Shown here in pieces: positions 1 through 64,000 of a DNA stretch of 64,000 bases; the stretch's first letter is position 1; each line of letters begins with the position of its first letter. This DNA is from Scenedesmus sp. PABB004 (Eukaryota). The notes beneath the pieces are model-generated. The model had not been told where the DNA came from and ran no database searches. It saw only the letters and a program-made list of their open reading frames with translations. The position numbers and the translations under genes are program-made. The stretch is from NCBI GenBank assembly GCA_014905635.1, contig JABVCE010000021.1:248001-312000 (forward strand), read 5' to 3'.

Positions 1-584
1 GCCCGCCGCGGCCCGCGCGTCGCGCACCCCATGCCGGCGGGGTTGAGCGCGTCGTTCGCGCCGAAGCAGAGCGTGACGAGCTTGATGCGCCCCGCGCCAA
101 AGGCGCCCAGGAACTCGTCAAGCACAAACAACCCCATGCGGCTGCGGCGGGCGGGCGGGTGCACGGCGGCTCGCACAGCGGTCCGCGACGCGCGCGGCGG
201 CGCGGCGGCGGGGGGGCCCCCGTGCGCGCGGCGCGCCGCGCCTGGTGTAGCCGCCGTAGCCCCGGTTCACCACGTCGGCCTTGCGCCGGTACGCCTGCGA
301 GAGCATGAGACCCCAGCCGTCCTCAAAGAACGACTGCCTGCGCGCCAGCGGGCGGGCGGCGGGCGGCGGGCGCCCGCGTCGCGCCCCGTGCCGGCGTGCC
401 GCCGTCTCACGGCGGCGCGCGCCGCCGGCGCGCGCGCCGCTCACTCGGTGATGCTGTCGCCGACGAGCACCACCATGGGCCGGAACAGCCCCTGCGCCGC
501 GGCCGGCGCGGGGCCGGCCACCAGCAGCGCGGCGGCGCACAGCGCGACCGCCAGCGCCGCGCCGCGGTGGGCGCGGCGCCGCAT
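1..584 (-). CDS. SGNH/GDSL hydrolase, IAH1-like, copy 1 (spliced; 3' end outside window)
   Basis: ATG at 584 gives MRRRAHRGAALAVALCAAALLVAG (signal-like) then MVVLVGDSITE. Later exons give QSFFEDGWGLMLSQAYRRKADVVNRGYGGY and KLVTLCFGANDA, i.e. SGNH blocks I-III. Confidence 0.85.
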
Positions 585-1113
585 GCCTGCCGCCACGTGG
601 ACGGCACGCCCTGCGGCCAGCGGCGGCGGCGATTGGCCGGCGGTCGGCGTGTGGCGCTGCCTGCCAGTGGCGCGGCGCGGCGCGGCGCGCTGGCTGCCTT
701 CAAGAGCTCATCACCCGCGCTGAGGCCGCCGGGCACGCGCCTGGGCGCGTGGGCGGCTGGCAGCAGCCGGCGGCGCAGCTCACCGGCGCGCCCGGGTGCG
801 CTCTGCTCTTGCTCGCCTAGCGCTGACGGGGCGCAGGGGGGTCCGCAATTGCCGCCGGCCTCGCGGTCTGGCGCGAGAGCGGCGGGGCGCACCGGCCCAC
901 CCGCCGGCGGTTGGGGCGGCGCGCGGGTGACGCTCCTGCCGACCGCGCGCGCAGGCAGAAGCGCGCTGCGCAGAGCGCTGTCAGAGAGCGCCGCCGGAGA
1001 GCGCCACACAGAGCGCCTAGTGGCCCCGCCCGCCGAGCTCGTGTGGTGCAGCTCGATCGCGCCCGCTCGGCGCGCGCCGCCGGCAGCGGCGCGCAGCGCC
1101 CGCTCGGCGCGCG

Positions 1114-2514
1114 ATGCCGCCCGCGTCGCCCGACGGCCAGCGGAGCCTGCGCCTGGCACGCACACCACTGCTGTACCCGGTCGTGCCGGCCAAGCGGCAG
1201 CACGGCGGCGGCGCCTGGGGCTCGGGCGGGCGGCCGCTGCTGGTGGTGGCGCTGCTGCTCGCGGCCGTCCTGGCCGGGGGCCTGTGGGCGCGCGCCGGCG
1301 CGCCGCTCAGCAGCAGCGGCGGCGCCGCCGGCGTAAGAAGCGCGCCGGGGAAGCGCGCGGCGGGCGGCGCCCCCGCGTCGTCGGTGTGGCGCCGGCCGGC
1401 GATTCTGCTGATAGGGGACAGCTTAACCGAGCTCGGCGAGGACGCGGGCGGCGGCTGGGCCTCGCTGCTGGCCGCCGCGTTCCGCCGGCGGGTGCGCGAG
1501 CGCCGCGCCGCGCGGGCGCGTGCCGCGCCGCGCCCTGACGACGACGGCGCGCGCCCGCGTCGGCGGCGCCCGCGTCGCCGCTGGCGGTGTGGCGCGCCAG
1601 CACACGGCGCCCCCTTGCCCCGCGGCGCCCGCGCCGCGCAGGCCGACGTGCTTAACCGCGGCTTTGGCGGCTACAACACCGAGACCGTGCGCCTCGTGGT
1701 GTGCGAGATCACGGACAGCCTCAAGGCGCCGGGCCAGACCGTCGCGGCCGCGACGCTCTGGCTGGGGGCCAACGACGCGGCGCTGCCCGACGGCCGCGAG
1801 TGAGCGCGGCGCAGGGCGCGCGCGCGCCGCGGCGGCTGAACCGCGCCGCGCCGCGCCGGCTTGAGCGCCGTCGCGCCGGCTGAGCGCCGCCGCGCCGCCG
1901 CGCAGCGGGCGCGTGCACCTGCCGCTGCCGCGCTACGAGGCCAACCTGCGGGATATCGTCGCGCAGCTGCGCGGCGCGGGCGTGGCGCACGTGGTGCTCA
2001 TCACGCCGCCGCCGGTCTCGGAGGACGCGCCCGCGGCGGGCCCGGTGAGCGCGCGCGGCGACTCCGCCCGGCGCGCCAGCTGCGCAGCCGCGCGGCCCGC
2101 GTCACGCCCTCGGCCCGCCGCGCCCGCGCCGCCCAGGGCCCGCCACGGCGGTTGAACGTGACGCAGCGCTACGCGGCCGCCGCGCGGCGCGTCGCGGCGG
2201 ACCTGCGCGCGCCGCTGCTCGACGCCTGGGCGCTGTTCGAGGCGACGCCGGGCTGGCAGACGGCGCTGCTCGCGCCGGACGGCCTGCACCTCAGCGGCAC
2301 GGGGCAGGGCCTGGTCGCGCAGGCCCTGCTCGCGTTGATGGAGGCCGAGCTGGGGCTGGCGCCGGAGACGCTGCCGCTGCACCACCCGTCCTGGCCGGAC
2401 CTGTACACGCCGCCGGGCGGCCCGGCGGCGGCGCTCGCCGACGAGCAGCGCGCGTACGCGCGCGCCGGCGGCCAGACCGCCTGCGCTCTGCCTGGCGGAG
2501 GCATGAGAGCGTGA
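1114..2514 (+). CDS. SGNH/GDSL hydrolase, IAH1-like, copy 2 (spliced)
   Basis: ILLIGDSLTE, DVLNRGFGGYN, LWLGANDA, VVLITPPPV and PDGLHLS across GT-AG introns; N-terminal hydrophobic anchor. Confidence 0.9.
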
Positions 2515-3046
2515 GTGTGAGTGCGACGTCGCCCGCCTCGTCGCCAGCCTGGCGCCGCGGGCCGCGCTTCAGGGCGTGGCGCCAGCCACGCACATCACCT
2601 CGCCCCGCCGCGCACGGCGTCGCCATCGCGATTCACAGGCCGCTCGGACCAGCGCCCACGCGGTCACGGCAGGCTGCGCGCGCGTCGCGTTCTGCTGCTC
2701 GCGCGCGTCTCGCCCGGCGGCCTCGCCCGGCGTGACTGCGCGGCTCAAAGAGCGACTTCACTATTTATTGGCCGAACCAGGAGCTCGACGGTGAGTTATG
2801 GGCCCGGGCGGCGACGCGGGGGGCGCGGGATGCGCAGAAAACGCGGGCGCCCCTCCTGGCGCGAGGCGGGCCGCGCGGGATGATGGCGCGTGCGCATCAT
2901 GCACAAGAAAGTGGGCGTGAATTTATTTTCGGTCCCGCGCGGCCGCCCGTTGGCGGGCCTGACCGGCGCCGGCGGCGGCAGCAGCGGCCGGCCGCGCGGC
3001 CGCCCACGCCGCACCGCCGCGCCGCCGCAGCCCCCCGCACGCCACC

Positions 3047-4443
3047 ATGGCCCGCACCACCGCCGTTTGGCTGCTGCTGGCGCTGGCGCTGTCCCTCGCG
3101 GCCGGCGACGAGGCGCCCGGCGGCGCGGCGCCGGGCGGCGCGGCGGCGGGCGGCGCGGCCGTGGCCGGCGCGTACCTTGGCAACGAGGAGCCCACCATCT
3201 GGACGCGCCCCGCCGTGCTGCTCCTGGGCGACAGCCTCACCGAGCTGGGGCTGGACCCCACGGGCGGCTGGGGCGTGAGGCTCGCGCACGCTTATGCGCG
3301 CAAGGTGCGGCGGACGCCCGCCTCCTCTCGCGCGCTCAAGCGCGCCGGCGGCCGCCCGCCCGGCGCGGCGCCGCCGCTGCGGCCCCACGCCGCGGCCGCC
3401 GCGGCGCGCAGGCTGACGTCATCAACCGCGGCTTTGGCGGCTACACCACGCCCACGCTCTCGCTCTCGCTGCCCGAGGTGCTCGCGTCGACGCGGGGGCA
3501 GAAGGTGATGCTCGCCACGCTCTGGCTCGGCGCCAACGACGCCAGCCGCCCCGACCGCGGCAAGTGAGTGGCCGGCCCTGCCCAGCGCCCGCGCGCGCGC
3601 GCGCGCGACCCGGTGGCGGCCCGGCGCCGCGCCACGCCACGCGGCCGCGCCGACCGCGCCGCCGCCGCCGCCCGCTGCGCGCGCAGCGCCGCCGCGGCGG
3701 TGCCGGTGGTCAGCTACGCGGCGCTCCTGGCAAACATGGTGCGGCAGCTGCAGGCCGCGGGCGTGGCCAACGTCGTGCTCATCACGCCCCCGCCGGTGAA
3801 CGAGGCCGCGCCCAAGGCGCTCGGCCCCGGCGAGGTGCGGCGGCGCAGCGGGGCGCGCGGCGCGCCACACCGCGCGCGCACACGCCGCCGTGTGCCGCCG
3901 GCGCCTCACCGCCTCACCGCCGCCGCCGCCGCCGCCGCAGACGCTGCCCGCGCGTACGCGCGACTACACGGCGCAGTACGCCGCCGCGGCGCGCGGCGTC
4001 GCGGCGCAGATGCGCGTGCCGCTGCTCGACGTCGCGGCGCTGTTCGAGGCGACGCCGGGCTGGCAGACGGCGCTGCTCGGCGCCGACGGCCTCCACCTCA
4101 GCCCCGCGGGGCAGAGCCTGGTCTTCTCGTCGCTCATGGGTCTCATCGAGAAGCAGCTGCCGGACGTGCGGTGCGTTCCACGCGGCGCCGCGCTGTGGGC
4201 GACTGCGCTGTCGGCTGCCGCGCTGCGGGCTGCAGCACTGGGTTGTCGCGCGCGCTGACGCCCGAATCTGCCGCGCGGCGCAGGCCGACCGCGCTGCCGT
4301 GGCACCACCCGACGTGGTGGTTCGTGGACTACCAGAACGCGGCCGCGCAGTGGGGCGCCGAGGAGGCCGCATACCGCGCCGCCACGGGCGCGGGCGCGGG
4401 CGCGGGCGGCCGCGCGGTGGCGGCCGCCGCCGGCCGCGACTGA
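3047..4443 (+). CDS. SGNH/GDSL hydrolase, IAH1-like, copy 3 (spliced)
   Basis: Signal peptide MARTTAVWLLLALALSLAAG, then VLLLGDSLTE, DVINRGFGGY, LWLGANDA, DGLHLS; intron positions largely shared with copy 2. Confidence 0.9.
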
Positions 4444-4728
4444 CGCGGTGGGCGGTCGAACGGGTGGGTGGGTGGGCGTGGGGTGGGGGGGAGGGACTGA
4501 CGCATTTGCACGGCATTGCCGCATCACCGTCGCGCGGCCGCGACGGCGCGCCGCGATCGATACATCGCGGCGGCCCGAGCCGCAGCAATAAACGGCTCGA
4601 ACAACAACGATGACCCGGCCCGCAGGGGCCGCCTGTGACAACCGCAACTCCCGGCCGAGCCCCCACGCGCTCGCTCGCGCCGTCGCCGCCGCCGGGCTGC
4701 GCCGCGCGCCGGGCCCTCATGAGGCTGA

Positions 4729-5901
4729 TCAGCCAAACTCAAACGTGACCGGCAGCTCCGCCGTCGCGGCGGCCGGCAGCCACAGCAGCAGGTCTGCCAG
4801 CCAGCGCCCAGTCTTGGGCACCACCGCGGCCGACACGAGCCTGCGGGCGGGGTCGCGCGTGGGCGCGCGCCCGGCGCGGGCGCCTGGCGCGCGCGCGGCG
4901 CGCGCGCGGGCGCTCACGTGCCGCGGCCGCCGGCGAGGCGCCGCCCCTCGACGCGCGCGCCGAGCGCCGCGGCGGGCTCGCTCGTGAGCGTCGCGTCGAC
5001 GGTCAGCGCCGTCGGCGCGCCGGCGCCCACCGCGGCGAGGAACTGAGCCTCAAACGCGAGGACCACCGCGCCGGTGGACGGGTCGACGGTGCCCTGCGCT
5101 CGCGGCAACCGGCGCGCGGTGAGAGATGAAGAGTGGGGCCGGGGCGCGCGCGCGAGGTCGCCGCGCACCTCGAGGCGCGTGGTGCGGATGCGAAGGAACG
5201 GAAACGGCACCACGCCGCACAGGTAGCTGGTGCCGACTGCCGGGCGCGGCGCGGCGCGGCGTTGGGGTGGGCGCGCCCCGCGCGGCCCGCGTGGCGGCGG
5301 GCAGGCGTGGGCGCGGCCGCGCCGCACCTGAGAACTCGTCGGGCGGGTCGCGCGTGAAGCACACGCGCAGCAGCTTGCCGCCGGCCTCGGCCTCAGCCTC
5401 GGCCTCGGCGGCCGGGGCGTCGGCGGGCGCGCCGTCGCCCCCGCCGCCAGCAGCCGCCGCCGCCGCCGCGGCAGCCGCTGCCGCGCCCGCGGCCGTCTGG
5501 CCGCGCGGCACCTCGCCCGCGTCGACGAGGCGCGCGGCGCCGGGCTCCGCGTCGCGCGCCGGCGCCGCGAAGCGGAAGCGCGGCCACCAGCCGATGCCCA
5601 TGCGGCAGGGGCCGTCGCCACCGCCGACGTGCATCGTGGCCGTCCGGATGGCCCCGGGCGGCAGCGCCGTGCCCAGCACGCTCCCGTGGTCGTGCGCGGT
5701 CGCGCCGCCCGGCGCCTGCAGCGGCGGCGGCGCCGCGTGCGCCATGACGTGCGGCGCTGGTCGTCGCGGTCGTCGGTCGGACGGTGAGCGGCGCGTGCGA
5801 CGGCGCGGCGCGACCGGGCAGCAGCGGCGGAGCGCGGCGCGAGCTGGCGGCGGCGGCAGCGACCCGCAGCGCTGCGCCGCAGCCGCCGCGACGAGGTCCA
5901 T
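4729..5901 (-). CDS. Conserved hypothetical protein, probably plastid-targeted (spliced)
   Basis: Transit-peptide-like N-terminus. Spliced C-terminal domain GTSYLCGVVPFPFLRIRTTRLE/GTVDPSTGAVVLAFEAQF...LTSE...LADLLLWLPAAATAELPVTFEFG* resembles an uncharacterised plant/cyanobacterial family (from memory, not searched). Confidence 0.6.
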
Positions 5902-6120
5902 GTCGACTGCGGGCTGGCGGAGCCGAGCAGCGGGGTTCAGCTAGCCGATGCCGCCGCTCGGTGCGGCGCACGCGCGCGCGGCCTCCAGAGCAGAGCTGGG
6001 GCCGCTGCACCGAGCCGGCGTGGTCGCTCCCGCACTTTGTGCGTCACGGGAGAGCCCGCGCGGCCCGAACCGCGCCGCAAACCGCTCGCGGCCGCGCCGC
6101 GCTGCTCCCGCGCAGACCGC

Positions 6121-8510
6121 GATGGCGGCGATGGCGGAGGTGCCGCAGGCGACCGAGGAGCTACTGGCCGCCTACGCGGCCCGCGTCGCGGGCGGCGGCG
6201 GTCGCGGCCGCGGCGGCGGCAGCGGCGGGGGCGACCCCGCTGCGGTCGCGGCCCTGCTGGCGGCGGGCGCGGACGCCGCAGCGCACGCCGGATACGCCAA
6301 GGGCGGCGGCCCGCTTCCCTTCCAGCACGGCGGCGCGGGATTCGTGGTCGAGCCGGCGCTGCCGCACGCCCTGCACGACCTGCTCGCGCCGCCGGGCGCC
6401 GCCGCGGCCTTCCCGCGCTGGCAGCTCGGCTTCACCGCCCGCAAACACGACACCGACCTGGGGGTCAAGGTGGACAAGCGCGCCGCCGCGCTGGCGCTGC
6501 AGCTGCCAGGCGGCGACCCCGTGCGGCTGGCGCTGGCCTTCACGCAAAACGGCGGCACCGCCCGGCGCGTGGGGCTGGGGCTGCGCCTGATGGTGGAGAC
6601 GGGCTCCATCGAGATCCGCGTGGAGCGCGACGCCGGCGCGCCGCCGCGCCTGCCCACGGCCCGGGCGCGCGTGTGGCGAGCGATCGTGTTCCGCGACGCG
6701 CAGCCGGCTCACGCCAAGCCGTACTGGGAGCGGCGGGAGAAGGAGGGCTGCTGGCGCGGGTGCGTCGCGCTCTACGTCTTTCCCGGCACGCTCGTGGACC
6801 CCGGCAAGCCGCTGCCGGCGCTGCTGCCGCGCGGCGCGGCGGCGCCTCCGGAGCCGCTGGCAGAGCTGCCGCCCGGGCAGGGCGCGGCGGCAGACGGCGG
6901 CGGCGCGCTGGGCGACGGCGGCGCGCTGGGCGACGGCGGCGCGCTGGGCGACGGCGGCGCGCTGGGCGACGGCCGGGCGCCCAGCCCAGACCTGGAGGAC
7001 TGGATCAGCACCCTCGCCGCCTCGCCGCACCTTCCCAGGCTGGACGCTGCGCTCGACGCCTGGCCGCCCCACCCGCCCGGCGCGGCAGCAGAGCCAGGAC
7101 CGGCGCCAGAGCCACTGCAGCAGGCGCCGCCCGCCGGCGGCGAGGAGGAGGACGAGCAGGCGGAGGAGCTCGCGCTGCTGCTGCCGGCGCTGTCGCCGGC
7201 GGCGGGGCCAGGCGCGAGCGGCGCGGCGCCGCCCGGGTCGCCGGCGCGGCGGAGCGCCGCGCAGCGCGCGCTGTCCACCGACGCCGCCCGAATCGGCGCG
7301 GCGCTGCTGGACGCGTGCTCCGGGCTCTGGGGCGCGGCGGTCAGCGCGGAGCAGCTGCGGGCGCAGCTGCTCGCGGCCGCGCGCCACAACGCGGCGGTCG
7401 GAGCTGCGCGGCTCGGCGCGGCGGGCGCGGCGCTGGCAGTCAACCTGCTGCAGCTGCGCGAGCCCTGGCTGAGCCGCACGCTGCTGCACTTGCTGGCCGG
7501 GCAGCAGTCGGCCTGGGAGCCCGCCGGCGTGGCGGCGCCGCCGGGCGCCGCTGCGCCGCTGGGCGGCCTCGTGCCTGTGCAGCCGCTGCCGGCCGACGTG
7601 CGGGTGCAGCTGCTGGGCATGCTGCGGGACGCGGTGACGGAGGGCTGGCCGGCGGACGGCAGCGGCGGCCGCGTCAGCCTCGCCGGCGGGCTGCGGGGCG
7701 CGGCGGCGTGGCGGCGCGCGCTGCGCGCGACCAACGCCAACGGCGCCACGCCCTGGCTCACCGCATGCACGTTTGCGCTGCCCGAGGTCATCGACTGGTT
7801 CCTGCGCGACGCCGGCCTGCGCCTGCGCGACCTGCTCGCGCCCACGCGCCGCGGTGCGGCCCGCGCGCGCGGCCGCTCGACCGGGCCGCGTGCCCCCGCG
7901 CGGCGCGACGCCTCGCTGCTCGCGCGGCCTGACTGCGCAGCCCGCCCCCTGACTCGCCCGCCTGCCCGCCCGCTGCGTGCCCGCTGCCGCGCGCGTCTGG
8001 CCGACGCCGCGTCGCCATCGCCACCGTCGCGCCGGCAGGGCGGCTCGCGTATCACGTCATCACCCGCGAGGCCGCCGAGCGCGCCAAGGGCACGAGCCCG
8101 CGCGGCCGCGACGCGGCGCGCTGCGGCGCCGCGCTCGCCGCGACGCTCGCCGCGCTCGCGGCCCGGCTCGAGGCCGCGGCCGCCGCGACGCTGGGCGCGG
8201 AGGAGCTGCGCGCGCTCGCCGCCGCCGCGGCAGGCGCAGGCGGCGGCGCTGGCGCGCCGGCGGCGCTGGCGCGCGCCGGCGCCAAGCGCCCCGCGCTGGA
8301 GCGCGGCGACGACGGCGACCGCGCCGCCGCGCTGGGCAAGCTGCGTGCCACGGTCGCCGCCGCGCACGGCGGCACGCTGGGCGCGTGGCTCGCGGCGCGG
8401 GGGCGCCACGTGTTCCACACGGCCGCGCCCACGTACGACGTGGCGCTGCTGGAGGCGGTGACGCGGCAGGTGCTGGCGGCCGAGGTGGCGCCCGCGCCGG
8501 CGTGCGCCTG
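6121..8510 (+). CDS. Hypothetical protein with N-terminal globular domain and degenerate ankyrin-like motifs
   Basis: Long coding-like exon from ATG 6121; NANGATPWLTACTFALPEVIDWFL and GRHVFHTAAPTYDVALLEAV resemble ankyrin repeats; probable intron ~7854-8038; stop at 8508-8510. Confidence 0.6.
6893..6972 (+). repeat. 18-bp coding tandem repeat (GDGGAL) x~4
   Basis: ggcgacggcggcgcgctg repeated in tandem. Confidence 0.85.
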
Positions 8511-8630
8511 ACGGCCGAGCGCGACGGCTGGCTGCGGCGGCGGAGCGGTTGCGGCGGGTGGCGGCGGCGGCGGCGCGCGGCGCGCCTACGAATGCACGGT
8601 GGCTTTGCAGCGCTCGTGGGCGCGCTCGAT

Positions 8631-8675
8631 GCGAGGTTGCGCGCAGGTTACGCGAGGCTGTCGACCGGAACGCGG
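8631..8675. repeat. 45-bp perfect inverted repeat, left arm (partner 19008-19052)
   Basis: gcgaggttgcgcgcaggttacgcgaggctgtcgaccggaacgcgg is the exact reverse complement of 19008-19052. Confidence 0.95.
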
Positions 8676-8681
8676 TCACTG

Positions 8682-9101
8682 GGGGCAACGCGGCGCGCGA
8701 AGCGGCGCGTGATGCGGCGGCGCGGCGCGGAGCGCGCTGGCGCGCGCCGGCAGCTGCGGCGCGCGGCCGGCTGGCCCGCGCCGCGCGGTCGCGCCGCCCG
8801 TGGGCACCTGCTTGCTGAGGTCCAGCGCCAGCTTGCGCGCCAGCTCCGCGAGGTGGCTGTCCTTCTCCACCCGCCCCACCAGCAGCACGATCACCGACGC
8901 GCAGCACTCGGCGTCTGCGCGGCGCGGCGGGTGAGCGCGCGCCGGCGCCGCGCCGGCCCTGCTCGCTGCCGCTCGCCGCCGCGCCAGCCCGCGCCGCCCG
9001 CCCCGCGCCCCGCTCGCCGCCGCCGCGCGGCGCACCCTTTTCGCTGGCCTTTGCGAACACCAGGTCCAGGTGGCCGGCCATGCGCTTGATGAGCTCATCC
9101 C
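8682..9101 (-). pseudogene. Captured 420-bp fragment of eIF3m (partial intron-exon-intron-partial exon)
   Basis: Identical by eye to 27249-27668 of the intact eIF3m gene, introns included (DELIKRMAGHLDLVFAKASEK / AECCASVIVLLVGRVEKDSHLAELARKLALDLSKQ). Confidence 0.93.
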
Positions 9102-9569
9102 GCCGAGGCCCCCGCCGTGTGGCTGTAGCGGTCGGTTGCGCCGTCGCCCGGCGGAGCTGCAGCAGGTGCGCGGCGCGCAGGAAGAGCGGCAGCATCGTGG
9201 CAGCCACAACGGAGAGGCGGGGGAGTGGCGGGCGAGGCGGTGGCGCGCCAGCGGTCGGGCGCGCGGCCGGCCGTCACGGCGGCGCAGCGCGCACAACAAT
9301 CGAGGCAACGTCGGATCGCGTGTGCAGTAGCTCGTGCCCCCTCGCTGCCTGCGACGGGTGCGGGATCGAGCGGGCGCGTTGCCGACGCCGGCGCCGCCCG
9401 CCGGCGACGTCGCCGGGTGCCGCTGCCGGCCGCCCACGGCTGCGTGTGCGACCTCTGCGGCGACGACGTGCACCCCGACGCAGAGGTGCGGCCGGGGAGC
9501 GCCGCGGCGGCGGTGGCGCCGGGCACTGCCAATCCCCCCAGCTGCTGGCCCCCCAGCTGCGCCGCGCAC

Positions 9570-9672
9570 CCGCGTTGACGAGCGCGTCGCCGCTCCACGC
9601 CGCGATGTCGCCCTGCGACAGCACGATCAGCGCCTCGCCGTGCTTGTACCACCTCGCGTTGGAGGAGGGCAT
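9570..9672 (-). pseudogene. Isolated first exon of a macro-domain (ADP-ribose binding/hydrolase) gene
   Basis: MPSSNARWYKHGEALIVLSQGDIAAWSGDALVNA followed by a GTGCGC donor; matches the macro-domain GDI...DAxVNA motif; no downstream exons found. Confidence 0.7.
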
Positions 9673-9700
9673 CCTGGCGCCGGGTCCGCGCCCGGGCGCG

Positions 9701-9778
9701 CTGCGGTGGCGGGCGGGCGCGGCTGGAGCGGCGCAGCAGCTGCGGTGGCGGGCGGGCGCGGCTGGAGCGGCGCAGCAG
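9701..9778 (+). repeat. 39-bp tandem duplication
   Basis: ctgcggtggcgggcgggcgcggctggagcggcgcagcag x2. Confidence 0.9.
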
Positions 9779-10312
9779 CGGCGCCGGCGCCCGCCCGCCG
9801 CCGCGCGCCGCCGACGCCGCCGCGCACGCTGTGGCGGTGGCGGTGCGCGACGGGGATGCCCAGGAGGAGGAAAGCAGCGGCGGCAGCCGGGCAACGTCGT
9901 GAGGGGCGGGGCCAACCGCCCTGAACCGCCTGACCGCCCGTGCTCTCGGTGCCCGAACCGCCAGCCCATCTGGCACCAGACCGTGCACGGTGAGAGGCAC
10001 ACGCGGCGGCCACCCGCGCCGGGCGAGAGCCTCCCGCGATGCAAGCTCGTCGATCGCGCGCCAGCACGCGGCGCGCGCGCTGCCGGCAGCCCCGGCCGGC
10101 GCGCGCCGCGATGGTCAGCCTGTGAGGCGCGTGTGTGGTGCGTGCGTCGCGGCGCGTCGGCCATCGCGCGCTCCGCGTCGGGCCCGTTCCGGAAGATTCA
10201 TGCCGCCCGCCCCGCCCCGCCGCGCCCCGCCCCGCCCCGCCCCGCCGCGCCCCGCCCGGCCCTCCTCCTCCCGACAAGCGCCAGGCCCCTGAGGTGGGGC
10301 GCGCTGGGCGCC

Positions 10313-10922
10313 ATGGAGCCGGAGCCGCCGCCGCCGATCGGCGGCGGGCAGCAGGAGGCGCAGCAGCGAGCGCGCGCCGGCGCGCCGGCTCAGGGCGCGC
10401 CCGCCGGCCTTCTCGCGCTGCCGGTGCTGAACTGGGGCGCGCCGCAGCCGGCGGCGCCGGCGCAGCCGCGCCCGCCGCCGGCGGGCGCCGGCTGGCGCCG
10501 CGCGTATCGCGGGCAGGAGGAGGACTGGCTGCAGCCGCCGCCCGCCGCCGCAGCAGCAGCAGCAGCAGCAGCAGCACCAGCACCAGCACCAGCAGCAGCG
10601 CGCGGGCGCGTCGGCGCCGCGGCAGCCGCCCGCTGCCGGCGGCTTCGCGTACCAGGAGGTGGTGCGCGGGCCGGCGCGCCAGGACCTGCCGGGGCACGAC
10701 TGTGCTCAGTGCCGCGACTTCTACGGCGCCCTCTCCACCTGGGGCGCGCCGGCGCCGGGCACCATGATGCTGCTCCCGTGCACGCACGCGCTGGCCCCGG
10801 CCGCGCTGCAGGCCGCGTCGCGGCACCGCGCCAAGCACGCGCCTCCCGAGACCCCGCCGGGGTTTTGGGACATCGGGTTCACGCCCGATGAGCAGGCGGC
10901 GGTGTTTACGCTTGGCGACCCT

Positions 10923-10958
<36 letters not shown>

Positions 10959-12016
10959 GGCGTGCCCGCCCCGTTCGGCGGGCGCAGCCGCAGCCGCAGC
11001 CCGCCGCAGCCGCCGCCGCAGCAGGGGCAGCAACCCAGCGACGCGTCGCCGCCGTGGCGCACCGTGGCGCGCGCGCGCCGCCCCCCCGGCGGCGGCGGCG
11101 GCGGCGGCGGCGGCGCGCTGCCCGCCGCGCGCGGGCCGGGCCCTGGCCGCGCAGCCGCGCTCGGCGGTGGCGGCAGGGGCAGCCCCGGGCCCAGCAGCAG
11201 CAGCGGGAGCGGCAGCGGCAGCGTCAGCGGGAGCGGCTGGCGCGGCGGCAGCCCGGCGCCGCGGCCGGACGACGCGCCGGTGCCGGCGCCGGCGCCGCCG
11301 CCGCCCGTGGCGCCGCAGCAGCGGCAGCCGCCGGCAGCCGCGCCGCGCGGCGCGCCGGCGCCGGCGCCGCCGCCGCCCGTGCCGCCGCCGCTGCAGCGGC
11401 AGCCGCCGGCGGCCGCGCCTGCCCCGTGCGGCGGGCGCAGCCGCAGCCGCAGCCCGCCGCAGCCGCCGCAGCCGCCGCCGCAGCAGGGGCGGCAGCCCAG
11501 CGACGCGGCGGCCGAGTGGCGCACCGTGGCGCGCGAGCGCCGCCCCCCGGCGGCGGCGCGGCGGCGGCGGCGGCGGCGGCGGCGCGCTGCCCGCCGCGCG
11601 CGGGCCGGGCCCTGGCCGCGCAGCCGCGCTCGGCGGTGGCGGCAGGGGCAGCCCCGGGCCCAGCAGCAGCAGCGGGAGCGGCAGCGGCAGCGTCAGCGGG
11701 AGCGGCTGGCGCGGCGGCAGCCCGGCGCCGCGGCCGGACGACGCGCCGGTGCCGGCGCCGGCGCCGCCGCCGCCCGTGGCGCCGCAGCAGCGGCAGCCGC
11801 CGGCAGCCGCGCCGCGCGGCGCGCCGGCGCCGGCGCCGCCGCCGCCCGTGCCGCCGCCGCTGCAGCGGCAGCCGCCGGCGGCCGCGCCTGCCCCGTGCGG
11901 CGGGCGCAGCCGCAGGCGCAGCCCGCCGCAGCCGCCGCAGCCGCCGCCGCAGCAGGGGCGGCAGCCCAGCGACGCGGCGGCCGAGTGGCGCACCGTGGCG
12001 CGCGAGCGCCGCCCCC

Positions 12017-12050
<34 letters not shown>

Positions 12051-15000
12051 GCTGCCCGCCGCGCGCGGGCCGGGCCCTGGCCGCGCAGCCGCGCTCGGCG
12101 GTGGCGGCAGGGGCAGCCCCGGGCCCAGCAGCAGCAGCAGCGGCAGCGGCAGCGTCAGCGGGAGCGGCTGGGGCGGCGGCAGCCCGGCGCTGCGGCTGGA
12201 CGACGCGCCGGTGCCGGCGCCGGCGCCGCCGCCGCCCGTGGCGCCACAGCAGCGGCAGCCGCCGGCGGCCGCGCCGCGCGGCGCGCCGGCGCCGGCGCCG
12301 CCGCCGCCCGTGGCGCCGCAGCAGCGGCAGCCGCCGGCGGCCGCGCCGCGCGGCGCGCCGGCGCCGGCGCCGCCGCCGCCCGTGGCGCCGCAGCAGCGGC
12401 AGCCGCCGGCGGCCGCGCCGCGCGGCGCGCCGGCGCGGGCGCCGCCGAAGCTCATGGCGCCGGCGGGCACGTGCACCGGCGCGCAGCTCGCGCTGCTGAA
12501 GCGCGAGCTGGAGGACAAGGGGTACGCGCTCGTGCACGGCCGCGCCAACGGCCTGTGCGGGTTCTCCCTCATTGCGATTGCCGTGCTGCGCATGCTGGAG
12601 GCGGCGGAGCTGCAGGAGCCGACCCACGACCTGCGCAGTTTCGAACCCGACGTGCTGGACATGTTGGACGAGCAGGCGGGCGAGCTGCGGTCGCGGACGG
12701 TGGAGCTCATCCGCGAGCTGGGCCTGAGCGACCAGCTGCACCCGAGCGGCGTGCCCTGGCGCGATGTGCTCGGCGTGGCCGGCGCGGACGCCGTGGAGGA
12801 GCTGGCGCGAGACCTGGAGGCCGGGGGCTACCCCAGCGAGGCTGAGCTGCGGGCGCTGTGCATGCGCCTGGCAGACTTGGTCTTCCTGACCGACGTCTAC
12901 AGCCCTGACACGCTCCTCATCGCCCTGCAGGAGCAGGGCGACGCGTTCCAGGCGAGCGAGGGCAACCGGCTCGTGGCGCTCGCGCTGCCGGCCGCCGCGG
13001 CGCCGGAGTTTGCGCCCGTGCTCGGGGCGCAAAACCCGCTGCCGCTCAACCACTGGGCGGCGGTGGTGCCGGCACGCAGGCCGCCGCCGCGCGGCGCGCC
13101 GGCGGAGCTGCAGCAGGTGCGCGAGCCGCCGCGCGGCGCGCCGGCGCAGCAGCGGCTGCAGGAGGCGGCGCCGCGCGCCGCGGAGCTCGCCACGGACAGC
13201 AGCGACGAGGAGGGCGGCCCGGCGGCGGGCCAGCCGCGGCAGCCGCTGCAGCCGCTGCAGCCGCTGCAGCCGCTGCAGCCGCAGCAGCTCGGGCGCAAGG
13301 AGCGCCGCGGCAAGGGCAACGGCGCCGCGGCGCCGCTGGGCACCAGCAACAGCGACAGCAGCAGCAGCAGCAGCCGCCGCCGCCGCCGCGCCGCGACCGC
13401 CGCCGCCATCGACGCGGCGTGGGAGAAGCCGGTGGAGCGCCGCGCGGAGCTCGACGCGTCCAAGGCGCGCGCCGAGGCGGCCGGGCCGTCCGACGAGGAC
13501 GTGCGGCGCTCCAAGCAGCGCGCGAGCTACGACGCCAAGCACGCGCGCCGCGGCGGCGGCGCCAGCGGCGGCGGCCAGAGCGGCCAGAGCGGCGCGCGCA
13601 GTGGCAGCGTCAGCGGCGGCGGCACGAGCCGCGCGCGCAGCGACAGCGCCGGCGGCAGCGCCGGCAGCAGCACCGGCGGCGGCACGAGCGGCGCGCGCAG
13701 CGGCGGGGGCACCCCGGGCCCCCCGCCCGCGCGCGGCATCGACCCCGCCGAGCGCGCGGCGCAGCCCGTGAGCGGCGCCGACTGGGAGGCGCTGCGCCGC
13801 CACGCGCAGGCCCGCGGCGAGGCCGCCCGCGCGGCGGCGATGGCGGCGGTGCTCTCGGCGCCCGCCGCCAGCGTCGGCTGGTCCGCCGGCAGCGCCGCGG
13901 CCAGCAGCGATGAGGAGGAGGGCGGCCCGGCGGCGAAGCGCGCGCGCGGCGCCGACGCGGCGCAGCGCCGCAGCCGCGGCCGCGGCCGCGCGCGCTCGCG
14001 CGGCAGCGCCAAGGCCGCGACGCGCGGCGGCCGCACGCCCTCGCGCGGCGGCGGCCGCGCGCGCTCGCGCGGCGGCGCGGCGGCGGCGCCGCGCGGCCGC
14101 CGCAAGCGCTCACGCGGCGCCGACGAGGCGTCGGGGCGTGCCTCGCCCGCGCGCGGTGCAGCGGCGGCCGAGGCGGGCGACAAGGCAGGGCGGCAGCAGC
14201 AGCAGGCGCTGCCGCGCCACTTCACCAAGCGCAGCGAGAAACGGACCGAGCAGGCCAAAAAGGCAGCGGCCGGCTCTGGCATGCGTGAGTGTGCCCGCCG
14301 CGCGGCGCGCTGCCGGGCCGCCGGGCCGCTCTCTCGGCACCCAGCGCCGCCGCCGCCCCGCGCCCTGCCCGCGCCCCCCTCACCTGCCCTCGCCCGCCCG
14401 CCCGCCCGCCCGCCTCAGGCGTGCGCGTCTGCGCGCTGCGCGGCGCCGTGCGCAAGCCAGAGGTGGTCCCCTACCTCGAGGCGCTCGTGTGCGCCTACAG
14501 CCGGCTGGGCATCCTCGGCCGCGACGCGCACCACGTGGCGCTCGTGTATGGGGCGAGGTGCGCGCGCGCGCGGGTGGGGCGCGCCCGCGCGCTTTGCGCC
14601 CCCTCCTCCGCGCCGCCCGCCGAGTCGCGCCGCCCGCCCGCCCGCCCGCCCGCTGCGCAGCCGGCTGTACGGGCTGGACACGCGCCAGCCGCCGCCGCAG
14701 CCGGCGGCGCAGGAGCAGGGCCCGCAGCAGCAGCAGCCCCCGCCCGCAGCGCCGCCAGCCCAGCAGCCGGCGCCGCCGCCGCCCGCGTGCGCCTGCTACC
14801 TGCAGGCCGCGTGCGGCGGCGCGCCGCTCGTGTACGACCTGATGAACTTTTTTAGCCAGGGCAACTGGCGGCGACACGGCACCGGCCTGTCCAGCGACCT
14901 GCGCCACGCGCTGGAGCAGGCCTGCGGCGTCAACGAGCTGCAGCGCGTGCCCCTGCCGGCCTGGGTGACCGGAACCCTGCACCACCACCTGCTCAACCCT

Positions 15001-16705
15001 CTCGCGGAGCTGTACAACACCAACATGCAGCTCCACCTCGCTGACGGCCAGCGCCTGGAGAAGGCGCTCGACGCCGCCGCCCTGCAGGCGTGGTTTGCCG
15101 CGGGCTGCGCCGGCACGCCCAGCCGCGCCGCGCGCGACTGCCTCATCGCCGGCGGCGCGGCGCTGCTGTACAGCGCGTCGCCGCTGCTCTGGGAGCGCCA
15201 GGGCGTGCTGCAGCCGGGCGAGGGCGTGGTGCCCGCGGCGGCGGGCGACGGCCAGGACGCCGGCCGGCTGCGGCTGGCCATGGCGATGATGCGCGACATG
15301 CTCGCGCAGATGCGCCTGCACCTGGAGCAGCCCTACCCGGCGGCGGCGGACGGCGAGGCGCGCGCGCCCGCGGCCGGCGCGGCGCGCACGCGCCAGGCGG
15401 CAGGGGCGCAGGCGACGCCCAGCCTGCAGCGCTGGGAGTCGGACGAGGCCGCCGGCAAGCACGGCCGCGTGCTCGACTGGGCGCGGAGCGGCATGCCGCG
15501 CGCGCCGGACGCGGGCGCGCAGGCAGGGGGCGCGCCGCTCGTGCCGCAGCCGCCGGAGCCGCTGGCGCACGGCGCGGGCGCGGCGGCGCGGCAGCAGCAC
15601 GACGCGGCCTACGACGCCTGGCGCGCGGCGCTGGCCCGGCAGCTCGAGGGCCTGGCGTACCGGGAGGGCGACGCCGACGCCATGGCGCGCCGCGTCGCGC
15701 GCGACTTTGTCGTCATGCTCGGCCAGCAGCACATGTTTGCTGCCTGCGCGCCGCGGCTCGCGGACTCGCTGGCAGCCCAGCAGGGCGCGGCGGCGCGGCC
15801 GGCGCTGGAGGCGATGCTGCGCCGCGCCGCGTCGCTCGGGGCGGCCCCGGAGCCGGCGTCGGCCGGCGCGCTCGCGGCGGCCGTCGAGTCGCTGGCAGAG
15901 GCGCTGGACGGCAGCAGCGGGGGCAGCGGCAGCGGCAGCAGCAGCAGCAGCCGCAGCCGCGGCCAGCGTCCGCCGGCGCCCCCCAAGCTGCTGGACGCCA
16001 GCGCCCAGGAGCCGCGCCTGCGCGAGCTGCAGCGGGCGCGCGAGCTGGGCAAGCTCGAGGCGGCGGTGCAGCGCCTGCGCGCCGCCGTGGATGCCAGCGA
16101 GGCGGCCGTGCGTCTGCGCAAGGAACCCCTCAAGGGCCTGCAGCGGGAGGTCGCCGGCGCTACGGTCCCTGATCGCCACGCCCGCAACCGGCTGCGCCGC
16201 CTGCAGCGCAAGGACGCGCACGCGGCGGCGCTCCGGCGCCGGCTGGCCGTAGAGGAGGCGCGGCTGCTCCGCGCCCGGGGGCAAGGCGCCGCGCCGGGCG
16301 CGGCGCCGGGCCAGGGCCGGGCGCGGCGCTGCCGGCCGCGGCCGCGGAGCGGCTGCGGCTGGCGCTGGCCGCGCTGACCGCCGCCGGCGACGCGACGGTG
16401 GGGGCCGACCTCGCAGCCGTGGAGGCGGAGTGGCAGGCTGCCATGGCGCAGCACCACGAGCGCGACGCGGCGCTCGTGCAGCACCAGCGGGCCCTCGCGC
16501 GACCGCACGGCGCGGCGGTGGCGCCCGACGCGGACGCGGCCCGCCGCGCGGCGGACGCCGCGCGCGCCGCGCGCGACCAGGGCGCGCGGCTGCTGGGCGA
16601 CTGCGGCGCCCGACTGGCGGCCGCGCGCGGCCACCTGGCGGCCGCGCGCGGCCACCTGGCCGCCGCAGCGGCCGCGCAGGGTCGCGCTGCGCCGGCGCCG
16701 CCGGC

Positions 16706-16756
<51 letters not shown>

Positions 16757-18569
16757 GCGCGCGCCGCGCACGCCCGAGGAGGCGGCGGCGGCTGTCGCGG
16801 CGCTGCGTCGCGATGTCTCGGCCGGCTGGCGCCACGCGGTGTGCGCGACGCTCGAGGCGGTGCTGGCTGCGGCGACCGCCGCCGGCGCGGCGCCGGCGCC
16901 GCCCGGCGGCCGCAGCGGCGGCGCGCAGCCGCCGCAGCGCGCCGGCGGCGCGGGGCAGCACCCCGACGCGCTCGTCGCGGTCACGGGCGCGTGCAAGGTG
17001 CTGCGCGGCCTGCGCTCGCGGCACGCCGCGCGCGTGGCGCTGCCCAAGCGGCGCGCCTTCACGCTGGCGCCGGTGCCCAAGTACGGCACCCAGCACCTGC
17101 ACCTGTCCACCTCGGGCATGCAGGCGCTGGACGCAGCGCTGCGCGCGCGCCAGGCCAGGGCGCCCGCGGGGGGCCAGCCGGCAGGCCAGCCGCCGCCGCC
17201 GCCGCCGCCGCCACCGCCGACCCAAGAGGGCGGGGGCTACGATCCCGTTTGGGATGCATATTTTGATTTTGGCCGGCGCCCCGGGCGCGCGCGCGGCGTG
17301 CTGCACGCCAACACGCGCTTCGCGGGCTCTGTGACGTTTGATCTGGCGGCGCTGCACGTGCGCGTGCGCGTTGAGGGCGCCGCCGACCCCGCCCCGCGCC
17401 GCGGCCAGCAGTCGCGCGCCGCCAAGGCGGCGCAGCGCGCGGCAGAGCACCGCGCGGGCGTGGAGGCAGCGCGGCGGCTGCTCTGCGACGCGCTGGCGCC
17501 GCACGGCGTGGCCGACGAGGCGGCGCTCGACGCGCTGCCGCTCGACCCGTGCGAGCTGCGCGGCGTGGAGGGCCTGCCGCCGGGGCACGCGCTGCGCGGC
17601 GCGGCCGCGGCCGTGCACGCGGGCGTGCGCATAGTTGGAATCGACCCGGGCCGGGCGCGCATGATATGCGCCGCGACTTGGCGGCAGGGCCCGGGCTGCA
17701 CGCGCGTCGCGCACCGCCGCATCGCGCAGCGGCGCTGCCCCAACGCGCCGCGCCACCGCGGCGACCACGGCCGCCGCTACGAGGCGGAGCGCATCATCCG
17801 AATAAAGACCGCCGCGCACCGCGACTCGCGCGGGATCGAGCGGCACAGCCTGTGGCAGCAGGGGCGGCCGGGGCGGCCGGGGCGGTACGACCGCCGCCCG
17901 CCCGGCGGCGGCGACTGCGTGCATGCCTGCCTGAACCGCGTGCCTGCCTACTCGGGCACGAGCGTCGCCGCCGCCGGGGCGTGGCGCAACGGCCGGGTGC
18001 ATCATGTGTTGGACAATGCATTCGCATATAGCTTGCTTGCGTGCCGTGCAGAGTGTGCGTGGCGGCTGCGGAAGCACGGGCTGAAGCAGCGCGCGCTGCA
18101 TGCGGCGATTCAGTTGACTGCATACGGCCGGGTCTTTGTGCGCGGGCGCGTCCGGCAGCACGCGCGCCTGCCCGCCGACCTGCCCGCGGTGGTGCTGGGC
18201 ATCGGGGACGCCAGCCTGGGCATGGGGGGCTGCATCTCGGGGCCGGGGCCGCCGCGGCAGGCGCTGCTGGCGCTGCTGCGCACTTATTATGCGCGCCGGC
18301 GCGTCGCCGCGGTGCTCATGGACGAGCACCGCACGAGCGTCACCTGCTCGGTCTGCGGGGCGCGCATGGAGAAGCTGCGGGGGATTTACGGTCTGCTACA
18401 GTGCCCCGGGTGCACGGTCGTCGCGCCGCGCGACGACAACGCGGCGCGCAACATCTGCGCGCTCACGCTGCACGAGTTGCTGCGCGGCGGCCGCGGCACG
18501 GCGGGCGGCGCGCGCCTCGCCGGCGCGTTCCGGCAGGCGGCCGCCGCCGCGGTGGACCCCCCGGCGTGA
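10313..18569 (+). CDS. Giant Fanzor1 (TnpB-like RNA-guided nuclease) fusion: CtIP/Sae2-C, Pro-rich repeats, OTU-like, Fanzor REC/WED/RuvC/ZnF (~2,670 aa after indel correction)
   Basis: gccATGg at 10313. Introns 14285-14418 and 14558-14660 (GT-AG, phase-consistent). Indels at ~10541, ~11545-11560 and ~16317 are needed to join the frames. Fanzor1-like motifs LAELYNTNMQLHL, FTLAPVP, VWDAYFDF, FAGSVTFD; RuvC-I IVGIDPG, VVLGIGD, MDEHRTSVTCSVCG...CPGC...RDDNAARNI. Confidence 0.7.
10644..10880 (+). other. CtIP/Sae2/Com1 C-terminal (SAE2) domain
   Basis: FAYQEVVRGPARQDLPGHDCAQCRDFY...ASRHRAKHAPPETPPGFWDIGF carries the YxEVVR, CxxC, RHR and TPxGFW signature of the CtIP C-terminus. Confidence 0.9.
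10977..12437 (+). repeat. Three ~455-540 bp coding tandem repeats with nested 72-bp (PAPAPPPPVAPQQRQPPAAAPRGA) units
   Basis: Units start at ~10977, ~11430 and ~11899 (GGRSRSRSPPQ...WRTVAR...GRGSPGPSSSS...RPDDAPVPAP); near-identical DNA. Confidence 0.9.
12520..13070 (+). other. OTU-like cysteine protease domain
   Basis: GYALVHGRANGLCGFSLIA (Cys codon 12556) ...ELRSRTVELI... NHWAAVVP (His codon 13051) resembles the OTU xGDGNCxFxA ... HY/W motifs. Confidence 0.55.
17625..18456 (+). other. Fanzor/TnpB RuvC nuclease plus C4 zinc finger, catalytic residues intact
   Basis: Asp at 17643 (GIDPG), Glu at 18324 (DEHRTS, the ZnF-proximal position typical of Fanzor1), CxxC...CxxC, Asp at 18432 (RDDNAARNI). 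Confidence 0.93.
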
Positions 18570-18990
18570 GCGGCGTGTGCGGTGCGCTGCGCTCTCCGTC
18601 CTGGGCAGGACGTTAAAAGGCCTCTTGCTGTTGTGTTGTGTTGCCAGGTTAGGTCAGGCGTGTGCGCGTGCGTTTCTCGCCTTGTCACCCGTTCCGGGTG
18701 GGGGGGACCCCTCGCGGGGCACCGACCTGCGGGCCGGTCCCAAACCGTCATGCCTCGCGCCGCTGTGGCCTGTTTCAGGCGGCCGGCGATCAGAGGATGC
18801 CCATGGTCGGTGTTGGCGGCGGCGGCGCGCGCGCGCGGCGGTGGCAGCGCCGCGCACGCGCGCCGCGCGCCCGCGGCGCCGGGGCGCCCCCCGGGGCGCC
18901 CCGGCAGCCCCCATCCCCCCAGCCGCCGGTGTTGAGACCACCGGCCGGCGCTCCCACGGCGGTAGCGAGGCCGGGGAGCACGCCCAGGCG
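18459..18990 (+). ncRNA. Putative omegaRNA scaffold / element right end (5' boundary uncertain)
   Basis: Lies over and downstream of the Fanzor stop, is retained almost unchanged in the non-autonomous copy, and has terminal hairpins at 18925-18945 and 18947-18984. TnpB/Fanzor omegaRNAs are known to derive from the right end. Confidence 0.6.
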
Positions 18991-19007
18991 CGGTCACTCT
19001 GCATCGC

Positions 19008-19052
19008 CCGCGTTCCGGTCGACAGCCTCGCGTAACCTGCGCGCAACCTCGC
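19008..19052. repeat. 45-bp perfect inverted repeat, right arm (partner 8631-8675)
   Basis: ccgcgttccggtcgacagcctcgcgtaacctgcgcgcaacctcgc. Confidence 0.95.
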
Positions 19053-19227
19053 CCGCGCTCCCCGCCCCGCACTCCCCCGGTCCGCCGCGCCGGTCTCACC
19101 GACTCGTCTCTCCGCCCAGCGCACGCAGCCGCGCCCGCCGCGCCGCCCGCGCCCGCCAGCCCGCGCGCGAGCTGCTCGCGGGGCGTTGCCGCTCGTGGGG
19201 CGGCCGCAGCTCGTCGAATTGCTCGCC

Positions 19228-20973
19228 ATGGGCAACCCTGAGGTCTCCGACGTCTCGATTGCGGTCGGCGACCCGCCGGGCGGCCTCGGCGATGCCGAGG
19301 CGGCGGCCGCCGTCAAGCCGGCCGCCGCGGCGCGGCCGGGCCTCTGCAAGCGCGTGCTGCGCTACGCCCTGGAGCAGTGGTGAGTGGGCGTTCCCCCCAG
19401 CTCGGCTGCGGGCGCCTCGGCCGCCTCGGCGCGCCCAGCGGCCGCCGCGCCGCGCAGCGCCGCCCGCCTGGCGCCAGCCGCGCCCGGTGCACGCCCGACC
19501 GCCCGCCCGCCCGACCGCCCGCCGCCGCGCCAGGTTCATCCTGGGCCTGGGCGTCGTCATCGGCTTTGCCGCGGCGGTGCCGCGCCTCGGCGCGACGGGC
19601 GGGTGGCTGCGCGCCGAGTACAGCATCAAGCTGCCGGCGATCGTGCTCATCTTCGTAATCAGCGGCCTTGGCCTCAAGACCAAGGCCCTGCTCGGCGCGG
19701 CGGGCGACGTGCGCCTGCACGCGCTCGTGCAGGGCCTCTCGCTCGGCGCGCTGCCCGCGCTCGGCGCCGCCGTCGCGGCGGGGCTGCGGTCGGCGGGGTT
19801 CAACCCGCCGCTGTGCGACGGGCTCGTGATCATGGCGTCCATGCCGACCACGGTGTCGACCAACGTCGTCTACACCGCGCGCGCGGCGGGCAACGAGCCC
19901 GCCGCGCTCGTCAACGCGGTGCTCGGCAACATCCTAGGCATCTTCATCACCCCCCTCTGGCTGCAGCACTTCCTGGACGTCTCCGGCGCCGCGCCCTACG
20001 CGGCGGTGCTGGTGGAGCTGAGCTACACCATCATCGCCCCGCTCCTCGTCGGCCAGGCGCTGCAGTACGGCGCGCCGCGCGCGGTGCGGCGCGGCGGCGG
20101 CTGGGCGTGGCGCGGCGGCGGCGGCGGCGGCGGCGCGCAGCCTGCGCGCAGCCTGCGCGCAGCGGCGGCGGCTGAGCGCGGCACGGCGCGCAGCCTGCGC
20201 GCCCGCCCATGCTCGCCCGCACGCGCTCGCCCGCGCGCGCCCGCCCACGCTCGCCCGCCCCGCTCTCGCAGGTCGCGTGGATCAAGGCGCACATCAACAC
20301 GGCCAACGTCTCGTCCGCCTGCATCCTCGCGCTCGTGTGGCTCACGTTCTGCAACACCTTTTCCAACGGCGCCGCGCGCAAGGTCCCCGGCGGCGACGTC
20401 GCCGCGATGGTCGCGCTCAACGTCGCGCTCTTCGCCGCCTTTGCGGCGCTCTCCTTCCTCGTCGCGTGGCCGCCGCCGCCGCTGCGCTGGGTGCGGCGCC
20501 TGCTGCGCGTGCGCCGCCCCGACGCGGTCGCGGTCGTCATCTGCGGGTCGACCAAGACCGTCGCGCTGGGTGTGCCGCTCATCAACGTCATGTACGGCAA
20601 CGTCCCCACCGCGGGGCTGCTCGCGATGCCGCTCATCATCTACCACGCCCTCCAGGTCCTCCTCGGCGGCCTGCTCATCGCGCCGCTGCGCGCTTGGTGC
20701 CTCGCGGCGCCGCCGCCAGCTGCAGAGGAGGGGGAGCACGCCGGCGCGGCGCGCGGCGCCGCGAGCGCGTCGTCGCGGCGCTGGAGCCTCATGGCGCTGC
20801 TGCTGCCGGGCGGGCGCAGCAGCCAAGCGGACCTGGGGCCGCGCCCAGGGCCGCGCCCAGGGCACCACCAGGGGCACCAGGAGCAGCAGCACCAGGAGCA
20901 GCAGCCGCAGCACCACCAGGAGCAGCAGCCGCAGCACCACCACCAAGAGCAGCCGGCCGCGCTGCCGCGCTGA
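19228..20973 (+). CDS. Sodium/bile-acid cotransporter 7-like (SLC10A7/SBF-like) membrane protein, 3 exons
   Basis: EQWFILGLGVVI, IVLIFVISGLGLKT, MASMPTTVSTNVVYT, NAVLGNILGIFITP, VICGSTKTVALGVPLI, PLIIYHALQ. Confidence 0.9.
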
Positions 20974-21212
20974 GTGCGACCACGCGGCTGGGCGGTGGGG
21001 CGGTGTAATTGCAGCCCAGGACGCGGCCGCCGCCGGCGGCTGGGGGGCGCGGGCGAGCCCCCGCGCGCGCGAGCTGCGCGCCGCGACCGCCGGCGGCGGC
21101 GCGGCGCGCGCAGGGACGGGCGCGGGCCGGCGCGCGTCACACGTGCGACGTCGGAGGCCGGCGATCGGGGGCGCGCCCGCCACGTTCCGCGCGAGGCGAG
21201 CAAGTTAGGTGC

Positions 21213-21975
21213 TGCCGCGGCGCGGCGCGGAGCGCGCTGGCGCGCGCCGGCAGCTGCGGCGCGCGGCCGGCTGGCCCGCGCCGCGCGGTCGCGCCGCCCG
21301 TGGGCACCTGCTTGCTGAGGTCCAGCGCCAGCTTGCGCGCCAGCTCCGCGAGGTGGCTGTCCTTCTCCACCCGCCCCACCAGCAGCACGATCACCGACGC
21401 GCAGCACTCGGCGTCTGCGCGGCGCGGCGGGTGAGCGCGCGCCGGCGCTGACCCTGCACGAGTTGCTGCCCGGCGGCCGCGGCACGGCCGGCGGCGCGCG
21501 CCTCGCCGGCGCGTTCCGGCAGGCGGCCGCCGCCGCGGTGGACCCCCCGGCGTGAGCGGCGTGTGCGGTGCGCTGCGCTCTCCGTCCTGGGCAGGACGTT
21601 AAAAGGCCTCTTGCTGTTGTGTTGTGTTGCCAGGTTAGGTCAGGCGTGTGCGCGTGCGTTTCTCGCCTTGTCACCCGTTCCGGGTGGGGGGACCCCTCGC
21701 GGGGCACCGACCTGCGGGCCGGTCCCAAACCGTCATGCCTCGCGCCGCTGTGGCCTGTTTCAGGCGGCCGGCGATCAGAGGATGCCCATGGTCGGTGTTG
21801 GCGGCGGCGGCGCGCGCGCGCGGCGGTGGCAGCGCCGCGCACGCGCGCCGCGCGCCCGCGGCGCCGGGGCGCCCCCCGGGGCGCCCCGGCAGCCCCCATC
21901 CCCCCAGCCGCCGGTGTTGAGACCACCGGCCGGCGCTCCCACGGCGGTAGCGAGGCCGGGGAGCACGCCCAGGCG
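21213..21975 (+). mobile_element. Non-autonomous internally deleted derivative of the Fanzor element (763 bp)
   Basis: 21213-21448 matches 8713-8948 (eIF3m-derived left end), joined through a gcgc microhomology to 21445-21975, which matches 18459-18990. Flanked by direct repeat agcaagttaggtgc (21199-21212 and 21976-21989). Confidence 0.92.
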
Positions 21976-22174
21976 AGCAAGTTAGGTGCGCTCCTTGCTC
22001 GCCCCCAGGGCCCTCCGCTGCCGCCCCCCAGACCCGAGAGTCCGACGCGCCCCTCGCCGCAGTCGACTGCCGCCCGCGCGCCCCCAAAGCACTCACGGCG
22101 AACGCTCGCGCGCTGCGGTGCCCGTGAGTCCATGGCCGCGTGACCTGCGCGTCGCACCGATCAGAGACCGCGCC

Positions 22175-24197
22175 ATGCAGCTGCGCGCCGGCCTGACCGG
22201 CGCGCGGGCGGGCGCGGGCGGGCGGGCGCCATGCCGCGCGCTGCCCGCGGCAGCCCACGCTTCGGGGAGCGGCGCCGGCGTCGCCCCCAGTCTACGTCGG
22301 CGAGGAGCGGCCGGTGCGCGCGCGCCGGGGGCGTGGGGGCGCCGGGAGGGCCGGGCGCGGCAGCGCAGCGCCAAATTTGTTTGCCCTCGCGCCCGCGCAC
22401 GCGCTGCGCGGCCGCCAGGGGGCCCAGGCGCGTGCGCGCCGCCCGCCACCGCGCCGGCGGCGAGTCCTCACGCCCCCGGCGCGCGCCGCGCAGGCGCTGG
22501 TGATGCTGCGCTGCCGGCAGACGCACCGCGGCGCGCGCGGAGCGTCGCAGCCCGCGGCTACGGCGGCTACGAGCAGAACACCTTCTCGCCGAGCTCCCAG
22601 CCGCCGCAATTCTCCAGCCCCGCCGGCAGCAGGCGCGCGGCGCGCGGCGGCGCCAGGCTGCCGCTGCTGCCGCGCGCGCCGCGCCGCGCGCGGGGCCGGC
22701 GCCGCGCGTGCGCACGCGCCCCCGCGCCGAGCACCGCCCCGCCGCCGCCTTGCCGCCGCTGCCGCGCGCGCAGGCCGCAGAGCCCGCAGCAGCAGACGGG
22801 CACGGCGCTCGCGAGCCAGGAGGGCGGCACCGCGCTCAAGGCCAAGGAGCAGCCCAAGACGGTGCAGGTGCGCTTCTGGCTGAAGTTCCACGTCGACTAC
22901 GGCCAGACGATCCGCATCATCGGCGGCCACGAAGCCATGGGTGCGCGGCGAGGCGGGCCGCAGCAGCAGCAGCCGCGCGCGCGCGCGCGCGCGCGCGAGT
23001 CGCGGCCCTTGCGCCGCGCGCGCGCCTCACCGCACGCGCGCCGACGCGCGGCGGCAGGCGCGTGGAACCTCGCCAAGGCGCCGTTCCTGCGCTGGAGCGA
23101 GGGCGACCTGTGGAACGTGGCGCTCGAGGTCGCCGCCGGCGGCGTGTACGAGTACAAGTGCGCCCCGCGCCCCCGCCGCGCCCGCGCCATCCAGGGCCCG
23201 GGGTTGTTGTCGCGCCAGGGGGCCGCCGCCCCGCGTGCCGCCCCGCCCGCCCACGCCGCGCCGCCGCCGCCGCCGCGCCCCCAGGTACGTCGTCGTCGAG
23301 GGCGACGGCGTGACCGCGGCGAGCTGGCAGCGCGGCGCGAACAACGTGCTCGCGCTGCAGCTCAGCGACGAGGAGGTGGAGGTCTACGACAACTGGTGAC
23401 CAGGGGCCGGCGCGGGCCAGCAGCGCGGGCCAGCAGCAGGGGCCAGCAGCAGGGGCCAGCAGGGGACGGCGGCGGGGTGGCAGCAGCAGGACGCGCCGAG
23501 CCGCTGCCGCGGGCGCCGCCGCCGCGGGCGCCGCCTGGCGGAGGCCCGCCCGCGCCCACTCACCCGCTTCCGCGCGCGCTCACTCGCGCGCTCCCGCTCG
23601 CAGGAAAAACGCGCCCGGCGCGCTCGTGCTGGTGGACGGGACGGAGATCACGCGCGAGCGCAAGCTGCTCGCGTGGGCGGGCGACATGACGCTGCAGCGC
23701 ACGGAGCTGCGGCGCACGCGCATGGAGCTGGCGCAGGCGCGCGAGGAGATCCGCGTGCTGCGCGCCGAGCTCAGCGTGCTGCGCATGGAGGTGTCGGAGG
23801 CCAACATCGCGCGCGCGGCGGCCGAGGCGCGGCAGCTCGAGCTCGAGCGCGCCAACAGCTCTCTGCGGCTCGAGGTCACCGCGAGCCAGGCGAGCGCGCG
23901 CAGCACGATGGAGGAGGCGGTGCGGCTGCTGAGTGAGTGGCGCGCGCGCGCGCGCGCGGGGCGCCGCGGGGCGGGCGGCGGCGGCCGGGGCGCGCGGGCG
24001 GCGGCCAAAGCGGGCGGCGGCCGGGGCGGGCGGTCGGCGGCGCGGCCGCGTCTGCGCCTGCGCGCTCACCGCCCCCCGCCCCCCTCTTGCGCCGCCAGAC
24101 AACATGGATGACGATGGCGGTGACGGCCCCGACGGCGGCGGCGGCAGCAGCGGCAGCGCGTACGCTGCCGCGCCGTCCAGCAGCGGCAGCCACGGCA

Positions 24198-24230
<33 letters not shown>

Positions 24231-24553
24231 TGTTTGGCAGCCTCTTTGGCGGCTTTGGCGGCGCGAGCTCGCGCGCCAACGCGCGCGCGCCGGGCGACCA
24301 GGACCAGGGCGGCGGCCCCGGCGGCGCGGCGGGCGCGGTCGTCGCGGCGGCGGCGGCCATGGCCGCCGCCGCCGACGCGCGGCGCCACGGCGACGGCGGC
24401 GGCGAGCCCGGCGCCGCGCCGGGCGGCAGCGGGACGTACAGCCCCAACACGAGCAGCGGCACGCGGAGCTACACGCCCCCGAGCGGCGCCAACGGCGTCG
24501 CGGGCGGCAGCTCGGAACCGGTCTCCGCCAACGGCGTGCCCAAGGGGCAGTGA
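22175..24553 (+). CDS. CBM20 starch-binding-domain protein with coiled coil, probably plastid-targeted (spliced)
   Basis: VQVRFWLKFHVDYGQTIRIIGGHEAMG/AWNLAKAPFLRWSEGDLWNVALEV...YEYK/YVVV...WQRGANNVL is CBM20-like; followed by a heptad-rich exon. Confidence 0.85.
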
Positions 24554-25502
24554 GGCGCGCGCGCCGCGGGGCGACGCGCCTGCGCCGCGCCGCGCCGCGC
24601 CGCCGGTGATCTGCCGAGGAGGAGGGGCCAGCAGCGCGGCTGGCTGGCTGGCGGGGGCCGCACGGCCCGCGCGGGCCGCGCGGCGGCAGGCAGGAGAGTC
24701 TTTTGCAAGGGCACGCTTGCTTGTTGCGAGGGCGGGGCTGCAGCGGGTGGCTGGCACGCCCACGACGCACACAGAGACCCACGACACCACCGGCTCCCCA
24801 CGCGGCGGCGCGACGCCGGTCGCGCCGCGCCGCGCATGGCAGACGCGTGCCATGCCGGCGGGGCCCCTTGAGGCGCGGGCCGACGGAGAGGGCGCGCGGG
24901 GGGCGCGGGCTATAGCGCCCGGCGCCCCGCGTGGCTGGCCGACGCGCGCCCAAGGCGGGGCAGGGCGGGCGGGGGGCGACGGCTGCGGGGGCTGAAGGTG
25001 GGAGGGGCCGGGGGGCGTTTGTGTGTTCAGTTGTCTGCGCGCGGTCCTGACGCCGGGCGCGCGCCGTGTGTCGGTGCGCGCGGCGCGGCGGCGCCAGCGC
25101 CGGTCAATCGAAGAGCCAGCGGGCCCACGCGACGGTGGCCGCACCTGCTCCCGCGCACGCGGCCCCGCGGCGGGCGCGGCGCGCGCGGCGCCCGTCCGTC
25201 CGCCGCGCCGACGCGGCGGCGGCGGGCGCCGGCACGCCCGGCAGCGCCCGCCGCGCGGCGCCGTGCCGCGCCGTAGTATCGTTAGGGGCGGGGGCGGCGG
25301 GCCGCCATCTGTCGGGCCGCGGGCGGGAGAGAGCCGCACTGCGCTGGCAACACACCGTGTACACCCGCGCCGCGGCCGATCGAGACCGACTCGCTCCGTG
25401 GTTACCCCGCGCGTGCGCGCCCCGCCCGCGCTCGCTCCTCTCCGCCCCGCCGCCGCCGCCGCCACCGCGGCGCGGCCCCCGCGCCGCCGCACCGCGGCGC
25501 GC

Positions 25503-28156
25503 TCAGTGCACCGCCTGCGGCGCGCGCGGCGCGCCTCGGCTGCCCTTGGCCGCCAGCGTCTCGCCCGCCGCCGCGAGCGCGTCGCGCAGCGCGCCGAGCT
25601 GCTGCCCGAGGCCCGCCCACTCGTTGGAGGTGAAGGTGCGGTGGTGCACGCGCGACACGGTCACGCGCGACGCGACCTGGTCGATGCGCGCGTCGATGAG
25701 CTTGGCGCCGATCGCACGCACCAGCCACGGCTGGACCTGGCGGCCGCGGCGGGCGCGGGCGGGCGGGTCGGCAGGCGCGGCGGGCGCGGCGGGCGCGGCG
25801 GGCGGCGCGGGCGGGCGGCCGCGGCGCGGCGCCGTGCGGCGAGGCGCGCGCACCTGCTCCGCGGGGATGTCCAGCGCCGCCTGCACCTCGGCGAGGGGCA
25901 CGGCGGCGCCGTTGGCGCGGCCGCCGAGCACGAGCAGGGCGAGCATGCGCGTCTTGTCGGTCGCCGCCTCGGCCGTCACGCCCACCGCCTCCAGCACCGC
26001 GGGCGTCGCCGCGGCCTTGAAGCCTGCGCGGCAGGGCAGGGCGCGGGGCAAGCGCGTCGCTGCGGCCGCGCGAGCGCAGCCGCGGCGGCGGCGGCGGCGG
26101 GCGGGTGGGCGCGCGCCCCTTCCCGCGCGCCGCCGCCCCGCGCACCCGGCAGGTCGCCGCGCAGCATCGTGTCCAGCAGCTGCAGCAGCGGCGCGGTCGC
26201 AGCATCGCGGCCGAGCTGCGTGACCGCGGGCAGCTCCCAAAAGTCGCACTGGAAGGCGTCGGGGCTGCGCACAAACGCCTTGACCGCCTCCGCGGCAAAC
26301 GGCTTCACCTGCAAGGGCGGGCGGGCGCGCGCGGCGCGCGCAGAGCGCGTGAGCGCGCCGCGCCGCGCGGGCGAGCGCGCCGGCGGCGGGCGGGCGGGCG
26401 GGCGGGCGGGCGGGCGGGCGGGCGGGCGGGCGGGCACGCCGCGGCCGCACCTTGGCGAGGTCGGCGCCGTCCGTCGCCAGCGCCAGCGCGGCGCCCAGCA
26501 GGCGCAGGTACTCCTTGCCTGCCGCGCGGTCGCCCACGACCTGTGGCGCGGGCGCAGGGCGCAGGGTGCGGGCGCGCGGGGGCGCGGGCGCGTGGGCGGG
26601 CGGGCAGCGCGGGAGCCGCGCGGCACACGCGCGGCGATGACGGCGCAAGACGCGCAGCGCGCCGCCGCGCGCGGCGACAGGGCGGGGCGGGGCCTCGGGC
26701 GTTTGCTCTCATCACTGGCGGGCTCAAACAATGTAGATAAGGATGTTTGGCTGTTGGATCGTCACCGGCCGGCGCAACAGCACGGCAAGGCACGCACGCA
26801 AGCACAGCAAGCACGGGCCGCGCCGCGGCGGGCGCTACGCAGCGCACGGCGCACCTTCATGAGGGACGCCAGCTGGAGGTGCAGCTCGATGGCCATGCTG
26901 GGCTTCAGCCCCCACACGCGCCGCCACTCGTCGGCCTTGCCCTGCGCAGGCGGCGGCGCTGGCACGTCGGCGGCGCGGCGACGCGCAGGGGCGCGCCACC
27001 AGCAGCAGCAGCAGCAGCAGCAGCGGCAGCAGCAGCAGCAGCGGCGGCAGCAGCGGCGGCGGCGGGCGGCGCGCCTTGACGACGGGCGCGAGCAGCGCGG
27101 CGAGGCTCTTGCTCTGCTTGGCAAACTCCAGCGCCTGCAGCAGCACCACGTAGCGCGCCGGCGCGGTGCCGACGTTGCTGTACAGCCCCAGCAGCGCGTT
27201 GAGCTTCACCTCGCCCATCACCTCGGGCTGCGCGGCGCAGTGCGGCGCGGGGCAACGCGGCGCGCGAAGCGGCGCGTGATGCGGCGGCGCGGCGCGGAGC
27301 GCGCTGGCGCGCGCCGGCAGCTGCGGCGCGCGGCCGGCTGGCCCGCGCCGCGCGGTCGCGCCGCCCGTGGGCACCTGCTTGCTGAGGTCCAGCGCCAGCT
27401 TGCGCGCCAGCTCCGCGAGGTGGCTGTCCTTCTCCACCCGCCCCACCAGCAGCACGATCACCGACGCGCAGCACTCGGCGTCTGCGCGGCGCGGCGGGTG
27501 AGCGCGCGCCGGCGCCGCGCCGGCCCTGCTCGCTGCCGCTCGCCGCCGCGCCAGCCCGCGCCGCCCGCCCCGCGCCCCGCTCGCCGCCGCCGCGCGGCGC
27601 ACCCTTTTCGCTGGCCTTTGCGAACACCAGGTCCAGGTGGCCGGCCATGCGCTTGATGAGCTCATCCCAGCGGCCCTCGCCCGCGAGGGCGGTGCACTCA
27701 GCCACGAACTTGGAGCCCGCCGTGTCTGCGAGCGCCGTCTTGCCGCCCTGCGGCGCGCGCGCGGAGCAGCAGCGGCGGCGCCCGCCGGCGCGTCGGGCGC
27801 AGCGCGGCGCGCGCCGGCGCCGGGCGCGGCGGGGCAGGCTGCCGCGCGGCCCCGGCCGGGCCGCGGCGCCTGGCGGGCCCGGGGCGCGCCGCTGCTGCTG
27901 CGGCAGCCGGCGGCCAATCATCACGCGCCGCCCCGGCGCCAGGGGCGGGCCGCCCGCGGCCGGGCCGGGGGCACTGGCCACCACGGCGCCCGGGGGCGCG
28001 TCGATCGTGCGGCCGCGGGCCTCCAGCGCGGGCGGGGCGGTTGCGCGGCGCGCCCGCCATTCAGCGCACCGCGCCCTCGTCCAGCAGGCCCCCGATGTGC
28101 CGCGCGACCGCGATGTGGCTGTCCTCCTCCACCGTCTCAACCAGGTGGATCGTCAT
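25503..28156 (-). CDS. EIF3M: Eukaryotic translation initiation factor 3 subunit M (PCI domain), spliced
   Basis: MTIHLVETVEED...; KTRMLALLVLG; VQPWLVRAIGAKLIDARIDQVASRVTVSRVHHRTFTSNEWAGL is a PCI C-terminus typical of eIF3m. Confidence 0.85.
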
Positions 28157-28454
28157 GGCGCCGTGCGAGCGCTGCTGCGCGGCTGCCGCTGCTGAGACTG
28201 CGCCTGCGCTGGCGGCGAGCGCGTGGGCGTTGCGTGCCTGTGCGTTGAGCGTGTGCGCGGCGTGGTGAGCGGGCGCGACGACAGCGCGCAAAACCATGGA
28301 TGGACCGCGCCTCCCAGCCTGCGGCCCAGCCCGGCCCCCGCCAGCCCGCCCCCTCGCCTCTGAGCTGCCGGCAGCCCCTCGCGACCAGGCGCGCCCCCGC
28401 TCGTGCAGGAGGTTTGCCGGGGCACGCGCGAGCAGCACGCGCGAGCAGGGCGCC

Positions 28455-29128
28455 ATGTCGCTGGCCCCGCGCGGCAGCTGCCTGACGGCACGCCCGCACG
28501 CGCCGGCGCGCCGCCCGGTGCGCAGCCGCGGCGGCGCAGCCGCGGCGGCAGCAGCAGTGCTCGCGCGGCGCACGCCGCAGGCCCCGCCACCACCGCCGCC
28601 GCCACCCGCCCGCGCAGGACGCCGGGCGGCCGGCGCAGCAGCAGAGGCAGCAGTGGCGGCAGCAGCTGCGTGCGCCGCCGCTGGCGGCGCCGTGCCGCGC
28701 GGGCGACGACCGCCACGGCAGCGGCGGCGTCGACTGGGACAGGGAGTGGAGCAGGTGCGGGGGCGCGGCGAGTCGCGGGGCGCGCGCCGGGCCGCGCCGG
28801 GCCGCGCCGGGCCGCGCCGACCGGCGCCGCCGCCCGCGCCGCCCGCGCCGCCTCCGTGCCCAGCTTCTCGAGCGGCGGCGGCGGCCCGGCGCGCGGCGGC
28901 GTGCGCGCCTACGCGCAGCGCCGCCGCGGCGGCGGCGTGCCGGTGGACCCGTCGGCCAAGCTCACGCGCGACGCGATCAAGCGCGAGGAGAGCGTGCTGC
29001 TCAACGCGTGGTCGTCGGGCGCGTTCCAGGGCGCCGGCGCGGCGCTCGCGGTGCTCGTGCTGCTGGGCGTGCTGCTCGCGGCGGGGCCGCCGCCCGCGGA
29101 CAGCCGCTGCACGCTGCCGTGGTGCTGA
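28455..29128 (+). CDS. Small hypothetical protein, transit-peptide-like N-terminus and C-terminal TM helix
   Basis: MSLAPRGSCLTARP...; intron ~28755-28863; ...NAWSSGAFQGAGAALAVLVLLGVLLAAGPPPADSRCTLPWC*. Confidence 0.6.
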
Positions 29129-29731
29129 CGGAGGGGCGGGCGGGCAGAGGGGGAGGCAGCGGGGGAGCGCGGCGCCTGCCGCATGTGACGGCGGCGGCGC
29201 TGCCGAGCCCGGCGGCAGCGCCGCCCCTGGAGGGCCGCGGCGGGCCCGGCGGGCGGCTGGCCAACGCGCCGCCGCAGCGCCCGCGAGCTGCGCCGGACGG
29301 ACGGTGGCGGCGCGCGGTTGGGTCGGAGGGAGAGAGAGCGAGAATTGGACCGGCCGTTGTAACCGCGTGCTGTGCGTGCAGCGCTCCGCTCAGCGTGCGT
29401 GCGGCGGCGGCAACCGATCACACACCGGGCCTGCCCCCGCCCGGCGCCACCGGTGGCAAGTGCGCCCTGTGCAAGACGTCTGCGTCGACCGATCGTGAGG
29501 AAAGCAACGCGCAGCCGAAAGGCACAAGGCAAGAAGGAAGTGGCAGGGTTTAGGCAGGTGCGGCAAATGCAGGTCACGCCAACACCTCTTCCTCACGAGC
29601 GCCGGTCGGTCGGTGCAGCACGGTGACGCGCGGCCCGCCGCTCCCCCGCCGCGCTCGTCTACCCCCACCCACACCCACACCCACCCACCACCACCACACC
29701 GTCCGCGCATGTGCGCGTGAGTTTCAGCTGG

Positions 29732-32593
29732 CTACGCCTCGCTGCCCGCGTCGTCGTGCCCGCCCAGCCCCTCGTCCTCCCGCGCCCCGCCCTCCGAGCC
29801 GGGCCTGCCGCGGTCGCTGCTGCCGCTATCGCTGCTGCGCCTGCCTGCGCTGCCGCTGCTGCTGCTGGTCACGTTGCCCAGCACTTCGATCGCCGTCACG
29901 GGGCTGCCACTGACCACGCCGTTGCCGCTCGGCGCCAGCCCCGCGCCCGGGATGGGCAGCCCGGGGGTGCCGCCCAGGCTGAGGCCCAGCGCGGCGGCCG
30001 CCGCGTCGGCGCCGCCGCTCACGCGGCGCACGAGGCAGGCGATCAGCTCGCCCGCGTCGTCGGCGCCGTCGGCCGGCGGCAGCGGCGACAGGGGCTCGCC
30101 GCCGCCAAAGCCCGGCCCCGCGCCCTCGCCCGCGCCGGGCGCGGCGGGCTCGGCGAGGCGCAGCTCCGCCAGCGCCGCCTGCAGTGCCGCCGCGTTGGGC
30201 GGCGGCGCGTCGCCGCCGCTGTCGCCGTCCGAGGAGGGTTCCACCGACAGCGGCTCGCGCAGCATCGCCTCGTCGTCGCCCTCGCCGCCGCAGCTGGGCT
30301 CGGGGCTGCCGCCGCCCGCGAGCTCGCCCAGCAGCTCCTCGGGGCTCGCCATCAGCGCCGCCGCCGCAAACGCGGCCGCCGCGCTCACCGCCGCGGCGTC
30401 GGCGGCGTCAACGCCCCCGCCGACGCCGGCGCCCGGCTCCGCGGCGCCCAGGCCCGCCAGCGCCTCGCCGCCGCCGCCGCCGCCCGGCGGCGCGCCCGCG
30501 TCGGCGCCGCTGCTGGCGCGGCTGTGGCGGCCGCGCGCGGGCGCGCCGCTGCTCGCGGTGCTGCAGGCGTCGCTGGCGCCGGACGCGGCTGCCAGGCCGC
30601 CGGACTGGGCCCGCGAGCAGCGGAACATTATGGTCTCGCCCGTCTCGTCATCGATGAGGTAGTCCTCGTCATCATCACCCGCCTGCATGGATGACGTCGT
30701 GACGCCCGCCTGCGGGATGACGTCACCCAGGCGGGCGTCCGCCGGGTCGACCGCGGCGCTGCCGTCGGCGACGGCCGCCGCCGGCGCGAGCGCCACCCCC
30801 AGCGGCAGCGGCTGCTCCGCGCCCTCCTGCTGCTGCTCCTGCTCCTGCTCCTGCTCCTGCTGCTGCTCCGGCAGCAGCTGCTGCGGCGCCTCCTCCTGCT
30901 GCGTCCGCGCCGGCTGCAGCGGCTCCGGCTCGGACAGCTGCGCCAGCAGCTCCTGCTCAAACGCGGCCGACGCGGCCTGGGGCAGCAGCTCCACGCGCGC
31001 CGGCTCGTCGGGCGTCCCGCCCCAGCTCGGCGCCGGCGGCGCCTGCAGCACGACGACGCCGTGACCCGTGCCCGCGCCGCGCGCGGCGTCGGCCGCCGCC
31101 TCGGCCGTGGACGGCGGCGGGGTGCGCTCGGCGGCGGCCTCGGGCGGCGCGTCGCTGCCGTCGCCTTCAAACAGCAGCGAGTCGGGCAGGTCGGCCGCGC
31201 TGGCCCCCGCCGCGCGCCGCGCGGCGGCAGCCGCCTGCGCCTCCGCGGCGGCGCGCGCCATGCGCTGCCGCGCCTGCATCGCGCGCTGCAGGTCGGTCAG
31301 CCCGTCATCCGGCTCGTCCTCCTCCTCCTGCGCCGGCGCGCACGGCGCGGCCGCGGTTGCTGCCGCGGCGGCCTGCTGCTGCTGCGCAGCAGCAGCCGCC
31401 GCGCGCGCGGCCGCAGCCAGGCGCTGCCGCTCCAGCAACGCCATCTGCAGCTCGTCCACGCCGCTGGAGCCGTCCGGCTCTGCCTCGGCGTCCAGCCACG
31501 GCCGCTGCTGGCGCTGGCGCTGCGGCGGCTCGCTGGCGTGGCCCGAGCCGTCCGGCTCTGCCTCCGCGTCCAGCCACGGCCGCTGCTGGCGCTGGCGCTG
31601 CGGCTGCGGCGACTGCGGCTGCGGCGACTGCTCGACAGCTGCGGCCACAGGCTGCTGCTGAGCCGCCCGGGCCCCTGCCGCCTGCTGCGCCAGGCGCTGC
31701 CGTGCCAGCATCGCACGCTGCAGGTCGGTCAGCCCGTCCGACTCCACGCTGCCGTCCGACGCCGTGTCGTCGTCCGAGTCCTGCTGCGGCGCGCTCTCCG
31801 CCGCGGCGGCCTGCTGGCTCAGCTGCTGCCGCTCCAGCAGCGCGGCGCGCAGCGTGCCACCGTCGTCGGCGGCGGCGCCGTCGCCGGCCGCGGGCCGCCC
31901 CGCCGCCGCCTGCCGCGCGAGCTGCTGCCGCGCGAGCATCGCGGCCTGCAGCTCGTCGTCCTGCTGCCCCTTGATGAAGAGCTGCGCCAGCGCGCCGGTC
32001 ACTGCCGGCGACGCCGCGCGCGCCGGTTGCGGCTCCGGGAAGGCGCTGCTGCCGACGCTGCCCCCGCTGCCCGCGCTGCTGCTGGCCAGCTGCTGGTGCG
32101 CGGGGCGCGCGGGCTGGTGGCGGCGCTGCCGCCCGCCCTGGCCGCCGCGCCCGCCAGCAGCGCGGCGAGCGCGCCGCTGCTGCTCTTGCCGCCGGACGCC
32201 GAGCCGCCCGCCCGCTTCAGCAGCCCCATGCTCGGCGTCGGCGGCAGCCCCGCGCCGCCGCCGCCGCCGCCGCCGCCGCTGCTCGCGCTGGCGCTGCCGC
32301 CGCCGGCCTGCAGCTCCGCGAGCAGCGCCGAGCCGCTGCCCGGGCGGCCGCGGCCGGGCATGGCGGAGACGCTGCCGTTGCCGCTCGTGCGCGAGTGCTG
32401 CGAGCCGTCGAGGGGGCTGGGCCCGGGCTCGTCCCAAAACCCCTCATCCTCCTCCTCCTCCGCCCAGCCGTCCGGCTTGAACTTGGTGGCCTTGGCGCCC
32501 CAGTCGGGCGGCGGCGGGCTGCGGCTGGCGTTGCTCGCGGCCGGCATGTCCCAGGGCCCGCTGGACCCCCGCCGCCGCGCGCAGAGCCGGCGA

Positions 32594-32650
<57 letters not shown>

Positions 32651-33349
32651 TCTGCTGCCAAGTGTAGGCACCGCCGCCGCCGCCGCCGCCCGCCGCACCG
32701 GCCGCCACGCCGGAGGCGGGCGAGCGCGTGCTGCCGGAGCCCGCCGACGCGGAGCGCGCAAAGAGCTGCGCCGGCTTGATGCTCACGCCGCGCGCCTGCT
32801 GCGCCGGCTGCGCCACCGGGACGAACCCCGAGCGCGCGCCGCCGCCGCCAAAGCCGCCGGCCGCGGCGGGCGCGGCCGCGCCGGGCGCGACCGTGACGGT
32901 CGCCGCCTGCGCGACGCCCTGCAGCACCTGCTGCAGCACCGCGGTCGTCTGCATGCTCTGCTTGTACTGCTGAACGACCTGGTGCAGCGCGGCGGGGTTG
33001 TGCAGCAGCGACGCCGCCGCCGCCTGGACGTGCGTGCTGCTGACCGTCACGGCCGCGGGCGGCGCCGCGCCGCCGGCGCCGGGGCCGGCGGCGGCGCCGG
33101 CGGGGGCCGGCAGCGGCAGGCGCTGCGGCGGCGCGGCAAGGTAGCCTGCCACGTGCGGCTGCTGCTGCTGCTGCTGCGCCTGCGCCTGCTGCGCCTGCTG
33201 CGCCTGCGCCTGGCGCTGCAGCGCCTGGCCGGCAAAGGGCCCGGAGGTCGGGAAGAACCCGGTCGTCTGCTGCGCCGGCGCGTTGGGGCTGGGCGCGAGC
33301 CCCGCCGCGACGTCCTGGGGGTATGGGAACGTCCAGGCGCACCGCCTGC

Positions 33350-33389
<40 letters not shown>

Positions 33390-34806
33390 GGCGCGTCGGC
33401 GGGTCCGGCGCGCTGCACGCTGCGCGCGCGCGCGGCCCGCCTGGCCGCCGCCGCGCGCGGCACGCACTGCCCCGAGCAGCAGTCGAGGAAGTCTCGCCAC
33501 TCCATCTTCCAGTGGGCATCGAGGCTGATGATCTCCTTGGAGGCGATGGGGCCGTAGTACAGCAGCTCCAGGCTCACGCACCCCTGCTGCTTGCACCACA
33601 GCACGGGGCGCACAAAGTCTGCGGCGGCGGCGGCGCGGGCGCGGCGGGTGGGCGCGGCGCCACGGCGGCGGCGCCGGCGAGGAGGGAGCCCGCGGCGGCG
33701 GCGCAGCGCAGCAGCGGCGGCGAGCGAGGGCGCGGGGGCGTGCAACGGCGGCGGCGGCCCGCTGCGGCGGCGCGCACCCGCGTCTGCGGTGATGAGCACC
33801 AGCACGCCGTCCTTGTGGCCGCGCACGCAGTCGACCGTGAAGTTCATCATCATCTGCGTGCGTGGCATCAATGGCCGGCCGCAGCGCGGGCATCAATGAC
33901 CGCGCGCAGCGCACCACCGCCCCAAGCGGGGACGCCAAGAGCGCGCGCCAGGCGCGGGCGGCGCGGCAGCGGCGCGCGGCGCGGTGCGCTGGGCGCGGCC
34001 CGCACCTCTTTGAGCGGGTGGTCGCTGTCGTCGGCCTTGCGGGGGCCGCCTGCGCGCGCGCGGGCGCGCGCGCGCGCATGGGGCGCCGCTCGCGCGCCGG
34101 ATCGCGCCACACGCCGCCGCCCCCTCTCCCTGTGCCCGCCGCCGCGCCGCCGCGCCGCCGCGCCGCCGCGCCGCGGCGCGCACCGGGTGAGTTGATCATC
34201 ATGAAGTTGAGCACGCCGTTGGAGCAAAACTGGTTGAACCGCTTCTCGCCGACCGCCTTTTTGGTGTTGTCGGTGAACGTGCAGAACGCGCCCGCGCAGC
34301 GCCGCGGCCCCGGCTCGACAAAGGTCTTGTACAGGAACCTGTGGCGGCAGGCCGCAGGGCGCCCGGGCGGCGCGGGTCGGCGGCAGCGCGGGTCGGCGGC
34401 AGCGCGGGTCGGCGGCGGCGCGGCAGCAGCGCCGCGCCGCGGCAGCGGCAGCGGCGGGCGCGGCGCGGCCCGGCGCGCCGGCCGGCGCTGCGTGGCGGGC
34501 CCGACACGCCGCCGGGCCCCGCGCGGGCGGGTGCCCGGGGTCGCTGCTGCGCGCGGCGTGCGGGAGAGTGGACGCGCCGCCGCTGCTGCCGCTAGTGCTG
34601 CTGCCCACGCACCTGATCACGTCCGTGGGCTCGAGCTCCATTGGCGTGCGAACGTTCTGGAAGTCCCAGACGATCATCACGTCCTGCCCGCGCACGCCCG
34701 CGGGCAGCACGAAGTCCGGGAGCGGAGCCTGCAGCGGCGCGCTCTGCTTGAACAGGTTGCCGCTGCGCTGGCCACCCCCGCCGCCGGGCGGCGTGCGGCC
34801 GTACAT
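29732..34806 (-). CDS. NYN (LabA/PIN-like) ribonuclease-domain protein with long low-complexity tail (spliced; apparent indels ~32570, ~32105)
   Basis: VMIVWDFQNV, RKADDSD, VLVLITADADF and ELLYYG match the NYN acidic motifs (WDxxN...D...SxDxDF). The tail could be a separate gene. Confidence 0.7.
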
Positions 34807-36006
34807 CCCGGCGCAGCGCGGCGCCCCGCCGCGGCCTGGGTGGGCGGGAGGCGCGCCCTCAGGTGCGCATGCTGCTCCGCAGCGCGTGGGTGGCGGTGCC
34901 GGGAGCGCGGCAACGGCTGGTGACCGATCCGATCGCAGACTGCGGGCGGGTGACGGGCGCGTGGAAGCGGGGCGCCGCAGCGAGCGTCGCGCGGGGCTGA
35001 GAGCGGCGGCGGCGCCGCGGCGGTGCCGGGCGATCGCTCGCGCTCGGGGTGATCTTTCACTGGGTGTCATCAGCAGAGACGCTGGCCCAGGCGCGCGCTG
35101 GAGCTGCCCGCGCGGCCGGCGGCGCGCGCGCAGGCGGGCGCCGGGCGGCGGGCGGCTCGGCGCTGGGCGGCTCGGCGCGCGAGTGGCGGGGTGTCGTTGG
35201 CTGCGCGCGTGTCCTGCCGCTGGTGCGGCAGGGCGCGCGTTCTCGGCGGCGGCGCTCGGCGGCCAGCGCGGCGCGGCGGCGCGAACTCCGGCGGCGCGCG
35301 GGTGTCCCCGTGCACCGCGCGCGGGCCTCAATTCAAGCTGCAGGCTTGCCACGACGCGGTGGGCGCGATCTCGTGCGCGTTGCGCGCGGGCGCGCGATGA
35401 CGCCCGCGCGGGCAGTCAGCGGGCCGGCCCCGGCCAGTGTGGCGCGCTGGGCGCTCGCCCTGACCCGCCGCCCGGCGCAAAGGCACCATTTCGACGTAAA
35501 CCTGTCCTCCAGCACCTGCACACGCCCTGCCGGCGCACAAAACCGGTGACTCGGTCGCCCACACCGGGTTGCTCACGCGACTGCGGGCTCGAGGGCCGCT
35601 CCGCTGCCCACCACCGATCTCTGAGAGCTCCAGGTGCGCGCTCGGCGAGCCGCCGCGGCGCGCTGGGGCGGGAGCGCGGGGCTAATGCCGCAGCATCCTG
35701 CTGGCCCCGCGCCAGCGGCCGCGCAGGCCCCACGGCGGCCCGCCCGGGGCCGCTGCCGCACGGTCGTGATGCCAACAGCTCAATACTCGCTGCGCGCGGC
35801 CTGCGAGGCCCCCAGCGCCAAGGGACGCCAGGGCGAGGGCCCACCCGCCTCCCGCGCCGCCCGCCTCTCTCGCAGGCGCTGCCAGCGGCTGCGGGCGGCA
35901 CGGGCAGCCGCTGATGGGAACTAGAGCGTAGGCCCAACGCGCCCGGCGGCGGCGGCGGCGAAAGGGCGGCGCACGCGCGAGCGAGTCACCGCGGCGCCCC
36001 CGCACG

Positions 36007-38455
36007 ATGCGCGCGCCCGACGAGCCCGGCGGCGCGCGGCGGCCCGAGAGGCTGCTCCCCGACGCCTTCTGGATGTTCCAGTACAAGGTGCGCGCGGCGG
36101 CGGCCGCCGCGCGCGCCGCGCCGCGCCCGCGCTCGGTGAGCCAGCCGTACTGCCTGCCCCGGCCCCACGCCCGCGCCCAGGTCGCGATGTGCCCCCGCCG
36201 CGACTCGCACGACTGGGAGCGCTGCATCTACGCGCATCGCGGCGAGCGCGCGCGGCGGCGCCACCCGAGCACGTACCAGGCCGTGCAGTGCCCCGAGGCG
36301 CGCGCGGTGAGGCCGGCCGCGCGCGCGCGTCGCGCAGCAGCTGCGCCGCAGCCGCAGCCGCGCGCCAGAGCAGGGGAGGGCGGGCGCGGCGCCGAGCCTC
36401 CGCGCCGCCCCCCGCAGAAGAAGGCCTGCCCGCGTGGCGACGACTGCCCCTGCACGCACGTGAGCCCGCGGCGCGCATCGGGGCGCGGCGCAGGCCTGCC
36501 CGCGCGCGCCGGGGGCGCCTGCGGCGCTGGCGTGGGCCCCCGCGCCGCGCGCCCTGACCGCGCCGCCCCGCCCGCCCCCGACCCTCCCGCACTGCGCACA
36601 CGCGGCCCCGCAGCACTTGTTTGAGTATTGGTGAGTGCCCCGCGCCATGCCGTCGCTGATGCGCGCGCGCGCGCGCGCGCGCGGCCGTCGTCGCTGCGCG
36701 GCGAGCCCGCCCCTCCGCCGCCGACCCCCTCTCCCTCCCGCGCGCTGCGGCTGCTGCACTGCAGGCTGCATCCCGACCGCTACCTCACCTGCCTGTGCGA
36801 GCTGGGCCGCGCCTGCAACCGGCCAATCTGCTTCTTCGCCCACGAGCCCGCCGAGCTGCGCCCGCTGCCGCCGGGCGTGTCGCTGCCGAGCGACGCCGTG
36901 GACGCGCCGCCGGGCGTCAACACGGCGCGCGCGGCGCGGCGCGCGGCGCGCGCGGCGGCGCAGGAGCAGGCCGGCGCCGCGCCCGTGCCGCCGGGCGCGA
37001 TCATTTACGGCATCATCCGCAGCCTCGGCGGCGACCCCGCCCGCGGGCTGCCCGTCCCGCTGCCAGGCGCCGCCTGCCAGCCGCCCGCCGGCCTGCTCGG
37101 CGGCGGCGGCGGCGGCGCGCTGCCGGTGCCGCACGGCGGCGGCGCACAGTCGGGGCTGTCGGCCGCGTTCAGCGCGCTGGACCTGCTCTCCGCGCCCGGC
37201 GGCGGCAGCCCGTTTGCACACGCCGTGGCATCGCGGCCGGCCAGCGCGGCGGGGCAGTGTTACGCCCCGCCGCCGAGCTGCGGCGTCGCCATCGGGCTGG
37301 GTCAGCCAATCGTGCTGGGCATGCCCCAGTCGGCGCCGCCGCAGCTGCTGGTGCTCGGCGACGCGAGCCGGCAGAACAGCGGCCTCACCAGCGGCGCCGC
37401 GAGCAGCAGCGGCGGCAGCAGCACGCTGCTGCCCGCGCTGCTTAACGGCGCGATGCGCCGCAGCGGCAGCGACGGCTACGTGCGGGGCATGCTGGCCAGC
37501 GGCTGCAGCTCCCCGCTCGGGCCCGCGTCGGCGCCGCGCAGCGCCACGACCAGCCCCCACCTCAGCCCCGCTCGGTGACGAGCGGCCTGGAGCTGCCGCT
37601 GGAGCTGGGCGGGGCGCTCAGCAGCGGCCTGGGCCTCGTCGCGGCGCCGCAGCTGCTGGCACCCGCGCTCCAGGGGCAGCAGCACGGTCGCCTGGCCTAC
37701 ATCCCGTCCGTGGTCGAGCCGCCGGTCGGCGGGCGCCTGCAGCTGGTCGCGGCGCAGGTGCGCGCCGCGCAGCGCCCGGCGCGGGCTGCGCTGGCCCGCG
37801 CCCGGCCGCCGCCGCTGCGCCCCGCCCGCACCGCGCCGCCGCTCGCGAGCGACCGCGTGCCGCCGCGCCGCGCTGCCCGCCGCGCCCCCGCGCCTTCCAG
37901 GGCATGGAGGACCAGGAGCATCTGTCCTTTTCGATGTGGGGCGCTGACGGCGCTGCGCCGGTGCCGCTCTCGCCGCCGCGGCAGCACTACGCGCCGTACG
38001 CGCCCGACGCGGCGGCCGCCGCGGCGCAGCAGCAGCAGCTGGCGCAGCAGGCCGTCACGCAGGCGCGCGTCCAGGCGTACCAGCAGCACCAGATGGCGCT
38101 GCGGAACCAGCAGCAGCAGTGGCAGGCGGCGCAGGGGCAGTACGTGCAGGTGCAGCAGCCGCAGGCAGCCGGCTCCCCTGTCCAGTACGCGGCAGTGGGC
38201 GGCCAGCCCGTGCTGCTGGTGCCGCCGGCCTACCTGGCCATGCAGGCTGGCTCGGGCCTGGGCGCGTCCCCGCCCGCGTTGCTCGACGGTGGCGGGCCGG
38301 GCTTCGCTGGCTTCACCATGTGGGCTGCCCAGCAGCAGGATGCCCTGGTGCAGATGCAGCAGCAGCAGCTGCAGCTGCAGCAGCTGCAGCAGCAGCAGCA
38401 GCAGCAGGGCAGCGGGGCGTGGCCGGCGCAACAGCCTTTTCACTACCGCAACTGA
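36007..38455 (+). CDS. Tandem CCCH zinc-finger protein (plant TZF/Unkempt-like), spliced; apparent 1-nt indel ~37568
   Basis: FWMFQYKV..CPRRDSHDWERCIYAHRGERARRR...CPRGDDCPCTH..EYWLHPDRY..LCELGRACNRPICFFAH. Confidence 0.88.
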
Positions 38456-40067
38456 GCGCCGCCGCGCTTTTGGCGCGGCAGCGGCAAGCGTGCCAGTTTG
38501 AGCGCGCCACTTGACGCGCCGGCGCACTGCTGCTCGCTGCCGCGCCGCCGGCCCGCAGCCTGCTGCGGGGCGCGCGGCAGGCGCGCGCAGAGAGGCGCGC
38601 GCACTGCCGCCGTGAGCACTGCCGCCGCGGTCACTGGGCTTTGCATTCTTGCGCCGCCGTGTGCTCACCTAGGCATCGGACGCCGCTGCACGCTGCATGA
38701 AACGGGTGCTGGTGGGCCTTGGTCACTTGCGCGCGTCGCCTGCCAGGCGGCCGCAGCGCCGGCGGCGGCACCGCTTGAGCCTGCAGCTGTGGGGCGCACC
38801 TGTGGCATGACGCTCGGCGCAGCGCAGTGCTGCGCCGCGCCAGCCCTCGACTGAGCTGCGAGCGGCAGCCGCTGTGCTGCAAACCAGGGTGGGCGCGCAT
38901 GCGGCGCTCTTGCTGTAGCCGAGGGAGTGCGGCCTGGACCGCCTCCGCTCACTGGGAGGGGGGCGCCTGCTGAACGGTGTCTGCGTGAGCCTGCCACCCA
39001 CTCACTCACTGACCTTGGGAGGGGTCTGCGCTTTGGGCTACTCTGCTTTGCCAACTCCGAATGGGGCTCATCATTGCGCCACGCCGCCCGCGGCGCTGCG
39101 CGCCCTCACCTCCGCCAGGTGTGCGGCGCGGCCTTGGGGGCGGGCTGTTGGTCAGACTCTTGGTCGACTGTTGGTCAGCGGCGCTGGGCGCCGCGCCGCC
39201 CCGGAGCCGCCGCCGCAGCGCGAGCCAAGGCTGCCAGGGCTGGATGGACCAACATTCGTGTGGCGCGCCCGCCCCAGAGCGGCGCGCGCGCGCGGGCGCC
39301 CCAACGCGCGCCCGCACGCGTGCGAGGGATTGTGCGATCGTTGTGGCTCGCCCACGCATGTGCGCGGGGGAGGCCGTGCGTTTGCGAGTCTGCGTGTCGC
39401 GTGCGTCAGTGGGTCGGCTGTGTGTGTTGCGCCGCCCGCCGGCGCTGCAAGGCCAGGGCCAGGCCGTGCAGCCCGTGTACTCCTGTGGCTCGATTGGGCT
39501 TCCTTGCCCCGCCCCTCCAGGGCGGTGGCCGGCGCCGCGCGCGCGCCACCCACGTGCGCGCGCGGCGCCCCGTGCGGGAAGCAAGCAGCACGGCGCTCAA
39601 GCAATATCTCTAGAGATCGCCGATGCTGCAATGGCTCGCGGATGGTCATGACGCCACTGCTGCGATGGTGCTGCGCCTCGTGCACTGCCGCTCCATTCGT
39701 CGCCGCGGCTCGAGCGGGCGCCCCCGCGCCCCGCGCCGCCGCGGCCGTCGTCGCCATCGAGGCCCTGCACCGCGGCGACGCTGCTGCAGCGCGCTCTGAC
39801 ACTGACGATTTGCGCCGCCTTTGCGGCGCTGGCCCGGGGACTCTGTGGACTGCACAAGTACTAGCATCAGCACACTTGCGGCTGCCCGTTGGCGACCGAC
39901 CCGGGCCAAGCCGCCACCGCCGAGCGCGGGGCCCGGCGCGTTTTCAAGAAACCGGCGGCCCGCGCGTTGCTTTGATCACGGTTCCTTTGCCTGCTGGTAA
40001 CTGACGACGCCCGCCCGCACGCACGCGCCGCGCCGCGCGCGCACACGCCTGCGGGGCCGCCGGCTGT

Positions 40068-43000
40068 TCAGTACGCCTTTGCCCACGCGAGCCAGCCGTA
40101 GTAGCGCACCGACCCGGGCGTCGCGCGGCTGGGGTCGTCCGCGTAGCCGTAGCCCGGCGCCTCGGCGTTGTGCGCGGCGGCCTCGTCGAGCGGGAGCGCC
40201 GCATTGCCCGCGCCGCGCGCCTCGCGGCACGCGCCGCTCGCGAAGCAGCGCGCGTAGATGCCCGCGACGTGGGGCGTGGCCTGCGACGTGCCTGCGGCGG
40301 CGGCGGCCGGCCGGCCGCGGCGGCCGCGTCAGAGGCCGGCGTCGCGCTGCAGTGCTTCGCCGCGCCGACCTGCGCCGCGCCGCCCCGCCACCGCCCCGCT
40401 CAGCGCGCGCCCGGCCCGCCCGCCCACCCGAGAGCTGGCAGTAGCCGTTTATGTTGTCCTCGCTCTTGCGCCACTTGGAGCAGGTGCTGTTGATCATCCA
40501 GCCTGAACCCCGGCGGCCGGGCGGGCGGGCGGGCTCGGCTCGCGGCGGTGCCGGCGCCGCGCGGCGGCGGGCGCCGCGCGCTGCGCGCCCGCAGGCCGGC
40601 CGCGGCCGGCGCGCAGCCCCGCCGCGCGCCGGCGCACGCCGCACCCGGCGCCGCGATCGTGCGCGCGACCTTCTCCGGCGTCCAGTCGGGCATGTCGTCG
40701 CCCTTTGCGAGCCAGAGGTAGTTGGACCAGGACGACGCCTTTTGCTGCGTGGGCGGGTCGGCCTCGTCGGCGCTGATCGACGTCACCGCGACCGCCGCGG
40801 GGCACATCGCCGGCGCGACCTTGTTGAGCGCGGTGCCGTCGTTGCCTGCGCGCGCGGCGCGGCGCCGTCAGCCGTGAGCCGGCGCCGCCAGCCGGCGCGC
40901 GCACGGGCGGCGCCGCGGGCGGGCGCGGGCGGCGCCGCGGGCCGGCGCGCGCGCGCGGCGCGGCGCGGGTGCGGCGCGGCGGCGGCACGCACTCGCGGCC
41001 GCGACGGTCACGGCGCCCGCGTCTGCGAGCGCGGCGAGCGCGGCGCACAGCTCGGCGGTGAGGCCGGTGGTGAGGCTGTCTGTGGGGAAGCCGATGCTCA
41101 TGTTGATGACGCTGATGGAGAGGCGCTTGAGCGGCGTGAGCCCGTCGTCGCCCGGCGTGAGCAGCCAGGTCGCGGCGGTGATCACGTCAGACACAAACCC
41201 GCTGCCGCTCGAGTCCAAGACCTTGATCGCCACAATCGGAGCGCCTGCGGGCGGCGCGTGGGCGGGGCGCGGGGGCGCGCGGGCGCGGCGGGCGCGGGCG
41301 GGCGGCGCGTGGGCGGGGCGCGGGGGCGCGCGGGCGGCGGGCGGGGCGCGGCGCGCGGGGCGCACCCGGCATGACGCCCAGGACGCCGAGGTCGTTGTTC
41401 TTGGCGCCGATGATGCCTGAGCGGCAGGCAGCGGGGCGTGGCGGTGGGTTGGTGAGCTGCGTGGCGGAGCCACCCATGCGCACGGCGGCGTGGCGCGTGT
41501 GGGGCGTGCCCGCCGCGCGGCGCGGCGGGCCGCGCGCACGCACCGGACACGTGCGTGCCGTGGCCGAGGCCGTCGTAGCAGGCGCCGACGCGGCTGGGGT
41601 CGGGTGTCGTCTCGAGCGTGAACTGCTGCGACGCGACGACGTTGAGGTCAGGGTGCAGGCAGTCGACGCCAGAGTCGACCACCGCGACCGCGGCGGGGTA
41701 GCCGCCCGTCGCGACGAGCAGCCCGCCCGCGCCGTCGTCGGCCGCCGCCTGCGGCGCGGCGCGGCGCGCGGCGCGGCGCGGGGGAGGGATGGGTCGCCGC
41801 GGGCGGCCCCCGGCGGCCGAGCGTGCGCGCGCGCATGCGCGGGCTGCCGGCCGGACGGCCGTTTGACCAAACAAGCATCACCTCAATGCGTCGCATGCCG
41901 TACGGCACCGTCTGCCCGCCGGTCTGCACCGCCTCTGCGCGCGCGGGCGGGGAGGGGGCGGAGGGAGGCGCAGAGGGGTCGGAAGGCGGCCGCCGGCGGG
42001 CACGCGCGGGCGCGCAACATGCCGCCGCGCCGCACCGCGCTGGAGCTGGATGCGCTCGCGCGGCGGCGGCGGCGGCGGCGGCGACGGCGGCGGCGGCGGC
42101 GGCGGCGGGGGCGGCGGCGGGCACTGCCCGCGCGCCAGGAACTGCACGCGCGCCGGCGGCACGCCGCACGCGCCAAACCAGTCCTTGTTGAAGAGCGCGT
42201 CCGCCGCGGTCGCCGCGGGCGCGCGGCGCGACAGCGCGCACGCGGCGCCGTCGGCGCCCTGTCCCGGCAGCGGCGCCGCGGCGTCCCAGCGGATGCCCGG
42301 CGCGTCGCCCGGCGCGGCGCCGGGCATGGCGCAGAGGCTGCCGGTGAAGGTCATCCGCAGCGGCTGCGCCGCGCCGCAGCCCTCCACCGGGTGCGGCGCG
42401 TCGACGACCTGCGTGACCGGCTCGGGCGCGCCGAGGGCCACGCAGCCCTGCTGCGCCATGCTCACGGCCTGCTGCTCCGGCGTCACCGCGGCTGCGGCGG
42501 CGGCGGCGGCGCGGCGGCGCGGGCGCGCGTTGGGAGGGGCGCGCCGGGGCGCGGCAGCGGGCCTGCCCGCACGCACGCGCGCGCGCGCGCGGGCACGCGC
42601 CCCGGCAGCTCACCGACAAAGGGCTCGCCGCAGGCGCGCGGCGGCATGTCGGGCGCCGCCGCGGGCGCCACGCCGCAGTCGCCCAGCCAGAAGCGCGCGT
42701 CGTCCGACAGCGAGCCCGCCGCCGGGCGCAGCAGCACGCAGTCGGGGAGCACCGCGCCGCTCGCGGCGTCCAGCGCGACGACGCCCGACCACTGCACCGT
42801 CAGCCCGCCCGGGCCGCAGCGCTCGCCCCACCACACGACCTTGGTGCCGGCGCCGGCGCACTTGGGCCAGCGCGCGGCCGCGCCGGCCGCGAGCGCCCGC
42901 GTGACGCCGCTCAGCATCGGCGGCGGCAGGCAGGTGTAGGTCTGCTGCGCCGGCGGCGCCGACGGCGACGGCGACGGCGCTGCGGGCGCGGCGGCGGCGG

Positions 43001-44033
43001 CGGCGGCGGCGGCTGTGTCGGGGCGGGCCTGGCCAGCGCGCTCTCGCGGCGCGCTCACGGCATGCGCGCGGCATGCGCGCGGCACGCTGCGCCACGCCCG
43101 CGGCGCCGGCGCACCCTGCATCGCGCGCACGCAGAGGTCGCTCGCGACCAGGCGCACGGTGTCGACGCGCCGCAGCCGCCGCACGACGGCGTCGCCCGCC
43201 GCGCCCTCGTCCACCTGCGCAGGCGCGCGCCGCGGCGGGTCGGCGCGGCGCGGCCCGCAGCGCCCTGGGCCCTGGCCGCCCGCTGCGCGGCGCGGCGCTC
43301 GCACCGACATGACGAGGCCCATTGCGCCGCGCGCGCGCCGCGCGTGCAGGCGCCGCCCCGGCTCGCCGCCGGCGGCGGGCGCCGAGGCGTTGCCGATGCC
43401 GCCCAGGACGGTGAACGGCAGCGTCACCGACGCCACCGCCGCCGCGCCGCGCGCGCCGGGCGCGAGGAACGCCGGCCTCAGGCTGCGGGGCGGCGGCGGC
43501 CGGCGGCGGCGCGTCAGCGTGCACTCAGTGACGTCGGGCGTCACCGAAGCGGGCGCTGCTGTGCGCGGCGCGCACCTCTCCAGGCCCGCGTCGACGCTGT
43601 CAACCTTGTCCGGCTCAAAGAGGAGCACATAGCGCCCGGGGACGGCGGCGCCGGGTCGCAGGCCTGCGCGCGCGGGCGGCGTGCACGCCGGCTTCGGCGC
43701 TCGTGCCGCGCGCGGCCGCAGGCGGCGCCCCGCCGCTGACGACGGCGCTGCTGGCCGACCCAGGAGCGGTCCGGACGCCTGCGGCAGGCGGAGGGGGCGA
43801 TGCGCCGGCAGCGGCAGCAGCGCCGCCGCTGCCGCACCTGCGCACTTGCCGCCGCGGCCGCTCGTCACCGCCGCCGCCACGCGCGCTCCGTCCGGGGCGC
43901 CCGCTCCGCCTGTCCCGCCGTCGAGGCCCAGGGACCCCGCGGCGGGCCGCCAGGCGGCCGCTGCGAGAAGAGCGAGGCACCAGCACGCGACGCGGCCCCT
44001 GCGCTCGCTGCCGCAGCCCCGCCGCGGCCGCAT
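40068..44033 (-). CDS. Secreted subtilisin-like serine protease (peptidase S8) with prodomain and Cys/Pro-rich insert, spliced
   Basis: Signal-like N-terminus; VPGRYVLLF prodomain; VAVVDSGVD, GHGTHVSGIIGA and GTSQATPHVAG catalytic-triad motifs. Confidence 0.88.
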
Positions 44034-44318
44034 CGCGTTTTCGGACTACACAGGAGGCGACGCGTCGACGAGCGCCCCCAGGGGCGGCATGGCTGCGCGT
44101 TCGGTCGGGGTCGTCCTCCTCTCTCGCAGAGCAGCAGAAGCCGGGTGCCTCCGCCGCGGGGAGCCGGAGTCGCGGGCTGGCAGCGCGCCGGCGATGACGC
44201 TCGTTCACGGGCGCGCGAGAGAGAGCGGAGCGGTGGTGCCGGCGGCGCGGCGTCACCAGGCGGCACGACAGAACAGCGCCGCTGACAGGACGACAGAACG
44301 ATGCGCGCCGCGCCGCGC

Positions 44319-46154
44319 TCAGGCGCCCTCGTCGATGCTCATGCGCTTCATGTCCGTCGAGGAGCTCAGCAGCAGCCCCTCCGACGCGCCGCCGCCGAGC
44401 GGCGCGCCGTCGGCCGCGCCGCCGGCGCCGCCGCCCGGCCACGCGGCGTGAGCCACGCTGCTGCTCGTGCTGCTCAGCCGGCCCGGCTGCCGGGACGAGG
44501 GCACCACGTACAGGCTGTGCCGGCGGTGGCGGCGCCGGCGCGCAGGCGGGTCAGGGCGGCGGCGGGGGCCCGCGCGCGGCGCGCGCGCGCATCCGGGGCG
44601 CGGCCGTCCGGGGCGCGTGCCCCCCCTCTCCGGGGCGCGTGCCCCCCCTCCCCCCCCCCAAACACACACACACACCTCTCGCTCTCACTCCGCCGGTACT
44701 TGCGGCCCCGGCCCTCCACGCTGGCGGGCGACTCGGCGCGGCCGCCGGGGACGCCGCCGCTGCTGGCGCCTGCGCGCGCGCGGGGCGGCGTGAGGCGCAG
44801 CGCCCAGGCGCGCGCAGCCGCGCAGGCGCCCCCCAGCCGGCCCGACCACGCACCCGCGCCGATGCCGTCGGCCGCCAGGCCCGTCAGCGAGGACCGCGGC
44901 GTGAGGCGGCCTGCGCGGCGCGGCAGCGTCAGCGGCCGGACGGGCGCGCCGCACGCCGCGGCCCCCAGCCCCGCCCGCCACAAAGGGCCCCCCCCCACGC
45001 TCGCCCGCACCCGCCTCGGCGCCGCCGCCGCCGCCGCTCTTCAGCGCGCGCAGCCAGAGCTCAAAGTCTGCGCTATACTCGTCCAACTCCCCCACCAGGC
45101 TCGCCAGCCCGGGCGCGTCCCACGGCGGCCGCTGCTGCTGGCCAGGCCCCGGCGGCGGCGGCGGCTGCGACGGCTGCGACGGCTGCGACGGCTGCGACGG
45201 CTGCAGCTGCTGCTGCGGCTGGCTCGCTGCGAAGGCCGGCTCCTCGTCGGCGCCGCCCGCGCCCGCGCCCAGGCTGGCGGCTGACGGCTCCACCGACGCC
45301 TGTGAGCTGCCCGGCGCCTCATGCAGCGCGCCCGCGTCGTCGTCCGGGGTCAGCGCCGCCAGCAGGTCGGCCGGCTCCTCGCCTGCGGGCGCAAAGGGGC
45401 CGCACGGGGGCGGCGCTCGCGCTCGCGCCCGCCTTGGGCGGCCGGGCTGCTGGCCAGCAGCGCAGCCCGCGCCGCTGCCGCCGCCGCGCGCCCCGCGCGC
45501 CGCGCGTTGTGCGCACCCTGGCGCACGAGCACCGCGGGCGGCGCGCCCTCGTAGCGCGCCAGCTGCGCCGCGGCGCGCGCGCCCGCGTCGGCCATCGCGG
45601 CGGGGCACGACGCGCCGCGCCAGACGTAGACCGCGGCCGGAAGGTGCGCGACGAAGCAGCCGCGCGCGTCGAGCGCGCGCCAGTCGGCGTGCGCCGCGCC
45701 CGGGCGCGGGCTGACCGCGCGTGCGACCAGGTACGCCGCAGCGTCGGCGCAGTGCGGCGCGATGCGGTACAGCCGCGCCCGGCTCGGCGGCCGCGCGCGG
45801 CGCTTCTGCGGCCGCACGGCGCGCGGGCGCGCGCGCGGGCGGGTGGGCGCAGCGCCAAACGACCGGGCGACGCCTCCCGGCGCCACAGGCCCGCCGCCGC
45901 CCGCCGGCGCCCCTCCCGCCCCTCGCTCGGCGCGGCGCGCACCGCCCAGTTGATGAGCTGGCACATAAAGCCGACGTTGGGGCTCGTCACGCCGCGCAGC
46001 GCGCGCACCGCCGCGTAGACGTCGTCATAACACCCGCCCGTCTTCCACATGAGGTACGCGATCGCGAGCGTGGTGCTGCGCGACACGCCCTGGCTGCAGT
46101 GCACCAGCACGCGCCCGCCGCCAAACCCCGCGCCGGGCGCGCCGTGCGGCAGCT

Positions 46155-46185
<31 letters not shown>

Positions 46186-47089
46186 GCCCGCGGCGCCCGC
46201 GGCGCCGGGGTGGGGGTGCGGCGCGGCGCGGGCGGCCTCGATGAAGTCGAACGTGTCATACAGCACGGCCGTGATGTCCTCGCCCGGCAGGTCTGCGCCG
46301 GGGGCGCGGCGGCGGCGGCGGCGGCGGCGGCGCCCCTGCGTCGTGCGCTGCACGGCCGACCGACCGCTGCCGCGGGAGCACCCCTCGCGCCCAGCCAGCC
46401 GGCGACGCCGCTGCGCATGCCGCGCGCCGCCGCCGCACCCGCGAGCCAGAGGGTCTTGTAGGCGATGCCGTCTGCCGCCCAGTACTCTGGGTATAGCCCG
46501 CCCACGCAGTTGACGACGTGGCTGATGCCGTGCGCGGCGAGCAGGCGCCGGTCCTTCGCGACCGCCTCGCCCGACACGTACAGCCCGTCCGCGACCTGCG
46601 CGGCGCAGCGGCGCGCGGCAGCGCGCGTCGGCGCGGCGGGGGGCGGGCGGCTGCGGGGCGCGGCGCTGCGCGCGCCGCGCCTGCGAGCACTGCTTCTCGA
46701 ACACCGCAAACTTCTGGCGCTTCAGGATGGACTCGCTCGGCGGGCCCTCCTCGCGGGGCAGGAAGGCCAGGTCGAGCGCGAGCGGGCGGACGCCTGCGCA
46801 GCGGTTGGCGCGGTTGCGCACGCCGCGCGCGGGCGGCCGCAGCCGCCCGGCGGGCGCAGCCGCCCGCCCGCCCGCCGCCGCCCAGCAGCCGCCGGCGGCG
46901 CGGCGGCGACCGCGCCGGCCGCGGCGGCGGCGCAGCAGCGCCCGCACCTCGCCCGCCCGGCGGCGCGCCGGCCATCCTGACCAGCGCCCCGGGGCGCTCG
47001 TCCTCCCGCGGCGACCCCGATCCGCCCTCCTGCCGCTCCCTGGCCCAGGCGTGCTCGGCGATGAAGCGCTGGCGGAAGAGGGTGAACAT
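44319..47089 (-). CDS. Dual-specificity MAP kinase phosphatase, plant MKP1-like (with gelsolin-like domain), spliced
   Basis: RVLVHCSQGVSRSTTLAIAYLMW, SPNVGFMCQL, RLYRIAPH, LDARGCFV. Confidence 0.88.
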
Positions 47090-47427
47090 CGAGGCTGCCC
47101 CTGCGCGCCCCGGCCGCCCGGCGCGCTGCTGGCGCTACCGGCGCATCACGCCGTGCCTCGCGTCTTCGACCGGGCTGCTGCGGGCGAGCGGCGGGCGCTG
47201 GGGGCGAGGGCGCGCGCGAGCTGTCCGCGTTTGAGCGATTCTCTCGTCTCGCGCGCGCTGGGGGTCAGGGCGCCGTGGCAGGTCGTTGCATGGGACCTGG
47301 GACCTGGTGGGCCGACCAGGCCGCCGCCTGCGCCCCGGCGGCGGTGCAGCGCCGCGGCCCGACGCCCGCGCGCCGCCCGCTCAGCTCACGCCGCCGCCCG
47401 CTCAGCTCACGCCGCCGCCCGCTCAGC

Positions 47428-50400
47428 TCACGCCGACATCGCCTGCGCCGGCGGCGGCGCGGCGACGGCCGCGGCGCGCCGCCGCGCGCGCACGAGGCGC
47501 TTGAGCGCCGACAGCTGCGCGTCGGGGACGTGGTCCAGGAACATGTTGCGGCTGACCACCATGCCGCCCACGATCAGGCTCAGGCCGTCGGTGAGGTGCG
47601 GCCGCAGCGCCGGCGCCGCGCGGCGCGGCCCCGCGCCCGGCGCCGCCGCGCGCAGCGCGGCGCGCAGCCCGTCGCTGCCCGCGCGCGCCATGCCCCGCTG
47701 CTGCTGCTGCTGCGGCCGCGGCGCGCCCTGCGGCTGCGGCCGCTCCTGCTGCTCCGCCGCACGGGGCTGCTGCGGCGGCGCCTTGCTCCGCTCGAGCCAG
47801 ATCACCTCACCCGGCGGGACAAACTCGCGCGCGATGCGCACCTGCGTTGTTGCGCCGCGGCGCCGTGAGCGCTGCCGCGCCGGCGCGGGGCCAGCCCTCC
47901 GCCCCGCCGCCGCCCGCCCCGCCGGGCCCCTGGGACCGCGCGCCCCGCCCCCGCGCCGCCCGCACCCGCAGCGGGTCGAGCGACCGCTCCTCCTCCACCG
48001 CGCGGCGATAGGCGCGGTACCGCGCCGCCGCGGCGGCGCGTGAGTGCCTCCAGCGGCGCCATGACCTCGGCCTCCTCCCAGTCGCGCCCCAGCGCCGCGC
48101 CGAGCAGGAGCTTCAGCTTGGGCACCTGCGGCGGCGCGCGCGGCGCAGGAGGAGTTCGGCGCGCGAGCGAGAGGGCGCCCGCGGCCCCGCCGCGGCCCCC
48201 GCGCACTTTGCAGCGCAGCGCACACAGCATCATCTCGTCCCGCAGGCGCTCAATCGTCCAGAGCGACATGCGGGGGATCATGTCCTGCGCGGGGCGACGC
48301 GAGGGGGGGGGGTCGCAGGGGCGCCGCGGCTGCAGGCGGCGCAGGTGGCGCATGCGGCAGACAGCGCAAGCGGCCAGCAGTGCAGGCGGCAGGCCGTGCA
48401 GGCGGCAGGCGGCCCAGGCGGCGCCGGCGCACCTTGGCGCTGACCAGGCTGTAGCACACGCCCTTGAGGCTGGCCGCGGCGGCGGGGCTCATGAGCCCGC
48501 CGGGCGGCGCGAAGCACCAGCAGCGCACCGAGGGGTAAATCTGCCGGTAGTGCAGCGCCAGCAGCGCCGCGACGCCCGCGCCTGCGCGCGCGCGGCGAGC
48601 GGGGCGCGGGCGGGGTGATGCGGGGCCGTCGCGGGCGGCGGCGCAGGCGGCGGCGGCGCCGCCGGCGCGCTACGGCCGCGGCCCCTCAGCGAGGTGTGTG
48701 CTCATCAAAGGCCGTCAGGCTGTTAAAATTGGCGCCAACAGCTGCGCTGCTGGCTTTTTGTGTCTCGCGGCATCCTCAGGGCGGCCGGGCGCGCCCCAGC
48801 GCGGCGCGCCCCACTCACCTAGGCTGTGCCCAGTCAGCATCAGCGTCCAGCCGCGGCAGTCCGGGAGCTGCTGCGCCGCGCCCGCCTGGCTGCCGCTCCA
48901 GGAGCCCGCCGCCGCCGGCGCGGCCGCGGCGCCGCCGGGGCTGGCCTTGGCGCGCTGCTGCTGCCGCGCTGCCGCGTCGCCGCCGCCGTCGCTGCTGCCG
49001 CCGGCGTCGCCGCCGACCGGCGGGCCTTTGTCCGCCTCCTCAGGCCGGCCCAGGCCCAGCAGCACCTGATCCAGCAGGCCCAGGCGCTGCAGGTCGTCGC
49101 GGATGGCGCGGGCGCAGTTGAGGATGCCCTCGTGCGCAAACCTGGGCGTCGCGCGCGGCGGGCGCTCGTGAGCGGCGCTGCGGCGCGGCGCCGCCATACC
49201 CCCCCCCTCCCTTCCACAGCGCCGGCGCGCACCACTGCGACCCCGCGGCGCCCGTGTCGGGCGTCTCCTCGGCGGCGGCGGCCTGCGCCGCGGCCGCGGC
49301 GGCGTCCGCCTCGGCCTCGGCCTCGGCCTCGGCCTCGGCGGCCGCTGCGGCCGCGGCCTCGGCCGCCGCCAGGGCGTCCGCGTCGTCGCCCATCGGCCGC
49401 GCGGGCAGAGGCGAGCCGGGGCCCTGCTCCAGGTCTCCCTCGAGCGCACACGTCTCCAGCGCCGCGAGCCAGCTGTGCGTCGCCGCGTGCGCGGCCACCG
49501 GCGACGGCAGCGGCGAGCCCAGGAGGCCGCCTGCGCCCGCGCCAGCGCCCGCGCCGCCGGCCGCCGCCTGCGCGCCGCCGCCCGGCGGGGCGTGCACGGC
49601 TGCCGTGGCGCTCGGCGTCATCGCCGCGGCGCGGGAGAGCAGCGCACGGTCGGTGGGGCCGCCATCCCAGAGCGCGGCGTCCGCAAAGCCGCCGGCCGCG
49701 CCGTCCGAGCGCGGGCGCGGCGGCGGCTGCGCCGAGCTCGTGCTGCCCGAGTGCCGCCCCATGCTGGCGCTGCTGCGCGGCGGCGGCGGCGGCAGCGGCA
49801 GCGGCGGCCGCAGCGCCTCGAAGCTGGCCGATGCGCGCGGCTCGCTGCCTGAGGTGCCGGCGGCCGTGCCGCCGCCGCCGCCGCCGCCCCCCGGGGCGTC
49901 CACGCTCGGCAGCGGCTCCAGCTGTGGGTGGTGCCGGTGGTGGTGGTGGTGCCGCGCGGACGGCTGCTGCTGCAGCTGCTCCGCGTGGCTGCGCTGGCTC
50001 GCGGCGGCCGCCGCTGCCGCGGGGTCCACCGCCACGCTCGTCATCGGCGCATAGCGGTGCCCCGCGCGCGCCGCGCCCAGCGCGCGGTCCGCCGCCGTGG
50101 TGCGCTGCACCTGGCCCAGCCGCCGCACCTCCGCCACGGTCAGGCTGCTCTGGCTGGTCTCGCCGGTCGCGCGCCGCGCGACCGCGACGCCGGCGGGCAG
50201 CTTGCGCAGGCTGCTGTGCATGCTGCTGCCGCCGCTCAGGCGCGAGTCGCGCCGCGCCAGGTTGACGCTCTGGCTGCTGTAGAGCTGCCGCAGCCGCAGG
50301 CCGCTGCCGCTCTGCGTCGTGCCAGCGCCCGGCAGCCCGCTGCCGGCGCGGCCGGTCGAGGACGACCAGGCCGGCAGCGAGGCGGCGCCCGCGAGCGCGC

Positions 50401-53189
50401 TCGGGCCGCCCCCGAACGCTGCTGCGCTCGCGGTCGGCAGCAGGGGCGCGGGCTCGCTGTCCGCCGGCTCCGAGGTGCGCCGCCGCCACGGCAGCGCCAG
50501 CGAGCTGCGCAGCGAGCGCAGCGGCGCCCACAGCCCGCCGCCCGCGGCACCCGGCAGCGCCTGCTGCGCCGCCTGCAGCTGCTGCTGGCGCTGGCGCTCG
50601 TGCTGCAGCTGCAGCCACGTCAAGGAGCCCTGCTCCTGTGTCGCGCTCGCCTGCAGCGGCAGCGACGGCGCCCCCAGCTGCTGCCGCTGCTGCTGCTGCG
50701 CCGCCGCCGCCGCCGCCGCCGATGCTTGCTCGTGCGCCGCGCCCGGCCCCGCCGCCACGCAGGCAGCGGCCGCGGCGGTCGCAAAGGGCGACTGCTTTGC
50801 TGAGCCGAATGAGGACATGTGCGTCAGCTGGCGCTTGAGCGGCGGGCCGTCCTGCTCCCGCGGGTCCGCGCCCGGGCGCGGAGCGGCAGGGCTCGCAGCG
50901 CCTGCCGCGGTGGCGGCCGCCGCCGCAGCCTCAGCAGCAGCAGCAGCACCCGCTGCTGCTGCTGCCTTGGCACCGGCTGCCGTCGCGCCGTCGCCCCGTG
51001 CTTCGCCGCCGCCGCCGCCGCTGCTGCTGCCGCTGCAGCAGCTGCCACGCGGCTGCAGCCAGTCGCCGTCGAGCGGCGCCGGGTCGTACAGCACGTCTGC
51101 GGCGGCGGCAGAGAGGGGGCGGGAGCGGGGCTCGGTCCCACGTCACGCCGCCGCGCGCCGCGGCACAGCCCGCAGCGGCACGCCGCGCCGCGCACCCGTA
51201 ACGACGTCCTCGACGCTGAGGGAGCCGCGGATGGCCACCACCACGCAGCGCCGCGCCTCGTCGAGCGTCACGCTGTACGGCAGCAGCCCCTCCACCAGGT
51301 TGTGGTAGTTTACATGCAGCAGCGCCGTGTCGGGGATGCGCGCGGTCTGGCGGCGGCGGCAGCTCATCAGCGGCGGCGCGCGGCGGCTCGAAAGCTGCGT
51401 CCCGCGGCGGGCGCGGCCCCGCACCTGCACGATGGCCTCGCGCGTCAGCCGCTGCGAGGCCGTGAGCGGCGCGAGCTTGGGCACGTGGCTGGGGCCCCAG
51501 TCGCCGCCGAGGCAGCAGCAGCCGCAGTCGTCGCGCAGCGCGCCGGCGCCCACGGCGGGCCAGGCCTGGCTGGGCACCGCGGGCCCCGAGGCGCTGGGCG
51601 CCAGCGAGCCGCTACCGGCGCCGGCGACGAGCCCGCCGCCCGCGGAGCCCCGCCCCGCCTCCACGTCCCAGCCGCTGCTGGCCCCGCTGGCCGCCAGGGA
51701 CTGGGTGCTGTCGCGCCACTGGCGCTGCTGCTGCTGCTGCTGCTGCCCGCTGCTGCTGTACACTTGCTGCTGTGCACCGATGCCGGTCACGCCGCTGCCG
51801 AGCTGTGCAGTGCTGCCAAGTGCATGTGCGCCGCCGCCGCCGCTGCCGCCACCGCTGCCGCCGCCGCCGCCGCCGTCGCCCGGCGCCCGCTCGACCGCCT
51901 CACCCAGCGGCCGCGCGGGCGTGCGCCCGGGCGGCGCCACAATCACCGCTGTCGCGCCGCCGCCGTAGGCGCTGCCCGCGCGGCCGTCGCCGCGGAACCC
52001 CGCCAGGCAGTGGAAGCAGCGCCCGCAGCACAGGCGGCAGCAGCGCAGCGCCCTGGCGTCCCGGGCGGGCGGGCGGGCGGCGGCGCGGCACGGCCGTCAG
52101 CAGGCCGCCCGCGCTTCGCGCAGCGCTGCCCACCCGCCCGGCACGCGGCCGCACCTGTAGCGGTGGGACCACAGGAACATCGGCCAGCCGTAAATTGCGT
52201 TCGCGTAGCGGTGCCAGTGCAGCGCCTCCTCCAGCAGCTCCAGCGGCACGCCCTGCCCGTCCGCCAGCCACGCCGAGCCGGGGTCGGCGTCCGCGGCAAG
52301 TGCGGCGTCCGCGGCGGCGCCCGGCGGCAGCTCGCCGCTCGCGGCGGCCGCCGCCACCGCCGCCAGCACGCCGCGACCGCCGCCCGGCGGGCCGGGCACC
52401 AGCGGCGGCCTGCCGCCCAGCTTGCTCGCCGCCGGGGCTTGCTGCTGCGGCTGCTGCGGCTGCTGCTGCGCGGCTGGCGCGTGCCCCGAGCCCTCAGCGC
52501 TCAAGCGGGAGGGCCGCCTGCCTCCGCCGCTGGCAGCCACGGGCGCCTCGCCGCCGACCAGCGCCTGCTGCTGCAGGCCCTGGGGCACGGCCGAGGCCTG
52601 CGCGCTCAGCGCGCCGGGGTCCGAGCCGGGCGCCGCGAGGCTGCCCGCCCAGCTGTGCGCGCGGCTCTCGCGCCGCGAGCGGGCGCCGTCTGTGTCGCCC
52701 TGGCTCAGGCTCGCCGTGCGCAGGTGGCCCAGCGGCGCCGCCCGCGCGGCGTGCGTGTGGAGCCCGTAGCCGGGGCCCACCGCCAGCACCGACGCCTGCC
52801 GCACCGCCAACTCCCACGTGCTGCCGCCCGACGCGGCGGGCGGCGCCAGCTGCGTGGCGCTGCTGCAGGCGGTAGGCGCGGCGGGTGCGAGCGCGCCGTC
52901 GCCGCCGCCGTCGCCGACGCCGGCAGTGCCAGCGGCGCTCGGGTCCGCCGCAGCCCGCACGTCGCCCTCGCTGCTGGCCCGCCGCATGAGGCCAAACGGG
53001 CTCCGCAGCAGCAGCGGCCGCCCCAGGCGCAGCACGGACGCCAGCGGCGACGCCGCCGCGGCCTCGCTGCTCGGCGCCGGGCCTGCCGCCGGCTGGCCGC
53101 TGCTGCCGCCGCCGCCGCCGCCGCCACTCGGCTGCTTGGCGGTGCTGCCGCCGCCGTCCGACGCGCCGGCCGCGCTGCCGGCGTTGCTC

Positions 53190-53221
<32 letters not shown>

Positions 53222-54720
53222 CGCCTCGTCCGCCGTCCCGTCCAGCTGCTCCTCCTGCTCCAGCAGCAGCAGCTGCAGCAGCTGCTGGTGGCTCCTGCTG
53301 TTGGGCAAGCCCGTCCGCCCGCCGCCGCCGTCCGCGGCGCTGCCGGCGCGGGCGCTCGCGCTGCCGTCGCTGCCCGCGGCCGCCGCCCCCGCCGCGCCGC
53401 CCATGACGCGGAGCGCGTGCTCGTACCCCGCGCCGGCCTCGCGCCCAAACAGGCCCGCCGCGGCCGCCGCGATGACGGCGTGCGCGTGGCACGCCGCGCC
53501 CGCGCCGTGCGAGGCGCTGCGGTGCGTGATGCCCACGAGCGCGATCGCGGCGACGATGTCCGTAAAGGAGAAGTTCAGCGGGTAGAAGACGTCGCCAAAC
53601 ACCTTGGCCACGCGCAGCACGGTCGGCGTCGAGCCGGCGCCGCCGGCGCCGGCGTCGCCGCCATCGCCGCCGCCGCCGCCGCGCGCCGGCGCGCGCAGCG
53701 AGCGCCAGCAGCAGAGCACGTAGCTCAGGCAGTTGACCCTGCGCGGCGGCGCGGGCACGCGGGGCTGGGCGCCGCGCCGCCGGCCGCCGCGCGCGGCGCG
53801 CCGCGCCACGCGCGCGGCGCTCGCCTGTCGACCCACGCGTCGACGCTGCGGTCGGGGTAGACGTTGTACATCAGCACCAGCACGCCGCCCACGACGCCGA
53901 GCGCGCCCCAGGTGGTGAAGATGAACCACCGGTGCGCCGTCACGTCCGCGACCGCCGTCCTGCAAGCGCCGGCGCGCGGCGGCGGCTCGGGCGGCGGCCT
54001 TGCAGGACGCCGGCCCTTGCAGGACGGCCGTGCGGACGCGCGCGCGCGCGCACGCACGCACCGCGCCAGCTCCTCGGCCGTGTAGCACGCCTCGCCGTGG
54101 TTGAGGACGCCGAAGAAGACGGCGGTCGAGAAGACCAGCGCCGCGGCTTCGAGGCAGTACGCGGAGAGGAGGCAGTACAGCGCGGCCGGCATGCGCACGC
54201 GCCGGTGCTCCTCCAGCATCGCGCCTGGCGGCGGCGGCGGCGGCGGTGCCGCGCGCGGACCGCCAGCGTTCGGGCGGGTGCGACGCTGCTGCCCGGCGGC
54301 GTGCGCGCCCCCGCGCCGCGCCGCACCTCGCATGGCGATGGCCGTCACCCACACTTGCAGGGCGGTCGTGATGCCGAAGCTGAGCAGCAGCCAGAGTATG
54401 CTGCTGCTCGCGAGCGCGTGCGCGCGGCAGTCGTCGGGCAGGCCCAGCAGCGCGAGCTCGACCAGGATCAGCAGGCTCCACGCGCCGTGGAACAGCACGC
54501 CCGCGAGCCCCGGCAGCGCCAGGTCTGCGGCGCGCCGCACGCCGCGGCGCGGAGCGCGGGCCGTGTGGGAGGCGGCACCCGGGCCGGCGCGGCCTGCCGG
54601 CGCCCGTGCGCGCCGCGCAGCCGCCGTGGCAGCGGCGCCGCCCGCTGTCGCCGCGGCGCCGCCGGGCTCACCGTCCGAACTGACGTGCCAGCTGCGCCCG
54701 AACAGGCGCAGCGGCGGCAT
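47428..54720 (-). CDS. sn1-specific diacylglycerol lipase-like (lipase class 3, N-terminal TM helices), spliced, with large low-complexity inserts
   Basis: MPPLRLFGRSWHVSSD, N-terminal TM segments, HRYANAIYGWP, VVVAIRGSLSVEDVVTD, FAHEGIL, LTGHSLG, KDMIPRMS, MFLDHVPD. Confidence 0.88.
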
Positions 54721-54981
54721 GTTGCTGCCCCGCGGGCCGCCCCCGCGAGGGGCCGCTGCTAGTGGCGGCGACGGCGGCGGCGCGCCATCTGCTGCTGCGG
54801 TGCGCGCGGCCCCGGCGACGGGCAGCGGGCGCGGGGTCGCGGCCGGTCACGCAACTGCGTCGAACGTGCGGTGCTGGAGCCGCGGGGCAGAACGTGCAGG
54901 GGCATTCGCAGCGGTTGCGGCGGTTGAGCGGCGCTTTAGCGGGTCCCGGAGCCGCAGCCGGCACTGCGGAGCCCGCCCGCG

Positions 54982-57686
54982 TCACGCCCGCCGGCCGCGC
55001 GGCGCGAGGCCTCTGTAGGCCAGGCGGGGGGAGCGTGCGCCGCCGCAGTCGCTGGAGCCGTACGCCGGGTGCTGCCCGCCGAGCGGCCCGGAGCCCGCCC
55101 AGTGCGGACCGGCCACCGCAGCCTTGGCGAGGGGCGGAGGGGCGGGCTGGCCGGCCCGGGGCGTGAGGCGCACCTCAGCGAGGCTGGCGACCGACGCCAG
55201 CGCGCCGCCGGCGTTGGTGGGCACCAGCAGGCGCGGCGTGGCGGCGAGGCCGGCCGCCGGCCCCGCGGGCGCCGGCGCCGCGCCCCCGGCGGCCGTGGCC
55301 GCGGCCGCGCCGCCGCCGCGCGGCGTGTGCGCGGCGGCCACCGTAGCCGCGACGGGCCCGACGAAGCCGCACGACAGCAGCGCGGCTGGCGGCGTCTGGC
55401 GCGCCGACAGCAGGTGCCGCGTGCACGCGTCGCGGTAGCCGCAGGCCGGCTGGCGCCGCGCGGTCAGCGCTGTCGCCTGCACCTGCACCGCGTCTGAGCC
55501 CTGCTGCTGCCGCCGCTGCTGCTGGGCCGCCGCGCCCGCAGCCTGGACGCCCGGCGGCCAGGGCGGCGGCCAAGCCCGCTGCAGCTCGAGCTGCTGCAAC
55601 GCGTCGCCCGCGCCGCCCTCAGCTGCGCCACGCCGCGTTCCCTCAGCAGCTGCGGCCCGGCTGGTGCTGCAGCCTGCAGCGCCGGCGCCACGGCAGCAGC
55701 GCCCGCCCCCGGGCGCCCTGGCCGTGGCGGCGCGGGGCGTGCACTGGGCCGAGTGCCGCCGCGCCAGCGCGCTCGCCGCGCCGACCGCCCATGCGTCCCT
55801 GCTCGGCTGCGGCTGCAGCACGTGGGCGTGGGGCGGGCTCGCCGCGCGCTCCGCGCGGCGCGGGCTGCCCCCGCCGCCTGCAGCCGGAGGCGGCACCGAC
55901 AGCGCCAGCCGCCGCAGCTGCTCCTGCAGCTGCGCCGCCGCCAGCAGCTGGTCCGCCTCCGTGCCGCTGGCTCGCGGGCTCGCGCTCGCTGGGGCCGTGC
56001 CGGCTCCGAGCCAGTAGCTGCCCCGGGCCGAGGCCAGCACCGAGCCCGGCGCAGCCGGCTCGAGCGCGCCCCCCGGGTGCGGCTCCGGCCCCAGCCCCGC
56101 AAGGCGCCCGCTGGCAGCGGTGCCGCAGGCGCCGCCGCCGAGGCCCGCCAGCTGCAGGCGCGGCACCGCCGGCCTGGCCGCCGGCCGCACGCGCACCGCG
56201 CCCTCGACGCCGCCGCCGTTGCCCGGCGGCGCCAGCTGCCGGGGCGTGCGCACGGGCACGCCCGCCACCACCACCACCGCGGGGCCAGCTGCTGCGCACG
56301 CCGCGGCCGCCACCGCCGCATCAGCGACCGCGTAGTTGGCAGCGCCGCCGGCCATCCAGCTGGGCCGCCGCACGCCGCCATACGGCAGCGCCGCGTCGCC
56401 GGCGCCGACCGGCTTCGCCGCAGCCGCCGCCGCGGCGCCCGCCTCCTCCTCCGCGTCCAGCAGCTCCACGGTCTCCCGGTTGTGCAGCGCCTCGTCAAAG
56501 GCCCGCTGGCTGGCGATGGCCGCCTCGGCCTCCGCCACGGCGCGCGCGTCGGCGCCGAGGTTGATGTCCACGCTCAGCCACCGCCGCCGCGCCTCGCCGC
56601 CGGCGGTCACGTCAGACAGCATCTGCATGCGCTTCAGCTGCCGCACCATGACCCCAAACGGCAGCGCGAGGCCTGGCGGGCGCGGGCGGGGGCGGCGGCG
56701 GCGGCGGCGGCGGGCGCCAGCGGGGCCCGTGCGTCGACGCCGCCGCCGCGGCGGCGGCACGGCGGCACGGCGGCGGCGGCGCGGGCCCGCGCGCTCGCCG
56801 GCGAGCCTCACCTGAGGGCAGCACGTACTCGCCCGAGAGCAGCTGCTTGCCCGCCGCAAACTCGGTGCGCATGAAGGCCTCGAACTCGCCCCACCCCACA
56901 CAGCCGTCGCGGTTGGCGTCCATGAGCCGGATCTGCGCGGCGCACGGGAGCATGCGTGCTCATGTGGCAGGCACAGAGAGCGCCGCAGCGTCGCACGCCG
57001 CGCGCGCGGCGGCGGCGGCCAACGCGGGCGGCGGCGGCACACGCGGGCGGCGCCGGCCGGGGCCCGCGCGGCGCGGCGCGGCGCAGCGGACCATCTCGCT
57101 GATGCTGCTCGCGTCGCACGGGATGCGCGCCGCCTGCAGCGCCGCGAGCAGCTCGTGGTGCTCCAGCGTGCCGCTGCCGTCGTCGTCAACGAGCTCAAAC
57201 CTTGCGCGAGGCAAAACGCGGAGCGGCGGCGTCACTGCATGTGAGAGAGGGGGCGGATGACCGGCGGCCGCGCGGCTGCGCGCCAGTCGCCGCACCACTC
57301 GCGGATGACGCGGAGAATCACCGGCTGCAGCCGCGGCGGCGGCAGCGTCTTGCCGTGCACCGTGCACCACGCGCGGTGCTGCGCGCGGCGCAGCAGGCCG
57401 TCGATGTGCGCCTGCGCGCGGGGAGGTGCCGCTGCGCGGTGAGCGGGCGCCCGCGCGGCGGCGGAGGCGCGGCGCGCGTGGTGAGCAGGCGCCCGGAGAG
57501 CGCACGGCCCACCCTGGTGCACGGGTCGAGCCGCTTCACGCGCTGCGCGGTCCGGGCCGTCGCGCCGCCGCCCGCTGCTGTCGCGGCCGGCGCCACCGCC
57601 TCTAGACGGCCGTCGAGCGCTGCGCCCTTGCTCGCACCGGCGGGCCCGGGCCCGCCCAGCGCCGCAGCCGGCGGTCCGGGCTCCAT
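54982..57686 (-). CDS. EF-hand calcium-binding protein with long low-complexity C-terminus, spliced
   Basis: FELVDDDGSGTLEHHEL and LMDANRDGCVGWGEF EF-hand loops; gene ends approximate. Confidence 0.75.
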
Positions 57687-57851
57687 TCGCGCGACGCCGG
57701 CGCCGCTGCTCGCGCGCGCCGGGGGCCGCGCCCCCTGGCTCAGCCGGCTCACCACGACGCGCCCCGTCGCCGTTAAAGGCTAACAATCGGGGCGGCACGC
57801 GCGGCGCGCGGCTGCGGGGTCCGCGTGGGGGCGTTACAGCGTGGGCGCCGC

Positions 57852-58406
57852 TCAGAGCAGCGCCGCGCCGGCCCGCGTGTCGGTGAGCAGCTGGCGCAGC
57901 CCCGGCGTGAGCGGGCCGTAGCGCGTGGTGTGCGCGGCGGCGCACGCGCGCGTCGCGTCGGCGGTCTCCTGGTGGCCCTCGCTGAAGCGCGCCTCGCACC
58001 TGCGCCGGCGGCGGCGGCGGGCGGCCGCCGCGTCGCCCGGAGCCCCGCGCACCGCCGTCAACCGCCGCCGCCGCACGCCTGTGCGCACCTGATCATGTAC
58101 TCGGTCGCGAGGTCGCAGTGCGCGCTGCTGCCGGGCGTGGCGGCGCCGACGATGCGCGCGCACGCCGCGAGCGCCTCCGTCTCCACCGCCGGCGGCGGCG
58201 GCCCGCCGCGCCCGCGCCCGCGCCCACCGCCGCGCCCGCGCCCGCGCCCGCCGCCGGCCTGCTGCCTCGGCGGCGGCGCGGGGAGCTGGTCGGCGCAGAG
58301 GCTCAGCAGGTCGTACAAATCATACACGGAGCTCTGCGGCGGCGGCGCGGCGCGGCAGCGCCGTGTGAGCGCCCGTGCGCGGCCGGGCGACGCGCGCGTG
58401 TGGCAA

Positions 58407-58442
<36 letters not shown>

Positions 58443-59852
58443 ACTGTGACCGCCGCCGCACCTGCAGCCAGCGGCGCACGTGCGCGGGCGGCTTGGCGGC
58501 GCGCACGCCCGCCTCAACGCGCGCCTGCAGGTCCGCCAGCTGCGCCTGCAGCGCGCGCAGCGCGGCGTCGTCGCCGCCGTCCACCGCGGCGTCGACGGCG
58601 GGCGACAGGTCCAGCGCCGCGTCGTGCGCCTCCTGCAGCAGCTCGCCGAGGCCGCCGCCGCCGTAGCGGTCCTCCGCCTTGCACCGCGCACAGCCGCACT
58701 CAAAGCCCCACTGCGCGGCCAGCTCGGCGCGCCGCACGCCCGCCGGCGCAAAGAGCTGCGGGCCCAGGTAGCTCAGGAAGACCTGCTCCCCCGCCGCCAG
58801 GGCCTCTGCGGCGCGCACGACCTGCAAAGCGCGCGCGCGACGCCGGCCGCGTCGGCGCGCGCGACCACCGCCACCGCGCCGGGCCGGGGCGGGGGGCGCA
58901 CGGGCGGCGCGCCGCGGCGCGGGCGCGCCGGCGCGCCGCACCAGGCGGTCGCCGAGCAGCATGGCGTGCGCGTTGGGCGCGCACGAGTGGTTGGCCATCG
59001 CCGCCGCGGGCCACACGCCGAGGTGGCCGCAGCTCGTGCTGCCGCGCAGCAGCGCCAGGGCGGGGTCTTCAAACTCCTCGCCTGCGCGCGCCGCGGAAGC
59101 GCGGCGGCGGTGTGTGTGTGGGGGGGGGGGGGGGCACGGGGGCACGGGGGCACGGCACTGCGAGGCGAGCGGGCGGGGCGCAGCGGCGCTCCGCGCGCTG
59201 CGCGGCGGGCGCACCCGTGCAGTTGGCGAACACCAGCTGCAGCACCGCCGCCTCGTCCGGCAGCGACGCGGGCGGCGGCGGCGCCGCCGGCTGCGGCGCT
59301 GCGCCCCCTGCCTGCGCGGCCCCGCCGGCGGCGGCCTGCTGCTGCTGCAGCACCGCGCCCACCTCTGCCGGGTCGCCCAGCAGCTGCAGCAGGTCCGGCA
59401 GCGGGCCGCTGGCGCCCGCGGCGCCGCCCGGGCGCAGCGCCAGCAGCGCGTGCTGCTGCCACGGCGCGAGCCCGGGCCCCCCCGCCGCCGCCGCCGTCGT
59501 CGCTGCTGCTGCCGCCGCCGCCGCTGCCGCCGCTGCCACTGCGGCTGGCCGCCACGGCGGCGGACAGCGCCTCTGCGAGCTCCTCGTTCTCTGGCGTGGC
59601 CCCTTCCTTGCAGTAGAGCAGCGCCAGCGGCGCCGCGACGAGCAGCAGGTCCCCCGGCGCGGCCGCGTCGGTCGTGAAGAGCCCGCGCCCCATGCCCGGC
59701 GCGGCCTTGAGCCGCACCGGCCCGAGCTGCAGCGGCGGCGGCTGCCGGCTGAGGTAGACGCCGCGCCAGCCCGCGGCGCCGCCGGCCCCGCCGGCCTCGC
59801 CCTCCTCCTCGCCCAGGCCCTCGGCGAGCTCCTGCATCAAGCTGGCCACCTC

Positions 59853-59885
<33 letters not shown>

Positions 59886-60551
59886 AGACAGTGGTTTGGC
59901 GCTAGCGGCTCAGCCGCGGCCTGGGGCGGCCCACCCCGCCCTGCCAAGCGCCCCATGCGCCGCGCCGCCGCGCCGCGCCGCACCCTCGGCGTCGATCTCG
60001 TCGTCGCTCTCGCCCTCACCGCCGTCGCAGTCCTCGCGCTCCTCGCCCTCCTCCCCAAACTCCTCCTCGCCCTCCTCGCCGTCCTCGCCGAGCAGCAGCG
60101 CCGCCTCCCAGAACGCGCCGCCCGCGGCATCGCCGAGCGCCTCCAGCTCGGCGGGCGAGGCGATGTACGCGCCGCCGCCGCCGGCACCGCCGGCGTCGCT
60201 GCTGCCGGCGTCGTCCGCGCGGCCGATGACCACGAAATCCTCGCTGCCACCCGGCGCGCCACCGCTTGGCGCCCGGCCGCGCCCGCTGCGGGCGCCCGCA
60301 GCCGCACCGCCACGGCCGCCGTTACCGGACCGGCCGCGGCCGCTGCCGCCGCGGCCGCTGTCGCCGCGGCCGCCGCCGACGCCGCGGCTGCTGGCGCGCT
60401 CCGACAGCCACGCCGCGCCGTCGCCGTCGCTGCCGCCTTGCGCAGCGCACGCCGCGCGGCGCGGGCCGTGCAGACCACCCGTTACGGGCCGTGAGGGCGC
60501 CCGGGGCGCCAGCCGGCCGGCGCCGGCTGCGCACCGCACCACGCCACGCAT
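57852..60551 (-). CDS. SET-domain (SMYD-like) lysine methyltransferase, probably organelle-targeted, spliced
   Basis: GMGRGLFTT...GDLLLV..PL, GVWPAAAMANHSCAPNA, FLSYLG, WGFECGCARC. Confidence 0.88.
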
Positions 60552-61098
60552 CGCAGCCGCGCTCTGCCGCTGCCGCCGCTCGCGCCGCTGGTGGTGGTGG
60601 CCAGCGGCGCTGGCCGTGCGGTTGACGGGGACCTGGCGAGAGCGGGACTGTCTCTGGGGCGACGGGCCGCCGCGACAGGAGCACACAGTGTGCTGCACAC
60701 TGGCTGCTGCTGGGAGCCGGACAGCACAGACCGCGAACCGCCGCTCGCAGCCGCCGCGCGCAGTCGCCGCCGCGCCCCACGCCGCCCGTTCTCGGTCTCT
60801 CTGCCAGTCGCCCGCCCGCTCAGCGCCCGCACGCGCTACAAAGGCCGTGCATCGGGCTGCGGCCGCGGAAAGCTCGCCCGCATCACGCAGGAGCAGGCAC
60901 CGCAGCAGCGGGTGCGGCGGCCCACGCCGCGCCGGGGGAGAGAGACAGCCGTGCGGCCCGCCAGCGCGCGCCCAGGAGGGCCTGCGGGTCGCGCGTGGGA
61001 GCAGATGGGCGCAGCGCGCGGCCTGACGCCCGCCCTCGCCCGCAGCGTCCGCCCGCCCTCGCCCGCAGCGTCGTCTGGGAGCGGCCATCGTGCCCATC

Positions 61099-61786
61099 AT
61101 GGCGGACGTGGCCAACCGGGACGAGGCGCTGCGCGTGATCGACATGGCGCGCGCCGCCCTGCGCAGCGGCGACACCGCTAAGGCGGAGCGGCTCAGCCAA
61201 AAGGCGCTGAAGCTCTACCGCTGCCAGCAGGTGGGGGGACGCGCCTGGCGGCGCATGGCAGTGGCGTGCGCGGGGCTCGGCGCAGCGGGGGTGCGCGGGC
61301 GCCGCGCGAGCAGCAGCGGCGGCGGCCGCTGCCGCACCGGAGGCCGCGCGCGCAGACGCTGCCGCCGCGCGGCAGCAGCGGCCGCGCGCGGCGCCAGAAC
61401 CGCGCGCAGTGCCGGCGCGCGCGTCGGCGGGCAATCGCGCACGCCGCGGCGCGCGTGCGAGCGTAACCAACCCTAGCCGCCTAGCAGGCCTGCACACCAC
61501 CAACCGCCGCGCGGCCGCCGCCGCCGCTGCCGCCGCAGACTGAGTCGATGGTGCTGCAGGTCCAGGTGTACATTTCGGAGATGACGCGCGGCGGCGGCGG
61601 CCGCGCGCACGCGGGCGGCAGCAGCAGCGACCGCAACCACGCGGCGCACGAGCAGCCGCGACGGGCCGCGCAGGCCAACGGCCACCACGCGCCGCCCGGC
61701 GGCCGCGCGCAGCAGCAGCAGCACCAGCACCAGCAGCACCACCCGCAGCAGCAGCACGCGCACGGGGCGCGGCATTCGCAGCACTC

Positions 61787-61834
<48 letters not shown>

Positions 61835-63407
61835 CCCGCGTGGCATGGGCGGCGAGGGCCTGCGCCAGCGCGGCCCGAAGCAGCAGCAGCCCGCGCCGCC
61901 ACCGCCGGAGGACCCGTCGGTCACGCCGGAGCAGCGCAAGGTGGTCGCCCAGATCCTGGCGGCCAAGAGCTTTTACGATGTGCTCGGCGTGCCGCGCGAC
62001 GCGGGCGAGGGAGACATAAAGTCGGCGTACCGCAAGGTGCGAGCGCCGCGCACGCGCGCGCGCCGCGAGCCGGCGCGGCCCGGCGCGGCGCGGCGCGGTG
62101 TGTCGTGCGGCACGCGCGGTGGTGGGCCCATCCCGCTGCGCGCCGCGCAGCTCGCGCTGCGGCTGCACCCCGACAAGAACAAGGCGGCGCACGCGGACGA
62201 GGCGTTCAAGCTGCTCAGCAAGGCGTTCAGCACGCTCAGCTCGGCCGACAAGCGCGCCTACTACGACCGGTGCGCGGCAGCGCCGGTGCCGGCACAGCGC
62301 CGGCGCTGGTACAGCACCGGTTGCCCGCGGCGCCGCGCCCGCGGTGCGGCCGGCTGACCCCCACCCGGCGCGCCCGCCGGCGCGCGGCGCTCGCAGGACG
62401 GGCTACGAGAGCAGCACCGCGGCGCAGGCGGCGGCGGCGGGCTCGCGGCGCGGCGGCGGCGGCGGCGGCTACGGGCAGCAGTTTTACTACAGCGGCCCCT
62501 CGGACGACTTTGACCCAGAGGAGATCTTCCGCATGTTCTTCGGGTGAGGCCCGCCCGCCTGTGGTCGCGAGGACTGCCACCAGCCGCTGGCGCGCGCGGC
62601 GGGGCCGGGGCGGAGGACCAGCGGCCCGGCGGCAGCGCCCGCGCCTGTGTGCGCCCACGCGTGCTCATGCGCCCGTTCGCGCCCGCGCGCCCGCGCCGCA
62701 GCGGCGGCGGCCCGTTCCACAACGCGCGCGTCTTCCGCGCCGGCGGCTTCGGGCACCCCGCGGCGGCGCGCGCCGCACACGCCGCGGCGGCGGGGCGCGG
62801 GCACGAGCCGAGCCGCGAGGAGCAGACGCGCGGCGCGCTGCTGGGCCTGCTGCAGCTGCTGCCCATCCTGCTCATCGTCTGCGTCACGCTCTTCAGCGGC
62901 GGCGGCGAGCCGAGCTACGCGCTCGCGCGCGACGCCAAGTTTGGCACGCCGCTCGCGACGGCGCGCATGGGCGTGCCGTTCTGGGTCAAGGACGGCGCCG
63001 AGTTCGCGGCCAAGTTCCCGCTGGGGTCGCACAAGCGCGTCGTGCTGGAGCGACAGGTGAGAGGAGGTGTGATCGTGTCGTGATCGTGCGCGCGCGCGAC
63101 ACCGCGCGCAGCCGCACAGCGCGGCGGCGAGTCTGGCGCGCGCCGCGCCGCGCCGCGCGCGCTCACGAGCGCACGTCGCCGGCTGCGCCGCGCGCCTCAG
63201 GTGGAGAGCGACACGTACGAGCGCGTGTACCAGCGCTGCCAGAACGAGCGAATGGCGCAGCACCGCGCCTTCACGTGGGGCAACCGCGACGCCGCGCGGC
63301 GCATGGAGCTGCCCGCCTGCAACGAGCTGGGGCGCCTCAACGAAGCCGTCAACGCGTACAACGCCGGCGGCGGCCGCGTGCAGGGCGCCACCGCGGCCGC
63401 GGCGTAG
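61099..63407 (+). CDS. DnaJB12/14-like J-domain protein (TM + DUF1977), spliced
   Basis: NRDEALR..., FYDVLGV...IKSAYRK/LALRLHPDKNKA..ADEAFK, FDPEEIFRMFFG, LLQLLPILL, RVVLERQ/VESD...RCQNE...C. Confidence 0.92.
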
Positions 63408-63894
63408 CGCGCGGCGGCGCAAGCCGGCGGCGGCAGTGTAAAGCGGCTCTCGCGCGGCGTTCCGCTCTCGCGACTCGCTCCTGAGTCTGCCCGACCACGC
63501 GGTGCCGGTGCACGTGGCCCCACGGAGCGTGCAGCACACACGTAAACTTGGTGCCCGCCTGTCAGCCCGCGCAGGGACCTCGCCAGCCGCGCGCTCGGCC
63601 GCCCCAGCGTCGCGTCGGGGATACCCACCACAACGCATGCGCGCCAGCCCACGGCGCCCCTGCGCGGCGGCGCGGGGCTGAGCAGCGGCGGCAGCGCGCG
63701 CTGGCCGCTCTTGGCAGCAGCAGCTCTCGCGCTGCCAGCCGCTTGCTCAATTGCTGAGCTCGGGCGCCATGCTCATCATCAGCGGCGTGCCCGCGGCCAT
63801 CGGGCTCATGCTCGCGGGGGTGCTGCTGCTGGGCACGTGAGCGGCGCGCTGCCGCCGCCGCCACCGCCGCCGCCGCTGCAGCCGCCCACGGTGC

Positions 63895-63925
<31 letters not shown>

Positions 63926-64000
63926 GCAGCTGGCCGGCGGTGTGGAACGCGGTGGAGCGGCGGGGGCGCGTGCCGGGGCACATCTTCCTTGACTATTCGG

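Follow-up and report, generated by a model that had tools for sequence, protein, structure and literature searches.

How does a transposon that carries a Fanzor gene, and in which no transposase was found, insert with one exact and one ragged end? This question is raised by a 64-kb stretch of Scenedesmus sp. PABB004 DNA (the window), which holds two related insertions, a long element (copy A) and a short derivative of it (copy B). The answer that we prefer, with a probability of about 0.55, draws on comparison with published elements. In it, A and B would form one family of non-autonomous Fanzor1 transposons of the CRe-1/2/3 kind (Helitron2), and each would have been inserted by copying anchored at the 3' end. 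The features discussed are collected in Table 1.

Table 1. Positions in the window of the two copies, their coding and structural features, their target sites and the captured host DNA
Feature	Position	Strand	Details
Copy A, non-autonomous Fanzor-gene element	8681-18990	+	10.3 kb; self-BLAST and direct reading
Copy B, derivative	21213-21975	+	763 bp = A 8713-8948 + A 18459-18990; self-BLAST and direct reading
Host DNA captured at left end of A	8682-9101	-	420 bp, antisense to Fanzor; 100% identical to 27249-27668
Source of captured fragment	27249-27668	-	within host eIF3m gene, 8 kb downstream of the element
CtIP/Sae2 C-terminal domain, coding sequence	10599-10910	+	PF08573
Tandem repeat, Pro/Gly-rich coding	10928-12406	+	469 bp, 3.2 copies; self-BLAST among bases
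Fanzor RuvC and zinc-ribbon half	17634-18569	+	motifs GIDPG, DEHRTS-CxxC...CxxC, RDDNAARNI
Fanzor stop codon	18567-18569	+	
Non-coding tail, presumed omega/fRNA scaffold	18570-18990	+	421 nt, Fanzor stop to fixed right end
Subterminal hairpin	18950-18979	+	10-bp stem with one bulge, ending 11 nt before right terminus
Left TSD of A	8673-8680	+	CGGTCACT
Right TSD of A	18991-18998	+	CGGTCACT
Left arm of inverted repeat, target of A	8631-8675	.	perfect, 45 bp; partner 19008-19052
Right arm of inverted repeat, target of A	19008-19052	.	45 bp
Left TSD of B	21199-21212	+	AGCAAGTTAGGTGC, 14 bp
Right TSD of B	21976-21989	+	AGCAAGTTAGGTGC
Left arm of inverted repeat, target of B	21195-21204	+	GGCGAGCAAG, 10 bp; overlapped by left TSD
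Loop remainder after right TSD of B	21990-21993	+	
Right arm of inverted repeat, target of B	21994-22003	+	CTTGCTCGCC, 10 bp

The right terminus is identical to the base in both copies (2/2, ...CACGCCCAGGCG), and the left end of B lies 32 bp further in than that of A. Self-BLAST and direct reading agree with the initial annotation, which had described a common right end and differing left ends. Its statement that terminal inverted repeats (TIRs) are lacking also holds, as there is no inverted match of at least 10 nt between the last 100 nt of A and its left end. Copy B is an internally deleted version of A that lacks A 8949-18458 (9.5 kb). It differs from A by five substitutions, all G/C transversions and each at most 45 bp from a junction, and by a G run that is shorter by 1 nt; the other 633 aligned bp contain no substitutions. 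A GTG microhomology is present at the 5' junction of B. Of the asymmetric terminal inverted repeats, 5' hairpin and 5'-T expected of CRe-type Helitron2 elements, no asymmetric repeat could be identified; matches of k-mers between the left end of A and its 3' region are at chance level, and neither copy contains the family's native 5' end. The subterminal hairpin is of a quality common in this 80% GC DNA, where 13.7% of 8000 random 31-mers from the window fold at least as well. The deletion in B, the partial copy of A at 27249-27668, the palindromic targets and the CtIP/Sae2 domain had gone unreported in the initial annotation.

Exact direct repeats flank each copy, 8 bp long at A and 14 bp at B. 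The bases upstream of the left target-site duplication (TSD) match the last bases of the element, CG at A and AGGCG at B, and when this match is counted in, the TSDs extend to 10 and 19 bp. The unequal TSDs and the resemblance of the target to the element's end had both been pointed out earlier, and both can be read directly. Such repeats are rare at random boundary pairs of this window: with 2 nt of slack permitted, 0.28% of 20000 pairs have a flanking direct repeat of at least 8 bp, and three of the 20000 have one of at least 14 bp. Both insertion points also lie within the loops of perfect inverted repeats (2/2). In the reconstructed empty site of A, a 14-nt spacer separates the arms, and a 34-mer from the arm had no matches in 100 shuffles. 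Positions inside such loops make up 1.4% of the window for stems of at least 10 bp and 5.6% for stems of at least 8 bp. The target motif and the palindrome preference come from two insertions and were spotted post hoc. Intergenic DNA, which tolerates insertions, may simply be richer in palindromes, and this would be an alternative source of the pattern.

These flanks bear on whether transposition took place at all. The region is repeat-rich, and a local segmental duplication, gene conversion or misassembly could explain why three related segments all lie inside 19 kb, why the eIF3m locus matches A at 100% identity over 420 bp, and why the frameshifts are located in GGC-rich repeats. However, the two exact flanking-repeat pairs are independent of each other and sit at the boundaries of homology, and one right terminus adjoins two unrelated flanks. 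The reconstructed empty sites both regain perfect palindromes, which is not expected of random duplication or misassembly. We regard an origin of this kind as very improbable.

The captured host DNA provides information on the template. Exons of eIF3m were placed at 25506-28156, minus strand (P0049, 100% identical), and the captured piece comprises an exon portion, an intron, a further exon and most of the intron that follows, all unspliced. Copy B retains 236 bp of it. Since this filler is unspliced, antisense and genomic, the template copied during insertion was probably DNA.

Insertions made by target-primed reverse transcription (TPRT), with L1 copies truncated at the 5' end and processed pseudogenes as examples, are fixed at the 3' end and truncated at the 5' end, and they show variable TSDs, microhomology at junctions and chimeric 5' ends. 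Internal deletions and chimeric 5' ends in L1 are known products of template switching. A LINE reverse transcriptase (RT) acting in trans could have started at the 3' end of an unspliced, Fanzor-sense transcript and copied it, with 5' truncation, variable TSDs and 3' microhomology as the outcome. The classical signature of this process is present: the 3' end is fixed, the 5' end is ragged and the TSDs measure 8-19 bp. In agreement with it there are microhomologies, 2 and 5 nt long at the 3' junctions and GTG at the 5' junction of B. The internal deletion and chimeric 5' end fit template switching, and LINE is among the transposons near Fanzor1c genes (Jiang et al., PMC10530073). In contrast, the antisense, intron-containing eIF3m filler, which derives from genomic DNA, demands an antisense pre-mRNA-like template, and scans of ORFs in the element and window detected neither an RT nor an endonuclease domain. 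The right end does not coincide with the end of a transcript; a guide-RNA or mRNA precursor would be expected to run on into the flank, and there is no poly(A) or simple-repeat tail. Furthermore, the nearest precedent in print has termini that match those of bona fide Helitrons (PMC3627910). TPRT in trans is therefore decidedly unlikely in our judgement, and a search of the element and window led us to reject the label of a non-LTR copy, with an RT partner and an A-rich or simple-repeat tail both missing.

The C-terminus of the Fanzor protein matches PF07282 (Cas12f1-like_TNB, E 1.2e-9). Its best relative is P0005 (E 1.4e-20), and the top PDB matches of the RuvC and zinc-ribbon half are two Fanzor1 proteins, from Parasitella (E 6.9e-5) and Spizellomyces (E 8.6e-4). 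The initial annotation had taken sense-strand Fanzor introns to be retained and to speak against a spliced-mRNA intermediate. This could not be confirmed: the RuvC half aligned to homologues is a single uninterrupted frame (17634-18482), and no convincing GT-AG intron was found at the frame change near 16.2-16.4 kb. The non-coding tail has a fold z-score of -3.0 and is complete in copy B; it is presumed to be a guide-RNA scaffold by comparison with published loci (PMC10530073). The CtIP/Sae2 domain scores 51.6 bits (E 2.3e-13), with the cut-off at 19.8, and the nearest database proteins are only 38-42% identical to it. The reading frame shifts within the tandem repeat, and this frameshift cuts the CtIP frame off from downstream coding.

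To find a transposase, 69 stop-to-stop ORFs of at least 70 aa from 8600-19100 were compared with Pfam at E values up to 1, and neither a transposase nor an RT was found among them. The matches were Cas12f1-like_TNB and SAE2/CtIP; otherwise there were weak sub-cut-off matches and the flanking host gene. In a further 375 ORFs across the window, no RepHel, RT, endonuclease or other transposase domain was found (RepHel, 0/444 in all). The right end's 25-mer gave no match in two public collections, of metagenomes and prokaryotes. No transposase was thus found in the element, as had been noted before, and because none was found in the window either, mobilisation in trans is likely, which had also been suggested. 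A TnpB element of the IS200/IS605 or IS607 type was considered and rejected, since no TnpA (Y1 HUH or serine recombinase) turned up in the element, both copies have TSDs and only one of the two ends is defined.

The Fanzor1 elements CRe-1/2/3 of Chlamydomonas reinhardtii are non-autonomous Helitron2 elements (Bao and Jurka 2013, PMC3627910). They have intact 3' ends, frequent 5' truncation with internal deletions, no transposase, TSDs of ~7-19 bp and short additional sequence downstream of the 5' TSD, a pattern for which the term "one-ended transposition" was used (PMC3627910). The six loci named CrFNuc (Jiang et al. 2023, PMC10530073) are of the same kind. The copies described here share each of these properties, with TSDs that measure 8 and 14 bp, or 10 and 19 at most, and the eIF3m piece as the extra 5' sequence. 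Also alike are the position of the Fanzor1 gene close to the 3' end, with a few hundred nt of non-coding sequence (the presumed guide RNA here) after it, and the short derivatives that retain just the guide-RNA tail. A subterminal 3' hairpin 11-12 nt from the terminus may be a further likeness. In CRe-1, compared by eye from Additional file 8 of PMC3627910, the Fanzor stop is likewise followed by a tail of ~0.4 kb to the terminus. The differences are in size (10.3 kb here, ~4 kb for CRe-1), in the encoded CtIP/Sae2 domain, in the palindromic targets, which are unreported for CRe, and in the bases before the TSD, which are ...CG and ...GGCG here and TTTT in CRe. Neither upstream sequence (...GGAACG at A, ...GAGGCG at B; n=2) has the T-rich tetranucleotide, and this may be a family-specific preference. 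The insertion scars are real, yet they have a 2013 precedent in Fanzor-carrying Helitrons of another green alga. The novelty that the initial annotation implied is not supported, as an equal signature is in print and was ascribed to one-ended Helitron2 transposition (PMC3627910).

Other systems resemble the element in part. Helraiser, a Helitron1 element (Grabundzija et al. 2016, PMC4778049), has a hairpin 11 nt upstream of its 3' end, moves by copy-and-paste, captures host DNA via imprecise end recognition and shows a 2-nt overlap between new ends and target. However, its 5' end (LTS) is essential and fixed and its 3' end variable, the reverse of the situation here, and it inserts at AT without TSDs (PMC4778049). 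IS91, as it is summarised where PMC3627910 and PMC4778049 cite it, shares rolling-circle copying from one defined end with variable stops, but in these summaries it is bacterial, lacks TSDs and uses a tetranucleotide target. Replitron-1 and Replitron-N1 of C. reinhardtii (Craig 2023, PMC10288648) have TSDs of variable length in which a short target motif (RG) is contained, move by copy-and-paste, lack TIRs and have a right end associated with double-strand breaks. Their terminal repeats are direct and 6 bp long, and their right ends are 'fuzzy' with parental flank (PMC10288648), whereas the right ends here are exact (2/2), nothing of A's flank is present in B, it is the left end that is ragged and no Rep was found in the element. 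A Replitron assignment was rejected on these grounds.

If the copies arose by one-ended Helitron2-like insertion, the transposase would have come in trans, with a RepHel HUH enzyme as the likeliest candidate, and would nick the target after ...CG, in DNA able to become single-stranded; both targets are hairpin-forming palindromes. The match between the target and the last bases of the element is expected if one nuclease cuts both end and target. The enzyme would link the target nick to the 3' end of the element, and copying would proceed leftward to the 5' end. The transposase would leave this end for host repair synthesis to complete, in an error-prone manner, via template switching and microhomology. 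This step could produce the truncation, the deletion, the eIF3m filler from 8 kb away, the near-junction mutations and the variable TSDs. Canonical Helitron chemistry leaves the TSDs unexplained, and the one-ended insertion of CRe is itself without a mechanistic explanation (PMC3627910). Fanzor and its guide RNA would be cargo or serve later maintenance, with another enzyme having cut these two targets.

The initial annotation had proposed break-primed copying, possibly driven by Fanzor. The 20 nt after the right end of A, the would-be guide, are unlike the target of B, and vice versa, so that cutting of these targets by Fanzor is not supported. Right-end-anchored copying and an imprecise left end are parts of that earlier reading that are supported, as is a DNA template, which is probable. 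Copying without any transposase could also have been primed by a break, made by Fanzor or at a fragile palindrome, with microhomology-mediated invasion of the right end and leftward synthesis; the CtIP-like domain of the element might assist in processing hairpin breaks. Both targets are palindromes and hence break-prone, microhomology is seen at the junctions, mutations cluster there, the filler comes from a nearby locus and a CtIP/Sae2 domain is encoded. In C. reinhardtii, Fanzor has been speculated to provide second-strand cleavage (Craig, PMC10288648). However, microhomology invasion would not begin at the identical base in both copies (2/2, ...CAGGCG), the flank-derived guides do not fit, and the sole tested Chlamydomonas Helitron2 Fanzor gave no cleavage in vitro (PMC10530073). 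The frameshift that parts the CtIP frame from downstream coding is a further objection. We consider break-primed copying unlikely.

A bolder idea is that hairpins or cruciforms, when extruded, are what Fanzor elements target in their one-ended insertions with variable TSDs. One arm would be nicked by the element, the opposite strand would be opened at the apex of the loop, and the element's own CtIP/Sae2-like domain, which may at one time have been joined to the Fanzor protein in a single reading frame, would recruit Mre11-type hairpin opening and resection. Although this idea is a long shot, if it is true, a nuclease and a repair factor, and not a classical transposase, would be the insertion machinery of the 5' end, and a decade-old puzzle, the TSDs in green-algal HUH-type elements, would be explained.

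Repeated sequence in the window was detected using self-BLAST, which revealed three related segments. Copy A carries the Fanzor gene. Copy B is an internally deleted derivative of A rather than a second full copy, since approximately 9.5 kb of A is missing from it. The third segment matches the left end of A. No additional copies of A were found elsewhere in the window with more sensitive blastn and tblastx searches, and exact scans of metagenome_contigs and genome_contigs for a 25-mer from the right end gave 0 matches in each. Coordinates are collected in the table.

Both copies stop at ...CACGCCCAGGCG, while A begins at 8681 and the first element base of B corresponds to A 8713. The flanking repeat of A is CGGTCACT (8 bp) and that of B is AGCAAGTTAGGTGC (14 bp). 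Because the element's last bases recur before the left target-site duplication (TSD), two bases for A and five for B, these TSDs may also be counted as 10 and 19 bp long. Among 20,000 random boundary pairs drawn from the window with 2 nt of slack, a flanking repeat of at least 8 bp was seen in 0.28% and one of at least 14 bp in 3 of the 20,000; the duplications of A and B are genuine. GTG, the last three TSD bases of B, also matches A 8709-8711, a small 5′ microhomology. No inverted repeat was found between the two ends of A, and a search of A for an asymmetric terminal inverted repeat gave matches at chance level. A 3′ hairpin was found near the right end of A, but it is ordinary for such base composition. 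Rfam over 8000-28000 returned no family above noise.

Features of the window and of the two reconstructed target sites
Feature	Position	Strand	Description
Two GDSL-lipase-like ORFs	1840-4255	+	
Target of copy A	8631-8675 / 19008-19052		Perfect 45-bp inverted repeat, 14-nt spacer
Copy A	8681-18990		10.3 kb; self-BLAST
SAE2/CtIP C-terminal domain	10599-10910	+ (Fanzor strand)	Pfam on this stretch alone, E 2.3e-13
Cas12f1-like TNB domain	C-terminus of ORF 16173-18569		Pfam
SBF-like transporter	19535-20690	+	Between copies A and B
Target of copy B	GGCGAGCAAG / CTTGCTCGCC		Perfect 10-bp inverted repeat, 12-nt spacer
Copy B	21213-21975		A 8713-8948 fused directly to A 18459-18990
eIF3 subunit M	25506-28156	-	100% match to named protein; span of P0049 by tblastn
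Third segment	27249-27668		420 bp, 100% identical to A's left end (8682-9101)

The coding content of A was examined by running Pfam (E up to 1) on the 69 stop-to-stop ORFs of at least 70 aa, in six frames, that overlap 8600-19100. Only two families scored above curated cut-offs inside the element, the Cas12f1-like TNB domain and the SAE2/CtIP C-terminal domain. No reverse transcriptase, DDE, Rep/HUH, tyrosine recombinase or serine recombinase was found among these ORFs, nor were the same classes found among the window's other 375 ORFs of at least 90 aa, which contained only host genes. What the initial annotation had observed, a fixed right end, a ragged left end and TSDs of differing length in an element with neither terminal inverted repeats (TIRs) nor a transposase, is correct and well described. 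Host genes farther along the window encode a CCCH zinc finger, a subtilase, a dual-specificity phosphatase and DnaJ. The G+C content is approximately 80% in every 2-kb bin, and GCC/CAG triplet runs are abundant across the window. Long ORFs occur in every one of the six frames, so the length of an ORF carries no weight as evidence that it is coding.

The Fanzor half contains the motifs GIDPG, DEHRTS, a CxxC...CxxC ribbon and RDDNAARNI. Its RuvC-II has Gly in place of the usual Glu, a substitution described for Fanzors in the available text of Jiang et al. (PMC10530073). An exhaustive HMMER search with an E limit of 1e-3 found 41 weak relatives, of which the database protein P0005 scored best (38% identity, E 1.4e-20). 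The 20 of these that were looked up are unnamed or called "hypothetical protein" or "transposase", with one spurious insect protein. Ten weak loci of such relatives (E 2e-6 to 9e-5) were retrieved and proved useless for comparing termini. A word-indexed search with the Fanzor ORF gave no match, probably due to crowding by low-complexity words. With a profile of four sequences from the HMMER set, the top solved structures were Fanzor1 of Parasitella (E 6.9e-5) and of Spizellomyces (E 8.6e-4). The initial annotation had also held that sense-strand Fanzor introns are retained, which was not confirmed: the RuvC half is collinear with its homologues in one frame, and 16.2-16.4 kb contains no convincing GT-AG intron. 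An intron linking the 10768 and 16173 frames was rejected, as the only candidates, of 329-380 nt, are implausible. The upstream frame changes resemble frameshifts within GGC-rich repeats. The Fanzor stop codon lies at 18567-18569, leaving a 421-nt tail up to the right terminus that folds somewhat better than shuffled sequences (z -3.0). Copy B retains this tail together with exactly the final 111 nt of the ORF.

The third segment lies inside a minus-strand gene with canonical GT...AG exon borders. One of its exons is 100% identical to P0049, a protein that its source assigns to a Scenedesmus strain and names eukaryotic translation initiation factor 3 subunit M (eIF3m). The piece captured by A, whose source is approximately 8 kb from this copy, begins mid-exon, runs through one intron and the exon after it, covers most of the following intron and stops 20 nt before the splice acceptor, antisense to Fanzor. 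An intron-bearing, antisense piece of this kind means that the 5′ end of A is copied genomic DNA, neither a native terminus nor spliced RNA. Target-primed reverse transcription acting in trans is a rival explanation of the insertions; beside such a 5′ end, we consider it quite unlikely.

Five substitutions distinguish B from A, at 8716, 18464, 18467, 18484 and 18503. Every one is a G/C transversion within 45 bp of either the left end of B or its deletion junction. The remaining 633 aligned bp contain no substitutions, and one G run is 1 nt shorter in B. If substitutions fell uniformly, the chance of finding all five in the 135 junction-proximal bp would be approximately 2e-4 by post hoc arithmetic. 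This clustering suggests error-prone synthesis around template switches, and the junction transversions are a possible signature of translesion-type synthesis there.

Empty sites were rebuilt by deleting each insert and one TSD. Both targets are perfect palindromes, and in A and B alike the TSD starts within the left arm, with the 5′ junction located in the loop. Positions in a 3-20 nt loop with a perfect stem make up 1.4% of the window for stems of at least 10 bp and 5.6% for stems of at least 8 bp. A 34-mer of A's palindrome occurs at that single site and nowhere else in the window. The 45-bp inverted repeat separates the SBF-like transporter gene from the upstream region. The pattern comes from two insertions and was recognized post hoc, and intergenic location may confound it. 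We rejected the 45-bp arms as TIRs of a bigger element, since B has the exact right end of A without the arms, plus its own TSD, and no adjoining TSD is present around the arms. That the copies are an assembly artefact or a segmental duplication is very improbable, given that both empty sites rebuild perfect palindromes. In the available literature on palindromic or cruciform targets, the palindromic motif of Helraiser is the element's own 3′ hairpin (PMC4778049).

The explanation we favor, with a probability of roughly 0.55, is that an HUH-type enzyme mobilizes the element in trans and host repair finishes the 5′ end. The enzyme would cut after ...CG at two places, the element end and a target that is single-stranded or prone to form hairpins, and would then join the two. 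Host repair synthesis with template switching would complete the 5′ end. Together, these steps would produce an exact 3′ end, a ragged 5′ end, a deletion, filler from a nearby locus, junction mutations and variable TSDs. The initial annotation had proposed transposase-free, break-primed copying or mobilization in trans. This interpretation is partly right. The latter is now favored, while break-primed copying is weakened and appears doubtful: the starting base is identical in A and B, and the flank "guide" of A is unlike the target of B.

The CtIP/Sae2 domain of A has the motifs EVVR...GHxCxxC...SRHR...TPPGFW. With just 38-42% identity to the closest database proteins, the domain is no obvious recent duplicate of an annotated host gene. 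CtIP/Sae2 aids Mre11 in opening hairpin-capped breaks. Judging from sequence, such cargo in an element with palindromic targets is suggestive. A literature search, judged by title or abstract, found no paper joining CtIP cargo with Helitrons. A tandem repeat at 10928-12406 (unit of 469 bp, 3.2 copies, 93% matches) encodes a Pro/Gly/Ala-rich stretch. The frame moves from that of CtIP to the one running on into 12448-16377, since the unit length of 469 is not divisible by 3 and small indels are present in unit 2. The plus-strand stretch 12448-13080 looks globular, and its Cys motif NGLCGF and late NHW recall OTU-type proteases. OTU appeared at Atlas rank 9 (score 0.91), on 19% of cluster members; the stretch had no Pfam match, and its AlphaFold model was unusable (pLDDT 42.6). 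An OTU protease is thus an unproven reading.

The signature of A and B has precedents. According to the available text of Bao & Jurka (2013; PMC3627910), CRe-1/2/3, the Fanzor1 elements of Chlamydomonas reinhardtii, are non-autonomous Helitron2 elements that insert after TTTT. Their truncated copies have TSDs of approximately 7-19 bp, with short extra sequences 3′ of the 5′ TSD, and the authors favored IS91-like one-ended transposition from the 3′ end. A and B agree with them in all features testable in the window except the T-rich target. Helitron membership in the strict sense would demand that the termini also occur in a RepHel element. The available part of Jiang et al. (2023; PMC10530073) places six of six CrFNuc loci in Helitron2 elements with short TSDs, maps the CrFNuc guide RNA to the 3′ UTR, counts twenty more guide-RNA-only copies and states that no in vitro cleavage was detected. 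HUH transposons are expected to lack TSDs, and the variable-length TSDs of Fanzor-carrying Helitron2 elements and Replitron-1 are a puzzle raised in 2013 (PMC3627910) and again in 2023 (PMC10288648). In the available text of the latter, Craig (2023) also reports variable TSDs in Replitron-1, describes the Helitron case as lacking an explanation and offers the speculation that Fanzor cleaves the second strand. As described in the available part of PMC4778049, Helraiser has a hairpin 11 nt from its 3′ end, the same distance as the compositionally ordinary one of A, and its 5′ end is essential, so the polarity of end dependence is opposite to that of A and B.

A and B are a fresh instance of a published, mechanistically unsolved pattern, and the signature has now been seen outside Chlamydomonas. 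The leads that are new here, from two insertions, comprise palindromic target sites, G/C transversions clustered at junctions, host DNA captured from a locus 8 kb distant, and cargo resembling CtIP. Both events are very recent, so their junctions are unblurred. The CtIP-like cargo provides a lead on how such elements might exploit host break repair. Four clues can be tested on published Chlamydomonas insertion sets: palindromic targets, a second junction in the hairpin loop, G/C transversions at the junctions and filler from 8 kb away.

Follow-up and report, generated by a model that had tools for sequence, protein, structure and literature searches.

The closest described counterparts of this locus are CRe-1, CRe-2 and CRe-3 of Chlamydomonas reinhardtii, which are non-autonomous Helitron2 elements that carry a Fanzor1 gene (Bao and Jurka 2013, PMC3627910). 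As far as that account goes, these elements have intact 3' ends, show 5' truncation and internal deletions, are accompanied by duplications of about 7-19 bp, contain extra captured sequence at the 5' side, and prefer targets downstream of a T-rich tetranucleotide (PMC3627910). Among Helitron-like elements generally, the named passenger domains include OTU, RPA and endonuclease domains, OTU domains being recurrent passengers of the Helitron2/Helentron-type elements, and pieces of host genes are carried in either orientation, as they are here (PMC4067079; HELIANO, PMC11417382). SAE2/CtIP is not among the passenger domains named in the available portions of the same sources (PMC4067079; HELIANO, PMC11417382, with its supplementary text).

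The second point of reference is the family of host CtIP/Sae2/Ctp1/COM1 end-resection cofactors (PF08573), whose C-terminal CxxC, SRHR and TP..FW motifs recur in a piece of the present element; unlike in those proteins, only the C-terminal domain is found here, no stop follows it, and it belongs to a mobile element, not to a gene of its own. Engineered Cas9-CtIP fusions, which are laboratory constructs that raise homology-directed repair and employ N-terminal CtIP fragments, are similar in principle, in that they unite a programmable nuclease with a resection-promoting part of CtIP, whereas a natural fusion at this locus is unproven. In the literature searched for Fanzor together with CtIP or Sae2, the combination was not found, in agreement with the original prediction that no Fanzor of this architecture has been described.

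Within the window (the whole 64-kb stretch of DNA that was analysed), the locus is best read, with moderate confidence, as a Helitron2-like, non-autonomous Fanzor element that has accumulated captured host fragments, a CtIP fragment among them (Table 1). That the element is bounded by a target-site duplication was correctly predicted: the 9-bp sequence GCGGTCACT is present at both ends of the full-length copy (copy 1), which occupies the loop of a 45-bp perfect palindrome in the target DNA. The 3' end of copy 1 is defined by identity with copy 2, and its 5' end is placed at the start of the eIF3m-like homology. Copy 2 has lost about 9.5 kb internally, and a direct repeat of 15-19 bp lies on either side of it (21194/21198-21212 and 21971/21975-21989); the two copies have an identical 3' terminus and 5' ends that lie 28 bp apart, and they are independent insertions of one element type. 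No terminal inverted repeats were found, the inverted match to the 3' end of copy 1 consisting only of low-complexity 11-mers.

Table 1. Features of the element, its target and its relatives within the 64-kb window.
Feature	Position	Strand	Details
Inverted repeat, target DNA, 45 bp	8631-8675 vs 19052-19008	.	self-BLAST, 100% over 45 bp
Left 9-bp target-site duplication	8672-8680	+	GCGGTCACT; exact match
Full-length element, copy 1	8681-18989	+	10,309 bp; precise 3' end ...GAGCACGCCCAGGC
Host eIF3m-like gene fragment, exon-intron-exon, antisense	8682-9116	-	98.9% identity over 435 bp to 27249-27681
Short coding-like island ...EALIVLSQGDIAAWSGDALVNAG...	9500-9650	-	GC3 0.94-0.96 at one codon phase
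ATG in GCC-ATG-G context + 37 codons	10313-10423	+	frame 2; possible first exon of CtIP piece
Candidate 130-nt GT..AG intron (CCG|GTGCTG ... CCGCCGCAG|CAG), or coding with 1-nt indel near 10541	10424-10553	+	frame 2 to 3
CtIP/Sae2 C-terminal domain (FAYQEVVRG...CAQC...SRHRAKHAPPETPPGFWDIGFTPDEQ)	10644-10895	+	frame 3; Pfam SAE2 PF08573
Tandem array, unit 462-469 bp, 3.2 copies	10928-12406	+	TRF: period 469, 93% matches
ATG + OTU-like region	12454-13107	+	frame 1; NGLCGFS with Cys 12556-12558, NHW near end
Linker, low-complexity, charged, S/G/R-rich, KRARG- and RRKRSRG-type basic patches	13108-14284	+	frame 1; ends at GTGAGT donor
Intron, GTGAGT..CAG, 134 nt	14285-14418	+	canonical
Exon	14419-14557	+	frame 3; coding signal present
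Intron, GTGCGC..CAG, 103 nt	14558-14660	+	canonical
Large helical region	14661-16300	+	frame 1; coding signal
Frame 1 to 3 break in GC-rich 12-nt repeat	~16290-16330	+	three-frame display, GT..AG enumeration
Fanzor/TnpB-like nuclease core	16331-18569	+	frame 3; stop TGA 18567-18569; Pfam, HMMER, alignment, tblastn
3' untranslated end, candidate guide-RNA (omega/fRNA) region	18570-18989	+	subterminal hairpin 18922-18949
Right 9-bp target-site duplication	18990-18998	+	GCGGTCACT; exact match
Copy 2, 762 bp, internal-deletion derivative	21213-21974	+	[8709-8943]+[18462-18989]
Resident eIF3m-like host gene, part	27249-27681	-	18 kb from the 5' fragment and its likely source

Like CRe-1/2/3 (CrFNuc, PMC10530073), as far as these have been described, the element harbors a spliced Fanzor gene without a transposase of its own, a precise and conserved 3' end with a likely guide RNA, and ragged 5' ends; the two systems also have in common internal-deletion derivatives, host capture at the 5' side, and duplications whose length varies (7-19 bp in the CRe elements, 9 and 15-19 bp in the present one). 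At 10.3 kb, with a 1.5-kb array, the present element is far longer, the likeness being one of insertion signatures, and, according to those descriptions, it alone has a CtIP C-terminal domain and, possibly, an OTU-like region at the N-terminus. The CRe-like combination of a precise 3' end with 5' truncation or an internal deletion and with variable duplications was observed across the two insertions (n = 2), and by analogy the element appears to be affiliated with the Helitron2-type Fanzor1 elements.

Several observations weigh against the Helitron2 part of this assignment: there are two insertions only; the window contains no Rep/helicase, in that none of the 88 ORFs of at least 300 aa outside the element has Helitron_like_N or PIF1; an asymmetric terminal inverted repeat was not found; and the targets are not T-rich, the 5' duplications being preceded by CCGGAAC and CCGCGCG in DNA whose 80% GC makes T runs rare. 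Elements of this type are expected to have hairpins at both ends along with short asymmetric terminal inverted repeats; a subterminal hairpin was seen at the 3' end (18922-18949), and captured DNA may conceal the real 5' terminus.

The GC content of the window ranges from 0.73 to 0.85 per 2 kb (about 80% overall), and ORFs of hundreds of codons are present in all six frames. Because all six frames are open at this composition, neither the length nor the continuity of an ORF can be taken as evidence of coding. The nuclease core, which is an open frame from about 16331 to 18569, matches Pfam Cas12f1-like_TNB (E=1.2e-9), and the RuvC D/E/D residues and zinc finger are intact, as had been proposed: D139 (17643), E366 (18324), C373/C376 and R401-D402 (18432) are invariant with the three best relatives, and the order D...[TS][TS]..CxxC...CxxC..RD is present, with DEHRTS, cysteines at 18345/18354, and RDDNAARN at 18429-18452. 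An exhaustive HMMER search returned 36 relatives, the longest of which does not exceed 632 aa and the best of which (P0009) has E=4.8e-20 and 38% identity. Relative to a variant contig, the changed codons of the core comprise 11 synonymous and four non-synonymous (conservative) ones; sequence comparison shows that purifying selection acts on the nuclease family.

The last ~100 nt of this ORF and the 420 nt that follow it are kept at 99% identity in copy 2. The predicted RNA fold of the 3' end has z = -3.08, with none of 100 shuffles as stable, and Rfam applied to 8000-22500 yielded no family at the gathering score, its five chance-level matches (E 0.21-0.71) all lying outside 18570-18989. The 3' end is a candidate source of the guide RNA.

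The Fanzor gene is spliced, as the original prediction stated: the two canonical introns (134 nt and 103 nt) keep the frame, together restoring frame 1, and the spliced translation has no stop. The helical region at 14661-16300 has no Pfam match above noise and no usable ESM Atlas match. At its end, enumeration of GT..AG pairs produced no credible intron across the break at ~16290-16330, so that the change of frame near 16300 reflects either an indel introduced by the assembly or a genuine frameshift. This is the last of three frame breaks (2 to 3 at 10424-10553, 3 to 1 at ~11540-11560, and 1 to 3 at ~16290-16330). Indel corrections had been thought necessary at three sites; all three breaks are real, but the first may be an intron, whereas those at ~11540-11560 and ~16300 are not explained by one.

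A strong coding signal starts abruptly at ATG 12454, which adjoins the end of the array (GC3-GC2 0.4-0.58 from 12440; codon log-odds 0.4-0.7 from 12420), and a contig from run X1 spans 12416-13094 with a single difference. The claim that this region is an OTU-like domain was not borne out by a search of Pfam (no match at E<=5) or of PDB sequences (no match at E<=10). An AlphaFold model built from the single sequence was of too low quality (pLDDT 42.5) to be compared with known folds. The lead that exists comes from the ESM Atlas, where OTU is in the set of 16 of the 30 matches (score 0.90) and on 34% of the listed cluster's members, and from the NGLCGFS and NHW motifs, which were read by eye with the expectation that the His motif of an OTU protease follows the N-terminal catalytic Cys motif by about 130-170 residues. 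In contrast to the OTU passengers of Helitron-like elements, as these are described, the OTU assignment here is a lead only.

A CtIP/Sae2 C-terminal domain does lie on the sense strand inside the same duplication-bounded element as the Fanzor gene, as claimed. Pfam SAE2 (PF08573) is matched with E=4.5e-8 in the long ORF and, when the 117 aa are isolated, with E=3e-13 and 51.2 bits (cutoff 19.8). In an alignment with seven homologues, i.e., seven of the eight database CtIP proteins found, the invariant columns are V, R, R, L, C..C, SRHRA, P, TP, W and D; the CxxC, SRHR and TP..FW motifs are all kept, and identity to the database members is 37-46%. PF08573 is the sole domain in all eight of these relatives. 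The end of the piece lies no more than about 10 codons from the point at which the seven aligned homologues stop, but it has no stop of its own: a stand-alone CtIP would be expected to stop within ~5-50 residues, and all seven homologues terminate shortly beyond the motif, whereas in the element frame 3 is open to 12845 (1.9 kb, as assembled), so that the piece runs on past the usual end of host CtIP proteins just as the prediction had it. Independent contigs (runs X1 and X2) are identical to the window over 10611-10912. Ahead of the domain there are at most ~110 residues, low-complexity and unrelated. In the possible first exon the frame-2 codon signal (10320-10440) is weak, and the C-rich tract before the AG of the candidate intron resembles those of both confident introns downstream. 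The piece would appear to derive from a host gene.

What lies upstream bears on how it might have arrived. The segment at 8682-9116 is captured host DNA, as its alignment shows, and its likely source is the eIF3m-like gene at 27249-27681: the coding exons of that gene extend past both homology breakpoints, which fall inside exons, and its downstream part has eIF3 subunit M as its sole PDB match (E=0.007) and PCI as its Pfam match (E=0.005). The island at 9500-9650, whose peptide may be macro-domain-like, has neither a Pfam nor a PDB match and is probably a further captured antisense exon. Homology thus makes the 5' part of copy 1 (1.6 kb) demonstrably a patchwork of captured host DNA, and because of this, capture of a gene fragment is the economical origin of the CtIP piece, which looks like one of several captured host gene fragments and not like a proven part of the nuclease.

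This reading has to contend with the arrangement that the original prediction put forward, a single CtIP-OTU-Fanzor protein. In that case, active copies would produce one mRNA for the CtIP C-terminal domain, Pro-rich repeats, OTU, linker and Fanzor, and the breaks in copy 1 would reflect either errors of assembly (indels in simple repeats rich in GC) or mutations of very recent date. We regard this as unlikely, although not negligibly so. The sense orientation of the CtIP piece, the intact motifs and the missing native stop speak for it; the same retention of every conserved residue in a sense-oriented piece counts against capture, and a breakpoint so near the native end and yet without the stop would be unlikely for a random capture. 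A well-placed ATG at 10313 with a possible clean intron adds to both considerations. Against a single protein, the neighbouring 5' segments are captured antisense host fragments, the N-terminal oligomerisation region appears, from the sequence, to be absent ahead of the CtIP domain, and database searches found no relative of CtIP+Fanzor architecture. Such an N-terminal region is normally needed by CtIP proteins.

Between the CtIP piece and the OTU-like region lies the array. Repeats are indeed present where Pro-rich ones had been predicted, but their reading as protein has to be qualified: this is a DNA tandem array, with 72-bp sub-repeats continuing up to 12462 (unit landmarks 11055, 11517 and 11986), and it lacks a codon-usage signal in any frame or strand, while CtIP and the sequence from ~12420 onward score clearly. 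The test cannot separate low-complexity coding from non-coding sequence, and a weak score is likewise obtained for the probably coding charged linker at 13500-14280. A hand count on the unit alignment gave five non-synonymous and two synonymous differences between units. In unit 2, C6 instead of C7 and a GC insertion in (GGC)n at ~11540-11560 amount to a net +1 shift; once this lesion cluster is discounted, the CtIP, repeat-peptide and OTU frames coincide, for which the chance probability is about 1 in 3, and the other length differences (462, 72, 3 and 9 nt) are all divisible by three, although they occur in trinucleotide contexts. The coincidence of frames after one local lesion favors a single protein, as do the position of all three breaks in homopolymers or short repeats, where indel errors typically arise, and the two clean downstream introns, which make the long frame-1 ORF a real spliced gene. 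That coincidence, the multiples of three and the blindness of the codon test to low-complexity coding also tell against capture. On the other side, the array shows neither a codon-usage signal nor any sign of purifying selection, the coding signal has a sharp onset at ATG 12454, and independent contigs show no indels in the identical pieces that overlap the window, so the assembly is not generally error-prone. With two frame breaks that no intron explains, an array devoid of codon signal, and coding that restarts at ATG 12454, the evidence leans against one translated CtIP-OTU-Fanzor protein.

The CtIP piece might instead be expressed alone, either as a truncated CtIP-like protein or within a chimeric transcript that is non-coding, and modulate end resection in trans (e.g., as a dominant-negative or helper) without being joined to the nuclease. 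The ATG in a Kozak-like context, the confinement of the coding signal to 10320-10900 and the intact domain would suit such an accessory gene, as would the expression of captured fragments, which is suggested to be frequent in Helitron-type elements. However, there is no in-frame stop until 12845 as assembled, so that a long tail encoded by the repeats would be attached to the product, and TGTAA, the algal polyadenylation signal, is absent from the element, all five matches in the window lying outside it. We find a separate gene improbable, more so than a single protein.

That the entire arrangement is an artefact, i.e., a chimeric join, or a repeat that was collapsed or expanded, in a long-read assembly of 80% GC, is very improbable. 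The array and the frame breaks do fall in sequence that is hard to assemble, but a clean 9-bp duplication borders the whole 10.3-kb unit on both sides, within a perfect 45-bp palindrome, the same two ends recur in the second insertion, and in the CtIP, OTU and nuclease segments independent contigs are identical or almost identical to the assembly; the copy number of the array may still be wrong.

We return to capture by a Helitron2-like element. The locus would represent a non-autonomous rolling-circle element like those that bear Fanzor1 genes in Chlamydomonas (CRe-1/2/3), mobilised in trans by a Rep/helicase presumably encoded elsewhere. Its core would be a spliced gene, most likely starting at ATG 12454, whose product would run from an OTU-like region through a charged linker and a large helical region to a TnpB-type RuvC/zinc-finger nuclease, and the conserved, structured 3' end that follows the gene would probably supply the guide RNA. 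Transposition of this type would generate a precise 3' end, a ragged 5' end and duplications of variable length, and would carry off neighbouring host DNA on the 5' side. Successive captures could then have built a 5' patchwork in which two antisense pieces, one of eIF3m and one a further exon, are accompanied by the final coding portion of a host CtIP in sense orientation; the 1.5-kb tandem array separates this patchwork from the core gene, and the CtIP piece would not normally be translated together with the nuclease.

TnpB homing proceeds by a cut at the element-free allele, after which repair restores the element, and the 9-bp duplication, by which the 3' flank of the element matches the empty allele, fits this logic and is a point in favor of the single protein. 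If active copies do encode that fusion, the tethered CtIP would attract Mre11-Rad50 to the break made by the nuclease itself, or stimulate it there, and repair would be pushed toward homologous recombination and hence toward homing of the element.

On balance, the evidence favours reading this locus as a Helitron2-like, non-autonomous element that bears a Fanzor1 nuclease and whose ragged 5' end has serially accumulated captured pieces of host genes, including one for the CtIP C-terminal domain. Self-comparison of the window, together with alignments, defines a full-length copy (copy 1, 8681-18989) flanked by GCGGTCACT at 8672-8680 and 18990-18998; the insertion is thus bounded, as originally predicted, by a target-site duplication, which is 9 bp long. 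In the target DNA, copy 1 is inserted in the loop, ~13 nt long, between the arms of a perfect 45-bp palindrome (8631-8675 and 19008-19052). The palindrome could be a hairpin target favoured by single-strand (HUH-type) transposition machinery, or else the two termini of an earlier foldback element. At a distance of 2.2 kb lies copy 2 (21213-21974; 762 bp), an internal-deletion derivative in which 8709-8943 is joined to 18462-18989 at 99-100% identity. Copy 2 has its own flanking direct repeat of 15-19 bp. Of a captured 5' piece it retains 235 bp; the nuclease is reduced to its last ~36 codons, the 3' untranslated end is complete, and the whole resembles a family hitch-hiker that carries the guide RNA alone. 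Both copies stop at exactly the same 3' end (...GAGCACGCCCAGGC), and their 5' starts are 28 bp apart. The 3' 420 nt, with a subterminal hairpin at 18922-18949, have a fold more stable than all 100 of 100 shuffles (z = -3.08); Rfam over 8000-22500 returned chance-level miRNA or sRNA matches only, and a 30-nt stretch of the 3' end had no match in genome contigs. Terminal inverted repeats were not found (a generic scan gave low-complexity pairs only), nor was a Rep/helicase, a transposase, a second SAE2 or a second TnpB detected in the 88 ORFs of at least 300 aa that lie outside the element and within the window.

Bao and Jurka (PMC3627910) treat the Chlamydomonas Fanzor1 families CRe-1, CRe-2 and CRe-3 as non-autonomous Helitron2 elements with one-ended rolling-circle transposition: their 3' ends are intact, 5' truncation and internal deletion are frequent, duplications measure ~7-19 bp, and 5' ends occasionally include captured sequence. 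The two insertions available here have the same signature as reported there; unlike the CRe families, they have neither a T-rich target nor an identifiable asymmetric inverted repeat. According to Jiang et al. (PMC10530073), every one of the six C. reinhardtii Fanzor copies lies within a Helitron 2 element, and the conserved 3' UTR is a site to which small RNAs map.

Several other features lie in the window. An SBF-like transporter gene (19400-21010; Pfam SBF_like, E=2.6e-47) shares the element's strand and begins a few hundred bases past its 3' end, and one of the window's five TGTAA sites, at 21004, is near the end of this gene. Two further host genes have a CBM_20 starch-binding start (~22860-22945, E=3.2e-6) and a dual-specificity phosphatase domain (~45940-46120, E=4.6e-16); the two are in keeping with a starch-producing organism of plant or algal type. 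A direct repeat of ~700 bp pairs 1620-2316 with 3390-4123 at 70% identity.

GC content per 2-kb window ranges from 0.73 to 0.85, reaching 0.85 at 10-12 kb, and stop-to-stop ORFs hundreds of codons long are present in all six frames. Because such extreme GC keeps every frame open, ORF length carries no weight as evidence, and the analysis drew instead on matches to profiles, on codon-position statistics, on repeats and on sequence comparison. A codon-usage scan of the whole window could not separate the strands and was dropped as a gene-picking tool. Along the element, codon signal was assessed from codon-position GC and from a log-odds score of codon usage, with the securely coding stretches as the training set; both gave the same picture (see table).

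Domains and codon signal along the element (window coordinates; frames are those of the + strand)
Feature	Position	Strand	Frame	Evidence or signal
Codon signal	10320-10440		2	weak
Codon signal, CtIP domain	10560-10900		3	clear
CtIP/Sae2 C-terminal domain	10644-10895	+	3	Pfam SAE2
Codon signal	10920-12400			no frame prominent
Codon signal	~12420 to ~13250		1	abrupt onset, strong
OTU-like region	12454-13107	+	1	ESM Atlas lead
Codon signal, charged linker	to 14284			weak
Exon	14419-14557		3	codon signal
Codon signal	up to ~16300		1	
Codon signal	after ~16300, to stop		3	
Nuclease core end (TGA)	18567-18569	+	3	Pfam Cas12f1-like_TNB, E=1.2e-9

Two of the three domains claimed for this locus, the nuclease core and the CtIP domain, are solid. 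Searching 1.84 billion representatives exhaustively with HMMER yielded 36 nuclease relatives in all, the longest of them at most 632 aa and the best of them, P0009, 627 aa long (E=4.8e-20, 38% identity); the TNB family match recurs in each of the eight relatives scanned. The RuvC D (17643) and E (18324), two zinc-finger Cys and the RD (18432) are invariant in the relatives' alignment, which upholds the prediction of a Fanzor with intact RuvC D/E/D and zinc finger, and over 17229-18566 this alignment has no gap demanding an intron. A variant of 17853-18748 occurs in two metagenome runs and differs at 16 positions, changing 15 codons; because 11 of these changes are synonymous and 4 conservative, the nuclease family is under purifying selection. 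Metagenome contigs contain 75 nuclease loci, all distant and with similarity confined to the zinc-finger end. At E<=1e-3 none of the 75 carries anything resembling the CtIP, OTU or N-terminal segments, and no other copy combining CtIP with Fanzor turned up among them. Prokaryote genome contigs and viral contigs gave no nuclease match, and the nearest relatives (P0009, P0012 and P0023) are located on contigs of 2-8.5 kb. In two of the metagenome runs that overlap the window, X5 and X7, contigs pass directly from 18429 to 18532: 9 different nucleotides stand in place of 102 nt of the C-terminal tail of the nuclease, and other family copies or strains therefore possess a shorter tail.

Two canonical introns, of 134 and 103 nt, lie within 14285-14660, as expected of the spliced Fanzor gene that had been predicted. 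Because they jointly preserve the frame, the OTU-like region, the linker and the nuclease very probably constitute a single spliced gene, and the element's own gene probably starts at ATG 12454. The OTU assignment itself is only a lead: in an ESM Atlas feature search, the sequence of this region pointed to an OTU-bearing set (0.90; 16 of 30 matches; OTU on 34% of the listed cluster's members), and there was no Pfam match at E<=5, no PDB sequence match and no match to longer proteins among 8000 candidates, while an AlphaFold single-sequence model was unusable (pLDDT 42.5). ESM Atlas gave no usable match for 14857-16290. The predicted frame breaks near 10541, 11545-11560 and 16317 were all seen. 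The first, a switch from frame 2 to frame 3, is explicable by a 130-nt GT..AG intron (10424-10553) or by a 1-nt indel near 10541. For the last, at ~16300/~16317, weak GT..AG pairs were the only intron candidates and none was credible; the break at ~16300, inside a continuous helical region, represents either a spurious indel or a genuine frameshift. Base 13751, in the frame-1 linker, is missing from one X5 contig, owing either to a difference between strains or to one more indel in the window's copy.

The claim of a CtIP/Sae2 C-terminal domain is well founded, in that Pfam SAE2 matches it at E=4.5e-8 inside the long ORF and at E=3e-13 (51.2 bits) when the 117 residues are isolated, and the CxxC, SRHRA, TP and W columns are invariant in an alignment with seven of the eight longer database proteins that match it (37-46% identity). 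All eight have PF08573 only. A similar-length protein search gave no match among 88 candidates, and none of 594 pattern matches in metagenome contigs was confirmed. An 811-bp contig from run X1, another of the overlapping metagenomes, is exact to 10269-10399 and matches 10000-10198 loosely (11 differences, 14 gaps), and ~400 nt of it have no counterpart in the window upstream of 10000; it may derive from another locus (a host CtIP gene or a further element copy) whose sequence departs from that of the window a short way upstream of the CtIP piece.

The DNA preceding the CtIP piece is of host origin at least in part. Positions 8682-9116 are 98.9% identical to 27249-27681, which is part of a minus-strand gene whose exons extend past both homology breakpoints, and the element therefore carries, in antisense, an exon-intron-exon piece of a resident gene that lies at a distance of 18 kb. 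The exons farther downstream in this gene have eIF3 subunit M as their sole PDB match (E=0.007; PCI domain, E=0.005), and the eIF3m-like antisense fragment is also present in copy 2. At ~9500-9650 lies another short island of coding character, for which the minus strand gives the best reading; we took it to resemble a macro-domain, a reading that found no Pfam or PDB support. Under serial capture, the CtIP piece is the next block of this 5' patchwork.

Homologues of the CtIP domain stop 5-50 residues past the FW..GF motif, and the element's piece has no stop there. This missing native stop codon is the main argument for a fusion, as originally predicted; active family members would then encode one protein (the Mre11-Rad50-stimulating CtIP/Sae2 C-terminal domain, a repeat linker, an OTU-like protease and Fanzor, in that order) that cuts empty target sites and steers repair to homologous recombination. 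The CtIP piece is, moreover, in sense orientation with its motifs intact, and the CtIP, repeat-peptide and OTU frames coincide once a lesion in the intervening tandem array is discounted. That array (TRF period 469, 3.2 copies, 93% matches; landmarks spaced 462 and 469 nt) gives way to a 72-bp unit (24 codons, PPPPVAPQQRQPPAAAPRGAPAPA; 3.5 copies, 96% identity, 12213-12462) located within and after the last large unit and reaching ATG 12454; the lesion, at 11545-11560, is in unit 2, which has C6 rather than the C7 of units 1 and 3 plus a GC insertion in (GGC)n, for a net +1. However, the array lacks codon-usage signal in every frame on both strands, its between-unit substitutions are 5 non-synonymous and 2 synonymous (a hand count on a tiny sample), and ATG 12454 falls exactly at its end, where coding signal restarts. 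Nor does 10861-11200 contain a GT[GA][ACT][GA] donor able to splice the whole array out, the adjoining 5' blocks are certainly non-functional captures, and the same architecture was seen in no relative found by the protein and metagenome-contig searches. The codon test does not settle the matter, since the linker at 13500-14280, which is probably coding, scores weakly too, but the evidence leans against a single CtIP-OTU-Fanzor protein, which we consider rather unlikely. It is more doubtful still that the CtIP fragment, whose own frame has a clear codon signal, is expressed separately from the nuclease.

An assembly artefact, in turn, seems very improbable. Contigs with pieces of the locus occur in four metagenome runs, of freshwater or sludge, that belong to three studies; two runs of a single study contain the CtIP piece (10611-10912) without any difference, and the OTU-like piece 12416-13094 has one difference in a metagenome contig. 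Because these contigs match the CtIP and OTU-like pieces, those pieces are real sequence, and within the covered parts the assembly is accurate; among the matches listed, none of the 32 contig pieces (30 records) spans ~10541, 11540-11560 or 16213-16340. Contig joints, including one from 8785 to 12485, were taken as repeat artefacts since their sides are mostly 20-23 nt and many are high-depth; two joints have sides of 30 and 252 nt.

Helitron-like elements are well known to capture gene fragments and to bear recurrent passenger domains, of which OTU is one (PMC4067079, PMC11417382). The passages on these passengers do not name SAE2/CtIP, and it is absent from one supplementary file, which may not include the domain table. 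The searched literature yielded no description of CtIP and Fanzor in one element, the single paper mentioning both being, by its title, a review of genome engineering, and nothing on Fanzor with Sae2; for Fanzor with OTU and for Helitron with CtIP, titles and abstracts suggested nothing related. Within that literature, the assertion that no Fanzor of this architecture has been described holds.

Bacterial TnpB restores its element by cutting the emptied site, which homologous repair then refills; what Fanzor does for its transposon in eukaryotes is, to our knowledge, still an open question. If the fusion were true, a eukaryotic element would supply the site of its cut with a resection-promoting domain of its own. 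This would be the first hint from nature that the choice of repair pathway is manipulated by Fanzor elements; such an element would amount to a self-contained homing or gene-drive module, of natural origin and carried by a rolling-circle transposon, and to a ready-made design for editing tools favouring homology-directed repair. If CtIP is mere cargo, the locus is a clear case outside Chlamydomonas of Fanzor1 on a Helitron2-like element, showing one-ended, fuzzy-5' insertion and the serial capture of host gene fragments, with a 762-bp derivative that retains little beyond the putative guide-RNA end.

What the first reader, a model, noticed from the sequence alone, without database searches (positions are those of the whole stretch)
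21213..21995. Minimal non-autonomous copy that is effectively a stand-alone omegaRNA cassette with a new guide
Seen: the deletion removes everything up to just after the last catalytic motif (RDDNAARNIC). It keeps ~110 bp of CDS tail plus the full ~420-bp right end. Known: TnpB/Fanzor guides are the ~15-20 nt just beyond the right end. Inference: this copy would express guide agcaagttaggtgcgctcct, versus cggtcactctgcatcgcccg for copy 1, and could program the Fanzor in trans. The retained segment bounds both the scaffold and the cis needs for mobility.
Basis: partly seen in the sequence, partly recalled or inferred. Interest (0 to 1): 0.7.

Follow-up and report, generated by a model that had tools for sequence, protein, structure and literature searches.

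The report
Truncated Fanzor copy, duplicated target
This is a shortened copy of an algal jumping gene whose RNA-guided DNA cutter has been deleted, and the short duplication around it equals the start of its would-be guide RNA, which may be the scar of a failed cut-and-copy repair.

Summary
21445-21975 is a 99% copy of the last 111 bp of a Fanzor gene plus its 421-bp right end; the break falls just after RDDNAARNIC.

(1) The left 236 bp is not a transposon end: it is host DNA from an eIF3m-like gene at 27280-27515. (2) The copy is flanked by a 19-bp direct repeat, so 14 nt of the 'new guide' also sit at its own left junction, the guide's only near match in the window. Copy 1 has a 10-bp repeat of the same kind.

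This anatomy matches Chlamydomonas CRe-1/2/3 Fanzor1 elements (Bao and Jurka 2013). Stand-alone guide cassettes are also known (ghost loci, Saito 2023). Expression across the right end and use in trans are unshown, and the breakpoint does not bound the scaffold.

My best mechanism (0.45, inferred): Fanzor cut the empty sister site, and one-sided repair re-copied the element incompletely, leaving a duplication equal to the guide's start. My searches did not find this stated in print. No earlier scan note covers this element.

The parts
21194..21212 (+). Left target-site repeat of copy 2: AGGCG (candidate TAM, also equal to the element's last 5 nt) plus 14 nt equal to guide positions 1-14
21213..21448 (+). 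Captured host DNA (intron-exon-intron piece of an eIF3m-like gene, antisense); same as 8713-8948 and 27280-27515 but for one base at 21216
21445..21555 (+). Fanzor CDS tail (36 codons plus stop) starting right after RDDNAARNIC; first 4 nt are the GCGC microhomology; 4 substitutions versus copy 1
21556..21975 (+). Right end, candidate omegaRNA scaffold; folds modestly better than shuffles (z=-2.56, 1 of 100 as good); multi-variant in related strains from 21518 on
21907..21964 (+). Two predicted subterminal hairpins (21907-21934, 21935-21964), the last 11 nt before the end
   Evidence: prediction only
21976..21995 (+). 3' flank, candidate guide 2; 21976-21989 is the right target-site repeat; lies 200 bp upstream of the next host ATG (22175)
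8681..18990 (+). Copy 1, the 10.3-kb parent-type element: captured host DNA, long ORF, Fanzor, right end; flanked by a 10-bp repeat (8671-8680 / 18989-18998)
16398..18569 (+). Fanzor core ORF of copy 1: DPG at 17643, DE..T at 18321, C4 zinc finger, RD at 18429
   Evidence: (PF07282 E=1e-9)
18991..19010 (+). 3' flank of copy 1, candidate guide 1; positions 1-8 repeated at its left junction
27249..27668 (-). Host donor of the captured 5' DNA (eIF3m-like gene; reading frame and introns continue on both sides); 420/420 identical to 8682-9101

Best explanation
Shown: copy 2 is a 3'-intact, internally deleted, 5'-shortened copy of a Fanzor transposon, with captured host DNA at its 5' side and a variable-length target duplication. 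This is the anatomy of the Chlamydomonas CRe-1/2/3 elements. Inferred mechanism (abortive cut-and-copy): (1) A longer copy inserts, without duplication, just after a motif ending in CG, probably through a rolling-circle transposase supplied from elsewhere. (2) RNA read from its right end into the flank guides Fanzor to the empty site on the sister chromatid or homologue, which is cut about 9-21 nt past the motif. (3) Only the right broken end invades the filled template. It copies backwards through the guide sequence and the right end, jumps 9.5 kb at a 4-nt microhomology, and stops short of the element's 5' end. (4) It is end-joined to the left broken end, which still carries guide positions 1-14. 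The duplication is thus the start of the guide, and the retained length records where synthesis jumped, not what the RNA needs. The copy may still yield an omegaRNA (about 0.4), whose target would be the empty allele of this same site.
For: Both copies (2 of 2) have a repeat that begins at the element's 3' boundary: 14 nt (+5 shared) and 8 nt (+2 shared). In Bao and Jurka's 15 chosen example loci, 9 carry a duplication (10, 9, 9, 12, 12, 12, 19, 11, 19 nt by my reading). All 9 start right after the T-rich tetranucleotide and right after the right end; the 5 loci with an intact 5' end carry none; 1 shows only 3 nt. Duplications were seen in 1 of 200 copies of the Fanzor-less Helitron-1N1. Measured Fanzor cuts lie 9-21 nt past the TAM (Saito 2023), the same range. 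Cut-and-copy at the sister was proposed for Helitron Fanzors. The captured DNA comes from 6 kb away with introns, as in repair-mediated capture of nearby DNA (abstract). Copy 1 keeps two GT-AG introns whose lengths (134, 103) match its frame switches, so copying was at DNA level.
Against: There are only two copies, no genome and no empty allele or TSD-free parent seen. The motif before the repeat agrees only as RRRCG (GGAACG versus GAGGCG), unlike the AT-rich Fanzor1 TAMs reported. A 14-nt match behind AGGCG should be re-cut if the guide were live (SpuFz1 plateau at 13 nt), yet the copy persists. CRe-1 Fanzor showed no cleavage in vitro. Copy 1's long ORF has three frame switches without clean introns. 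No RepHel motif was found in the window. CRe duplications of 44-443 bp need an extra step. Both copies start within 32 bp of each other in the captured DNA, which the model explains only if that DNA was already near the parent's 5' end.
Confidence: 0.45

Rival explanations
1. One-ended rolling-circle transposition. A Helitron2 transposase in trans starts at the right end and stops at variable points; a second nick not directed by this locus's guide (host repair, or Fanzor acting as a helper) creates the duplication during insertion. The guide match is then a by-product, since any duplication starting at the 3' boundary equals the flank.
For: This is Bao and Jurka's reading of CRe-1/2/3, and Craig 2023 tentatively invoked combined HUH and Fanzor cleavage. 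Replitron-1 also makes variable duplications without carrying Fanzor. It needs only one event, and it explains local hopping from copy 1, 2.2 kb away.
Against: It does not explain why full-length CRe copies lack duplications or why Fanzor-less Helitron-1N1 nearly never has them. No RepHel or clear ATIR was found here.
Confidence: 0.3
2. Retrotransposition. A LINE reverse transcriptase copied the Fanzor 3' RNA by target-primed reverse transcription, annealing through AGGCG, then switched template.
For: Variable duplication, 5' truncation and 3' microhomology are typical of this process (established knowledge). An earlier scan note found LINE tails behind a similar claim elsewhere.
Against: There is no poly(A) or simple-repeat tail. 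Copy 1, with the same kind of repeat, retains introns. The internal junction has no GT-AG. No YADD-like motif was found in the window. The 5' piece contains host intron sequence.
Confidence: 0.1
3. Generic break repair. A random break was patched with DNA from copy 1 using short homologies, with no role for Fanzor or a transposase.
For: The donors are all within about 13 kb; there are microhomologies at all three junctions and substitutions clustered near two of them; repair-mediated duplication is documented (abstract).
Against: The right junction coincides with the element's end in both copies, and the right end is multi-variant in related strains, as expected of a mobile family.
Confidence: 0.1

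Closest known systems
CRe-1, CRe-2, CRe-3 Fanzor1 elements of Chlamydomonas reinhardtii (non-autonomous Helitron2; Bao and Jurka 2013, PMC3627910)
   Same: 3'-intact, 5'-truncated, internally deleted copies; duplications of about 7-19 bp that start at the right end; captured non-Fanzor DNA at the 5' side; a right end resembling the target motif; similar RuvC motifs by eye. Their locus 12 (650 bp, 19-bp duplication, break at the last catalytic motif) is almost the same object; locus 6 keeps only 188 bp.
   Different: The motif before the duplication ends in CG, not TTTT. No Helitron2 left end or ATIR was identified. The parent carries a much longer ORF with a SAE2/CtIP motif and a possible OTU-like domain.
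Ghost Spu-1 loci of Spizellomyces punctatus (Saito 2023, PMC10432273)
   Same: A protein-less copy of similar size that keeps the omegaRNA end with a different flank; trans use proposed, and ghost scaffolds worked with SpuFz1 in human cells.
   Different: Ghost loci keep both 30-nt inverted repeats. This copy has no terminal inverted repeats, its left part is host DNA, and its flank is duplicated at the left junction.
CrFNuc-1 fRNA (Jiang 2023, PMC10530073)
   Same: A small RNA from the 3' UTR of a green-algal Helitron2 Fanzor, with 20 further genomic copies of the RNA; forms an RNP with its protein.
   Different: No cleavage was detected for that enzyme. Sequence similarity of the RNAs was not tested here.
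TnpB restorative homing in IS200/IS605 and IS607 (review PMC13565253)
   Same: The guide equals the 3' flank, so the target is the empty site.
   Different: Complete homing leaves no duplication. The claim here is that the duplication marks an incomplete event.

Membership tests
Fanzor/TnpB | D...TS..C4 zinc finger...RD motif | tested here: met
   (PF07282 E=1e-9); the fold search ranks Cas12f and Fanzor chains first, though none reached E<=0.001 and the model was weak, pLDDT 49.6
Fanzor/TnpB | DPG and shifted glutamate (Ealt) active-site signature | tested here: met
   IDPG at 17640 and MDEHRT at 18318; signature as named
Fanzor1 | TDG motif in the WED domain | tested here: inconclusive
   The aligned position reads TFDL here; 4 of the 10 other rows (P0003, P0006, P0016, P0023) have TDG
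Fanzor1 | Phylogenetic placement in the Fanzor1 clade | not tested
   No tree with reference Fanzors; likeness to CRe-2/3 is by eye only
Fanzor/TnpB | omegaRNA binding and RNA-guided cleavage | not testable with these tools
   needs RNP assays
CRe-1/2/3-type elements | 3'-intact, 5'-variable copies with internal deletion and captured 5' DNA | tested here: met
CRe-1/2/3-type elements | Variable duplication starting at the right end | tested here: met
   2 of 2 copies
CRe-1/2/3-type elements | Fixed motif just before the left duplication | tested here: inconclusive
   n=2, agreement only as RRRCG; not TTTT
Helitron2 | Asymmetric terminal inverted repeats and 5' hairpin | tested here: inconclusive
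   Best inverted match between the last 130 nt and 8681-10400, among those holding an A or T, was 10 nt; the true left end may be missing from both copies
Helitron2 | 3' subterminal hairpin | tested here: met
   predicted hairpin 21935-21964, 11 nt from the end
Helitron2 | RepHel partner sharing the ends | not testable with these tools
   No strict RepHel motif in the window; no genome held. Membership of Helitron2 is therefore not claimed
Ghost loci (Spu-1 type) | Both terminal inverted repeats kept, ORF lost | tested here: not met
   no inverted repeat of 18 nt or more at copy 2; left part is host DNA
LINE/SINE retrocopies | 3' poly(A) or simple-repeat tail | tested here: not met
   the end runs directly into the duplication

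The most novel reading that the evidence does not exclude
The variable duplications of green-algal Fanzor elements are fossil records of Fanzor cutting in its native host. Each equals the start of that locus's own guide, begins at the TAM and ends at or before the cut. Truncated copies such as this one are failed homing events, so TAM and cut position can be read from genomes alone. Here that predicts a GC-rich TAM (RRRCG) for a giant Fanzor1 (roughly 2,700 aa if the frame breaks are errors) that carries its own SAE2/CtIP motif to steer the break toward resection and copying.
Probability: 0.35. Interest if true: 0.72.

Novelty: new member of a known kind. Interest (0 to 1): 0.45.

Why it matters
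As a stand-alone guide cassette it is ordinary: ghost loci and extra algal fRNA copies are published. Its value is in the junctions. The cause of these duplications was called unknown in 2023, and I found no direct demonstration of Fanzor homing in a eukaryote in the papers I read. If duplication equals guide start, existing Chlamydomonas and related assemblies become a test set for Fanzor activity in vivo. A CG-ending TAM would also widen the targeting range of Fanzor1 enzymes, whose reported TAMs are AT-rich.

Tried and rejected
No genome is held, so copy number, other guides and genome-wide targets are untested.

DNA scans: exact right-end patterns found 0 matches in metagenome, viral and prokaryote collections. 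Protein-guided scans gave 4 viral and 16 metagenome loci at 23-36% identity, not examined further. Rfam: 0 matches.

Sequencing runs: all 10 held a share of 0.14 or less, and 4 of 10 were laid (32 piece rows shown, 623 hidden). None of the 8 joints listed skips copy 2, and no listed piece bridges 21975, but holes prove nothing. The RNA run has 5 contigs at 21597-21836 and a spliced host-gene contig. This is a weak hint that the family's end is transcribed in a related strain, not this copy. The 20 right-end variants tested showed no compensatory pairs against the predicted fold and are unphased.

OTU-like domain: no OTU hit in Pfam, no PDB hit and no homologue, and the single-sequence model was unusable (pLDDT 37.9). 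Only an Atlas lead remains (0.91, OTU on 34% of one cluster). No SAE2-Fanzor fusion homologue was found (1 hit of 2,318 candidates). The literature search for it listed only 20 of 3,874 papers, so absence is weak. The Atlas gave nothing for 14722-15900.

Rejected: the left 236 bp as a transposon end (the host frame continues on both sides), and the 45-bp inverted repeat as the element's TIR (it lies outside the direct repeat and is absent at copy 2).

Slips: the copy-1 empty site folded carried one extra base, and one 150-nt training exon was one base out of frame.

Full report
Setting. The window is about 80% GC with intron-containing genes typical of a green alga. No genome is held. A self-comparison gives two long matches for the finding: 21445-21975 to 18459-18990 (527/532), and 21209-21448 to both 8709-8948 and 27276-27515. 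Copy 1 spans 8681-18990. Copy 2 lies 2.2 kb downstream, between an SBF-like transporter gene and the next host ATG at 22175.

The observation. RDDNAARNIC is at 18429-18458 and the shared block begins at 18459. The CDS tail is 111 bp and the right end 421 bp (420 in copy 2). The flanks are as quoted. The tail has four substitutions in its first 45 bp, all C/G swaps, three of them synonymous. They come either from error-prone synthesis near the junction or from another family member as template. A public Scenedesmus protein (KAF8064625.1) carries the last ~117 residues at 97% identity, so further family members exist.

The protein. It has DPG, the shifted glutamate, a C4 finger and RD. Among 1.84 billion representatives, 32 scored E<=0.001, the best 36% identical. 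Several have the TDG motif of Fanzor1, where this protein reads TFDL. By eye the C-terminal motifs resemble CRe-2/3; no tree was built. Codon scores suggest one long ORF from about 10315 to 18569, with two GT-AG introns (134 and 103 nt, matching the frame switches) and three further switches near 10530, 11550 and 16290 in GC-rich runs. Those could be assembly errors or real damage, so the local Fanzor may not be intact.

First correction: the left part. 21213-21448 is a piece of a minus-strand host gene whose exons and introns continue on both sides of the shared block. The gene's C-terminal exons match eIF3m weakly (E=0.003). Copy 1 begins with 420 bp of the same gene, 100% identical. The capture is recent and local, and no transposon left end was identified. 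Copy 2 is best read as a copy-1-type element that lost 32 bp at the 5' end and 9.5 kb inside at a GCGC microhomology.

Second correction: the duplication. Copy 2 is flanked by a 19-bp direct repeat: five bases shared with the element's end plus the first 14 nt of the proposed guide. Copy 1 has 2 plus 8 nt. An anchored match of 14 nt or more arises in about 6e-5 of random draws. Within the window, guide 2 has no other site with fewer than 3 mismatches in 15 nt than its own left junction. Because both left junctions end in CG, the boundary and guide start could be 2 nt earlier. The upstream motif agrees only as RRRCG.

Relatives. Four public runs hold right-end pieces with variants (12 of the 32 piece rows listed), at higher summed depth than neighbouring host genes in run X2, which suggests a multi-copy family. 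The RNA run covers 21597-21836, but no listed contig crosses the end. The right end folds modestly better than shuffles (z=-2.56) and has no Rfam match.

What is known. Bao and Jurka 2013 (PMC3627910; read parts 1-5 of 7, supplements 1 and 8 whole, passages of 3; figures and the alignment file not seen) describe this anatomy for CRe-1/2/3 and call it one-ended transposition. In their 15 example loci I count nine duplications of 9-19 nt, all starting right after the T-rich motif and right after the end, and none on the five copies with intact 5' ends. Locus 12 breaks at the last catalytic motif; locus 6 keeps 188 bp. Saito 2023 (PMC10432273; passages, sections 7 and 11) reports 134 ghost loci, working ghost scaffolds, cuts 9-21 nt past the TAM, a 13-nt guide plateau for SpuFz1, and proposes cutting at the sister chromosome. 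Jiang 2023 (PMC10530073; passages) found the CRe-1 RNA, 20 more copies, RNP formation and no cleavage. Craig 2023 (PMC10288648; passages, section 9) calls the cause of the duplications unknown and tentatively invokes combined HUH and Fanzor cleavage. Also seen: passages of PMC10711439 and PMC4067079, passages and section 20 of PMC13565253, and the abstract of PMC2671141.

Mechanism. The simplest account of all CRe features and of both copies here is incomplete cut-and-copy. Fanzor, guided by the flank, cuts the empty sister site. The right end copies the element backwards and stops early, and the left end keeps the first guide bases. One-sided invasion and microhomology joining are recalled from general repair biology, not tested. 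The model predicts no duplication when copying is complete and few in elements lacking the RNA end, both as published. Five searches did not show this explanation in print; the library lacks most subscription papers and preprint supplements. Against it: n=2, no empty allele, a weak motif, a 14-nt self-match that should be re-cut, no cleavage shown for the CRe-1 enzyme, and rare much longer duplications. Any duplication that starts at the boundary equals the flank, so the guide match alone cannot separate this from one-ended transposition (0.3). Retrotransposition (0.1) and generic repair (0.1) fit worse.

Verdict. The feature is real and is a new member of a known kind. It works like a CRe-1/2/3 truncated copy; membership of Helitron2 is not established. 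The cassette idea is plausible but published, and unshown here. The junction reading makes an open question testable, hence interest 0.45.

Noticed in passing
window 10659-11000 (+): A SAE2/CtIP C-terminal motif (PF08573, E=2.6e-10) lies inside copy 1, on the Fanzor strand near the start of the long ORF. It is either a captured host exon or a resection-promoting part of the Fanzor protein. No fused homologue was found.
   Followed up: partly
window 12466-13104 (+): Possible OTU-like protease domain in the same ORF (Atlas lead only). Helentrons are reported to carry OTU genes.
   Followed up: partly
window 8631-8675 and 19008-19052: A perfect 45-bp inverted repeat brackets copy 1, the only non-simple one with arms of 25 bp or more in the window. 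The empty site would be a hairpin with a 14-nt loop. The inner arm starts at position 18 of guide 1, near where Fanzors cut, so it may be a fold-back repair product rather than older DNA.
   Followed up: partly
window 9100-10300: The 5' part of copy 1 looks like a patchwork of further host pieces on the minus strand, including a macro-domain-like exon near 9560-9680 (recognised by eye; no Pfam hit). A 25-bp stretch at 9148-9172 repeats 13099-13123.
   Followed up: partly
window 18990-19228 and 21975-22175: Both copies end 200-240 bp upstream of a host start codon, in the gene's orientation. The public paralogue P0035 is likewise annotated as fused to a downstream gene. The guides would match host promoter DNA.
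   Followed up: no
window 21216, 21450, 21453, 21470, 21489: All five internal substitutions of copy 2 are C/G swaps within 45 bp of a junction; the following 486 bp have none.
   Followed up: partly
window 11072-12430: Three near-identical repeats of about 465 bp encode the proline/glycine-rich linker of the long ORF.
   Followed up: no
window 1803-2316 and 3584-4123: A 75%-identical pair, probably duplicated host gene parts.
   Followed up: no
L001 and L002: Two distant TnpB/Fanzor-like matches (23% identity) on one 281-kb viral contig.
   Followed up: no
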